The notes under the pieces are model-generated. The model saw only the letters and a list, made by a program, of their open reading frames with translations. It did not search any database and was not told the origin of the DNA. From IMG/VR virus record IMGVR_UViG_3300038393_001132, positions 1 through 48,722 of that record: a stretch of 48,722 nt of DNA. One strand, written 5' to 3'. Shown one piece after another: positions 1-48,722 of the stretch. The DNA is from a virus. Lineage: Duplodnaviria > Caudoviricetes. The position numbers were made by a program, and so were the translations under genes. The stretch's first letter is position 1, and every line of letters begins with the position of its first letter.

Positions 1-1
1 T

Positions 2-2371
2 AAGGGTAAAGTAGTCTGATGCTTGTCCTATAGTGTGGTAAGCGGTGGAATCAGTAGCCAAACTAATAAGATGTTTTACTCCTTTTGTCCAGTAATAATA
101 AGAGTTTGAAATTCTTGTAACTGAATCAACTTTTAGACCGCTTTGGTAAGGAGTTGTATAAAGTGTACTATCGTAAGTATGTATAAGGCTCATTGTGTCA
201 AGCCCTGTTATATACCCTGCTCCATTAGTTAACTCATTATTATTAGTCGGGATAGTGGGTTTATTCTTGATGTAGTCTAACTGTGCGTTGTCGGTTTGGT
301 TCCAGTCGCTTTGAATCTGTGCTGCGGGAATCGTGGGTTTTCCGGTGATCTCTGACCACGAAGGAACATAGGTAATTGGTTTGTATAAGAGGTCAGCTTG
401 TGATTTAGTAAACGCGTCTATCTTTCTTAGGTATGGACTAAGCATTGAAGCGGTATCGGTGTAGTTTACCTTTCCAGAGATCGTATTAACTAAAACTTTA
501 TCGCCCGCTGTCATTAATCCCGCCGTAGTGATGCTCGCAGACGGAAGCACTACCCCTGTACCGTTGGAGTTATTAATCGCTTGTGAGGTCGAAGTGACGG
601 TTCCGAGACTTAAATTCGTCACGGTAACGGGTTTGTCGGTGAGGTCATTATATGAGCCACTGAAAGCGTCCGAAATGTTCTCTTTTAATCCGAGAAGGGA
701 ATCTATCAGGTGACGGGTATAATAAAAGTCGTAGTAGTCAGTTGAATCGGGTACTACCGCGCCGTTTCTTCCGTTAAAGGAAATCACCCCACCCCCTGCG
801 GCGGAAACTATCTCACTTCTTAATTGGGCTGTGATGGAATCAGTTTGAGACCTTTGATACGCGTTAAATCCAGAGTAATAGTACACGCCTTTAATCACGT
901 AGAAGATCGAATCGTTCCTCATTTTAACGGAATCCACCTTATTAGAGTAGTCGATTTGAGGAGGTATCGGTGTGCCTCCTTCCAGAGAAACGTAATCAAG
1001 ATAATAAGTTCCAGTCGCTCCCTTTCCGGTCATAGTGATGGCTAATTTATCGAATGAAGTTCCAGACCACGTGAAAGCTGTCAGAGGAATAGAGACATTC
1101 TGATAAACATTATATAGGGTTGGATTGAACCCAAATCCATTCAAGGTAAGCAGATTAGAGACTGCCGTAGTTCCATTATAGAACTGGAATTGAAAATTAT
1201 AATTCGAGTTATTAAGGTAGATGAAAGCCCTCAATACTTGTCCGTTAACGGTTTGGGTGGTTCCACTAAAAGTCAGAGTTTGGTTCTTCGTATAAGACAC
1301 GAGAGCGTCCTTTGTTCCGTGATACGGGTTAGTCGTGTTGTTATAATTAGTAGTCGATGTTCCCCCTGTTGTCCATTCTACATTTTCGTCGTAGATTAGA
1401 ATAGAGGTCGCTGTGGGAGTGGTCTCGTTAGCAGTAAGTGAAATTCCCGTAGTTAGGGGAAGTTGTGAATTAGGGTCAACCTGTGGTGTGAGAGGTGTGG
1501 AAGCCGCTACTCCTGTGATCTTTAAAGCCCTCCCAAGAGTATCTACTGCGAACAGGTCTATTCTCGGATTAGTCGCGTCCGCTGCGTCAAGAGTAATCGT
1601 CGTGTCAGGAGAGTTATACACCACACCCCCAATAAGATAAGTGCACCCCGAAATATAATACGTCAGTCCGGTTCCAGACCACGTCACCACTCCACCAGAG
1701 ATGATGTGATTGGATTCATTATTACCTACTGTGTTAATTGAATCTATTTGTGTTTGAGTGTAATAGTTTTGAAGGGTTACAGTAAATATGGAATCAATCT
1801 GATTCTTATTATAATAACGTCCCCCTATATAGCCTCCTACGATTGCGTTCCCGTTAATATAATAGTAGAGCGTATCAAGATTTGCTCCGTTATGGATGAT
1901 GACTGAATCAACGAAAGACTTGATAAAGGAAGTTGGAGAAGTGTAAACTGTGTCACAGGCCCCGGATGCGTCACATACTCTTATTGTAGTGTCACTTGTA
2001 ATCGTGAAATTAGCAGGTTGTACACTGACTTTAAATGTGTCACATCCATTAAGATTGCATACAAGTATAGAGGAATCATTCAGTATAGAAACATTAGAAG
2101 ATCCCTGTTGGCTGATATTCCAGCGTGTGGTATCTTGGCTTCTTATATAAAGATGAAGCCCAACCGTTATTTGTGCTCCGGGATAATGGCTAATTTCTTC
2201 TAAATTAGCACTCGCTGTATCAGGATAAGACCAGTTAATGATCCGTCCTTTTAAAGCTCCCTTAGACTGTACAAGTGTCGAATCTGAACCAAGTGTTTGC
2301 TTAGAAGGATATTGAGCAAAAAGAAAAGAAGCGCACAATAAAAAAACACTTAATAAGAAAGCTCTCTTCAT
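2..2371 (-). CDS. Tail-fibre/spike-like protein with Sec signal peptide and CBM-like domain (3' end runs off window)
   Basis: Absent from ORF track; manually translated, open for 790 codons from ATG at 2371. N-terminus MKRAFLLSVFLLCASFLFA|QY. Phage fibre-type motifs: TITLDAADATNPRIDL, VISFNGRNGAV, SGSYNDLTDKP, AGLMTAGDK, WSEITGKPT, QSDWNQTD..DYIKNKP, LTNGAGYIT. Confidence 0.85.
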   Translation of the reverse strand, partial: MKRAFLLSVFLLCASFLFAQYPSKQTLGSDSTLVQSKGALKGRIINWSYPDTASANLEEISHYPGAQITVGLHLYIRSQDTTRWNISQQGSSNVSILNDSSILVCNLNGCDTFKVSVQPANFTITSDTTIRVCDASGACDTVYTSPTSFIKSFVDSVIIHNGANLDTLYYYINGNAIVGGYIGGRYYNKNQIDSIFTVTLQNYYTQTQIDSINTVGNNESNHIISGGVVTWSGTGLTYYISGCTYLIGGVVYNSPDTTITLDAADATNPRIDLFAVDTLGRALKITGVAASTPLTPQVDPNSQLPLTTGISLTANETTPTATSILIYDENVEWTTGGTSTTNYNNTTNPYHGTKDALVSYTKNQTLTFSGTTQTVNGQVLRAFIYLNNSNYNFQFQFYNGTTAVSNLLTLNGFGFNPTLYNVYQNVSIPLTAFTWSGTSFDKLAITMTGKGATGTYYLDYVSLEGGTPIPPQIDYSNKVDSVKMRNDSIFYVIKGVYYYSGFNAYQRSQTDSITAQLRSEIVSAAGGGVISFNGRNGAVVPDSTDYYDFYYTRHLIDSLLGLKENISDAFSGSYNDLTDKPVTVTNLSLGTVTSTSQAINNSNGTGVVLPSASITTAGLMTAGDKVLVNTISGKVNYTDTASMLSPYLRKIDAFTKSQADLLYKPITYVPSWSEITGKPTIPAAQIQSDWNQTDNAQLDYIKNKPTIPTNNNELTNGAGYITGLDTMSLIHTYDSTLYTTPYQSGLKVDSVTRISNSYYYWTKGVKHLISLATDSTAYHTIGQASDYFTL

Positions 2372-2383
2372 TTCAGTTGTTTT

Positions 2384-2407
2384 AAAAACATCCCCTTTCG
2401 GGGATGT
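2384..2407 (-). terminator. Intrinsic terminator
   Basis: Minus strand ACATCCCC-GAAA-GGGGATGT-TTTT, just upstream of the fibre gene ATG. Confidence 0.75.
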
Positions 2408-2436
2408 AACCCACTAACCAGGTAAGAATACCTGTC

Positions 2437-3327
2437 TTATGGCTTTTTCTTTAATAATTTTTCAAGTTTCCCTTGTATGGCCGGCCCATTTACGCTTGTC
2501 TTTAAGAACTGGAGTAATGCGGCGTTCTCGTCCACTCCTTCTCTTCTGTCGAGTAAAGCGATTGTTTCGCCGCTGGCATCCATCCACTTGTACTCGTGAG
2601 CACTAAATGAGATGATGCCGGCATCTTTGGCGAGTTTGATAACAGCTTTAATTTGGTTGTCGTCGCTCTCAATAGATTTATAGAAGGTTTCGGGATCTTT
2701 CTCTGCGATTTCTTCGAGTTTGTCTTTGAGGACATCCGGGTCAAGAGACGCACTAATATTGTAAGAGGCTGCTGCAAATCTCAATTCGTCCGGTGTCCAA
2801 TGGCGAATAGCGTCGAGACTATCGAATAAGAAATTACGTTTCTTACTTCTTACTTTAGATTCGGCAGCTTCGTTGACCCTCTCATATAAAGGTGGTTCTG
2901 ATCTATCCCTGAAAGGATTGGAGCCGTTACAGTTCTTCAGTTCAAGTACTTCGTACATCTCCAGGTCTTCGATTCTGTCACCGCTCAACATAAAGAACCC
3001 GCCGTCTCCCCTTTGAGGAGTAAGGATGTGTGTCTTAAATACCGGAAGTTGTGTTTTGTCGTCAAAGTGACTTACCGCACCGATCTCTACAATTCCGGCT
3101 TTCACGTCGCCTTTGCCGGGGTCTTTAATCCGGTCTCTAAGGTGAATTACCATGCTGGCGGGGAATAACATATCGTCGCCTTTCCTACGCTGTGGATCAA
3201 TATTTTTTGTACCGTTTAATAAACGGTATTTTACGGTTTCTCCGGGACGGAGAGGTCTTTCATCAAGATAATCCTGGATAGCTTTTGAAAACGTATTTAA
3301 GCTGCTTCCTGCGTACTGTTGTAACAT
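2437..3327 (-). CDS. Conserved capsid-module protein downstream of major capsid gene
   Basis: 296 aa; position immediately after the capsid gene, as in crAss-like capsid modules; function unknown. Confidence 0.6.
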   Translation of the reverse strand: MLQQYAGSSLNTFSKAIQDYLDERPLRPGETVKYRLLNGTKNIDPQRRKGDDMLFPASMVIHLRDRIKDPGKGDVKAGIVEIGAVSHFDDKTQLPVFKTHILTPQRGDGGFFMLSGDRIEDLEMYEVLELKNCNGSNPFRDRSEPPLYERVNEAAESKVRSKKRNFLFDSLDAIRHWTPDELRFAAASYNISASLDPDVLKDKLEEIAEKDPETFYKSIESDDNQIKAVIKLAKDAGIISFSAHEYKWMDASGETIALLDRREGVDENAALLQFLKTSVNGPAIQGKLEKLLKKKP

Positions 3328-3339
3328 ATTAATGGGTTT

Positions 3340-3363
3340 AAAAAAGGGCGGATTGCTCCGCCC
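3340..3363 (-). terminator. Intrinsic terminator after major capsid gene
   Basis: Minus strand GGGCGGA-GCAA-TCCGCCC-TTTTTT. Confidence 0.85.
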
Positions 3364-3369
3364 ATCGGG

Positions 3370-4704
3370 TTATGCTAATACTCTTTGTTTGAAAATGTGA
3401 CGGGTTCCAAGTGCTTCGAGACCCTGTGTTGTTGAGATGTGACAAGTCTTTACCTCTTTACCGCTGGTAGGAGCGTCATTATTGGCTCCTGTGTACCACT
3501 CACGCACATAAGCTGTACCGTGATTTTTGCTGGCATAAGGATTAGGCATATAACGAACACCTACCCTGCGCTCTACACCGCCTTGTCCGCCGGGGCCTAC
3601 CTGTACTTTTACTTTGTCTTTAGGAATACCGTAGATAGTTTTACCGATTGCAGAAGCGCCGGAAAAATTAAATTTCTGCGGGTGATCCAAAAGAGCGAGT
3701 TTGCCGTATTCGAGTGAGAATTTACCGTAAGTTACAGTGTCCACATTGTAGTCGATTTCCTTTCCGTCAAAGTTTAATTTGGCAGAAGTGATACCACTTG
3801 ATCCCATATTTTTCCACATGGTATCTGATTTACGTTTGGCACTGTCCGGGCAAAGCTGCAAGTAATTGGAAGGAGATTTAACTGCCAGTAATTGATCGAG
3901 TAAAGTGTCAACGTCGCTTAGTAAGTAAGTTCCGTTAGTTGCTACTGCACCTACTACACCGTAAGCGCCGATCTCACCGTCAAGACCGCCGGTAGTCTGT
4001 GTGCTGTTACCGTTAGCATCAGTTAAGGTCGGAGAAGCTGTACCGTACTCGTTGACAGATTTCACACCACCCACTAAAGTAGCGGAAATTTCAGTCTTAA
4101 AGGATTGAGCCTGGTTTACTGCCTGGCGGTAGGCTTCATAGCCTGTACCTACTTCGATCTTAGCCATTTCCTGAATGTCAGTGATTTCGGTTTTGTCTTT
4201 CATGTGCTCCACTAAGTTGAAGTACTTGGTAGCACCGTAAGTCATAGAGGTTACTTCGTCTGAACCCTCCCCGGTAGTGATACCCATAGAAACTACTTTA
4301 TCCCCTGCTACGGCAGTCAGGTTAGAGCCGTCCACTGATTTAATAGTGAAACTGTCCTTACCGGAAGCAGTAGTGATCGCAGAGCTGATTTTACCTACTT
4401 TACCGTTGGAGAATTTCAGTTTCATGTCCTGGCGGGCATAACCTGTTGTAGTGATGGTCACTGTTAGGGTTGCGGTTCCTGATCCGGTTACACCTGATGT
4501 GTCGAAAACCAGAATCTGGAATAAGTCTTCATCAACAAAGTGATGATAATTGGGTTGTTCGGTGGGTTTGTACCCTTCGATGATCTGCATGAGATCGTCA
4601 AAGCCGGTCTCATTGGCAACATCAATGATGTTTTTGTTTATCTCGCGGGTGTCCAAAAAGGCAATCCCTGTGACAAACTGTTTGGTTGTTGTTCCTGTTT
4701 GCAT
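3370..4704 (-). CDS. Major capsid protein
   Basis: 444 aa, G/T-rich; order portal-scaffold-this gene; followed by a strong terminator. Confidence 0.8.
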   Translation of the reverse strand: MQTGTTTKQFVTGIAFLDTREINKNIIDVANETGFDDLMQIIEGYKPTEQPNYHHFVDEDLFQILVFDTSGVTGSGTATLTVTITTTGYARQDMKLKFSNGKVGKISSAITTASGKDSFTIKSVDGSNLTAVAGDKVVSMGITTGEGSDEVTSMTYGATKYFNLVEHMKDKTEITDIQEMAKIEVGTGYEAYRQAVNQAQSFKTEISATLVGGVKSVNEYGTASPTLTDANGNSTQTTGGLDGEIGAYGVVGAVATNGTYLLSDVDTLLDQLLAVKSPSNYLQLCPDSAKRKSDTMWKNMGSSGITSAKLNFDGKEIDYNVDTVTYGKFSLEYGKLALLDHPQKFNFSGASAIGKTIYGIPKDKVKVQVGPGGQGGVERRVGVRYMPNPYASKNHGTAYVREWYTGANNDAPTSGKEVKTCHISTTQGLEALGTRHIFKQRVLA

Positions 4705-4734
4705 TATAAAAAAATTAGTTAATTAAAAATTGAA

Positions 4735-5772
4735 TTACCGTGTTTTGTAGCTGTAATCTTTTGTTACGGGTGCAGGTGTTATGGGGTCTCCACCCTCAAT
4801 CGGTGTGATGTTCCCAAGCTCCTTCTGTAACTTACTTTTGGCTACTGCTGAAAGGTGATTTGAGTACGCCTCCATAAACCCCTTTGGATCGGCTCCAAAG
4901 GCAAGTGTCTGGTAGAACACATTCATATCCACCCCGGTAAGGTCTGTTCTCCCTGAATTAAGGATCGTGTTTAAAGCGGAATCTACGAGCGCCTGTGTGT
5001 CTGTCGGGTAGTTAAAACTTGCTTCGCCCTCCCCAAAAACAACACTTTTGGACGTTTGTAAACTTTTGGTAGCTTCGTTATTCATAACGAGTTCACCCAG
5101 CGCAGCTCTCTGCTGTTGCAATTCAGCATCCCTTTTCGTTGCATCGAGATCGGGTTGAGGCTCCGGTGCTTTAAATTTGTTCTGTTCTTCAATGAACGCC
5201 TTACGTTTATTCTCACCATCTAAACGGAGTTGTTCCTGTCCGTAAATAGCCTCGTCGCTATCTTCGGGGTAGTCCTCGCGGTTTAGATAATATTTTTCAT
5301 TTAGTTCTTTGTTGATCTTAAAGTTCAGTGCCCTCTCATTCATTTCCGGGTTCTGCCTTTTAATGTCGAGTTTAAGCAGTTGCTCCGGTGTCATCTTCGT
5401 GTAATCCACCGTCTTTACTTCGAGATACGGAGTGTAATCGCCGGTCTGCTCCTTATATTTGAGCATCCCTATGGTAAAGTCGTCGTACCCCAGTTCTTTT
5501 AGAGCCTCGTACTTATCGGCTGTCTTTAGGGCTGCTTTCCAGTCCACCGCTGTAACTTCTGCCGGTTTTTCTTCTGGCTTCGCTTCTGGTGTTTGTTCAG
5601 GCTTCGGATCCTGCTTCGCTTCCGGTTTAGGTTCCTGTTCTTGAAGTGCCGGCTCCTCCGGTTTCTGTTCTGGTTGTTCTGGCTTTGGTTGCTCTGGAAC
5701 TTCTACCGGAGAATTGGCATCTTCCATATATCCGTAATTTCTTACTGGGGCTTCTACTGTTTCTTCTGCCAT
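4735..5772 (-). CDS. Capsid scaffolding protein
   Basis: 345 aa, acidic, PEQ/KPE low-complexity N-terminus, helical; between portal and capsid genes. Confidence 0.7.
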   Translation of the reverse strand: MAEETVEAPVRNYGYMEDANSPVEVPEQPKPEQPEQKPEEPALQEQEPKPEAKQDPKPEQTPEAKPEEKPAEVTAVDWKAALKTADKYEALKELGYDDFTIGMLKYKEQTGDYTPYLEVKTVDYTKMTPEQLLKLDIKRQNPEMNERALNFKINKELNEKYYLNREDYPEDSDEAIYGQEQLRLDGENKRKAFIEEQNKFKAPEPQPDLDATKRDAELQQQRAALGELVMNNEATKSLQTSKSVVFGEGEASFNYPTDTQALVDSALNTILNSGRTDLTGVDMNVFYQTLAFGADPKGFMEAYSNHLSAVAKSKLQKELGNITPIEGGDPITPAPVTKDYSYKTR

Positions 5773-5775
5773 AAA

Positions 5776-5832
5776 TTATTTTGTTGGTGATTCGTCATCT
5801 GGACGTACATCCTCGTCTGTGTCTTTGTCCAT
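5776..5832 (-). CDS. 18-aa acidic mini-ORF (MDKDTDEDVRPDDESPTK)
   Basis: ATG 4 nt after the promoter TTTG; TAA 3 nt before, and in frame with, the scaffold ATG. Confidence 0.45.
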   Translation of the reverse strand: MDKDTDEDVRPDDESPTK

Positions 5833-5836
5833 AAAA

Positions 5837-5884
5837 CAAAATTCTAATTAATTTAGTATTACTTGCTAATATTTATAGTTATAC
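5837..5884 (-). promoter_or_regulatory. Putative late promoter (box + TTTG), scaffold/capsid operon
   Basis: GTATAACTATAAA...GAATTTTG spanning 48 bp; one of five copies; an inverted half copy lies at 5891-5901. Confidence 0.65.
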
Positions 5885-5902
5885 AGGCTTCTATAACTAA
5901 AT

Positions 5903-8191
5903 TTATTGCGGTAATTGGGCTGGTTGCTGTACTTCTGGTTGCTGTGTGGCTTCGTTTTGTTGTGGTACTTGTGGTATCGGCACTCCCGAAGTCAATATAT
6001 CCGTAATAGCTTGTTTATCTACTGCCGCATCTGCCTGACTTACTTTTAACTTCGCTATCATATAGTTCCATGCTTGCATATTATCGTCAATCTCCATTTG
6101 GCGTTTAGCTTGCTTATCGGCCATTTGATCTTTAAGTTGTTCGGCTGCTATGTTACTCTGGATTTGGGATTGTGCAGTAGCTTGGGTATTCTGTAAAGCC
6201 TGTTGCTGTTGTTGTTGTTTGCCTTTTTCTACCTTGTAACTTAATAGGATAGCCGCGTCTTTTAAGTTGTTCGAGTAAATAATCTGAACAACGTCTGCGT
6301 GGCTTATATAACCGTTCTTGATGTCATCGGTCATTAACTGGTAGATGATTTGTTTTTGTTCATCTGAAGGGCGGTCTTCGATCATAATATCGTAGTCGAA
6401 ATCATTAATAGAATCCGGTACGGTGATCCATCTGCCCGCAGCCTTATTATAGCCGTCATAATTTCCACGTTTTTTGGCTACCTGAAGTCTCTGTACGGTG
6501 GCTTTGGCTACACTTTCTATCAGGTTTCTTCGGGCGTTGATATAAGGATAAAGAGCGTTATTAGTGCTCTCATTGGCAAGGTTAGCAATAGTAGTAAGTG
6601 TCTTCGGATTAGGAGTGCTGCCGTCTGTCAACTCGTTTAGTCCGCTTATATCACGAAGGGCTTGTTTGGATGCCTGAATATCGTTAGCAAGGGCTACAAG
6701 ATCATCAGCCATACTATTGGAGATTTCCTGTATAGCTCTGTAATTAGCCTGGCTGTCGAATCCTGTTCCGCTTCTCCTGCTTACTAAGACCCCTGTTTCA
6801 AAAAACATATCCACTACTTCTTTGGGAGTGAGAACTTTTCCTCCTTTACCCATTGCTACGTTTTCGAGTGCGTTCAGGTCTATATCAAATCCTTTGGGAA
6901 CCATTCTATTTTTGAACATTCTTCCCTTAAAAGTGGAAGTGTTGATGTCGTCTATGATCGATTTCATGGCTCCTACCAGTCCTGAACACCTCATATTAGC
7001 GAAGTTGGAGGCTATCACACTTACAGGGAGTTTCGTTTTACCCATTGTAGCCACGTTTACACTGCGGGGCATATTAGGCATCTTACCAAAATTATAAATT
7101 AGGTCAGTTCCCACTACCCATTTACACTCGTAAATATTCTGGATGGTCTTTCCTACAAATTGGGTATCTCCCTTTATCTTATCGGGAGTAGAGGGTTTGG
7201 CCTTACTTACCCTTAGATTGCCGTTTTTATCCTTGTTGGTTTCAGTTACTCTCTTATCCCACGAGATGAAACGAAGATGCATCACGTCGGCCTTAAAGAT
7301 GTCGTACCCGTTATTTTCGTAGGTGTTCACTCCTAAATTAGTGGGATTACCGTTGGTTCCCTGTACCTGGTGAAGTAATTTAGTGATCTCATCCGGTTCA
7401 AAGTATTTACTTAGATCGCTTAACGTCGTACTCCTTACTCTGAAGTACCACGTAATATCACTAAAATCCGGTTGATTGGTCTTTGAACAAGCGAACTGAT
7501 TAAGGGGTACTCTTTCAAGAACCACTTTATTGTTTTCATCGAGATTATTCTCTACAATGGCTGCTCCGTGATTAATCAAGTCATCAGCTACCTGATCGAG
7601 AATTTTATCCATTTCATTCTCATAGAAGACAAGTTGAATCGCTTCCTCGGTGTCCTTAGCCCTGACGAACTTGGGATTGAAGTCTATTTCCATCTGAAGT
7701 TCTTCGAGGTCGTCCGCTTCGCCGGGCATCTTTTTAAGTAAGGGGTGATCGGAGAGTTCCGGTGCTGACTGCTGCGCAGCCTGTCGCATCATTATCTTTA
7801 CTTTTTGTTTGCGGTACTCTGCGTCTTGTGCATCTTTGGCTGTCGGGTTGATCGGAGTGCACAAAATGTTATAGAGGGCTTTTTTTAATTTAGATTTGGC
7901 GATATTTAAGAGAACCACTCCGTCCTGTCTTCCTTCCCAGCTAATCTTAGTAAAGGATTCATCATTCTCATCTTCGGGGAGTAATTCTTTTTTGTGCTTG
8001 TCGATACTTTGGCGACCCATCGAGTAGGCTAACTCTTCTTCGTATTCTGCGGTCTTAGCCATAAAAATACTCCCTACTGGCATACCTATTTGCCAGCTTT
8101 GCCACGCTGCTTTTGCGAACTGCAAATGGAAAGGTTTCAGTAGTTTCAGTCTTGGGTCTTGGTTATGATCGGGGAAAGCTAAAGGTGTCAT
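5903..8191 (-). CDS. Portal protein
   Basis: 762 aa directly after terminase; DISGLNELTDG motif and Q-rich coiled-coil C-terminus typical of podoviral portals. Confidence 0.85.
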   Translation of the reverse strand: MTPLAFPDHNQDPRLKLLKPFHLQFAKAAWQSWQIGMPVGSIFMAKTAEYEEELAYSMGRQSIDKHKKELLPEDENDESFTKISWEGRQDGVVLLNIAKSKLKKALYNILCTPINPTAKDAQDAEYRKQKVKIMMRQAAQQSAPELSDHPLLKKMPGEADDLEELQMEIDFNPKFVRAKDTEEAIQLVFYENEMDKILDQVADDLINHGAAIVENNLDENNKVVLERVPLNQFACSKTNQPDFSDITWYFRVRSTTLSDLSKYFEPDEITKLLHQVQGTNGNPTNLGVNTYENNGYDIFKADVMHLRFISWDKRVTETNKDKNGNLRVSKAKPSTPDKIKGDTQFVGKTIQNIYECKWVVGTDLIYNFGKMPNMPRSVNVATMGKTKLPVSVIASNFANMRCSGLVGAMKSIIDDINTSTFKGRMFKNRMVPKGFDIDLNALENVAMGKGGKVLTPKEVVDMFFETGVLVSRRSGTGFDSQANYRAIQEISNSMADDLVALANDIQASKQALRDISGLNELTDGSTPNPKTLTTIANLANESTNNALYPYINARRNLIESVAKATVQRLQVAKKRGNYDGYNKAAGRWITVPDSINDFDYDIMIEDRPSDEQKQIIYQLMTDDIKNGYISHADVVQIIYSNNLKDAAILLSYKVEKGKQQQQQQALQNTQATAQSQIQSNIAAEQLKDQMADKQAKRQMEIDDNMQAWNYMIAKLKVSQADAAVDKQAITDILTSGVPIPQVPQQNEATQQPEVQQPAQLPQ

Positions 8192-10185
8192 GCTATTTTG
8201 GTTTTTTTGAATCCGTAATCAGATAGTTTTCGTATTTGAGGTTCTTTTTTCATCTGCCATATCTTGTTGTCAGCTATTAAGGCGTAACCTGCTGCCATTG
8301 CAGTATCAAAGGCGGTGGTATTATTAATGTCAAAATGCAACCAATCTGTTAGTATTGGTTTGAAAAAGACTTTTTTACTGTTTTGCAAGATGTGTTCTTC
8401 GGTAACTTCTGCAAGCAGTTCGTGTGTCTTTGGGTTGGCTGGTATTCCATAATCAGGATACGCTTTTAGTTTCATTAAAAATCCTTCATACCCCCGACCA
8501 ACAAAGTAGTCTCTCCAACTATTTTTATTACTCTCAAATAAAATCTGGCAACCGTAAAATACAGCGGTTTTAAGCATATCTTCATATTGGATCGTTGTAG
8601 ATTCTGCACGGTACTTATAAAGACAAACAAACGAATCATTGTAGGGGTTGTCTGTATTAACATCAAACTTTAATTTAACCACTAAAGCCCCATCAGAGCG
8701 TCTTGAATCTTTTACTATATTATGGCTAAATGTGTCACCACCTGCGACAATCTTCGCAGTATTAAGCGGCTTAAGCATATTACCAACCTTCGCTACATTA
8801 TTTGTTTCGTCCGGCATCCAACAGATTTCCCACCGTCCCTGGCTGTGCTTTTTCCAAATTACTTTACTATCCCTAACCCCATTTTCCCAAACAAGATCCC
8901 CCCTTTCTGTGGTATTTTCCATCCAGTTTAAAGCGTCTAACTGGTCGTTTAGAAGTTCTGAATTATACAAACATTTATCTCCGTCAATACGGAACATCTC
9001 ATGCTCTGTAAATGGGTTTTTTCGGATTATTGAGGATAAGGCTCTTGGATCATTCTTTAGTCCTTCCCGTTGGTTTAAATAATAAACTTTCGCCTCCTCA
9101 ATTCTTGGTTTGCCAAACTTATCAAATAGGGTCGTCTCGAATGCGGGCATAAACAATCGGTATAAACCAGACTGTGTTCTGCCATTCTTATCTTTGATAT
9201 TTGGGTCGGAAGCGTCCCACAATCTTTTAAAGGCTGCTCCTCCATTCTCCATTTCTTCCACTGTCGTACTAAGCCATCCTTTACCCACCCATTCGCCGTC
9301 TTGGTCTAAGCAAAACCTGTTCACCTGCCACCTTTCATAAACGTCCACTTCCTGGGTTTTCCCCACTTCGTCCTCGCCATGCCTCATTTCTTTTCTTCCA
9401 TCCATAGCAAATAGTTCTGAACTTTTCCAGTCAATAAAGCTGTCAAGTTCGGGTTTGTCAAGGTCGTCCAATGCTCCCTTACCTTTCTTTGTTGTTTTAG
9501 TGAATCTTAATGTGGTTGTTGGAGTTACACCGCTTGCTGTATCAAACACAGGTCTGAAAAATGAAGGAAGTTTTTTAAAAGGGTTAACAACGGCCTTTTG
9601 AAACACGGCTTTAGCGTCCGGCCCTGTTTTACTCTGAATACCTGCATTAGCGTTTTTGGTTCTTGAAATGTATTCAAGAAGCATTGTGCCTAACTTATAT
9701 GTCTTTCCGGCACGTCTCCTGTCAACACTTAATAGTCCGCCACAACAAGGGTCTTCTTCACAGTATCTCCAAACATAAAATGATTTTCTGTCGTTATCCC
9801 TGTAGTGTGGAAATCCTATATCTATCTGAATCCAGTTAAGGTAAAACCAGTGTAGCCCTGTCAGGTAAGTTTCAACACCGTCTATCATAATCCAGTATCC
9901 ACATAACCTGTATTTCCAGTGCTCTTCTCTTATTTTTTCTAAATATTCATCAACATATTCTTCGTCTATTTTTTGGTTTTGAAGCTCTTTTTTTTCTCTT
10001 TTTTCATAATCTTTCGGGAGTCCGGTTCTAAACCAGATTTGCTCATTCCTTTTAGTAGAGCATTGATGAACGCCGATATGCTCTAATTCACCGGTTATAC
10101 AGTTCTTCCCCCAGCCTACTGGCGGAAGCTGACAATCATATCCATAAATAGATTCTACGCTGCCTTTAGGTATCGGATGAAACAT
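8188..10185 (-). CDS. terL: Terminase large subunit
   Basis: Walker A-like RRRAGKT, Walker B-like DEVGK, STTVEE coupling motif, RNase H-like GGDTF and DTAMA motifs. Confidence 0.92.
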   Translation of the reverse strand: MFHPIPKGSVESIYGYDCQLPPVGWGKNCITGELEHIGVHQCSTKRNEQIWFRTGLPKDYEKREKKELQNQKIDEEYVDEYLEKIREEHWKYRLCGYWIMIDGVETYLTGLHWFYLNWIQIDIGFPHYRDNDRKSFYVWRYCEEDPCCGGLLSVDRRRAGKTYKLGTMLLEYISRTKNANAGIQSKTGPDAKAVFQKAVVNPFKKLPSFFRPVFDTASGVTPTTTLRFTKTTKKGKGALDDLDKPELDSFIDWKSSELFAMDGRKEMRHGEDEVGKTQEVDVYERWQVNRFCLDQDGEWVGKGWLSTTVEEMENGGAAFKRLWDASDPNIKDKNGRTQSGLYRLFMPAFETTLFDKFGKPRIEEAKVYYLNQREGLKNDPRALSSIIRKNPFTEHEMFRIDGDKCLYNSELLNDQLDALNWMENTTERGDLVWENGVRDSKVIWKKHSQGRWEICWMPDETNNVAKVGNMLKPLNTAKIVAGGDTFSHNIVKDSRRSDGALVVKLKFDVNTDNPYNDSFVCLYKYRAESTTIQYEDMLKTAVFYGCQILFESNKNSWRDYFVGRGYEGFLMKLKAYPDYGIPANPKTHELLAEVTEEHILQNSKKVFFKPILTDWLHFDINNTTAFDTAMAAGYALIADNKIWQMKKEPQIRKLSDYGFKKTKIA

Positions 10186-10198
10186 TTTTTAGTATTTA

Positions 10199-10789
10199 TC
10201 ATAAGCCTGCAATGGATTCAGGTGTTTTTCGTATTCTTTTAGTGGCTTCCTGTAACTCATCATCGCCGTAAAATTGTTTTGTCAGCCTCTCTATTCTTTC
10301 GTGTATTTTTTCAAGCTCTTCTGACATCTTGCTTTTCATGTTCACGGCAGCAACCAAATCTTTGTCTTTATCTTCTTTGATAGGAGTAAAAATTCTTAAA
10401 TTAAATTCCCAAAACAGTTGCAGGGAACTAACTATCATTGCCCATAATCTGTTATCTCCATACTCTTTCAGGTAATCATTTACAACTTCTGTAAACTCTT
10501 CATTCTGACATGAGTAAATATCCTGAAGCAGTTTATCGTCTTTAATCAAATCAAACCCTGCAAGCTCCGCTGCTACCTGCTTTCTTTTTGGCAATAGTGA
10601 GTAGTCCTTTATTAAAGGGCTTGCAGGATCGTAATTGGCAATAATATACTTCACTAACTTCTCCCATTCTCCTTTAGTAAACCGAACCTTTCCTTTTACA
10701 AGTTCTTCCAATCGCTCGTTTTGGTTGAATAAATCTGCTCCTAAAGGATTGTATTTGCAATCTTTAAAACTTTTCCACGTATAAGACAT
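10199..10789 (-). CDS. Putative terminase small subunit / packaging-associated protein
   Basis: Immediately upstream of terL, helical; ATG at 10789 (MSYTWK) preferred over the TTG start at 10855. Confidence 0.45.
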   Translation of the reverse strand: MSYTWKSFKDCKYNPLGADLFNQNERLEELVKGKVRFTKGEWEKLVKYIIANYDPASPLIKDYSLLPKRKQVAAELAGFDLIKDDKLLQDIYSCQNEEFTEVVNDYLKEYGDNRLWAMIVSSLQLFWEFNLRIFTPIKEDKDKDLVAAVNMKSKMSEELEKIHERIERLTKQFYGDDELQEATKRIRKTPESIAGL

Positions 10790-10852
10790 AAATATGACTA
10801 AAAAATTTGGTAATACTAAATAAATGATTATTTTTACAGTACCGTTTACTAA

Positions 10853-10899
10853 CAAAATTAGAATTTACTTTATCTAACTACTAAAGTTTATAGTTATAG
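10853..10899 (-). promoter_or_regulatory. Putative late promoter, terminase/portal operon
   Basis: CTATAACTATAAA...TAATTTTG spanning 47 bp; the box ends 1 nt before the divergent groES ATG. Confidence 0.7.
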
Positions 10900-10900
10900 C

Positions 10901-11161
10901 ATGTGGCAATCCTTCCGGGATAAAATTTTAATTAAACCAATATCCTCTGAACAATCATTAGGAGGTCTTTTTATCCCGGATACTTCTTCCAATAAAAAAC
11001 AGGGAATCGTAATAAATGTAGGCGAAGGGAAACCTGGCGTTCCTATGGCTGTGAAAGTCGGTGAAACAGTTCTATTCGATCAGGAAGATGCTACTCCTAT
11101 TACCCTCGAAGAAGAAGATTACCTGATCCTTAAAGAAGAAAATGTCTGGATGAAAAAATGA
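10901..11161 (+). CDS. groES: Co-chaperonin GroES (Cpn10)
   Basis: DKILIKP...GGLFIPD...GIVINVGEG...VKVGETVLF...YLILKEENV: canonical Cpn10 pattern. Confidence 0.93.
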   Translation: MWQSFRDKILIKPISSEQSLGGLFIPDTSSNKKQGIVINVGEGKPGVPMAVKVGETVLFDQEDATPITLEEEDYLILKEENVWMKK

Positions 11162-11454
11162 AAGGACTGGATCACGATATTGCCCCAGTAGATCAGCACG
11201 AAGCCAAAGGAGTTCGTGAGAAAGACCGCTATATCGCTTCGATGAAATTAAATCCGGGGCAGTCAGTATTTAAGTATTTAGACAAGAAAATCTCCATTAT
11301 AGGAGAGAATGATTATGTGAAAACGAGTATTGCTTTTAGAAATGGTGAGGAAATGAAAGCGCAAAAGAGATTAATAATGGAGAAGGGAGCCTTGTATGTA
11401 GTGGCACTCAATAAGAAAAACGCCATCAAGAAGTTTATTAGACTATTGAAATAA
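11158..11454 (+). CDS. Hypothetical protein
   Basis: 98 aa; start overlaps the groES stop. Confidence 0.65.
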   Translation: MKGLDHDIAPVDQHEAKGVREKDRYIASMKLNPGQSVFKYLDKKISIIGENDYVKTSIAFRNGEEMKAQKRLIMEKGALYVVALNKKNAIKKFIRLLK

Positions 11455-11816
11455 TGACTTTTGAGAACTTTATCCAATGTTTTAGAAAACAATTTATCTT
11501 CCAGACAGGAAGAGGTGGAAGAAGAATCAGTAAGTACTACACTAACGAGAATGCAGAGCAGGGGTTAAGGAACGATCAGTGGGGAATTATGGTCTTCATC
11601 CACACGGGAACTAACTACGGTTTCTCTGACAAACAAATGATCGAGGAATTAAAGATCAAACAAACCCTGTACGACTTTTTAAAAGAAGAGGTATGGAACA
11701 TTATCAATACAGATTACCCCGACGTACTTTTAAGAAGAAAAGTCCTCACTAAAATACGATTGGTAGAAAACTGCATCTACTATACTCACAAGGTTTCTTT
11801 ACGGGAATTTGCATAA
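11454..11816 (+). CDS. Hypothetical protein
   Basis: 120 aa; TAATG coupling to the upstream gene. Confidence 0.65.
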   Translation: MTFENFIQCFRKQFIFQTGRGGRRISKYYTNENAEQGLRNDQWGIMVFIHTGTNYGFSDKQMIEELKIKQTLYDFLKEEVWNIINTDYPDVLLRRKVLTKIRLVENCIYYTHKVSLREFA

Positions 11817-12053
11817 TCACTCACAAATTTTACACGCCCTTCTGTGGTATTTATTTATTGCATCGCTTAGGGAAACCTTAATAATCTCGTGTGTGCAATT
11901 TTCCAATCCCTTGCAAGATTTGGAGGAATGGTAAACACGGGCTGTGTTACTCTTGCATATATAAACCATAGTAGTACTATCTTTGGTTTGTGCACTACAG
12001 GAAGATAGAAAAATATAAAAAACAATAAGAAGAGAGGATAAAATTTTTTTCAT
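11817..12053 (-). CDS. Small lipoprotein/secreted protein with Cys/His cluster
   Basis: Signal peptide with LSSC lipobox-like motif; VYIC..YH...C..L..C...RRACKIC pattern (Ada metal-binding-like). Confidence 0.7.
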   Translation of the reverse strand: MKKILSSLLIVFYIFLSSCSAQTKDSTTMVYICKSNTARVYHSSKSCKGLENCTHEIIKVSLSDAINKYHRRACKICE

Positions 12054-12134
12054 AAAAGAAGGTTATTTAAAAGTTAAGGTACTATTTTTAACATTACTTC
12101 GTTAAATATTATATTTGGAGTATCAACATTGCTT

Positions 12135-12383
12135 ATGAAAATATTTAAGCCAATATTATTAATACTATTTTTTATTTCCTTGTTCGTGTGGTATCAAGTA
12201 CAAATAAGTCAACTTAAAACACAGTTCAAGAAACAAGAAACATTCACCAATGAGTTAGAAAATAAAATAAACTACTTACAAAACGAGAATACAGATTTAC
12301 AAGATAGGTTTGAGCAAGTAGAAAGCAGTAATGATGACCTGGAAAGCAGAATTGATGATTTGGAAAACCGGTTAAATTATTAA
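12135..12383 (+). CDS. Membrane-anchored coiled-coil protein
   Basis: N-terminal TM helix then heptad repeats; TATATTTG -7 element upstream. Confidence 0.65.
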   Translation: MKIFKPILLILFFISLFVWYQVQISQLKTQFKKQETFTNELENKINYLQNENTDLQDRFEQVESSNDDLESRIDDLENRLNY

Positions 12384-12631
12384 TATCCATTCTTATACTT
12401 CTTCATTATTTCACTACATTCTTCGAGTGTGTCAAACGCACCGAGTGGAGCTAAAGAAATAATTAATAAAATCCACGCTAATATACTCAATCCTACCGCA
12501 TATTCCGGGATCATCCTTTTGAGAATAAATAGCACAACAACAGGTAAAATATAAACAGTTATAAAAACGAGAGCGCCTGCAACTCTTTGTACTCTTTTGG
12601 CACGTAGATATTCGTCATGCGAAACCTGCAT
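12380..12631 (-). CDS. Two-TM membrane protein (possible exclusion moron)
   Basis: 83 aa with two hydrophobic helices, just downstream of the large ejection protein. Confidence 0.55.
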   Translation of the reverse strand: MQVSHDEYLRAKRVQRVAGALVFITVYILPVVVLFILKRMIPEYAVGLSILAWILLIISLAPLGAFDTLEECSEIMKKYKNGY

Positions 12632-12657
12632 AATTAGTTATTGAGGAAACGAATATA

Positions 12658-15600
12658 CTATTTTTTATTTTTTGAATTAAATTTGTCGATTTTCTGTTGG
12701 TCGATACCCTCACGTTTCCACTTCATTAAAAGGAGTTTCGCGTGTTCAACTAAAGGCTTTGCAGCGGCATCTTTTTCGGCATCTGTTTTTTTATCGAAAT
12801 AATTTCTGGCCTCTTTTGAGAAGTCTTTGTAATCCCTGCTTGTCTTCAAGTTCCATTCCTCTGCAAATTTCAACATATCCTGTACCGGAGTAGAGTTGTA
12901 GGCGGGAGATTGTTTAAAGAATCCCAGATCGGTAAGGTTGAATTCATTTTTACTGTCATCCTTTCCTATGTCAGATAATTTAATTGCCGCATTTCCTACA
13001 TAAGAGAATTGACCTCTAATGAAGTGATCTATTTGTCTCCCATCTATTCCGGTCGCTTTTTGTAGTAATTGTCCTAATCTTGAAGCTGTTTCAGTATGTC
13101 GTAAAGCCAGATTCAGCCCGTCTTCATTTGCAGGGATAATCGTCTTGTCTCTAAAAAAATCATGGTTAGTTACACCCTCGACTATTGGCGTTAACGGAGC
13201 ACCAAAATTAGCGTCATCTACAGGCATCAATGTTTGATAAAGTGTGCCCGCATATCCATCAAAAGCATTTTCTTCACCATATTGAATTTTACTTAGTAAT
13301 CTGTCGATTCCTGCTCCCATTAATGATAATTCGTAAGGTTTGGGAACTGATAGCCATTTATTGTCACCAATTTTAGCATTCCAATATAAATCTCTTTGGT
13401 ATCGCGGTAAACTTTCATACTCGTCTCCATCTTCTTTATTTCGGTGATTCCAGTACCACAACGCAGCATTAGGAAGAATAGAGTATATTGCCATTCTCGC
13501 GGCAAATCCGGCAGGATTTTCTTTCATCTTTACTATTCCTGACCTAATACCTTGTACGGCAGCATTACTAAAAGGTACAATCTGATTGACTATTTTCATA
13601 AAATGGCCCGCCACAGCAAAATCCACTAAATCTCTCGCATGATACGCTGAATAGAGCATCGCATTGTAGTCGTCCATACCTTCCTTCTTTGCTTTTCTGA
13701 ATCTTCCCCTGTATTCTGCGACACGGTTTACAGTTTCTGACTTCTGTAACAGTCCTTCATATCTTTCCCAAACTTCTTTTAAACGGACAGGGTCGGCAAG
13801 AATGAATTTTTTATTCTTAGATAAATCATCCATTGTGGTTTCTAACAGTCCGTAATAGTGGGCACGGTCTTTCACGTAGAACCCGGCATTTAACCCTCCA
13901 GCTCTTGCTACATCATTCCAGTGTTGTTTATCTCCAAATAAGTCTTTTAGATTGGAGGCATTCGATTTAATTATCCTATCCTGTGTATCTCTAACGATAT
14001 TTCTGGCCGCAAAAGTCGGGAACATGGTTACGGTATTGCGAAGTAGTGCCGGAAGAACCCGAATAAAAGGTGGCAGTTTCCATCCATCGTGATCTAATCC
14101 TTTTAGAGCTTTGTAAATATCTTGTTGGAAAAGCCAATTTTCAGGCTTCCCGTTAATGAATATTTTAATCGCATTTTTATCTCCTTCTTTTCCTATAACT
14201 CCTATATCTGCAAAATTCTTCACCGGCCCTTCATTCATACCTCTTGTTTCTACCAGCATATCCCGGAATGCTTTTAGTACTTCATTTCTGTCTGCTTCAC
14301 GAACCGAAGTATAAACGCTTTCGAGTAATGAAGTGTATGGGTTGGTGATCTTTTTAGTTGACCCTTTAATCTTATTAATCGGGTTCGTTACGGATGCCAT
14401 CTTACCTCCTTTGCCTCCAACGACGGTTAATTCTGTTCCGGGCTCCGATTCAAAGATTCTCTTCATTGCTACATACTGAAGATTATCTTTTTTTATTGCC
14501 TCATACTGTTCTTTTGATAGTCTCCCTTTATCTCTCATATATTTTAGTACGTCATCGGCGAACTCACGATAACGGCTCGCGGCTTCTTCAATCCTTTCAA
14601 GTCTGTTTGGATCTCCTGTTTTAAATTCTTCGAGGGCTTTCTTTGCTACATCGACATCGCGATAAATACCCCCGCCAATTCCTGAAATGATACTGGCTCT
14701 GTCAAATCTCCCTCTTAATTCTACGGTACGTTCGGCTGTCATATAAGCGACTACATCTTTGAGGTCATTTTCGATACTTTTCATATCGCTATTATCAAGT
14801 GGTTCCAATAACCATTCGAGATTCTTTACTTTGCCGTCTCCAGTTTTCAGTATCTCATTTTTGGAATTGATCATTCCATTCTTAATAATTTCTCCAAACT
14901 TGCCATCGATTCCGAGTAATAGTCTGGAAAGAATTACCGGGTCGTTCTCCGGCAGCACGTCATCAATTCCTTTTATACCTTTAGCGAAATCAAAAGCTTT
15001 TTCAAAAGCCCGTAATGGTTTGGTGAATTGCGCAGCCATTTTATCCGCGAAGCTAACCGTGAAATTTCCGGTATCTTCACTGAATATCTTCTTAATTAAC
15101 CCGTGTGCTTCTTCGGGCTTGAATTCGATATTGGAAAGAACCTGATCGCGACCAGTTGCGCCAGCCCACGATCTAATGTCATCTGATAAGGTTTGTATAG
15201 CAAGTTGCATTTTAGAATCCACTTCGCTTGTATAAATCTTGTAAATTCCCGGCGCTTTATTTATGGCTTCTTTAGGATTGACTATGAACGCTCTAAGCCA
15301 CTCTGCGAATCCTTCATTTTGTTTGTATCTTGTAGGGTTAGGATGTTCTTTTGGTGGTTTACTTGCTGCGGGAGAATCCATAAAATAAGGAAGTTCTTTT
15401 AATGCTTCAGGGTTATTAATGATCTCCGGTATTATAGAATGTTGGTCATCAATCATGTGCCCGATCTCATGAGCGGTAGTATCTAAGTCGCCTGAATACT
15501 TTAGTTTAATCCCTTTATTAGCGGGATTGTAAGTTCCTGCCACACCACGTCTCCCTGGCTTTGCATTAAGGACTTTTTGTTTAACAGATGTAGTGAACTC

Positions 15601-18600
15601 TCTTAATATTTTAGAAAGGTCTTTCACCTCCCCTATTATCGGATCAACCGCTATTCTTCCGGTATTTTTATTTGGTTTAGAACCCGCAATTTCTTCATAA
15701 TGTTCATTTTTAGCAGATTCTATACTGCCGGTTTGTTCCTTGACATACTTTTTACTCAACTCCCTTAAATCTTTAGTAGGTATTTCTACATCTGAAGACC
15801 GTAATTTATTATAGTCTTCTACGGATTCGCTGGGGTGGAGTTCTCTGTAGGCGGAGTAAGAATTGGAGCGCGCAAAGGCTGTCTTCCCGATATTTTTTTC
15901 GGCTTCTGGTTGTAAATCCCCGGCTTTTTCTGGTGAGGGATTTTTAGTTTCTGTGATCTTATCTTTCTGGATTTCTGTACCAGATTCATCAGTTTTACCA
16001 TTGCCAGCACCCTGTTGTCCTGTTGCTGTTGGTTCTGTAATATGTCCATTTAAATCTTCTTTTACGTTTTTAAAATCTTCAGGGGTTAACCCGGCTTCAT
16101 TAAATAAATGTTTGAAGTCATCAATATTATCAAGTGTAATTCCTTCTTGTACGGCCCGGTCGGCGACCTTCTTTGGTATTTTCTCTTTTGCAATTCTTAT
16201 TTGTGATTTATTAAGTTTAAATTCAGGAATATTTGCTTCTTCAGGGAATAAATCTGTTCCTGCTTTGACACTTTTTCTGGTATCTAATCTTGCGTCAACA
16301 TTATCTATGAATTTTTTACCTTTTTCTGATACCACATAATTATTATTACTGAAATCATCAGGAATTTCAAGATAGCCATTATCATACAATTTGCTATAAG
16401 CTACTCCTTTTAAACCCTTCTTATCTTCTAAAGTCTCTGCATCAACTTCGCCATTTTTGCCTAATTGATGAAGCATTCCAGCTTCCATTTCTTTCAGATC
16501 AGGATATTTAGGCAAAACATCTTTAATGGCGATATTTTTATTTGCTTTTACTTCTTTATGGGGTTCTATTTCTTTTCCTGTGGAATTATTTTCTTCGGTA
16601 TTTGTTGGTTTACTGGAAGGTTGCTCTTCTGTTGGTGTTGGTTCTTTTGGTGTTAACAAATCCTCTACTGCTTTTACTAATTCAGGATTGCTTCCATCTT
16701 GTTTTGCCTTGTGGTAGGCTTCGGAAATAACATCTTCTCTGTTTTTCTCTTTAAATATATCATTTAACTTTTTGATATTTTCTTGCGCTTCTTTTGGCTG
16801 CTTAGAAACCCAATTTTCATCCATTTTAGATACCCTGTAAAATCCATTTGTATTTGGATTGTCAACTTGCTCTTTAGGTATTAAATCAATTAGTTCTAAT
16901 TGTTTTTGCTTACCTATCCGTTTATCTTCAAAATACTTATCATTCAACTCTTTAGCGGTTTCCTCTACACTACTTATTGCTTTATTGATAGGTTCTTCTC
17001 TATCAGAAATAATTGGAGAACTTGTAGGTTTAGGGTTTTCAACATTATTTTGTTCTGAATTATCTGATTCTGAATTATTTATACTATTTACTTCATCTTT
17101 TGTTTCACGTGAAACCAAGTAGTTCTTAATATTATCCTGAACTACGGTTTTTGGTTTTTCTCCTACAACGTCGGCAGATTTTTCTTCATCAGAAAGTTTT
17201 TGCAACTCTGTCTTTAACTGGTCAGGAAAATTAGCTTGCGTTTGTATATCTTCTGGTTTCTCTATCTTCCTCCCTTTTGCGATATTCTGGGCTAAATCCT
17301 TAACCTGTTGTTGGGCTACATCGTCATAAGTTGGTGGTTCAAAAGTCTTTCCGGTAGCCGGATTAATCTCGTTTTCCAGTGGTTTGCCTGTACGGTAAAT
17401 TTCGTTTATCTGGTTGTTGATTCCGTCTATTTCAGGTTGGTTTAACTTTCGGGCTGTTGGGTCTAATGTTTCATTCTGCTGCTCTAAACTGTTTCTCTTT
17501 AAAATAAGTCCGGCTACGCTTGATTTAGATTCGTCAGACAAGTAGTCTGGAACGGTTTTTAGTACGTTATCAAACTCCTGTAAACTACTGATCGTCTTCT
17601 GATATTGGTCGGGAGTAAGTGCGCCCCCGTCCAAGCCTTTTTGAAGTGCCTGTTGAAAGACTTCAGGTTTTATTTTGGTCAACAGGTCATACTTGATGGC
17701 GCTTTTAATTATTGGTGGTGCTTTTACTACTCCTGACAATACTCCTATTCCTGCGTCCAGTAGTGTTCCTAATGGTGCATTCTCGGCAAAAGCCTGCGCC
17801 ATATCAGAAGCAATATTCGAAGCGTTCTTATCAGTTACTCCTTCTAAGTTATGTCCTATGTCTTTGGCTCCTTCAACTACTGAAGTTTTCTCTCCTAAAC
17901 TTAATCCACTGTTGATCGCATTGGACGCAAGTTTTGATATTCCACTGGCTGCGGTAGTTTCTGCATCCTTTACAGGAACAGAAGCTATCTTTTTTAAGAT
18001 ATTTCCTGTTACTGAACTTCCTAATTCTCCGTTTCCTACCATAGAGAAAAGTCCTGCTGTTGCCACACCTGCCATACGGTCTACATCTTCTCCGTTTCGG
18101 GCTTCTTTCATTTGTTCAACCTGATCTCCTTGAGGATTTTTTTGCCTCAATGCGTAGAACCTTTGAAGGGTTCCATTCATACCGCTTATATTAGCGTCAG
18201 CCCCCTCGTTTAGAGCAAATGACATCACAGGTTTAAGGGCTAATGTAGATAGTCCTCCGGTTTCCGGCGCAAGGGTGCTCAATGCCCCTCCTACTGCGGC
18301 TCCGGCTGCATACCTGCCCATTGTGGGTGCTATATCTCCAATTAAAGCACCTACCGATCCTGCCTGTGTTGGTTTAACTCCTATATACGGAGTTTGAGGA
18401 TGCTTGTTGGCGTAATCTACTCTTTCCTGGTCGGTCATATTCTTGAAATCTCTGGCATCTTTCAAGTTAGTTACCCCTGTTTTGAGATGATCCCAAAGGC
18501 TCCCGAATAGTCCGGGTGTCTGCACAAGTCCGGGGTTGCCATCCTTGTCGAATGATACTGCTGCGTTTCCGCTTGATATTTGATCCTGAAAGTTTTGTTT

Positions 18601-19185
18601 TTCTTTATTAAGTAGAGCCGCATTATTCGGGTCTATACCTTTTATTTGAAGGGATTTTTTAGCTGCGTTAGTGATCGCATCGGGAGTAGCTTTAAGAACC
18701 TTCTCTTTATAGTCGGCTTTTTGTTGGTTAAACTCTGGTATGTGAGCTTCATTGTATTCTCCTTGTAGCGCTTCTTTAGGCGCTACGTTCGTAGTGTTGT
18801 CGCTTACTGACTGTTGATTAAGGGCAATCTGGTCGTGATTTAAGCCAAAGTTATTCTCAATAGTTGGCTTTTCGGGTTGTTGTTCAGGTTGTTCTGGTTG
18901 TTCTTGATTAAAAGGTAGCGGTTTTTGAGGTTCACCCTGATTTATTTTAGCAGAAAAACCTTTTGGTTGTCCTCCTTGTGCAAAAGTCTGCATAAATTCC
19001 TTCTGTGAACCTAAATTATCTTCGGTATAGCCGTCACTTATTAACCCGTTATAGATTTTATCAGCTTTTACAGGATCGCTCAATGCAGCAGAAAACTCAT
19101 CAATACTTCCCAAGTTCTTAGAAGTATAGCCGTCATTAATCAGATTTGTATAAAGTTTGGCTGCTTTGGGATTATCTACTTGCAT
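12658..19185 (-). CDS. Large internal virion/ejection protein, polyvalent (zincin HExxH + LPD38-like C-terminus)
   Basis: 2175 aa; AHEIGH...EGFAE metallopeptidase motif; C-terminal VPFSNAAVQG...YESLPRYQRDLYW...VPKPYEL resembles LPD38. Confidence 0.75.
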   Translation of the reverse strand: MQVDNPKAAKLYTNLINDGYTSKNLGSIDEFSAALSDPVKADKIYNGLISDGYTEDNLGSQKEFMQTFAQGGQPKGFSAKINQGEPQKPLPFNQEQPEQPEQQPEKPTIENNFGLNHDQIALNQQSVSDNTTNVAPKEALQGEYNEAHIPEFNQQKADYKEKVLKATPDAITNAAKKSLQIKGIDPNNAALLNKEKQNFQDQISSGNAAVSFDKDGNPGLVQTPGLFGSLWDHLKTGVTNLKDARDFKNMTDQERVDYANKHPQTPYIGVKPTQAGSVGALIGDIAPTMGRYAAGAAVGGALSTLAPETGGLSTLALKPVMSFALNEGADANISGMNGTLQRFYALRQKNPQGDQVEQMKEARNGEDVDRMAGVATAGLFSMVGNGELGSSVTGNILKKIASVPVKDAETTAASGISKLASNAINSGLSLGEKTSVVEGAKDIGHNLEGVTDKNASNIASDMAQAFAENAPLGTLLDAGIGVLSGVVKAPPIIKSAIKYDLLTKIKPEVFQQALQKGLDGGALTPDQYQKTISSLQEFDNVLKTVPDYLSDESKSSVAGLILKRNSLEQQNETLDPTARKLNQPEIDGINNQINEIYRTGKPLENEINPATGKTFEPPTYDDVAQQQVKDLAQNIAKGRKIEKPEDIQTQANFPDQLKTELQKLSDEEKSADVVGEKPKTVVQDNIKNYLVSRETKDEVNSINNSESDNSEQNNVENPKPTSSPIISDREEPINKAISSVEETAKELNDKYFEDKRIGKQKQLELIDLIPKEQVDNPNTNGFYRVSKMDENWVSKQPKEAQENIKKLNDIFKEKNREDVISEAYHKAKQDGSNPELVKAVEDLLTPKEPTPTEEQPSSKPTNTEENNSTGKEIEPHKEVKANKNIAIKDVLPKYPDLKEMEAGMLHQLGKNGEVDAETLEDKKGLKGVAYSKLYDNGYLEIPDDFSNNNYVVSEKGKKFIDNVDARLDTRKSVKAGTDLFPEEANIPEFKLNKSQIRIAKEKIPKKVADRAVQEGITLDNIDDFKHLFNEAGLTPEDFKNVKEDLNGHITEPTATGQQGAGNGKTDESGTEIQKDKITETKNPSPEKAGDLQPEAEKNIGKTAFARSNSYSAYRELHPSESVEDYNKLRSSDVEIPTKDLRELSKKYVKEQTGSIESAKNEHYEEIAGSKPNKNTGRIAVDPIIGEVKDLSKILREFTTSVKQKVLNAKPGRRGVAGTYNPANKGIKLKYSGDLDTTAHEIGHMIDDQHSIIPEIINNPEALKELPYFMDSPAASKPPKEHPNPTRYKQNEGFAEWLRAFIVNPKEAINKAPGIYKIYTSEVDSKMQLAIQTLSDDIRSWAGATGRDQVLSNIEFKPEEAHGLIKKIFSEDTGNFTVSFADKMAAQFTKPLRAFEKAFDFAKGIKGIDDVLPENDPVILSRLLLGIDGKFGEIIKNGMINSKNEILKTGDGKVKNLEWLLEPLDNSDMKSIENDLKDVVAYMTAERTVELRGRFDRASIISGIGGGIYRDVDVAKKALEEFKTGDPNRLERIEEAASRYREFADDVLKYMRDKGRLSKEQYEAIKKDNLQYVAMKRIFESEPGTELTVVGGKGGKMASVTNPINKIKGSTKKITNPYTSLLESVYTSVREADRNEVLKAFRDMLVETRGMNEGPVKNFADIGVIGKEGDKNAIKIFINGKPENWLFQQDIYKALKGLDHDGWKLPPFIRVLPALLRNTVTMFPTFAARNIVRDTQDRIIKSNASNLKDLFGDKQHWNDVARAGGLNAGFYVKDRAHYYGLLETTMDDLSKNKKFILADPVRLKEVWERYEGLLQKSETVNRVAEYRGRFRKAKKEGMDDYNAMLYSAYHARDLVDFAVAGHFMKIVNQIVPFSNAAVQGIRSGIVKMKENPAGFAARMAIYSILPNAALWYWNHRNKEDGDEYESLPRYQRDLYWNAKIGDNKWLSVPKPYELSLMGAGIDRLLSKIQYGEENAFDGYAGTLYQTLMPVDDANFGAPLTPIVEGVTNHDFFRDKTIIPANEDGLNLALRHTETASRLGQLLQKATGIDGRQIDHFIRGQFSYVGNAAIKLSDIGKDDSKNEFNLTDLGFFKQSPAYNSTPVQDMLKFAEEWNLKTSRDYKDFSKEARNYFDKKTDAEKDAAAKPLVEHAKLLLMKWKREGIDQQKIDKFNSKNKK

Positions 19186-20777
19186 TAGTACATTTTATTG
19201 CTGGTTCCCTTAAATTTATTTCCTATTGACTTAACTCTGTCAACAACTTTCTGAACTACGGTCTTTTTGATACCCATTTTACTTTTGGAGATACCTTTTA
19301 ATTGACGTTCAAAAGCAGCATCTTTGTCGATTAATTTAGGATTACCGTCCGCATCAGTTCCGTACCAGTTGTTGTCATCATAAATATAGACTTTCTTGCC
19401 GTTAATATCGAACGGTTTTACATTGTTGGGGTCGTCTCCGGTCATACCAGATTTATTATTGGTGATCGTATGTAAGTCTCCTTTGTCGATCTTGTTTACG
19501 TCAATATAATTAATGGTTTGCCCAGTGAGAGGTATTGTCACACTTTCGCCTTTTTGCTCATACTTATCTGTTAACGGCTCGATTCCGTCATCTTTAGCAT
19601 CCGCCTTGTCTTTTGCGATCGCTACTCTTTCTTTTGAAAGTCCTAAATTGGCTTGTGCTATCCCAAGTCTCGCATTAGCCAACCCTTCGCTGAATGCCTG
19701 GTGCTTTAATTGGGCGCTCTTATCTTGTGGGGTAGTGAATTTATACCTTTTGTCCGCTTCCCCTTTTAGGTTCTGGTACAGAATGTTTTTTCGGAGCATA
19801 TCTGCATAAGGGCTGTCGGGAGAAATCTGATACCCTGCGGCGTTAAGGGTGTTAAGCTGGTCTTTGACTTGTTTTTCAATTCCTGAACCGAGTGCTCCCG
19901 TGTAATACTGTCTGAAGGTGTCGTCAGAAACTACCGGAACTTTATTACCGTTTTGATCCACATAATCAGTGTCCTGATCGGGCATCCTATAATTAGATGT
20001 TCCCGCCACTTCTATTACGGGTTTACCGTTTTGATAGACTACTTTCCCGTTGTCTCTCTTAATTGTTACGAGTGGAGAAAGTTTCCCCTTATAACCCGGT
20101 GTTACGAGGTTATGGTTGGCATCATAAGTAGGTTCTTCTCCTTCATCCTGGAGTTTTTGAGCGTCAAATAATCGTGAGGTAGCTGAATTTTGAGCATCAG
20201 TAGTGTAAGCGTTCTCATAGTGATTATGGTACGCGTCCGCAACGTAATTCTGGTTTGGGTCAATTTCCTGCGGTGATTTGAGTACATAATTACCTTCTGC
20301 ATCCTTTTTATAGGACATATCGTGTTTGGCGATGCTGGCGATTGCTGCCATATCCAGTCCGGGATTTTTCTTGGCTAAGTCACTAAGTGAAGCGGCGATA
20401 TTCTTGTCTCCTTCCTGAACATTTTGGGCGTGTGCTTTGGCCTGAACTAAATTATCGTTGATGTGTGCCATGACCTGATCTTCCGGCACACCTGAATTCA
20501 ATTCTTTGTTGGCCTGATCATTAATAGCTTGCAGATTAGAGTTGATGATTCCCTGATAGGTTGCGTTCGTATCAAAGTCCTTACTATTTAAACGGTTTCC
20601 CAGGTAGGTTTGAACCCGTAAGCGTCTTTCCTGATCGGCCTTTTGTTGTGCCAGTCTCTCGGCTTGCCTCTGGCGCTCCATTTGTGCAAACTGGTCAGAG
20701 AAATGCAAAAGAGCATTTTCGTTTGACGGTAGGACTGTTGCTTCATCACCGTGGTAATCTAAATATCCGTTAGGCAT
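19185..20777 (-). CDS. Internal virion/ejection protein
   Basis: 530 aa, Q/N/D-rich, in the ejection-protein cluster. Confidence 0.6.
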   Translation of the reverse strand: MPNGYLDYHGDEATVLPSNENALLHFSDQFAQMERQRQAERLAQQKADQERRLRVQTYLGNRLNSKDFDTNATYQGIINSNLQAINDQANKELNSGVPEDQVMAHINDNLVQAKAHAQNVQEGDKNIAASLSDLAKKNPGLDMAAIASIAKHDMSYKKDAEGNYVLKSPQEIDPNQNYVADAYHNHYENAYTTDAQNSATSRLFDAQKLQDEGEEPTYDANHNLVTPGYKGKLSPLVTIKRDNGKVVYQNGKPVIEVAGTSNYRMPDQDTDYVDQNGNKVPVVSDDTFRQYYTGALGSGIEKQVKDQLNTLNAAGYQISPDSPYADMLRKNILYQNLKGEADKRYKFTTPQDKSAQLKHQAFSEGLANARLGIAQANLGLSKERVAIAKDKADAKDDGIEPLTDKYEQKGESVTIPLTGQTINYIDVNKIDKGDLHTITNNKSGMTGDDPNNVKPFDINGKKVYIYDDNNWYGTDADGNPKLIDKDAAFERQLKGISKSKMGIKKTVVQKVVDRVKSIGNKFKGTSNKMY

Positions 20778-21348
20778 TGGTTGTGTTTTTTATTTTATTT
20801 AAATGTCGCCATGTTTTACCTAAGAAAATATCAGATATATACGCCTGTTTAGTGCCAAATCTTTCCCCTATTTCTCTTTGGGTTAAACCGCTTCCCTTTA
20901 AACTCAAAATCTCAATTATTTGTTCCTCCTTAAATTTTGTGAAATTACACTTCTCACCTTTGTATTTATGTAATCCAATATCAAAAGAATGTATTCCGTT
21001 TTCCCTTCTTGTACACCATTCTAAATTTTCAACTCTGTTATCTGTTTTTATCCCATTTTTGTGGTTCACCTGTGGTTTATTCTCTGGGTTAGGGATAAAG
21101 GCACTTGCAACTAATCTATGAACACCAAAATCCTTTGGATTGCAATCAGTAGTTAATGTTATTCTTGAATATCCACTTGTTCTACCTTTAGGGATATTAT
21201 TCTTTGTTTTTAATATCCTTTCTTTTGTGGTTAACACAGCAAGTGTTGTATTCCAAGTTTTAGGTAGTGACTTTACTCTACCTAAAGAACTAATCATGTA
21301 ATAACCTTCATACCCAACTACATCCTTCCAAATTTCTTCTAATTCCAT
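20770..21348 (-). CDS. NUMOD4-HNH homing endonuclease
   Basis: EIWKDVVGYEGYYMISSLGRVKS (NUMOD4); VHRLVA..F...VNHKNGIKTDNRVENLEW (HNH); C-terminal HTH; AT-rich relative to flanks. Confidence 0.93.
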   Translation of the reverse strand: MELEEIWKDVVGYEGYYMISSLGRVKSLPKTWNTTLAVLTTKERILKTKNNIPKGRTSGYSRITLTTDCNPKDFGVHRLVASAFIPNPENKPQVNHKNGIKTDNRVENLEWCTRRENGIHSFDIGLHKYKGEKCNFTKFKEEQIIEILSLKGSGLTQREIGERFGTKQAYISDIFLGKTWRHLNKIKNTTNA

Positions 21349-21408
21349 AATGTTATTTTTATCCTAAGTTAAACTAAAAATATTAGTTTTTCTAAACATT
21401 TTAGCATT

Positions 21409-21972
21409 TTATTTTCCTTGATTATTTTTCATTTGATACGCTAAAAACGCTGAATTCGTCAGGTCATTTAATCCCCCACCGAAATTTTGAGTTCCTGCAC
21501 CTCTTAGAGCGTTCTTTTCTGCGATAGCCTGTTGTTGCTGTCTTACCCTGTCTTCGTAAACTTTGTCTCCTTCATTTATCATTCCCTGATTAGCGTTATA
21601 ATAATTTTGCTCCTGATTTTGGGCATACTGGTTCTGCTGATTAGAAAGACCTTGAAAGGCTTGATTAGTATTCCCCTGAATGGCTCCAAGCATCGCAAGG
21701 GCTTGTGTGCCACTGGTAGAGTTCCGTTCTACTGATCCTATCGCGTTAGCCTGATTACCGTAAATATTCTGGGTAGCGGCACTCATTCCGGGCATCTGCG
21801 AGTTCTTCAGCCGGGTAGCTTCTGCAAGCATCTTCTGTGCGTAAGGGGAGGTTTCGTAACTCGCTTCCGGTATTTGAACTTTATTGGCTAAGTGGTCTTG
21901 ATGCAACCCTTTAAAAAGTTTGATTAATCCTGTGCCGGCTGACACTCCAGCTGCTACGCCTACGAAGGTCAT
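21409..21972 (-). CDS. Pilot-type ejection protein
   Basis: Starts MTFVGVAAGVSAGTGL (G/A-rich), then Q/N-rich coiled coil; ATG at 21972 preferred. Confidence 0.7.
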   Translation of the reverse strand: MTFVGVAAGVSAGTGLIKLFKGLHQDHLANKVQIPEASYETSPYAQKMLAEATRLKNSQMPGMSAATQNIYGNQANAIGSVERNSTSGTQALAMLGAIQGNTNQAFQGLSNQQNQYAQNQEQNYYNANQGMINEGDKVYEDRVRQQQQAIAEKNALRGAGTQNFGGGLNDLTNSAFLAYQMKNNQGK

Positions 21973-21983
21973 CTGTTTTCTAT

Positions 21984-22433
21984 TTAGGAAATTGTGTTGC
22001 ATAAATTATGTTTAATTTTGGTTTCTTCATCTAATAATGGGTTGTCATGAAATTCTATGATCTGCGCTTCGATACTGTCGGTGATCCTCTTAATGTCTTC
22101 GTCACTTAAATTATTTTCTTCTCCTGTGATGTATGGGAGTGGGTGAAAGGTTGTCCATATACAGTCTTCGAGAATATAGATTACTCTCCTGGTTCCGGGC
22201 TTGGTAACTCCCTTATAAGGTGCTTCTATGTACTGCATTTCACCGTTAAGAAATACGTTTAATTTCCCCTTAGAAACAATAAACGGGTGTTCGGTTTTGT
22301 GTATCTTGGAAGTCAGTAATGTACCTGCCGGCATAAAAATTTCCCTTATGTACAGCCCTGGTGTAAAACTGTGCTTCAAAGGACATTCAACCTTTGGTAA
22401 CTGAACTAATATGGCTTCTGCTTCGTCTATCAT
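21984..22433 (-). CDS. Cupin-like phage protein
   Basis: HSFTPGLYIREIFMPAGTLLTSKIHKTEH pattern, commonly found between tail and ejection genes of podoviruses. Confidence 0.7.
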   Translation of the reverse strand: MIDEAEAILVQLPKVECPLKHSFTPGLYIREIFMPAGTLLTSKIHKTEHPFIVSKGKLNVFLNGEMQYIEAPYKGVTKPGTRRVIYILEDCIWTTFHPLPYITGEENNLSDEDIKRITDSIEAQIIEFHDNPLLDEETKIKHNLCNTIS

Positions 22434-25400
22434 TTGTTTATTAGGGTTCCAAGTCTTACGTTATTACCTACGTCTATCATTCTTAATTGAAGTTTAGTCG
22501 GATCGGTCACGAATTCATATTCGAGCATCACAAGTAACGCTTTCCCAAATAAGAAATCTCCGGTTAATTGTTTGTCGTCGTACTCCCCCAGTACGTTCGG
22601 AGAAAATCTGTCTCTTAGTATTCTCGCTTCTATCACTCCCTCCTTACTGGCGAACTCACTGTAATTCGGATAAGGAAGGTCAGAACTTTGTGTATAGGGA
22701 TCTTCGGTTCTTAAATGTACCCATGAAGGAGTTTTATTACTTTCCAGTCCGAGTGAGTAGAAAGTATGAATAGCTCCGGGATTAGCGGAGAACATCAGTT
22801 GCGATTTAAAAGGTTCTCCGTAGAACGTAGCCGTGTTTTGATTGTGAATGTACAACGCTCCATCCTTAAACGAGTAGAGGTCATTACCCATTCTTACAAA
22901 TTGCTCTGCCTGAAAACTCATACTCCCAAACCACATATCAGCGGGATTCTTATAGACTAAAGTCTTACCCACACCGTCGTAAATGTCGTATGGGTACACG
23001 ACTTCTGGGAAATCAGTTAAGTAACCTTTGGGTGGTGTTTCAGTTGAAGGGATCGAGAATAAGACTTCCTTATGATAGGGGTCAAATCCCCCGATTATAA
23101 AAGGGTTGCTCCCCAAAGCCTCAATCTCTGCGGCAGAAAGAGACGAGAATTTCTTCGAGAACAGGTTAGCCGGACGAACAAACTTCTTAGTAGAAATCGG
23201 GAATAGCCCGTTATCCGCGTACTGTACTGCGCAGCCGTTTCTTATATCCCACCAAAATACCAGTCCGTTGTACTCGAATACACTCTCTGGATTAGAAGTT
23301 CCCATAGAACCTTTGAGTGCCCTGAAAGACCCAATAACACCCGTAGCTTTAGCAATAAAAGCACTTCCCTGTGTGTCGAATAATTCTTGTTCACCGAGAT
23401 ACATGGAGACGGTCTCGTCCTCACAGATTGCGAGCATCACTGAACCATCGGCTTGTACTTTATTGGAGAGTTGTAACTTCTGGATAGCGCCGTTTTCTGC
23501 TTCAAGGTCGGTTACATTGAGAGCCGAAAATGAGGATAGACCGTTTACTTTGGTTCCCTGAAGGAGTACATCACTGAAAGCTACATTATCTGGGAGAGAC
23601 TGTTGCCCTATCGTGTCTATTGTGTTGGGTCTGCCGTGATCGGTATTCCATACGAAGAAAAATTTGTCCAAAGGTGACATATTCTCTGTCAGGTAATCTA
23701 CAACGGTATCGTTTCGTTTTAAGATCGTTACGTCGCCCTGAATTTGTCCTGCGAGTGTCGAATAAGTCCGAGAGGAAGTTCCCGCATTATTAATCGGGAA
23801 GATTTGGGCTACTTCATACTCTGGTTCGGTAGTTGATTGTTTGTGAGGCGTGTAAATTTCAAGTAAAGCCTCCGATGACGTGTTAAGAGTTCCCAAATTA
23901 AACAGTTCGGTCACAACATACTTTCCGTCCGTACCGATAATTTTAAGTTCAGCTTTGGTTGTGCCATCACTCATAAATACCCTCACTATGTCTCCTTCTG
24001 AAAAGGTGTACCCAATGTTATACTGATCGAAATAAGTCAAGTCAAAAGCACACCCGCTTTGGTCTGCGGCATAAGTTGTCGCTGTATAAAGATACGCTCC
24101 CGTAGAATCTTTGGTGACATACGAAGCACCCTTAACTCTTAGTTGAATGAAGGAGTTCACAGTAAGGCACTTGGAGACGTTAATCGAATAATAAGAAGCC
24201 CAAATCGGGATTTCTGCACTGGTATTATCGAGAGACCAATTAATCCCTGTCGTGTAGTCGAGGTGATCATAAGAGATACCCGGAATATTCACTATTAGAC
24301 TATCGTTAGTCAGAATACCACACTTTCTACCCGCGAAGTCGAGAAACGAGATCGAAGCCTTATAAGAAGAGGCAGATTTAAAACACCTTAACCCTACCAG
24401 TCCGGCAGGAGTTGGCGCACTTGTAATCGAAGCCGTGTAGCCGGGATATTGGATGCCCCCCACCCAACCGAAGTAGTGAGAGGAAACGTAAACGCCGAAG
24501 TCAGCGGGGCCGGCAGCAACGAAAGTCATTCCTGAAACGTAATCTTCTGTTGTCGGGTAAGGAAGAGGATTAGGTTGTGAGGTAACATCAAAGAACCCAG
24601 AATTTCCCAAGTCCAGAAAATAATGAGTTCCCCCAGAGTAAACAATTTTCACCCACCTTCCGGTGACACCGCTACTGCTTTGAGAAGAAGCCTCTACTGA
24701 AAGAGACGTAGTTTTAGGAGTATCATACCCCATTACGTTATTTCCCATAAAAGACCTGTTCTTTGCCAGTTCAATAGTCTTTGCGTAGATCGGAAGAGAA
24801 TCGAACTCCTTAACACTGTACGCCGCGTCAAGGGCAACTCCTGTCTTGTCATTTAGAAACGCGTAAGATAGTGCTGTTCCTGAATTGTGAGCGGTCATCG
24901 CTGTGGAATCAATGTCTTTATTCCACGATTTAACTACGAATGAAATTCCACTCGTGAATTTCACTACAAGGTCGATCTGTTGAACGTCCTGCTCGATTTT
25001 TTCGAGGATAGGAAGAGTAACGGTTATCGTGTCGAACGTATCGTCTTTGGTGTTGTAGTTTTGAAGTGTTGACCAAGCCGATAAAGTTGAGGTCTCATAA
25101 TCCCGGTAGATATACCTGTAAGAAAACCAAAACCCTTCATCTTTAATAAAGTTATTAGTGGTTCCTTCGGTTGACTTAACGGCTGTTGGTGGTAGTCCGG
25201 GCTGTCTGCGAATCCAATAAAGGACATTTTGACTAACAGGAAGTGTGTAAGGAGTAACATCGAAAGTTCCCGGTTGATACGCGTTGATCGCTGCTTTGAG
25301 GTTTAATCTTCGTGGCTGATTTCTGTTGTCAGTAAGGTATTCAAGATCGCCGATTATCTTACAATTACTGTCAATTCTCGAATACTTGTCGAAATTTAAT

Positions 25401-25735
25401 CCTCCGGTAACGTCGGCATTGAGTAAAACTGTGTAAGTCGTAGCGTCCGCTTTTGAATAACAATATATCCCATGATCCCCGTTAGAGTTCCAGTTTTTAA
25501 AGACAATCCACTTCTTAGAATCGTCACCTACCGCACCAATACACCTGTTTGTTCCAGTTGGAAGTGTGTTAAAGAGCAAAGAAGTGCCGCCAACATTTTC
25601 TACTCGACCTGTTGCGCCGCTATCCGTAGTAAAGGTTCGGATATTGGAAGCGTTCACCCATTGACCTTTCGAGATTACCGAGAAGTCATCATCAGCGTTT
25701 AAGCCCTCACTAAATATTTTGCGGTAACTATCCAT
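22430..25735 (-). CDS. Tail stabilisation/nozzle protein
   Basis: 1101 aa, beta-rich; GLNADD N-terminus; C-terminal GTSNPESV..FWWD and IIGGFDPYHKE propeller-like segments. Confidence 0.75.
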   Translation of the reverse strand: MDSYRKIFSEGLNADDDFSVISKGQWVNASNIRTFTTDSGATGRVENVGGTSLLFNTLPTGTNRCIGAVGDDSKKWIVFKNWNSNGDHGIYCYSKADATTYTVLLNADVTGGLNFDKYSRIDSNCKIIGDLEYLTDNRNQPRRLNLKAAINAYQPGTFDVTPYTLPVSQNVLYWIRRQPGLPPTAVKSTEGTTNNFIKDEGFWFSYRYIYRDYETSTLSAWSTLQNYNTKDDTFDTITVTLPILEKIEQDVQQIDLVVKFTSGISFVVKSWNKDIDSTAMTAHNSGTALSYAFLNDKTGVALDAAYSVKEFDSLPIYAKTIELAKNRSFMGNNVMGYDTPKTTSLSVEASSQSSSGVTGRWVKIVYSGGTHYFLDLGNSGFFDVTSQPNPLPYPTTEDYVSGMTFVAAGPADFGVYVSSHYFGWVGGIQYPGYTASITSAPTPAGLVGLRCFKSASSYKASISFLDFAGRKCGILTNDSLIVNIPGISYDHLDYTTGINWSLDNTSAEIPIWASYYSINVSKCLTVNSFIQLRVKGASYVTKDSTGAYLYTATTYAADQSGCAFDLTYFDQYNIGYTFSEGDIVRVFMSDGTTKAELKIIGTDGKYVVTELFNLGTLNTSSEALLEIYTPHKQSTTEPEYEVAQIFPINNAGTSSRTYSTLAGQIQGDVTILKRNDTVVDYLTENMSPLDKFFFVWNTDHGRPNTIDTIGQQSLPDNVAFSDVLLQGTKVNGLSSFSALNVTDLEAENGAIQKLQLSNKVQADGSVMLAICEDETVSMYLGEQELFDTQGSAFIAKATGVIGSFRALKGSMGTSNPESVFEYNGLVFWWDIRNGCAVQYADNGLFPISTKKFVRPANLFSKKFSSLSAAEIEALGSNPFIIGGFDPYHKEVLFSIPSTETPPKGYLTDFPEVVYPYDIYDGVGKTLVYKNPADMWFGSMSFQAEQFVRMGNDLYSFKDGALYIHNQNTATFYGEPFKSQLMFSANPGAIHTFYSLGLESNKTPSWVHLRTEDPYTQSSDLPYPNYSEFASKEGVIEARILRDRFSPNVLGEYDDKQLTGDFLFGKALLVMLEYEFVTDPTKLQLRMIDVGNNVRLGTLINK

Positions 25736-25937
25736 TTTTTACATAACAACTGTCAATATTATAAATTCTGGTACTGTAATCGCCGATCCATAAATTCAAG
25801 TCATACTTTATCTTCCCTTCATAAAAATGAACTGCTACTACTGTTGCAGTCATGGGCGCTCCGTTTTCAAAGTCAACCTTTACAACATCTTTGATTTGAA
25901 CTTTAGAAGGGAGTTTCATTGATTTATTTTTACTCAT
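25728..25937 (-). CDS. Small hypothetical protein (SH3-like)
   Basis: 69 aa, beta pattern, overlaps the next gene start. Confidence 0.55.
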   Translation of the reverse strand: MSKNKSMKLPSKVQIKDVVKVDFENGAPMTATVVAVHFYEGKIKYDLNLWIGDYSTRIYNIDSCYVKNG

Positions 25938-25969
25938 ACTATTTACGAACTGCTTAGCCAGTTCCTGCT

Positions 25970-26122
25970 TTATTTAACTTTCTTCAAATTATGATTCTTA
26001 GATTTTGCTTTCGCACTGGCATTTCTTGTTGCAGAAGCGAGAATAGCACTGGCTATTACCGGCGACACGTGCTCCTTTGCTGAAATTGATGCTGCTACTT
26101 TTTTGAATCCGGGATGTTTCAT
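25970..26122 (-). CDS. Small basic phage protein (MKHPGFKKVAASISAKE...)
   Basis: 50 aa, not in ORF track; K/A/S-rich; fills the gap in the operon. Confidence 0.65.
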   Translation of the reverse strand: MKHPGFKKVAASISAKEHVSPVIASAILASATRNASAKAKSKNHNLKKVK

Positions 26123-26124
26123 AA

Positions 26125-27108
26125 TTATTTTGGTGCACCACTTGTATTTCTATAAATGGCTGCTTTAAAATCCTGTATTGTTAATGGGTTTATTCTGGCT
26201 CTTAATATGCGGTGTTGATGATCGAACTCTCTTTGCGCTCTTAATCGTTCTCCTTCGCCATAGCTTCGTCCGTTTTCCTTGTGTTTCCAGTTCATATAAG
26301 CCTCTAAGGTTGACTTCGCATAAGGGGTTATCTGGGTGGCATTATCTATCTCGCTCCCATCGCTTATGTATTCGAGAATAATGCTTGTGGCTTTAATATC
26401 ATTATGAAGTTGAATCTCATTTCTTTCGGGGATGATCGAAAACGTGTCGGTGCGGTCAACCCTTGCTCCGTAATTCTTTCCGGTGTACTCTAATCTGTCG
26501 TTCCATTGAACAGTAAACCCGTACCACGGCCATGAAGAAGTGAACTCATTTCCTACGGCCGGGAAGGGAACTTTAAGTGAAGCCACTACCGAGAATCCTG
26601 TTCCGGTACCTCCTAAATCCGTATTGGATGCACTCAAAATATCTCCATCGGTATAACCAGAGCCTTGCGAAACCAGCGTCACTATTGGTACTGTGCCTAA
26701 TGAGATTGTTATGTCAGCAGTTGCACCGCTTCCTGTTCCTCCCGTTAAGGGAACGTTAGTATAAGCCCCATTTGGGTAATTTGCTCCTGCGGTAATCTGT
26801 CCGAACTCTACGATATTTCCACTTGAAAAGTTATTTAATCTATTTATTCCCGGCCTGTTAATTAGCGGTTTTACAAATTGGCCGTTTTCTACACCTACTT
26901 TTATCCAGTCCATATAGTCGTCCGGTAGTGTAGCAGAATAATAAGAGTTGATCGGAAGTTTTTTAGTGCGGATATTCCCTATACTATCGAACGAAATCTC
27001 CTCAAAACACCTTTGGGCGTAAACAAGGAAGTCAATATAAAAGTGAATCGGGTATCTTCTCTGTAAGAGGTAACCTTTAACTACCTGATCTAATGATGTA
27101 AATTTCAT
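26125..27108 (-). CDS. Tail ring/adaptor protein with inserted Gly-rich beta domain
   Basis: LPDDYMDWIKVG and ILEYISDG ring-protein-like motifs flank an insert YTNVPLTGGTGSGATADIT...GSGYTDGD. Confidence 0.65.
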   Translation of the reverse strand: MKFTSLDQVVKGYLLQRRYPIHFYIDFLVYAQRCFEEISFDSIGNIRTKKLPINSYYSATLPDDYMDWIKVGVENGQFVKPLINRPGINRLNNFSSGNIVEFGQITAGANYPNGAYTNVPLTGGTGSGATADITISLGTVPIVTLVSQGSGYTDGDILSASNTDLGGTGTGFSVVASLKVPFPAVGNEFTSSWPWYGFTVQWNDRLEYTGKNYGARVDRTDTFSIIPERNEIQLHNDIKATSIILEYISDGSEIDNATQITPYAKSTLEAYMNWKHKENGRSYGEGERLRAQREFDHQHRILRARINPLTIQDFKAAIYRNTSGAPK

Positions 27109-27452
27109 CCGCGTTTATTTAAAGGTTCTTCACTAATCGAATCTACTCTCGTATCGGGGTACGGTGTTGGCATTAATAAGGAAACTACTTCGGCTACTAC
27201 CTGTGCTGCCATATCAGCCGTCAAAGGAAGTATGTCGAAATCTCCGTATTTATCGATGTCCATAACGATCAACTGCATATCAACTGAATTAACATTCCTG
27301 CCCTGCGGGTCGGTGATGTCCTCGGTAAAGACTACATACCCGTCTCTCACTTCATACCCCACGAATCCTAAAAGATTGTTTATTAAGTTCTGTTCCTTAA
27401 TAAAAGCCGCTTGTCCGTTTTGTAGTGGTATATATTGTTCGAGTACTGTCAT
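27105..27452 (-). CDS. Tail ring protein, probable C-terminal half
   Basis: 115 aa; ATGA overlap with the upstream ORF. Confidence 0.55.
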   Translation of the reverse strand: MTVLEQYIPLQNGQAAFIKEQNLINNLLGFVGYEVRDGYVVFTEDITDPQGRNVNSVDMQLIVMDIDKYGDFDILPLTADMAAQVVAEVVSLLMPTPYPDTRVDSISEEPLNKRG

Positions 27453-28066
27453 ACGGTTTGTATTTTTAGGTACTCTCCTGCTACCAGTGGAGTATTTAAA
27501 GTGATTAATGTAGAAGCGGTAACTTTGGTGAAGAAATTACTGCCGTCCAAAGGATCGATACCAGGGATAGGCACGTTGCCACGAATAATATTTACGTCCT
27601 GATTGAGAAACGCATTACTTGAAATAGTTGTGCTTCCTGCTGAAAGACCTACTACAACCTCTGTAGTTCCCTTGATTACTACGCTCGAACCTATCACGCT
27701 TTCAATGGTTACAATCGTTACCGGATCAATAACCGGAACAGGTAAATTTCCAGACGCGGCCGGCCCGACAAAAAACACTCCCATATTTCGTCTTAAACTT
27801 ATCGGCATTGCGGGGAGTTGTACCCTGCTTAATCCCTTATAAGAACCGACGGGTAGCTCATCATAACAAGCAAGGACTAAACCCTCAGGGATAGTTTCAT
27901 CACTTGGCAGAGTTACTGAAACGTATTCGGTCTTTAATTTCCGATTGATTGCTTGCTGAAGGTGCGCTTGTATCATACGTGGCTCAAACTTCTTTCCTGC
28001 GCTCGGGGATCCACCTTCAAGTAGTGAAGCGATAGTTTCGTATAAATATTGTTTGGTTACCAGCAT
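27449..28066 (-). CDS. Tail ring protein, probable N-terminal half plus beta-rich appended domain
   Basis: 205 aa; LPAMPISLRRNMGV followed by a V/T/I-rich module. Confidence 0.55.
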   Translation of the reverse strand: MLVTKQYLYETIASLLEGGSPSAGKKFEPRMIQAHLQQAINRKLKTEYVSVTLPSDETIPEGLVLACYDELPVGSYKGLSRVQLPAMPISLRRNMGVFFVGPAASGNLPVPVIDPVTIVTIESVIGSSVVIKGTTEVVVGLSAGSTTISSNAFLNQDVNIIRGNVPIPGIDPLDGSNFFTKVTASTLITLNTPLVAGEYLKIQTV

Positions 28067-28728
28067 TATATATCTTGGGAGTTTTTAAGTTCTGTAAATT
28101 GGATTAGCATTTCATCGTTCATAGGTACTCCGGCAAGCTGTAATGTCTTAATTAGAATCTTATTAATGGAGGATTCAGACCATTCAAGTTGTACCGAATC
28201 TGTCTGGTTGTAAGTTTTACTCCTTCCTGATCCTGTAAAGGCATAAACCGGAACCAAAGGCCGTCTTAGGTAATAAACATATCCTGTCATGGCAGCTTCC
28301 GGGTAGAGTTGAATCTTTCCAGGCTGTAATTCAAGTCCTACCGGGTCGTTAATAGTGGGAGCGAGTATTTGTGAATCCCTTCTTTCGGTTATTTCGTCCT
28401 CACTTAGTAGTTTTACGGGCTTGTATCTTGTTCTGCCATCATAATACGAGATTGATACTGTGGGAAGTGTTTCGTAACACGGGTTCTTGGTAGGATCAGT
28501 AGGAAGAGTGATGATACCGTCAGTTCCGGTAGTGAAATCAAGCTTAGCAGAGAAAGGAGAAAGCGGATCAGTTGATTTTTGGTTCTTCCCGTACATTGGG
28601 ATGCAGGAAACAAACCACCACATCTGGGCACGGTCAGCAAGATTGTCTATTTCGGGGTCAGAAATCCATCCGCCCTGTTCTTTATTGAGAAAGTACCTTA
28701 CTGTGTCGTGAAAAACTTTTAAATCCAT
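28066..28728 (-). CDS. Head-tail adaptor/ring protein
   Basis: LNKEQGGWISDPEID..AQ N-terminus and YLRRP motif, as in crAss-like ring proteins. Confidence 0.7.
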   Translation of the reverse strand: MDLKVFHDTVRYFLNKEQGGWISDPEIDNLADRAQMWWFVSCIPMYGKNQKSTDPLSPFSAKLDFTTGTDGIITLPTDPTKNPCYETLPTVSISYYDGRTRYKPVKLLSEDEITERRDSQILAPTINDPVGLELQPGKIQLYPEAAMTGYVYYLRRPLVPVYAFTGSGRSKTYNQTDSVQLEWSESSINKILIKTLQLAGVPMNDEMLIQFTELKNSQDI

Positions 28729-28730
28729 AT

Positions 28731-29267
28731 TTAAACTTTAGCCAACACCCTGCGACTTGGAATTATATAATGCTCCTTGCCGAAAATGTTGTATTTCTGA
28801 ACAAATCTTGGCTCAAAGCATACAACATCTCGCACGTTGCAGCTAAGGTTACTTGGCATCGCCTTTATGATGCCGGTTTCTTCATCTATTGGTTCTAAGA
28901 GTACGTTTTCTGTAACCATTCTTAACTCATCGCCTACTACGCAGAAAACCTCTCCCATTGCTACCTTCCAATACTCTTTTCCTTCATAGAGAATCAGATT
29001 TTTATAGATAGGAGTATCATTATCCGGTTGTAATTTGTACTCGAAAATGATGCTGTAACTAAAAAAAATCTTATCTCCTTTGTTTACAGTGCCGGTGATC
29101 TTCCTGTGAAGGTCACTTTTAACTCTTACGGGCGGCATGACTACGGTTCCTTCTAATGTAGAGTACTCTTCGGGATGCCATGTAGTGTCAACGATTATGG
29201 CTCCATCCTTATCTTGAAATTTCTTTTCTATCTCTGTAAGAATGTAATTTTCCGCCGCCTGTATCAT
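28731..29267 (-). CDS. Tandem double-domain GroES-like protein
   Basis: Domain 1: NYILTE/GAIIVD/STLEGTVV/VNKGDKIFF/EGKEY...EVFCVV. Domain 2: ENVLLEP/TGII/VRDVVCF/IFGKEHYIIPSRRVLAKV, with no mobile loop. Confidence 0.75.
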   Translation of the reverse strand: MIQAAENYILTEIEKKFQDKDGAIIVDTTWHPEEYSTLEGTVVMPPVRVKSDLHRKITGTVNKGDKIFFSYSIIFEYKLQPDNDTPIYKNLILYEGKEYWKVAMGEVFCVVGDELRMVTENVLLEPIDEETGIIKAMPSNLSCNVRDVVCFEPRFVQKYNIFGKEHYIIPSRRVLAKV

Positions 29268-29273
29268 TAGAAC

Positions 29274-29321
29274 CAAAATTCTAACATTTTTAGTATTTTA
29301 TTTTGAAGTTTATAGTTATAG
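29274..29321 (-). promoter_or_regulatory. Putative late promoter, tail/ejection operon
   Basis: CTATAACTATAAA...GAATTTTG spanning 48 bp; ATG 6 nt downstream. Confidence 0.7.
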
Positions 29322-29332
29322 GCGTAAATTTG
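29302..29332 (+). promoter_or_regulatory. Bacteroidota primary-sigma promoter
   Basis: TTTG-N19-TAAATTTG, matching the -33/-7 consensus. Confidence 0.65.
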
Positions 29333-29349
29333 GTAAACTATTTAGCTAT

Positions 29350-29721
29350 ATGGTCAAACCAAGAGAGATAAGATACGGAAATTGGTTTAAAGTTGCAGGT
29401 CGCTATACATATATAGCGCACTGGAAAGACTTACGTGATTTGAGTTATTATGAACAAATTCCTTTAACGCCTGAAATATTAGAGAAGTGCGGGTTTGTTA
29501 TTAATAGAACCGGTGGACACTATAACAATATTTACTTATTCGATGGTGAAGAATGTAAATTTGAAATTTCAGATTCAAGCAAGGTTTCAAAATTCAGGTT
29601 TTGCTATGAATATTTCAAAGATGAAAATGGTAAAAAATATTTTAGAGGATTAAATTATTTGCATGAATTACAAAATTTAATCTTCATTTTAACAGGTAAG
29701 GAACTTGAAATAAATTTATGA
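29350..29721 (+). CDS. Hypothetical Bacteroidota phage protein
   Basis: EIRYGN...IPLTPEILEKCGF...YLHELQNL..LTGKEL pattern. Confidence 0.7.
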   Translation: MVKPREIRYGNWFKVAGRYTYIAHWKDLRDLSYYEQIPLTPEILEKCGFVINRTGGHYNNIYLFDGEECKFEISDSSKVSKFRFCYEYFKDENGKKYFRGLNYLHELQNLIFILTGKELEINL

Positions 29722-29948
29722 CACCTCTTGGAGAACATATCAGAATAACTCAACCCGAAGAAATAAATAAATCTTACTTCATAGTAGAGAAAGAAGCGGT
29801 ACAAAAAGCCGACGTTATTTCTGTTTCACGTGACATTCAAATCGAATATAAGACGGTGTTTTTCTGGACAGACAGGGCGATATTTATTAAAGGAGAATGG
29901 TTTATTAATACCGAAATGATACTCGGAGGTTATTTGGCCGTTGCGTAA
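29718..29948 (+). CDS. Degenerate GroES-like protein
   Basis: MTPLGEHIRIT...FIV...KADVISVS...TVFF...IKGEWFINTEMILG aligns by eye with Cpn10. Confidence 0.5.
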   Translation: MTPLGEHIRITQPEEINKSYFIVEKEAVQKADVISVSRDIQIEYKTVFFWTDRAIFIKGEWFINTEMILGGYLAVA

Positions 29949-30394
29949 CCCTGATTTATAATAGTGTGTTTCCCGTTATCATTGTAATCAAGGTAACTTT
30001 GAGGATAAGAAAATGAAGTAGTTCTTTGGCCGGGAATGCCATCAACAACACTTAATGATTTCAGAAAATTATCTTTATTGGTTCCCGGACCAAACCCCAT
30101 CTTCCCATCCTGAACTTGTTTTAAAGCATAATTACGGTAGTTAGCGAAGTCCTGTTGAATAGGAACGATCATGTCTTTGGTTAGTGGTGTATCGGGGTGT
30201 TCTTTGCGGTACTCGTCAATCATTTTAAATCCTAACCCGTTGTGATCGAGTGAAGGGTGTCCTTTAAGACCTTTTTGTTGAAGAAACTGAACATAATCGT
30301 TCCATGCCTGTCTTATTTTATTATCCACTTTAGGCGGTGTTACCGGATCACCTGTTTGAGTAGTTAGTGCTGCTTCTGGTATTAACTGTTGCAT
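29930..30394 (-). CDS. Hypothetical late protein
   Basis: 154 aa, directly behind a late-promoter motif. Confidence 0.65.
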   Translation of the reverse strand: MQQLIPEAALTTQTGDPVTPPKVDNKIRQAWNDYVQFLQQKGLKGHPSLDHNGLGFKMIDEYRKEHPDTPLTKDMIVPIQQDFANYRNYALKQVQDGKMGFGPGTNKDNFLKSLSVVDGIPGQRTTSFSYPQSYLDYNDNGKHTIINQGYATAK

Positions 30395-30398
30395 AGAA

Positions 30399-30445
30399 CA
30401 AAATTAAACAGTAAACCAATAAATAAGGAGGATTTTTAGTTATAG
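30399..30445 (-). promoter_or_regulatory. Putative late promoter
   Basis: CTATAACTAAAAA...TAATTTTG spanning 47 bp; ATG 4 nt downstream. Confidence 0.65.
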
Positions 30446-30571
30446 AAAAGCACCCTATTGCTAAGGTGCTCTTGGGGCGCATTAGGCAAACGCTTAACGG
30501 CCGATCAACCACTTTGTTTTTACGGAACAAAGAAACCGACCTGGTCGTGACAAAACAGGATTTTAAGAAAT

Positions 30572-30784
30572 TTATATTATCTTCAAATCTTTTAGAACCT
30601 TCCAAATAAAAATAATCGGCCCCGCTATAATAGCAGAAAGGTATAATACGAATATTACAAACTCCTCACTGAAAATAGAACTGTTGATTATGTATTTAGC
30701 TTCTTTTCTTTTAAGCCCTCTATATACGATTATACACTCTGCAATAGAAAATAAGCACCAAATAGTTATTATTCTACTTATCAT
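30572..30784 (-). CDS. Small two-TM membrane protein
   Basis: 70 aa, two hydrophobic segments. Confidence 0.55.
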   Translation of the reverse strand: MISRIITIWCLFSIAECIIVYRGLKRKEAKYIINSSIFSEEFVIFVLYLSAIIAGPIIFIWKVLKDLKII

Positions 30785-30798
30785 AATATTTTTAAAAA

Positions 30799-30889
30799 AT
30801 TGCCTTATTTCGCAGCATCCCTATAAAGTTATCTGGATGTAACCACCAATTATATGTCCAAAATATATTGCTCTGCTTATTCGTGCAAT
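30799..30889 (-). ncRNA. Structured RNA motif, copy 1
   Basis: ATTGC-ACGAATAA-GCAG-[33 nt]-CATCCAGATAA..GGATG-CTGC-GAAATAAG-GCAAT; second copy at 34564. Confidence 0.65.
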
Positions 30890-30974
30890 ATCTTCACTGC
30901 CGGTTCCCGCTTCACAAAAATAAATCACAAACGTTGTTAGAGTTTAAATTAGTAAATCCGGCAGCGAAAGAAGG

Positions 30975-31259
30975 TTAATATTTTAAGGTCAAAAACTTCA
31001 CAACGTTCATTTGAGCGTTAAGTATTTCACATACAGCATGAGAAAATAACCTTTGAGAAAATTGCGATGTTTCCCTGCTATTGTTTTCATCGTTTAATAA
31101 GTCAGCAAGATCAGAGCAAAGTCTTTTTGCTTTACTTACCTTGTCGTCATTGGAAGGATTAAAGGTTAACCCTACTAATTTTTCACCGAACGTTAATTGT
31201 TTTTGTTCTGTTTTTTCGGAAGGAACGTCTTTTGATTCGACCATTGGTTGTTCTAACAT
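30975..31259 (-). CDS. Acb2/Tad1-like helical-hairpin protein (candidate nucleotide sponge)
   Basis: FGEKLVGLTFNPSNDDKV..AK...RLFSHAVCEILNAQMNVVK; similarity judged by eye only. Confidence 0.45.
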   Translation of the reverse strand: MLEQPMVESKDVPSEKTEQKQLTFGEKLVGLTFNPSNDDKVSKAKRLCSDLADLLNDENNSRETSQFSQRLFSHAVCEILNAQMNVVKFLTLKY

Positions 31260-31289
31260 AATTGTTTTGTTTTTATAATGATTAATTGG

Positions 31290-32066
31290 TTACAGGGTTT
31301 TTAGGAATTTATACAGTTCATAGTTCCACTTTGCATCTGATAAGGCATTGTGCTCGTTGGTTTGTTTTGGATAATTAGGGAGTAGTTTTAACTTCTTTTC
31401 TGCTGCCTCAATGAGGTGTTGTTCTTGGAGGCAATATTTGAACACAGCTTCGTCAAACATTTGTTTGAGATCACGACAATACATCGGAAATCCTTCTGGC
31501 AAATCAATCATCCTACCAAATAGAGAACAGAATAAAACCCAATCATAATCAGCGAAATAACCATAAAACTCTATTGGCGAATCAGTATCCCATCCGTTTC
31601 TTTTTCCTCTTGAAATAAATTCATCGATGCCACCATTCCATTCACTCCATACATCAGCCCAAACAAATAGCATTATTTCTGTTGCTATTTTTTTATTTGG
31701 CTTGCCGTTCCTCTTTAAGAACTTTTCGAAATTCTTATAACTAAAAATACCATTAGGAATATCCGGTAATTCGAGATTTGCTTCTTTATGGCCTTTATAA
31801 AGCCATTCTTGAAATATTGGCTTCAAAACATTATCTCTTAACCAATAAACCTTTCTTGGTGGTAAGTTTCGTTGGTCGCCACTACCATAATCCAAGTCGT
31901 ACTTATTCCAAACTTTCTTTAGATCAAACTCATTTGAAATAGCATAATAAGAACCTCCATCTTCACATACAATTCCAATAGAAATTAAATCAATAAAATG
32001 CCTTTTCTTTCCAAATAAAGGCTTGTGAAAGCCTTCGATAAATTCTGTGTCAATAAAATATTTCAT
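31290..32066 (-). CDS. 3'-5' exo(ribo)nuclease, DEDDh (Rv2179c/DUF5051-like)
   Basis: FIDTEF, LISIGIV, ADYDW, HNALSDA motifs. Confidence 0.85.
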   Translation of the reverse strand: MKYFIDTEFIEGFHKPLFGKKRHFIDLISIGIVCEDGGSYYAISNEFDLKKVWNKYDLDYGSGDQRNLPPRKVYWLRDNVLKPIFQEWLYKGHKEANLELPDIPNGIFSYKNFEKFLKRNGKPNKKIATEIMLFVWADVWSEWNGGIDEFISRGKRNGWDTDSPIEFYGYFADYDWVLFCSLFGRMIDLPEGFPMYCRDLKQMFDEAVFKYCLQEQHLIEAAEKKLKLLPNYPKQTNEHNALSDAKWNYELYKFLKTL

Positions 32067-32075
32067 AGTCTTATT

Positions 32076-32438
32076 TTAAAATGGCAAATCAGACTGTTCT
32101 TCCACAACCTCCGCTTCGGTAATAAATTCTTCTTTTTTAGCGGCGCTGTTTAGTTTTTCAATCTTCCAGGCATCCAGATTAGTAAAGTAGGACGTTTTAC
32201 CGTCTTTCTCCCATTTAGACCCTCTTAAATTGAAGTGTACTTTTACTTCATCACCGATATTAATATCGTCCAGTACACTTGTTCTTTCATTGGAGGCCTG
32301 TAATTTGATTAATTGTGAGTAGGTCTTGTCTTTTACCTGCTCTGTTACTTCCACTACAAATTCGCGTGTTTTAAATTTCTCTGTACGCTGTTGGGTTTCT
32401 GTTTTAAATACTAATCTTCCGGTTAATTCGTAACTCAT
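32076..32438 (-). CDS. DUF3127-family ssDNA-binding-like protein
   Basis: FKTREFVV...GDEVKVHFNLRG..W....YFTNLDAWKI with acidic DLPF tail. Confidence 0.85.
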   Translation of the reverse strand: MSYELTGRLVFKTETQQRTEKFKTREFVVEVTEQVKDKTYSQLIKLQASNERTSVLDDINIGDEVKVHFNLRGSKWEKDGKTSYFTNLDAWKIEKLNSAAKKEEFITEAEVVEEQSDLPF

Positions 32439-32439
32439 T

Positions 32440-32643
32440 TTATTTTTGTTTTAATTTTTTCTTAGCGCATTCAGGACAATAAACATTCCCGCTCTTTGTT
32501 GCTCTCCAACCTTCGGCAAAATAAAAATCGGTTGCATTATCGGATTCTGCGCCACGCACACTACTTTGTTTGCCACAACTTGAACAGGTAATTGTGCATT
32601 CCGTTTCTATTGAATCATACAAATCGAATGGCTCGTATTTCAT
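32440..32643 (-). CDS. Small zinc-finger protein
   Basis: CSSC...GW...YCPEC. Confidence 0.65.
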   Translation of the reverse strand: MKYEPFDLYDSIETECTITCSSCGKQSSVRGAESDNATDFYFAEGWRATKSGNVYCPECAKKKLKQK

Positions 32644-32805
32644 TGATATATCAGTTTATTTTTTGTTGAATAATTTTTGTTTCTGCGCATAAACGTATAT
32701 CTCTAATTCAGCCTTAATTTTTAAATATTCAATATTGCAACTATATTTGAATCTTATAAGTTCAAATAACATTTGAAAGAGTTTTGTCATTGATATATCA
32801 GTTTA
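32640..32805. repeat. 19-bp direct repeat flanking a 44-aa ORF (32656-32790, minus)
   Basis: TCATTGATATATCAGTTTA at 32640-32658 and 32787-32805. Confidence 0.85.
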
Positions 32806-33000
32806 AATGTCTTTAATTAGCCATTGATATATTTTTTCGGCATCTTCAAGAACTATTTCTAAGCTTGAGGTGCTACCGTATTTGATATCTACCGTCTTTT
32901 CAAGGGCTAATCTCCTTGCACCGGCTTTAAAATGTTGCTTTACAACTTCCTCTGATTGTTTTACAATAAAATCTGATCCTTCAATTAATTCTTGTTTCAT
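32803..33000 (-). CDS. Hypothetical protein (MKQELIEG...)
   Basis: Start at 33000 preferred because a separate ORF occupies 33011-33178. Confidence 0.6.
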   Translation of the reverse strand: MKQELIEGSDFIVKQSEEVVKQHFKAGARRLALEKTVDIKYGSTSSLEIVLEDAEKIYQWLIKDI

Positions 33001-33010
33001 GTTTTTTATT

Positions 33011-33178
33011 TTAAAAGGTTCTTTTAGTCTCACCACATTTCTTGCATTGAAGCAGTTCCGGTGTTGTTGTTTTAAATCCAACAAGTTGCCCATTTTCAAC
33101 TTTTACCTGACGTATTTCAGCGCATTCCCACTCATGTAAACAGGGCTTTGTTTTTCTAAACAAATTCTTTAAATTCAT
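33011..33178 (-). CDS. Small zinc-ribbon-like protein
   Basis: 55 aa, not in ORF track: MNLKNLFRKTKPCLHEW...QCKKCGETKRTF. Confidence 0.6.
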   Translation of the reverse strand: MNLKNLFRKTKPCLHEWECAEIRQVKVENGQLVGFKTTTPELLQCKKCGETKRTF

Positions 33179-33183
33179 TTTTG

Positions 33184-33387
33184 TTATTTTTTAGTAAATC
33201 TTCCGGTTTTAGGGTCTCTAACAATTACTTCCCCGTTGTTTCTTAATTCATCCAGAATATCATCTATTCCAAAAGCTAAAATTGAAGTCAGGAATGACAC
33301 TTCAGATGCGGTAAACTTTCCCATGAATACAAGAAAAATAGAAGAAACAAGTGATAGAATGGCGAGTATAATGCAGAAGTATCTCAT
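33184..33387 (-). CDS. Small membrane protein
   Basis: Hydrophobic N-terminal half, RDPKTGRF tail. Confidence 0.55.
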   Translation of the reverse strand: MRYFCIILAILSLVSSIFLVFMGKFTASEVSFLTSILAFGIDDILDELRNNGEVIVRDPKTGRFTKK

Positions 33388-33854
33388 GGCAAAAGGTCTT
33401 TATTGATTTTAGGACGTTTGATTGTAGCGTTTAAGTGCTCCATTATTTCATCCATATCTTTAGGAGTAATAGAACATTCATCACTCAAGGTCGGCTCAGC
33501 GTTTAAGGCATCCTGTATATTATCAAACACTACATCATCTCCTATTTTAGTATTAACTACTTCTCTTTCATCGAGATATTTTACTTCCGGTATGATACCA
33601 TCCAATTTTATTTCTCTTTCATCCAATTCTTTTAAAAGTTTGGTAGAACCTTCTATTAATTTCTCATTTGTAATAACAATATCTTTCCCAATCTTTCTGA
33701 TACCGGATACATATTTTTCAGGGATATTATTTAATTTACCTGTCAGGAATTTACCGATACTCCCCTGCCCCATTCCTAATTTCTTCTCAATAAAATTCTT
33801 GGTTACTCCGCTGTCAAGGATTGCTTGTATTTCCTCTTTGGTTATTGGCTTCAT
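33384..33854 (-). CDS. HTH-containing protein
   Basis: GVTKNFIEKKLGMGQGSIGKFL resembles an HTH. Confidence 0.55.
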   Translation of the reverse strand: MKPITKEEIQAILDSGVTKNFIEKKLGMGQGSIGKFLTGKLNNIPEKYVSGIRKIGKDIVITNEKLIEGSTKLLKELDEREIKLDGIIPEVKYLDEREVVNTKIGDDVVFDNIQDALNAEPTLSDECSITPKDMDEIMEHLNATIKRPKINKDLLP

Positions 33855-34483
33855 ATTTTTGATTTTGATCTTTCATAGACTGCATCTAAAAACTTAGATG
33901 TTGAACTTCCATTATCCCTGAATAGATTGAAGATTTCATGCCAACTTAGGAATGGCTTGTTTCTGATTATATAACATGATCTTGCTTCATCAGTTGAAAA
34001 ATATTTCCATGCAGAGTTTAAAGGTTTTGAAAATTGACTTCTTTCGTTCATACGTTTGACCGTATCTTCTCTTGTTTCCCATTGCGCTTTAGTTAAGACT
34101 GCATACAGAGTTTGATTTTCGTCTGTTATTGCTACTTCATCTTCTGTTGTAAACAGGGGCGCTTTTGACTTATTAACCTCATTTAATAAAAATCCTGTAT
34201 CATTACAGATTACTGACATTCCACAATTAGTTAAATAAAACTTTGAAATATCTCCTACATCTAATTTATCTCTAACCGTGAAAATCTCACCATCGGAAAG
34301 TCGTTTAACTGAATGTATTGCGAAATTATCTTTGTAAGAAAGAATTTCGTACTCTTTATTTGGTTGCTTTGATTTCTTGAACTCATCTAAAAGTTTTTGC
34401 ACGTTACATAAGTAATGCGGTGGTAGTGGTAGTTTTGCGTATAGCATTTCTTTCACTAATTCATCAGTCCATTGAAATTCCAT
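33851..34483 (-). CDS. Hypothetical protein
   Basis: 210 aa; TAGATTTG -7 element upstream on the minus strand (34501-34508). Confidence 0.7.
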   Translation of the reverse strand: MEFQWTDELVKEMLYAKLPLPPHYLCNVQKLLDEFKKSKQPNKEYEILSYKDNFAIHSVKRLSDGEIFTVRDKLDVGDISKFYLTNCGMSVICNDTGFLLNEVNKSKAPLFTTEDEVAITDENQTLYAVLTKAQWETREDTVKRMNERSQFSKPLNSAWKYFSTDEARSCYIIRNKPFLSWHEIFNLFRDNGSSTSKFLDAVYERSKSKI

Positions 34484-34563
34484 TGCTAATTAATTTAGAA
34501 CAAATCTAACCAATATTTACTAAAGAATATAGTTTTTATCTAACTTTATTTTACCTTTGAGAA

Positions 34564-34655
34564 ATTGCACGAATAAGCAGTGATAGCTACATAGTCAGTA
34601 ATGAGACACCGAACATCCAGATAAATTTTATTTGGGTGCTGTGAAATAAGGCAAT
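34564..34655 (+). ncRNA. Structured RNA motif, copy 2
   Basis: Same scaffold as 30799-30889; begins 4 nt after TACCTTTG (34552-34559). Confidence 0.65.
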
Positions 34656-34671
34656 TTTTAAAAAACATAAT

Positions 34672-35088
34672 ATGACAAAGAAGAAAAATAATTGGGATGA
34701 CAAGAAAAGTTTTCACGTAGAAGTACCTCTTTTTAAGGTAGATATTCTATTCCTGTGCGATTTGTCGGAGACTGAAATTCCTGTTCATATAAAAAGATTC
34801 GCAGGAGAAGAAAACTTTAAAGAATTTGACCAGAGGGCAATTAAAGGATGGGATCACATCACTAACGAAGGAAGGAAAATAGATTTTCTTGGCGGGTTTA
34901 TCGTACTGGCAAAAAACAAGAATGGCAACTTCAGGGAATTTGTAAGCATACTGGTGCACGAGATAACCCATGTAACTCATTACTTGTTAAGAGACCGAAG
35001 GATACCATTAACCGTACATACGGAAGAACTGTACTGCTATCTTACTGAATATCTAACAGAACAAGCATTGATTAAACTGTATGATTAA
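34672..35088 (+). CDS. HExxH metallopeptidase-like protein
   Basis: VHEITH...EELYCYL. Confidence 0.65.
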   Translation: MTKKKNNWDDKKSFHVEVPLFKVDILFLCDLSETEIPVHIKRFAGEENFKEFDQRAIKGWDHITNEGRKIDFLGGFIVLAKNKNGNFREFVSILVHEITHVTHYLLRDRRIPLTVHTEELYCYLTEYLTEQALIKLYD

Positions 35089-35555
35089 CCCTTTAGCTTC
35101 AGACGAGACCCATTAAACACATAATTAATATTCACAAAGAACTCTATACTACTACCCTTCTTTCTGGCTATGATGTTCTTTTCGAGTAGTTCTAAGATTG
35201 CCCTTCTAAACGTTTTATCAGAGCATTCCATAATGCTACAATAACAATCAGATTCTAAGACAATAAGGTCAGTATGGATTCCTAACTCATTCACAATATA
35301 ATTATACATGAGAAGAGCCGGAGGACTTAACTTATAAATAACATGCGTATTGCCTTTATAATACTTTGCATAATTTGACGTGTCAATAGTAGCTTTACTC
35401 ACTTTTGTTATCTTCTGAAAGAAATTCACCTCTCCGGTCTTAACATCAGCCATTTCAAAAGGAGCACTTTTCTTTTCAACAAATATCTCCTTTACCTTCC
35501 CTTCCATAACTTTGAAAGGGCTACTCAAAAACTCTAAAATGGGCTTATTTTCCAT
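35085..35555 (-). CDS. RepL-like winged-HTH protein
   Basis: LSPPALLMYNYI...SDKTFRRAILELLEKNII...FFVNINYVFNG. Confidence 0.65.
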   Translation of the reverse strand: MENKPILEFLSSPFKVMEGKVKEIFVEKKSAPFEMADVKTGEVNFFQKITKVSKATIDTSNYAKYYKGNTHVIYKLSPPALLMYNYIVNELGIHTDLIVLESDCYCSIMECSDKTFRRAILELLEKNIIARKKGSSIEFFVNINYVFNGSRLKLKG

Positions 35556-36327
35556 AATTGTGGACTACAAAGGACAAATTTGTCCATACCTGCTATTGAT
35601 AATCAATTAGTTATCTTCATTCCTTTCTTAATATTATTAGACTTCTATTTTCAGCAGTATTTCTCATAAAATAATTCACCAACAAATCTAATGTTATTTG
35701 CTAAATATTTTACTATATTTGTCAAAAGTTTTAGTAATGCGGATTAGATTACGTTGGAATAATACCGATCAGCCCTTAGGGAAATATATAACAGGATGCT
35801 CCAATGGAAATAAAACATTAAAGAGTACCTTTTATAGATTCTTCTGGATCAGTTTAGTAATAACAAAATCAGTATGAGAATAACATTAAATGATATTCTT
35901 AATGAACTTAAACTTAGAAAAGGCAAAAGCTATCAAGTTGATATTGATGAATGCCTAAGTATTATTAATGATAGTCTCACAGCCCAGCAAGCAGTTGACT
36001 TACTAATAAAACGTAAAGCAATAGTTTGTAATTAGGAAGGTAATTATCTAATATTTTCTGTGTGGATGATAGAATGGGGTAATTACTACAAAAGAGGGGG
36101 TGGCAACTAAAAGGGGAAATGCGCAAATCGAAGGGGGTAGGTGCGAGTTTTCAGATTGAAATTGAGGAGTAAAGGGCAAAGGAAATGATCTTTCACGTAT
36201 AAATAGCGATATGGGAAAGCAAATAATTAAAATAAACGGTGGAGTGGGGGAGGGGTTGAGTAATAGGTTTGCCTGGAAAGTGAATTATAAAAGGCAAATG
36301 GTTGAAAATCAGCATAGAAAACACTCT

Positions 36328-36355
36328 ACTTAACATAACAAAAATTATAGGACAC
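36328..36355 (-). other. dif-like XerC/XerD site
   Basis: GTGTCCTATAA-TTTTTG-TTATGTTAAGT: 11-6-11 layout; right arm matches the E. coli XerD arm TTATGTTAAAT at 10/11. Confidence 0.65.
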
Positions 36356-36510
36356 GATTTAACACTATCATATTTTAAATAAAGTGAATTTGAGGTTAGC
36401 CTTATAACTGATTGAGAATGAAAGAATTAAGCCGTGAAAAATTTACTTTATGTAGGTGTAAAATTGGAATTACCCTATCATCCTTAACATAATAAAGTTA
36501 AAGCCTAAAT

Positions 36511-36885
36511 ATGCAAGAATTGGATAAAGCATTTTTATTCCGTTCTACAATAAGAAGACAGGCTGCACCGCTAAACAATTCATTTAATATATACATATTA
36601 ACTGCGATCAGGCACATTGTAAGTAAAAAGAGAGGCTGCAATTATTTGGCTATTCTTTTTATTATGCGCCTGAATAATCACACAACTAATTCAACCGACA
36701 TAAATACATCATTCAATCAATTAATCTCTGCCGGCTACATTTCAAAACATAATACAGCTATTCGCATCACTCCTGCCGGTCTCCAGGCGCTTACGGATAT
36801 TGAACGACAACTAAAAGAATGCACCTATAAAATGAGAAAATCGGACGTTCCAAAAATATCCGTTAAACGTCCGAAAACTCTTTAA
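36511..36885 (+). CDS. Winged-HTH protein
   Basis: INTSFNQLISAGYI...IRITPAGLQAL. Confidence 0.6.
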   Translation: MQELDKAFLFRSTIRRQAAPLNNSFNIYILTAIRHIVSKKRGCNYLAILFIMRLNNHTTNSTDINTSFNQLISAGYISKHNTAIRITPAGLQALTDIERQLKECTYKMRKSDVPKISVKRPKTL

Positions 36886-37395
36886 TATTCGCTAATTTAT
36901 TTAGTATTATCCCCTATTTTTTAGCAATTTCAACGTAAGCGTTTAGCAAAACGTTAAAGTTTTGTGAAAGCTATAATACTTTGATTGTGGGTGTTATAAA
37001 ACCCATTATCTTTGTTCTTGTAATCGGGAGCGCACCAATCAAGAGCGCAAAAATTAGGTTCTCATTTTTTCCTCTTATTATCTCCCTTTTATTCCGGTTG
37101 ACGGGCATGGTACAGGCTCAATATCTACAGTAATTCCGGCGGCGGTTTGTAGATAGGTCACACAAGGTTTTACATTTTGACCTTACAAGTAAGCGGGAGA
37201 AATCGCTGAAAACGTAAAAGAAGCAGGTAAACGCTAACAAGCGAAGTAACTGCGTACAAATTAAACGGTAAAAGTCATTTATATAAGTTTAAGACTATAA
37301 ACAAACTTTTTATTTAAACAGGCTGCAAAGGTTCAAGACCTTACTAAATTCGTTATTTATGCAGCCGCTATTTTTTCATTATTAAAACAATCGCC

Positions 37396-37686
37396 ATGAC
37401 TTTAGAAAATTTTTCAAAAGAAGATATGATATTGAAAACTCAAAAGTTTTATTCGACAGAAGAAAGTGAAATGGATTACAGAATTTATGAAAGAATATTT
37501 TCCGGCAGAATGACAAAAAGAAGGTATAAAATTATAGAAAGTTTTTGCCGCCGATACACTTATCGCCCTTATTATAATTGCGGCCATGAATATGATTGTT
37601 GTGGTTGTTTTTGTGGACAAAATATGAGTTTTACATATAAACAAAATCAAGTTGTAATTCGATTCACTCAATCATTTAATTATTAA
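37396..37686 (+). CDS. Early protein, Cys-rich
   Basis: CGHEYDCCGC motif; A-rich translation initiation region. Confidence 0.65.
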   Translation: MTLENFSKEDMILKTQKFYSTEESEMDYRIYERIFSGRMTKRRYKIIESFCRRYTYRPYYNCGHEYDCCGCFCGQNMSFTYKQNQVVIRFTQSFNY

Positions 37687-37805
37687 CCTATGATCACAGC
37701 AATAATAATATCACTTTTCTTTTCTCTTCTTGCTCTTATAAGCATAGCACACAAACAGCATTTAAATAATAATAACGATCAATTTCATTTTTAAAATATA
37801 CAGTC

Positions 37806-38015
37806 ATGGAAAATTTAAGTTTAATTGAAGTTTACAAAAACCATAATATTTATAATTGGGATAATGTAATCGCTGTGAACAAGGTAGAGGACGGCGAAGA
37901 CCATTTATTTATCGTTGCCTTAGATGATAGCAAAATGAACGGTAAAAGGAAATTCTTAGACCTTGCAAACACCACAGAAGAAGCAAAAAAATATATTGAT
38001 TGGTTAACTAAATAA
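37806..38015 (+). CDS. Early hypothetical protein
   Basis: 69 aa, A-rich leader. Confidence 0.6.
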   Translation: MENLSLIEVYKNHNIYNWDNVIAVNKVEDGEDHLFIVALDDSKMNGKRKFLDLANTTEEAKKYIDWLTK

Positions 38016-38230
38016 TTTTAAACAAAGTTCAGGCGCAGAACGCAACAGGCGCAAAATAAATCATGAAAACAATAATTACCACTTTCTCCGTTCTTTTAAT
38101 GTGTTACTCATTTGTAGTAACTGCATTTATTTTAATCGCTCCAACACGCAAAGCAATTCGCCAGTTTTTCACCTTTGAAACTCCGTCAAACCTCGATTGG
38201 AGATTTTTCTAAACCTTTAAAATTCAAAAG

Positions 38231-38656
38231 ATGAAAGTTTTATTATTCAAAAAAACAACAGATAACGACCTTTTTAAAGGTTTAAAAGTGGCTTATAATA
38301 AAGCCGGAGAATATCAAGCCGGAGTTATTACAGCAATAACAGAGCAAGACGGCAAGAAACTTTATAACGTTGCTGGAGCTTTATATTTAGCTGATGAATT
38401 AAAGCTAATTGAACAGCCGGAAATAAACGACTTTGAAGAACTGAAACAAGCAGTAATAAAAGAGGGTTTATTTGTTCCGGTAACTGAAAGACTTTATTAT
38501 TATGCTTTGGAAGTCTTGCCGCCTATATGGCTAAAAAATAATACTTTTCAAATGGGTGAATGTGTTATTGATGATATGTTTTACACATTTGGAGAAAGAA
38601 GCGGTAAATATTACGGCTGCTTATGTAACAAAAATTTTTCAATTCATAACTTTTAA
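38231..38656 (+). CDS. DUF1419-like early protein
   Basis: VTERLYYYALEVLPP...FQMGE...YTF...GKYY. Confidence 0.55.
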   Translation: MKVLLFKKTTDNDLFKGLKVAYNKAGEYQAGVITAITEQDGKKLYNVAGALYLADELKLIEQPEINDFEELKQAVIKEGLFVPVTERLYYYALEVLPPIWLKNNTFQMGECVIDDMFYTFGERSGKYYGCLCNKNFSIHNF

Positions 38657-38666
38657 AATAAAAACC

Positions 38667-39572
38667 ATGTTAGAACATTTGTATCAATCAGCTTACAACG
38701 CATATCGCGGAACTTCTTTTGATCCTGAAAAAAGAGCAACCCAAACCCTAAAAGATTATGAGGAGCTTTTGCAGGACGATTTAAACCAGATCGACCAAGC
38801 AACAGCAGAGGTAAAAGAACAGTACAAACAAAGATTTATTAATCATTTTTCCGCGTGGTTATCTTCCAGAAGTCGCATAATGTCCACAATGATAACCGGA
38901 GGCTCAAATTTTCCGGTTAGGAGGATGCAAAAATATAATAATTGGGAGCATAACGCTTACGAAAGATTTAATGATTTTAGAGAAAAAGCATTAACCGGCA
39001 TTAAAAAGCAAATTGAAAGAGATAGGCCAGAAGAAGAAAAAGAAAAAGAAAGATGGCAAAGTATTGAAAAGGAAATATTAAGGACAGCCGGAATAATTGC
39101 AGCTATTGACAACGGAACAGAAAGAGGACTTGCGCGCCCCTTATTCGTTAGTTCATTAACCGGATTTATTACCAGAATGGCAAAAAACGGACAAACCGAA
39201 CACGTTAAAAAGTCTTTAGAACTTATCCGCCAGATCAACAGCACCGGAAAACCGATAATAACAGAAAAGAATAGTATTTTTTCTTTATTGGAAGTAGCAG
39301 AGTCGGCAGAAGAAACAAAAAGAGACCAGGAAAATAAAGAAAATAAAACTTTTACTTTTGATGGTGGCGAAATTGTGATAAATTACGAAATAGACCGGAT
39401 TCAGATATTTTTTACCAACAGACCAACACGCGAAGAATTAACCGCCTGGAAAGCAAAAGGATTAAATTCTTTTAATTGGTCGCCCTCAAATAGCGCATGG
39501 CAAAGGAAATTAACAACCAATGCAATTTGGGCAACTGAAAGAATGATAGGTATTAAATTAACCACCCATTAA
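38667..39572 (+). CDS. Early protein of a family seen in phage/plasmid leading regions
   Basis: ATG at 38667; AYRGTSFDPEKRA, MITGGSNFP, RIQIFF..P, FNWSPSNSAWQRKLT motifs. Confidence 0.6.
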   Translation: MLEHLYQSAYNAYRGTSFDPEKRATQTLKDYEELLQDDLNQIDQATAEVKEQYKQRFINHFSAWLSSRSRIMSTMITGGSNFPVRRMQKYNNWEHNAYERFNDFREKALTGIKKQIERDRPEEEKEKERWQSIEKEILRTAGIIAAIDNGTERGLARPLFVSSLTGFITRMAKNGQTEHVKKSLELIRQINSTGKPIITEKNSIFSLLEVAESAEETKRDQENKENKTFTFDGGEIVINYEIDRIQIFFTNRPTREELTAWKAKGLNSFNWSPSNSAWQRKLTTNAIWATERMIGIKLTTH

Positions 39573-39595
39573 ACAGGGAAGCAAAATTTAAAGCA

Positions 39596-42500
39596 ATGAA
39601 AACAGAAATTTACAAAGGTCATACAATAGTTTTTCAGCATGGTTTTTACTGGACTTTAGGAACCATGTTTAAAACCATGAAAGCTGCTAAAACTATTATT
39701 GACGAATTAATAGAAAACTAAAATTATGAAACATTACACAGATCAGGAAGTTTTGAAGTGGGTAGAATCACAAGAAACTTTATTTAAATCACTGTCACGT
39801 GGTTTTGGTTATGAGGCAATACAGGCACGGCTAAAACTAAATGAGATTAAAAAACTCACACCAGAAGAAAAAATGAAATTTGGCCGCCTGAATTTAAAGA
39901 CTATTCGAAAAGAAAGATTGTATTTAGATCAACTACCAAAATAAAATTTATAAAAACTAAAATCATGAAAATTTATCAAGAAGAAACAATTTACCCTGTG
40001 GGAACAAAAGTAAAAGTAATTAAAGCTATTGATGAAACCTGTTTACCTGAACAAATAGGAAAAACAGGTGAAGTAATAGAACTGAACGCCAACGGAGAAA
40101 CAGGAAACTATGAAGATTGCCCGCTTCATATCGTTAAGTTTAGCGACGGCAGCGGACATGATGGCTTTTGGTTTGAAGAACTAACCATATTATAAAAACT
40201 AAAAAAAACAATTATGAAACAGGAAAACAAAACTTACAAAATTCAAGATCGCGAAGCCGGAAACGTAATTGAAACCGGATTAACTTTTGAAGATGCCGAA
40301 AGGATTCTAAAAGAGTTTGAAGAGAGCGACAAAAAAGAAGGAATTTATGAACCTGATTTTTACGAAATTAAAGAAGAAATTTAACCCACCAACCGGCAAG
40401 CATAAGAAGCCACAGCGCAGCCGGTTACTAATTAATCACAATTTAAAAAATAAAATCATGGAAAAAGAAATAACATTAACAGTAAGGTTTTTAAACAAGG
40501 TTCTTGCACCAAGAACCGGAAAAATATTAAGAGTTACAGAAAGTAACAATTCTTATTCTTATACTGGTGCAACAAAAAAAGAATGTATTGAAAAAGCAAA
40601 AAAGGCAATGAGATATAATTCTTCTTATAAAAAGACATGGAGTATTAACGAAACACCCGCCAATTAGACGGGTGCACTTGACAGCAAATCACAATGGAAT
40701 AAAGCCGGATAAAACCGGCAATATTCCTGATTTAAAAGCAAGATAGTAATTTTTAATCGAACCGTTAAGGAATTATTTAACAATCTAAAATTTATTACAA
40801 TGAGCACAAAAGTATCAAACAAAACAGCAGAAAGAGGTTATTCTTTCATTATTGACGGTAAGCACTTTCAAAAAGAAGAAATTTTTGAAGGCAGAAACGA
40901 TTCGAATTTCTTTAATGATATTGAAGAAGAAGTAAAAGACAGATATGGCAACAGGTTAAAGAAAATAGATCATACATCACGGATCATACATCTTGAATAT
41001 TAATTCTTTTTAATCGCACCAACGCCCCGAAAGGGGTAAGGAATTTATAAACCTTAAAAAATATTAAAATGCAAAAAGAAATTGTAAACAGAATAAAGAA
41101 AGTTGCAACTGAATGCTACTTGCATATGTACGATGTTACTGGGAATCATTCAGATAAACATAATTACAGGGAATGCGTAATTAATGCAATCGAAAATAAA
41201 ACCTCTTTAGAAAGATGCGGGATTCCCAAAAACCTTTCTGATGAAATACAAGAAATATGCACTAATGAAGATCAAAGAATTGCCTTCTTCGCTTTTCTCT
41301 TCACTGACAGAACCGGCAGAACTTTGAATGAGATTCTTTTAGACGCAGGTTTAACTTATCAAGAAATAGAAAAATTAGATAACGGAGAAATTTAATCGCA
41401 CCAACGCCGGAGCAATCCGGCAAAGGAAATTTATAAAAAGCGGCCGTATTAGAAGCGAATGAAATTCTATTCAGAAACATTGCTCAACTGATTGAATACC
41501 GTAAAAAAATAGCAACTGAAATTATTAATTGCAAAGACGAAGAATCTAACAAATACCTGAGAAGTGTTTATGAAAGTTGCGAATGGCACATAAAGGAGAT
41601 TTTAGGCCTTTAAGGTTAATTTAACAGTAAAACAAACAAAAAAAATGTATTACACAACCACCACCGCAACCGTTCAACCATGAAGCTACCAACCTTTGTA
41701 TTTATTGCGCCTAACCAGTCCGACCCGTCGATGGGTAGCGGTTTTATTCTCCACACGAAAGACCCTTACGAGTTAGGGCGTATCATTAAATTAAAACCCG
41801 ATCCCTACGCGATAACTAACTATAAGAACGAATTTAAACCTCTCATATATTCACAGGTAGAAAATTATTCTATTCTTATTGTATTTGCCGGAACTTTGGG
41901 AGGAAATAAAATAAGAGTAAACGGGCAAGATTGGGAAAGAGATTTACAGCATTTGTACGACCAAATGAGCTACTGGTTTTTAGATGAAAAGATTGCCAAC
42001 AATAAAGGGTATTATAAAAGATATATTATCTAAAACAAGAATTGGAATTATTATTTTAAACTATAAATTAAACAAAAATGAAAACATTATTAGTTCCAGC
42101 ATTTGATTATGAAAATAAATTTACTGGCTACAAAAAAGTAAAAGTAAAAAACAAATTAGACCACAAAGACGAAAATAAAGTACTCGGCTTTTTGCCTGGT
42201 ATTCCCCAGGGTTATTGCCCTGCGTTATCAAAAATAACAGAAACAAAAGAACCTATTGAGATAACAAGGTTTTATGATATTAGGCAACGAGGGGTAAAGA
42301 AACTAAAAAACTACTTTATAACTGTTCTTTAAAATATATAAAATGAAAATTAATTCAAAAAACCTTTTTGTTCATCTGCCAACAAATAAAATTTACGAGT
42401 GCATGGGTAATGATGAAGGGCATGTTTGGTACGAAGGAGAAGAAACAGAACTACAAAAATTTGATAGTGGTGATTGTGAAAAAATCCCTGAAATATTTGA

Positions 42501-42636
42501 GCCCGCGATATTTTTATTAAAAAAAGAAATTCAAGGTTGGAAAGATATAGCAGAATCAAATGCCTATGCCAATAAGTTGGCTTGCGAAACAATTTGGAGT
42601 TATCGCAGTAAACAAACAAAAACTACACATTTATGA
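39596..42636 (+). other. Cluster of small early hypothetical genes (39596-39721, 39726-39944, 39965-40195, 40214-40384, 40458-40667, 40800-41003, 41069-41395, 41680-42033, 42078-42332, 42343-42636)
   Basis: Co-oriented short ORFs with A-rich leaders; 39596 and 40214 are not in the ORF track, and 40458 corrects a start. Confidence 0.65.
41009..41437 (+). repeat. Two-copy intergenic motif with GNRA hairpin (41009-41051 and 41391-41437)
   Basis: TTTAATCGCACCAACGCC-hairpin-AAGGAA(A)TTTATAAA; hairpins CCCC-GAAA-GGGG and GCCGGA-GCAA-TCCGGC. Confidence 0.75.
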
Positions 42637-42836
42637 AACTTCAAAAGAAAGTAGGACAGAAAATAAAGAAGATACGACAGGAAAAGGAAATGAGCCAAAA
42701 GCAACTTAGCGACCTTTCCGAAGTCGAGCGAAAGTACATTTCTAATATCGAACAGGGGAAAGTAAATCTAACTCTTTCCACTTTAGAAAGACTTGCAGAT
42801 TCGTTAAACAAAAAAGTAAAAATTGAATTGGAGTAG
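42633..42836 (+). CDS. XRE-family HTH regulator
   Basis: IKKIRQEKEMSQKQLS...YISNIEQGKVNLTLSTLERLA. Confidence 0.9.
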   Translation: MKLQKKVGQKIKKIRQEKEMSQKQLSDLSEVERKYISNIEQGKVNLTLSTLERLADSLNKKVKIELE

Positions 42837-42931
42837 GTTTAGTATCTTTGAAGCCACTTAAAAATTCATTTAAAATGAAAAAAGAAAACGGACTAACGAG
42901 GTAACCTGACAAAACAGGTACTAAGTTAGTT

Positions 42932-43087
42932 ATGGCTAAAATTAAAGCCGGAGGTAAAGGTCAAAGAAAATATGGCCGCTCCAAAAGAAAAAATGCCGCT
43001 AAAGGCAATCCGATTTCACTCTTTGTAAGGAACAAAATTTCAGGCGAAGAGTATTTTAAACTTGTAAATCACTCCAAAAAGGGGTGA
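42932..43087 (+). CDS. Small basic protein
   Basis: 51 aa MAKIKAGGKGQRKYGRSKRK..., not in ORF track. Confidence 0.5.
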   Translation: MAKIKAGGKGQRKYGRSKRKNAAKGNPISLFVRNKISGEEYFKLVNHSKKG

Positions 43088-43094
43088 TTTTTTT

Positions 43095-43141
43095 CTATAA
43101 CTATAAAGTTTTTTCCTGAAAATCTAACCGTTGTTACTTTG
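43095..43141 (+). promoter_or_regulatory. Putative late promoter of groEL
   Basis: CTATAACTATAAA...ACTTTG spanning 47 bp; ATG 4 nt downstream. Confidence 0.7.
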
Positions 43142-43145
43142 TGAA

Positions 43146-44705
43146 ATGAAGCAAAAAATCATTTTCGCAAAGGAAGCAAGGGAAGAATTGCTAACCGGAA
43201 TTAACTTAGCCGCTAACGTTGTGAGAGTAACTCTTGGCCCAAGAGGGAAAAATGTTATCTCCCACGTAATACATGGGGGCGTAAGATCAACCAAAGACGG
43301 CGTTTCAGCCCTCAACGAAGTAAGACCGGATAATCAACTACACAACGCGGGTGTAAAAATCATTCGCCAGGCTGCCCAAAAGACAGCCGACGAAGCGGGT
43401 GATAGCACCACTTCTACTACTATTCTCACTCAATCCATGTGTAATGATGCCCACGAAGCTCTGAACGCCGGGAGAAGTTCAGTAGAGCTAAGAAAAGAAA
43501 TCGAACAAGCTACCCTAAAATGCACAGACTGGATCAAAACTAACGCTATCCCTATTGCGGGAGATACCGAAAAAGTGCGAGCAATAGCCACTATATCAGC
43601 TAATAATAATTCCGAAATAGGAAATCTTATCGCGGACGCTTTTAAGGAGATTGGCGAAACCGGCGTTATTACGCTGGAAGATTCCAAATCTGACAGGTCG
43701 TATATTGATATTTTGGGAGGTTATCATCTTCGCAGAGGTTGGGTAAGCCCTTATTTTAAGACAGACGAAGTAAAAAGTGAATGTGTGTTAATCGATCCGC
43801 TTATCCTCCTCTACGATAAGAAAATATCTAAAGTCGTGGACTTAATGGAAGTTCTAAAATATACCGTTCGCGATCCCTCTAATCCTCAATCCCTTCTAAT
43901 TATCGCGGCCTCCTGCGAAGCGGAAGCTCTCGGAACCCTCATCTACAATAAACTAAAGGTCGGGATGAATGTTTGCGTCATCCAAGCTCCCGAACAGGGC
44001 ATGAAACGACTGGAAGTAATGCAGGACATCGCGATATTCACCGGAGGGCAGGTGATCAGTGAAGACCAGGGAACCGCCCTTGATAAACAAAACTTTAAAC
44101 CGGAGTTCTTAGGCACGGCCAGTAAAGTAATCGTAAAACAGGATTCCTGTGTGATAGTTAACGGACAAGGCAACCCAGACAAGGTCGAAGAACGTCAAAA
44201 GCAGATCAAAGAAATGATAAGTGAAGCCCCCAGCGACTACGAAAAAGAGTACCTAAGAAAAAGAGCCGGCAGCATAGGGCGTGGTGTAGCAGTTCTTTAT
44301 ATCGGTGCTCCGACTGAAATCGAAAAGGGCGATAAAAAAGACCTCGCAGAAGACGCGATTTTAGCAACCCGTTCAGCCATCGAAGAGGGATTTCTTCCCG
44401 GAGGCGGCGTAGGTTTTATTCGTTGTGCTGAAACCTTTAAAGAAGATAACATCGTATTTAAAGCCCTCTATAAACCGTTCCTTCAGATTCTCGCCAACAA
44501 CGAAGAAGCTAACGACATCCTAACGAAAGTAATCGAAGGAAAAGACGACTACGGATATAACGCTTTTACCGGCCAGTTTGGAAACTTAATTGAACAGGGC
44601 GTTATCGACGCGGCCAAAGTCATACGTTGTGCTATTGAGAACGCCGCTTCTGTTGCTGCTCAATTCTGCGCCACTGAAGTCTTAATAAGTGAGATTGAGG
44701 ATTAA
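43146..44705 (+). CDS. groEL: Phage chaperonin GroEL (Cpn60)
   Basis: VTLGPRGKN, TKDGVS, AGDSTTSTT, ATISANN, EDAILATRSAIEEG, PGGGV, GVIDAAKV; no GGM tail; ATG at 43146. Confidence 0.95.
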   Translation: MKQKIIFAKEAREELLTGINLAANVVRVTLGPRGKNVISHVIHGGVRSTKDGVSALNEVRPDNQLHNAGVKIIRQAAQKTADEAGDSTTSTTILTQSMCNDAHEALNAGRSSVELRKEIEQATLKCTDWIKTNAIPIAGDTEKVRAIATISANNNSEIGNLIADAFKEIGETGVITLEDSKSDRSYIDILGGYHLRRGWVSPYFKTDEVKSECVLIDPLILLYDKKISKVVDLMEVLKYTVRDPSNPQSLLIIAASCEAEALGTLIYNKLKVGMNVCVIQAPEQGMKRLEVMQDIAIFTGGQVISEDQGTALDKQNFKPEFLGTASKVIVKQDSCVIVNGQGNPDKVEERQKQIKEMISEAPSDYEKEYLRKRAGSIGRGVAVLYIGAPTEIEKGDKKDLAEDAILATRSAIEEGFLPGGGVGFIRCAETFKEDNIVFKALYKPFLQILANNEEANDILTKVIEGKDDYGYNAFTGQFGNLIEQGVIDAAKVIRCAIENAASVAAQFCATEVLISEIED

Positions 44706-45922
44706 AGTTCATTTGCTACATCTTTTAATTCCCTGTGATTCCTTTCTTCTTGTCCAGGAAGGTAACGAAGAGTAATAACAGGGGTTGAATGTCCGGCTGC
44801 TTCCTGCGCTTCCTTAATTCCTTCTTTCGTCCTGCTGTAATAAGCTGCGATTTCATCTAAATTAGAGTGTTTTAAAGAATACAGATCTGCCGTAATTCCT
44901 AATTTATCTTTCATGTGTCGTTTCCATCTTTTAGACGGCGCTTCCGCACTTAGAGGTTTATCTCGGAATTGAGGACTTAAATTTAATCCAAAAATATACT
45001 GCCCTTTTTCTGCTTCGTTATAGATTTGTTCCCAGAATGGTAAAGCTATCGTTTTAATGGTTCGTAAAACTTCTTCAAATTTCTTTCCCTTTTTGACTAC
45101 AATTTTAAATTTTTGGTCGTACAAATAAATGTCTTCTTTTTTGACCTTTAAGAGTTCGGTAATCCTGGAGCCGGAATGGTAGAAAATCTGAATAAATCTG
45201 TAAAAAGTGTACAACTCTTTTTTAGTGAACTCTTTTAGTTCGGTTCTTTGCTTGGGCGTGGTGGTCTCACGGATCCTTTTTAGTTGTGGCTTCTTCTCTA
45301 TTTCCCTCACGGGGTTCACATCGATTACGTCCAACTGCACGAGTTGTTTAAATAACAAAGAGAGATACGTCCTATATCGATTAAACTGATAAGCGCCCCA
45401 CTTTTTATTTTTAGTCTCTCCTTTTTTATTCGTGTACGTTTTTATTTTACCACAACCTTCGAGGATTAGTTTGATGTGCTTTCTTTTTACGTCCGAGATA
45501 GCAAGCCGATCGAAGTGAAGTTCCTTAATTGAGATAATGATGTACTTAAACGAGTTGGTAACATCTACTTTTGTCCTATGCTCCATTTCTGCGTTTTTCA
45601 GTGCGTAGTTCAGGGCACTTAAAAGTCCGGTGTATTCTGTGATCTCCGTTTCTTCCTGAAAACTTTTAGCGATGGGATTGTACCCTTCCTTTAAAGATTC
45701 CAGTTCATCCTTAATTAATTTTCGGGTGTACGATTGTTTTTCTTTCAAAGTTTCCAGGTGGTTCATTCCTTTGATGGAGACCTGTTTTTTTTGTTTCAGA
45801 TTATCATCGTAAAACCAATAAGTAATGTACCACTTGATATTAACTTTTGCTGATGGAGATTCCCAATTTTCGGGATGAACTGAAAATTTCCCGATCCTGC
45901 AATGATTGATTAGTTCCTGCAT
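44702..45922 (-). CDS. int: Tyrosine integrase
   Basis: GSRITEL (catalytic R), KKGK, YSLKH, AGHST, TLRY; adjacent to attP. Confidence 0.9.
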   Translation of the reverse strand: MQELINHCRIGKFSVHPENWESPSAKVNIKWYITYWFYDDNLKQKKQVSIKGMNHLETLKEKQSYTRKLIKDELESLKEGYNPIAKSFQEETEITEYTGLLSALNYALKNAEMEHRTKVDVTNSFKYIIISIKELHFDRLAISDVKRKHIKLILEGCGKIKTYTNKKGETKNKKWGAYQFNRYRTYLSLLFKQLVQLDVIDVNPVREIEKKPQLKRIRETTTPKQRTELKEFTKKELYTFYRFIQIFYHSGSRITELLKVKKEDIYLYDQKFKIVVKKGKKFEEVLRTIKTIALPFWEQIYNEAEKGQYIFGLNLSPQFRDKPLSAEAPSKRWKRHMKDKLGITADLYSLKHSNLDEIAAYYSRTKEGIKEAQEAAGHSTPVITLRYLPGQEERNHRELKDVANEL

Positions 45923-46169
45923 TTTGTTAGTCTTTTTGTTAGCGTTTGCAAATTTTTATCTTTTTTATTTTTCTTAAATTCTTGAAAGCCTTATCCCTAT
46001 TGACTTTCAGAAGAGCGGAAGACGGGACTCGAACCCGCTACCTACAGCTTGGGAAGCGTCAGGTAGTGCCCTTTACTTTTATTAAGTGATTGATTTTCAA
46101 TAGTTTTATTTTTTCGCTTCCCTGTTTTTTACTCATTTTTGATGGATTTTGTTAGCGTTTTTGTTAGCG
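45922..46169. mobile_element. attP: tRNA-Gly(CCC) 3' half core with arm-type repeats and IHF-like site
   Basis: Core about 46013-46057 (minus GCTTCCCAAGCTGTAGGTAGCGGGTTCGAGTCCCGTCTTCCGCTC); TTTTGTTAG(CG) pairs at 45922/45934 and 46147/46159; WATCAANNNNTTR match at 46083-46095. Confidence 0.85.
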
Positions 46170-46260
46170 CCTAAATCCTCTCTTATATTTCTTTTTTTCA
46201 TTTGATTTTTTGTTGTAAAACTTTTTTACTTTGCATCCGAGAAACTAATTGCGTTTTTCG

Positions 46261-46356
46261 GAAAAGACAAAAACTGGTAATTTTTAAATCACTCCCGAAG
46301 ACGAACGCTAAGGCGTAGGCTTTTGGAGTGAGGGCGATACCAGTTGCCTGTCTTTC
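46261..46356 (+). ncRNA. Candidate rod-shaped small RNA
   Basis: Nested stems AAAGACA/TGTCTTT, AACTGGTA/TACCAGTT, TCACTCC/GGAGTGA, ACGC/GCGT; TTTG...TTACTTTG upstream. Confidence 0.55.
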
Positions 46357-46477
46357 ATCTGTCCCGCGCCTTTATTTCCCAATTAAAAACTAAAATATTT
46401 ATCAAAAAATTGCTAATGTTATTAGTAAATTGCGTACCTTGCTTTAAAACTTATTGTGATGCCGAAAAAGAAAAAAT

Positions 46478-46927
46478 CTAAGTCAGTTGTAATTCCTTTG
46501 TCTTATCTTGAATTAAAGAGTTTACCAACGCTAACAAATTATCAGAAGTCGTCTTTGCGAGTTGCCCATTCTGTTTAGCCAGGATTTCAGCTAAAGCAGA
46601 TAATATAACATCCGTTTTAGCGTCCATCTTTATAATCATTGCGATCGTCTTTGATTCGTAATCTTCTATTGTAACTCCGGGGTTATTGAACATATCCCCG
46701 ACACCTTCTAATATGTAATCGGTAGAAACTCCGTAATTGCCTGAAAGCAGGTTTAATAATTCAGTGGTCGGCGCTGCCCTGTTTTTCTTCATCTCTGTAA
46801 TAGAGCTGGCAGATTTATATCCTAATTGTTCTGAAATATCCCTATCTCCCGAAATTTTTTTTAAATTTTTTAATTTATTTAAAACCTCTGAAAGCCTTTC
46901 TCCTATTGAGTTTGGTAGGTTGCCCAT
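46478..46927 (-). CDS. CI-like repressor (HTH, no S24 peptidase domain)
   Basis: DRDISEQLGYKSASSITEMKKNR...YGVSTDYILEGVGDM; divergent from the Cro-like gene. Confidence 0.8.
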   Translation of the reverse strand: MGNLPNSIGERLSEVLNKLKNLKKISGDRDISEQLGYKSASSITEMKKNRAAPTTELLNLLSGNYGVSTDYILEGVGDMFNNPGVTIEDYESKTIAMIIKMDAKTDVILSALAEILAKQNGQLAKTTSDNLLALVNSLIQDKTKELQLT

Positions 46928-47023
46928 ATGTTTTTAAAAAATTATTTTTGAATAATTACAAAAAAAATTTGGTTAATTGAATTTATTTTGTACTTTTACA
47001 AAAGCAATTCAAAAAACACATAA

Positions 47024-47260
47024 ATGAAAATCAAAAATAACATAAAAAGTACGAAAGTAAGAAATAGGAAAATGGAATTAGTAGATAAAGGTGAAATAAA
47101 AAATTGGAATAATCTATTTTCTTTATTTGGATATAAAAAAGACTGTTACAGAAAGACCGGCGTTGCTCCTCAAACAATTAAAAGAGTTCTTATTCAAAAA
47201 AAGGGTGTTGAAAGTGTTATTTCTTCATTAAGAAAATATTACAACGAAAACTCATTATGA
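47024..47260 (+). CDS. Cro-like HTH protein
   Basis: YRKTGVAPQTIKRVL; divergent from the repressor. Confidence 0.55.
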   Translation: MKIKNNIKSTKVRNRKMELVDKGEIKNWNNLFSLFGYKKDCYRKTGVAPQTIKRVLIQKKGVESVISSLRKYYNENSL

Positions 47261-48393
47261 CAGAACAACAACAACAAAACAAGTTACGGTCTATCAATGC
47301 AATGGCTAAGTTGTTGGTGAAAGAAACTGATGATCTCCTTATGATTAAGACCAGGATAAAACCTAAAACAGATTTAGAAAAGGTATTAGAACGCAGACGA
47401 TTAACCAGACTAAAAAATGACACTCACAAAAACATTTGAATCACTCTCTCACGATTTGGGGCGTTCAACCTCCATTTCAATCACTGTTTATTACGACCCA
47501 AAAGACGGGAATTATTCTCTCGAAAGAGCTTCATCTTACTCCGAAAGAGACAGAGTAGTAACAGACCTGACCGAACAGTTCGAGAATGTTCCCTTTAATA
47601 ACATTATCGATCAGATTGACTGGAACGAAGTTTATGCCGAAGAAATGGCAGAAAGAGAAAATTATGAAGAAGTAAATTATTAAAGATGAAAATAGGCAAA
47701 ATAAAAGAATTAAAGTACGCGAAGAGAAAAAGGAGATTAAGAATTTCCGGCAAGTCAAGAAACATTAACCATAAAATTCATTAAATGGACACCTTACTAT
47801 CAGACCGCGCTATTTTAGAAAAGGCTATTAAGTTTCAAAAAGAAACAATGGATAGATTAATGAAAGATTTCAGATTTCATAATCACGAAGCCAACAGAAT
47901 TCAATTCACAATAGAAAAGATGCGGGGTGAATGTGATAAAAACATGGAACGCCTGAAAGAAATTGAAAGAGAGATAGAACAGGTTCCTACACTTCAAAGA
48001 CAATTAGTATGAGATACATTTCTTTTAAATACGCTGTTCCTTTTGTTGATTCTTACGGAAACTTCTGTATAAGTTGGGAAGGGGAAGTATTAAGGGTTGA
48101 TGGTGTAACAGATCATAATTCGTGGATAGTAAAAAGATAAATTATGCACGTAATTACGCCATCCGACCTTAAGAAATTCCAGATAGAACATTATTCCAAA
48201 CTACTTGAAAAACCGACCTCTGAACCACACGAAAAATTTTTAAAACAACAATTAAAACTGCTCAATGAAAACAACAATAATAATTCTCTTTTCCGCCTGC
48301 ATAATATCGTTCGTGATAGCTGCAATACTGGCTTTAACTGCGAAAAAAGAATTGAAAGAAGATGAAAATGAAATAAGAAATTTTAAAAGTTAA
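47257..48393 (+). other. Early lytic operon small hypothetical genes (47257-47439, 47417-47683, 47785-48012, 48009-48140, 48144-48365, 48265-48393)
   Basis: Co-oriented, translationally coupled short ORFs downstream of the Cro-like gene. Confidence 0.55.
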
Positions 48394-48398
48394 CAACA

Positions 48399-48722
48399 AT
48401 GATAAAAATTGAAATCAAAAACAGGTGGACTGGCAAAATTCTTTTTGAATATTCAAAAGAAAACAACACTCTGTTAGAAACCTTATTAGAAGCTATTAAA
48501 AGAGGTGCCGATTTGAGCGATGCCGATTTGAGCGATGCCAATTTGAGAGGTGCCGATTTAAGCGATGCCAATTTGAGCGATGCCGATTTGAGCGATGCCG
48601 ATTTGAGCGATGCCGATTTAAGCGATGCCAATTTGAGCGATGCCGATTTGAGCGATGCCAATTTGAGCGATGCCAATTTGAGAGGTGCCGATTTAAGCGA
48701 TGCCAATTTGAGCGATGCCGAT
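48399..48722 (+). CDS. Pentapeptide-repeat protein (partial)
   Basis: [18 protein letters not shown]... then A(D/N)LS(D)/ANLRG repeats; 15-bp DNA repeat of about 14 units from 48507. Confidence 0.92.

What the first reader, a model, noticed from the sequence alone, without database searches (positions are those of the whole stretch)
30799..34655. Two-copy structured RNA with constant scaffold and an exactly 33-nt variable insert
Seen: copy 1 (30799-30889, minus) and copy 2 (34564-34655, plus) share ATTGC-ACGAATAA-GCAG-[33 nt]-CATCCAGATAA...GG(A/G)TG-CTG(C/T)-GAAATAAG-GCAAT. Stem changes keep pairing (G-C to G-U, U-A to U-G), and the purine-rich internal loop is invariant. The unrelated inserts are the same length (AGCAATATATTTTGGACATATAATTGGTGGTTA; TGATAGCTACATAGTCAGTAATGAGACACCGAA). 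Each copy ends 14-16 nt before an ATG of unrelated genes, and copy 2 starts at a predicted TSS. I do not recognise the family. Inference: a guide/antisense RNA scaffold with a programmable segment, a protein-binding leader or riboswitch, or a ribozyme.
Basis: partly seen in the sequence, partly recalled or inferred. Interest (0 to 1): 0.85.

Follow-up and report, generated by a model that had tools for sequence, protein, structure and literature searches.

The report
Portable three-way-junction phage leader RNA
The two look-alike stretches belong to a small, uncatalogued family of predicted folded RNAs in phages that likely infect Bacteroidota; it sits in front of unrelated genes and likely helps decide whether transcription runs on into them, and its '33-base insert' is a hairpin arm of 31-45 bases, likely not a programmable guide.

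Summary
Both copies lie where stated, with 33-nt inserts. Nine more copies were found in other contigs. Inserts run 31-45 nt, 33 in 5 of 11, and hold a covarying hairpin plus a 6-10-nt linker. The element is therefore a predicted three-way-junction RNA with a purine-rich 8x8 loop. No Rfam family matches. No target for the variable parts beat controls. Ten of 11 copies have a same-strand gene downstream, from 8 unrelated groups. A U-run (9 of 11) or a terminator hairpin (2 of 11) follows directly. Copy 2 starts at the predicted +1 of a promoter box kept in a relative. Relatives carry the same sites empty, and the element occurs in two unrelated phage types. Best reading (0.4): a portable cis-acting leader that gates read-through, placed like HK022 put RNA but folded differently. 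Rivals: stand-alone small RNA (0.2), new self-cleaving ribozyme (0.15). No expression or activity data were obtained.

The parts
30799..30889 (-). Copy 1 of the element (91 nt). P1 30885-30889 with 30799-30803; 8x8 loop 30877-30884 with 30804-30811; P2 30873-30876 with 30812-30815; P4 30835-30839 with 30816-30820, closing a 14-nt cap
30840..30872 (-). 33-nt 'insert' of copy 1: short joint, hairpin P3 (two pairs changed on both sides against the family consensus), 7-nt linker
30794..30798 (-). U-run directly after P1, then an A-rich stretch before the ATG
30572..30784 (-). 70-aa ORF, ATG 14 nt after copy 1; no Pfam or PHROG match
30890..30970 (-). Hairpin B: second conserved stem with an AT-rich top, directly upstream of copy 1. 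Also in L135 (with the element) and in L154 and L155 (without it, followed directly by the U-run)
   Evidence: z -3.0
30495..30566 (-). Motif C: conserved non-coding stretch after the 70-aa ORF; also after the ORF that follows the element in L133
   Evidence: (64 nt, 89%)
34552..34559 (+). Predicted Bacteroidota sigma-A -7 box TACCTTTG; predicted +1 at 34564; kept as TATATTTG at the same site in L155
34564..34655 (+). Copy 2 of the element (92 nt). P1 34564-34568 with 34651-34655; loop 34569-34576 with 34643-34650; P2 34577-34580 with 34639-34642; P4 34614-34618 with 34634-34638, closing a 15-nt cap
34581..34613 (+). 33-nt 'insert' of copy 2: degenerate P3 and 10-nt linker; the most divergent insert of the family, weakly alignable only to L139
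34656..34659 (+). U-run after P1, then an A-rich stretch before the ATG
34672..35088 (+). 138-aa ORF (phrog_1365, unknown function), ATG 16 nt after copy 2. The same gene follows the element in L135 and follows hairpin B without the element in L155
35085..35555 (-). Convergent 156-aa ORF whose end overlaps the end of the 138-aa ORF; no family match; relatives in L132, L135, L154, L155

Best explanation
The element is a predicted 89-104-nt three-way-junction RNA that likely acts in cis on the growing transcript and likely sets how much transcription passes the U-run or terminator right behind it into the next accessory gene. Shown from sequence: a closing stem P1, a purine-rich 8x8 loop, stem P2 continuous with hairpin P4, and a side hairpin P3 with a variable loop and linker; a place at a predicted transcript start, at a stop codon, or after hairpin B; a U-run or terminator directly 3'; filled and empty versions of the same site. 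Inferred: the 8x8 loop folds as two back-to-back UAA/GAN-like motifs that dock on a helix, and the compact surface is bound by host RNA polymerase or a host elongation factor. A host partner is inferred because the same scaffold occurs in two unrelated phage types. Whether folding promotes termination (attenuator) or read-through (put-like) is not decided. Also inferred: recombination between copies swaps the genes on either side, which would explain the patchy spread.
For: Fold: 93.1% of cells paired and 5 of 8 P3 pairs changed on both sides; 0/500 shuffles reach the covariation score. The sense strand folds more stably than the antisense strand in 10 of 11 copies. Orientation: a same-strand ORF follows 10 of 11 copies, 9 of them within 14-39 nt; for L136 none could be called before the contig ends. 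The 3' end: at least 4 T in the 8 nt counted from the last base of P1 in 9 of 11, a terminator hairpin directly after in L136 and L138; TTT+AAAA precedes only 6 of 42 window gene starts, 2 of them these copies. The 5' end: promoter box 4 nt upstream for copy 2 and 19 nt for L138; same-strand stop codon within -13 to +6 nt in L127, L133, L136, L137, L139, L140 alike by homology to L137. L136 has the same promoter region as L138 with a 78-aa ORF in between, box 285 nt upstream; HK022 putL lies just after its promoter and putR about 270 nt downstream (PMC9378689 passage). In L127 the gene before the truncated ORF is Arc-like (phrog_582, E 0.0012, weak), and its relatives end right at the element in L133 and L137. 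Filled and empty sites: L135 against L155 and L154; R1 finds no copy in the whole records of the latter two. Reassortment: L135 joins the hairpin-B flank of copy 1 to the P4 type and downstream gene of copy 2. Two phage types: the window's terminase hits Flavobacterium and Cellulophaga podoviruses; L127, L133 and L137 lie beside head maturation protease or head morphogenesis genes of another type.
Against: No transcription, structure probing or activity data. Folding z-scores of single copies are modest, -0.8 to -2.2. P1, P2 and P4 show no change on both sides, only G-U changes and mismatches, so these stems are predicted, not shown by covariation; itself warns that related sequences can beat its shuffles. 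P1 is only 5 bp, AU-rich, and is broken to 3 pairs in L136 and L138, so it is a weak terminator stem. In at least 5 copies (copy 2, L132, L135, L137, L140) only one ORF follows before a convergent gene, which gives a processive antiterminator little to do. Close relatives lack the element. The closed three-way fold differs from put's two stem-loops. Sequence invariance of the 8x8 loop and P2 was partly imposed by my search patterns. Copies are not independent (L137/L140; L136/L138).
Confidence: 0.4

Rival explanations
1. It is a discrete small RNA of about 95-135 nt, made from its own promoter or cut from a 3' end, which acts in trans as a decoy for a host protein. The downstream gene is only read through from it.
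For: Copy 2 spans predicted +1 to a U-run. L138 reads promoter box, 14 nt, motif, terminator, with no ORF inside. A 3' boundary right after P1 is kept in two different ways. P4, which was not in any 5'+3' search pattern used for the nine outside copies except, is 90-100% conserved.
Against: 9 of 11 copies sit 14-39 nt before an ATG. Most have no promoter box of their own within 80 nt (7 of 11). No shared neighbouring protein. No RNA data.
Confidence: 0.2
2. It is a self-cleaving ribozyme of a new class: P3 or the P4 cap docks into the 8x8 loop to form an active site, and cleavage separates cistrons.
For: Compact size, sense orientation between genes, conserved core with variable peripheral loop and linker, patchy presence, no need for a partner in unrelated phages. 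That phage ribozymes often lie between genes is recalled, not from a call.
Against: No Rfam ribozyme model matches at E up to 10; twister-sister tested alone, 0 of 2 records. Short recalled core motifs of six known classes are absent from the sense strand of all 11 copies. I saw no consistent pseudoknot between the variable parts by eye. The strict U-run or terminator behind P1 is not explained.
Confidence: 0.15
3. It is a DNA-level site: a single-strand hairpin (attC-like) or a short mobile unit acted on by a recombinase, which moves accessory gene cassettes.
For: Filled and empty sites; reassorted flanks; a half-copy, ORF, full copy, ORF array in L139; motif C after the ORF in both the window and L133; an integrase in the window; G-T pairs favour one strand for DNA as for RNA.
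Against: No target-site duplication and no shared 5' flank (identity 0.41). The element is lost while the same ORF stays (L155), unlike a cassette boundary. No GTT/AAC attC core is visible in the sequence (core recalled). Purine-rich loop motifs and the match to a predicted +1 point to RNA.
Confidence: 0.1
4. It is a guide or antisense RNA with a constant scaffold, whose P3 loop and linker select a target, as the a' and b' regions of C4 RNA do.
For: P3 loop and linker are far more variable (0.27, 0.30) than the P4 cap (0.92). 9 of 11 inserts are 31-34 nt. Three-stem architecture.
Against: Length 31-45 nt; inherited hairpin; related linkers in related copies. Longest local matches do not exceed foreign-insert controls. 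Two-part targets in the window, L135 and L127 are at shuffle level: controls reach the observed score in 2, 15, 23 and 19 of 25 trials. No blastn-short hit below E 0.09 in 345,718 bases held. An antisense promoter box lies downstream in only 3 of 11. C4 model: 0 of 2 records. No nuclease or recombinase is a constant neighbour. Host genomes were not available, so host targets are untested.
Confidence: 0.06

Closest known systems
HK022 putL/putR RNAs (PMC9378689, passages read)
   Same: Two similar copies per temperate phage genome; about 70-100 nt; one just after a promoter, one about 270 nt downstream; acts on the nascent transcript (inferred here).
   Different: put has two stem-loops and binds the beta-prime zinc-binding domain of E. 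coli RNA polymerase. This element is a closed three-way junction in likely Bacteroidota phages, is patchy among relatives and often precedes a single gene. No activity shown.
PeSL cassettes of T4-type phages (PMC2839356, abstract and section 13 read)
   Same: Intergenic repeats between a stop codon and the start of ORFan genes; stem-loops that attenuate; recombination between copies shuffles genes.
   Different: PeSLs are promoter plus simple stem-loop, about 50 per genome. This element has a complex conserved fold, 1-2 copies per record seen, and usually no promoter inside.
SAS/ESAS repeats of cluster K mycobacteriophages (PMC3203893, passages read)
   Same: Oriented repeats just upstream of start codons of unrelated genes; inverted repeats around a variable spacer; some orthologous genes lack the site.
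   Different: ESAS are 17-bp inverted repeats proposed as binding sites, with a 13-bp start-associated box. Here the interior is a covarying hairpin arm and a second conserved hairpin.
C4 antisense RNA (Rfam RF01695)
   Same: Phage RNA with a three-stem junction and variable single-stranded parts (architecture recalled; listed as a phage motif in PMC2864571).
   Different: No model match; no complementary target sites up- or downstream.
Flavo-1 motif (Rfam RF01705)
   Same: Bacteroidota, small, multi-copy, unknown function.
   Different: No match in the window or in L127's record at E up to 10; the sequences shown in the paper's supplement are unlike this element.
Type III antitoxin and AbiF RNAs (PMC12373285, abstract and outline read)
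   Same: Structured RNA upstream of an ORF in a prophage, able to act in cis and in trans.
   Different: Those RNAs have a cognate toxin; here the downstream ORFs fall into 8 unrelated groups.

Membership tests
Any Rfam 15 family | Covariance-model match at gathering score | tested here: not met
   0 matches in the window; no credible match on the element at E up to 10 for both window copies and 7 loci
Fixed-length programmable guide RNA | Insert of constant length | tested here: not met
   31-45 nt; 33 in 5 of 11
Fixed-length programmable guide RNA | Insert of free sequence that matches a target | tested here: not met
   Conserved covarying hairpin; no target above controls in the DNA held; host genomes untested
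Fixed-length programmable guide RNA | Constant neighbouring effector gene | tested here: not met
   Neighbours vary; only L127 has an endonuclease-like ORF, matching positions 8-108 of a 171-position profile and ending inside the element
HK022 put RNA | Position after an early promoter and after the first gene | tested here: inconclusive
   Met for copy 2, L138, L136, L133, L137, L140; other copies lie after hairpin B or later genes
HK022 put RNA | Two adjacent stem-loops | tested here: not met
   Consensus fold is a closed three-way junction
HK022 put RNA | Binds RNA polymerase and suppresses pausing and termination | not testable with these tools
   Needs in vitro transcription
C4/CI antisense RNA | Model match and complementary a/b target sites nearby | tested here: not met
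Flavo-1 | RF01705 match | tested here: not met
Known self-cleaving ribozyme classes | Model match or conserved core | tested here: not met
   recalled core motifs absent from the sense strand, one twister-sister-like hexamer on the antisense strand lies in P1 and the model does not match
Known self-cleaving ribozyme classes | Self-cleavage | not testable with these tools
   Needs an in vitro assay
Metabolite riboswitch | Consistent function of downstream genes | tested here: not met
   10 ORFs in 8 unrelated groups, none with a named function
PeSL | Promoter within each cassette and tens of copies per genome | tested here: not met
   Box within 80 nt upstream in 4 of 11; 2 copies in the 48.7-kb record
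UAA/GAN internal-loop motif | UAA opposite GAN between paired stems, with A-minor contacts | tested here: inconclusive
   Each loop strand reads C-GAA...UAA-G, in line with the signature in PMC2615604 (passage); the three-dimensional fold is not testable here

The most novel reading that the evidence does not exclude
The element is a protein-independent functional RNA of a new structural class, built on a double UAA/GAN loop: either a new class of self-cleaving ribozyme or an RNA-only antiterminator for Bacteroidota RNA polymerase, which spreads between unrelated phages as a portable module.
Probability: 0.25. Interest if true: 0.85.

Novelty: new variant of a known kind. Interest (0 to 1): 0.5.

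Why it matters
It is a short, easily synthesised RNA with 11 natural variants and natural empty-site controls, so one cleavage assay and one transcription assay can decide its class. A new ribozyme class, or an RNA-only antiterminator outside enterobacterial phages, would be a real discovery and a tool for Bacteroidota genetics. In the modest case it is a new kind of start-associated cassette that shows how Bacteroidota phages gate and shuffle accessory genes. The family seems rare, and nothing is shown about function, which caps the score.

Tried and rejected
Searches for more copies. Viral contigs: 4 loci, 1 true, loop-only pattern, stopped at 120 loci of about 2300, none kept both stems, 1 locus (L127), 4 loci, 1 true, 5 loci, 1 true, 28 loci, 0 scored by R1, only L127's contig. 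Named phages and plasmids by blastn: no copy. R1 on four named Bacteroidota podoviruses: 0 of 4, with no candidate at the first look. R1 on 61 genomes of the family of L140's MAG: only that MAG, so L140's 1.7-kb contig is probably misbinned (inference). I could not search Bacteroidota genomes with R1 because no centre genome was available; only the exact pattern was scanned over genome contigs (1 hit). Expression: no RNA holder listed; this is no evidence either way. A second look at read sets around copy 1 gave no data, so variant inserts seen as indels could not be read out. Inversion of the segment between the two copies: L135 and one X15 contig (joint 30788 to 35084) have hairpin B and the element next to the convergent 156-aa gene, which an inversion could give, but L135 has no second copy at the expected other end and L154/L155 show other orders, so a dedicated invertible switch is not supported. 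Length compensation between P3 and the linker: Spearman -0.31, p 0.35. An extended P1 that competes with the terminator in L136/L138, seen by eye, was not the predicted fold. An alternative fold with two small terminal hairpins has probability 0.79 in L136 and 0.30 or less elsewhere. The sigma-70 promoter and terminator scan was at chance level. In print: five 14-19-nt strings, 0 papers; supplements of PMC10690425, 7 files searched with no hit, files 1 and 2 not searchable; supplement of PMC5737381 not readable. The unread files hold motif alignments and could contain this family. Earlier findings of this scan: none by sequence or place.


Full report
Observation. The two copies are present at the stated coordinates and share the scaffold described; both inserts are 33 nt. 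The 16-nt 5' arm occurs only at these two places in the window with up to 3 mismatches, and a covariance model built later finds no third copy. Contigs from runs X6, X11 and X12, not flagged as a possible source, read through the copies without differences (table 8), so the feature is not an assembly artefact. Rfam gives no match at gathering score in the window and only scattered weak matches at E up to 10.

The host sequence. The window is a virus record, 66% complete by CheckV, with portal, terminase, GroES/GroEL-like genes and an integrase. Its terminase matches 87 named records, 68 of them Flavobacterium and 15 Cellulophaga phages, at about 28-31% identity in the best rows; two Cellulophaga records that match the window's RNase H-like gene by blastn are classed as Pachyviridae. 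A Bacteroidota host is therefore inferred. Twelve runs hold half or more of the region's words, all soil or rhizosphere metagenomes, 5 of them possible sources.

The family. Pattern scans gave nine further full copies: L127 (viral contigs, 1 true of 4 loci), L132, L133, L135, L136, L137, L138, L139 (metagenome contigs, 8 of 8 true, one of them the same contig as L127) and L140 (genome contigs). Looser patterns in viral contigs added nothing. L139 also holds a shortened copy with the 5' arm, a simple hairpin and a changed 3' loop strand (33.4 bits). The copies are not all independent: L137 and L140 are near-identical, L136 and L138 are close. L127, L133, L137, L139 and L140 lie on the opposite strand between head morphogenesis and head maturation protease genes of a different phage type, so the element crosses unrelated phage groups.

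The insert is not a fixed-length guide. Lengths are 33, 33, 33, 33, 37, 45, 33, 32, 34, 31, 32; the patterns allowed 21-51. Eight of 11 inserts carry ATGTA...TACAATG, a hairpin (P3) whose upper pairs change together, and copy 1 changes two lower pairs on both sides. Counted on alignment A2, 93.1% of cells pair, 5 of 8 P3 pairs change on both sides, and 0 of 500 shuffles reach the covariation score; the tool warns that related sequences can beat these shuffles, and P1, P2 and P4 show only one-sided changes or mismatches. Mean pairwise identity is 1.0 for the 5' strand of P4 and 0.92 for its cap, which were not in the patterns that found the nine outside copies, against 0.27 for the P3 loop and 0.30 for the linker. 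The invariance of the 8x8 loop and P2 is partly built into those patterns. No target was found: longest local matches are no longer than those of foreign inserts, two-part targets score at shuffle level in the window, L135 and L127, and blastn-short over 345,718 bases held gave nothing below E 0.09. Host genomes could not be searched.

Anatomy. P1 (5 bp), an 8x8 purine-rich loop, P2 (4 bp), then a three-way junction with P3, a 6-10-nt linker and P4, which continues P2 with no unpaired base on the 3' side. The sense strand is the more stable in 10 of 11 copies, with modest z-scores of -0.8 to -2.2. Both loop strands read C-GAA...UAA-G. A passage of PMC2615604 gives ccUAAg/uGAagg as the UAA/GAN signature and describes it as a GNRA-like internal loop that makes A-minor contacts with helices. 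I read the loop as two such motifs back to back; this is inference, not a tested fold.

Context. A same-strand ORF follows 10 of 11 copies, 9 within 14-39 nt and L138 at 98 nt behind a terminator; for L136 the contig ends too soon. These 10 ORFs form 8 unrelated groups, none with a named function. Directly after P1 come at least 4 T in 8 nt in 9 copies and a terminator hairpin in L136 and L138. Upstream there are three settings. First, a promoter box: TAnnTTTG lies at -12 to -5 in Flavobacterium (PMC9723704 passage), which puts +1 on the first base of copy 2 and 14 nt before the L138 copy; the box is kept with changed middle bases in L155. The box occurs 55 times in the window, so position and conservation carry this claim, not the match alone. 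Second, a stop codon within -13 to +6 nt (L127, L133, L136, L137, L139; L140 by homology). Third, a long hairpin (hairpin B in copy 1 and L135, another in L132 after tRNA-Phe).

Filled and empty sites. L155, 92-94% identical to the window over 25923-30453, has hairpin B followed directly by the U-run and the 138-aa gene, with no element; L135 has hairpin B, the element and the same gene; L154 has hairpin B and the U-run without the element. R1 finds no copy in the whole records of L154 and L155, which are 66% and 25% complete. L155 also keeps the promoter of copy 2 but has neither element nor gene behind it. L135 combines the 5' flank of copy 1 with the P4 type and gene of copy 2, which is what a crossover inside the element would give. 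There is no target duplication. One X6 contig joins an L132-like hairpin straight to motif C without element or ORF (loose end at 30566, compared by eye; a single contig).

Mechanism. The constant features are strand, fold and a transcription stop signal right behind the closing stem; the variable features are the genes on both sides. I therefore favour a cis-acting element on the nascent RNA that sets read-through, bound by a host component, and spread by recombination between copies (0.4). Its placement resembles HK022 put RNA, with putL just after the promoter and putR about 270 nt downstream (PMC9378689 passages); L138 and L136 show these two placements on the same promoter region. Against a processive antiterminator: at least five copies have one ORF before a convergent gene, relatives lack the element, and the fold differs. 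An attenuator is equally possible, though P1 is a weak stem. The promoter-motif-stop layout of copy 2 and L138 keeps a stand-alone small RNA open (0.2). A new ribozyme class cannot be excluded by sequence (0.15); known classes do not match. A DNA recombination site (0.1) and a guide RNA (0.06) fit less well. All mechanistic steps are inferred; none is shown.

Comparison and novelty. It works, by position, like put RNA, PeSL cassettes (PMC2839356, abstract and section 13) or SAS/ESAS repeats (PMC3203893 passages), but fails the tested membership features of each, and of C4 and Flavo-1. Five sequence strings were found in no paper of the library and in none of 7 searchable supplement files of PMC10690425 (I read only these searches and the listing); two of its files and the supplement of PMC5737381 could not be read and could hold this motif. 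PMC9974457 was seen as passages only and PMC12373285 as abstract and outline.

Verdict. A real, uncatalogued, rare structured element of likely Bacteroidota phages. What remains is a compact predicted RNA with a distinctive loop, natural variants and natural empty controls, whose class can be decided by simple assays. Interest 0.5.

Noticed in passing
window 30890-30970 (-); L135 5100-5180, L154 about 6680-6750, L155 about 1555-1612: Hairpin B is a second conserved non-coding element: a GC-rich stem with an AT-rich variable top and a G-rich bulge, whose basal pairs differ between the four copies yet pair. In L154 and L155 a U-run follows directly. No Rfam match.
   Followed up: partly
window 30495-30566 (-); L133 285-348: Motif C, shared by two unrelated phage types, follows the ORF behind the element in both. 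By eye it could form a small hairpin and an H-type pseudoknot with G-U changes on the minus strand. A terminator-like hairpin follows at about 30446-30473.
   Followed up: partly
window 40754-40790, 41011-41050, 41393-41435 (+); L135 near 622, 972, 1233 (-): Repeated intergenic motif TAATCG(C/A)ACC after stop codons in the small-gene arm, in several cases followed by a short GC-rich hairpin with a GCAA or GAAA loop. The 10-mer alone is not above chance in the window, but the longer context is shared with L135.
   Followed up: partly
L139 102-167 (+): Shortened copy with the same 5' arm, a single hairpin in place of P3 and P4, and an A-richer 3' loop strand, at the site where L137 and L140 have a full copy; it hints that P1, loop and P2 are the minimal unit.
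   Followed up: partly
L127 405-761 (-): 118-aa endonuclease-like ORF that matches only the first two thirds of phrog_2340 and ends at a stop codon inside the element's 5' loop strand.
   Followed up: partly
window 37090-37210; L136 1-124: A long non-coding stretch shares two short blocks with L136; not analysed.
   Followed up: no
window 48456-48710: Array of 15-nt tandem units at the end of the record.
   Followed up: no
window about 46010-46060: A stretch beside the integrase start looks by eye like the reverse complement of a tRNA 3' half, a candidate attP; ARAGORN calls no tRNA in the window.
   Followed up: no
window 30968-34480: Contigs of related phages skip whole genes in this region, for example 31296-32097 and 32806-33391, so it is a highly modular segment.
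   Followed up: no
window 43131-44705 and 28731-29276: Phage-borne GroEL-like and GroES-like genes lie far apart; the best named matches of the former are Bacteroides phages at 43%.
   Followed up: no
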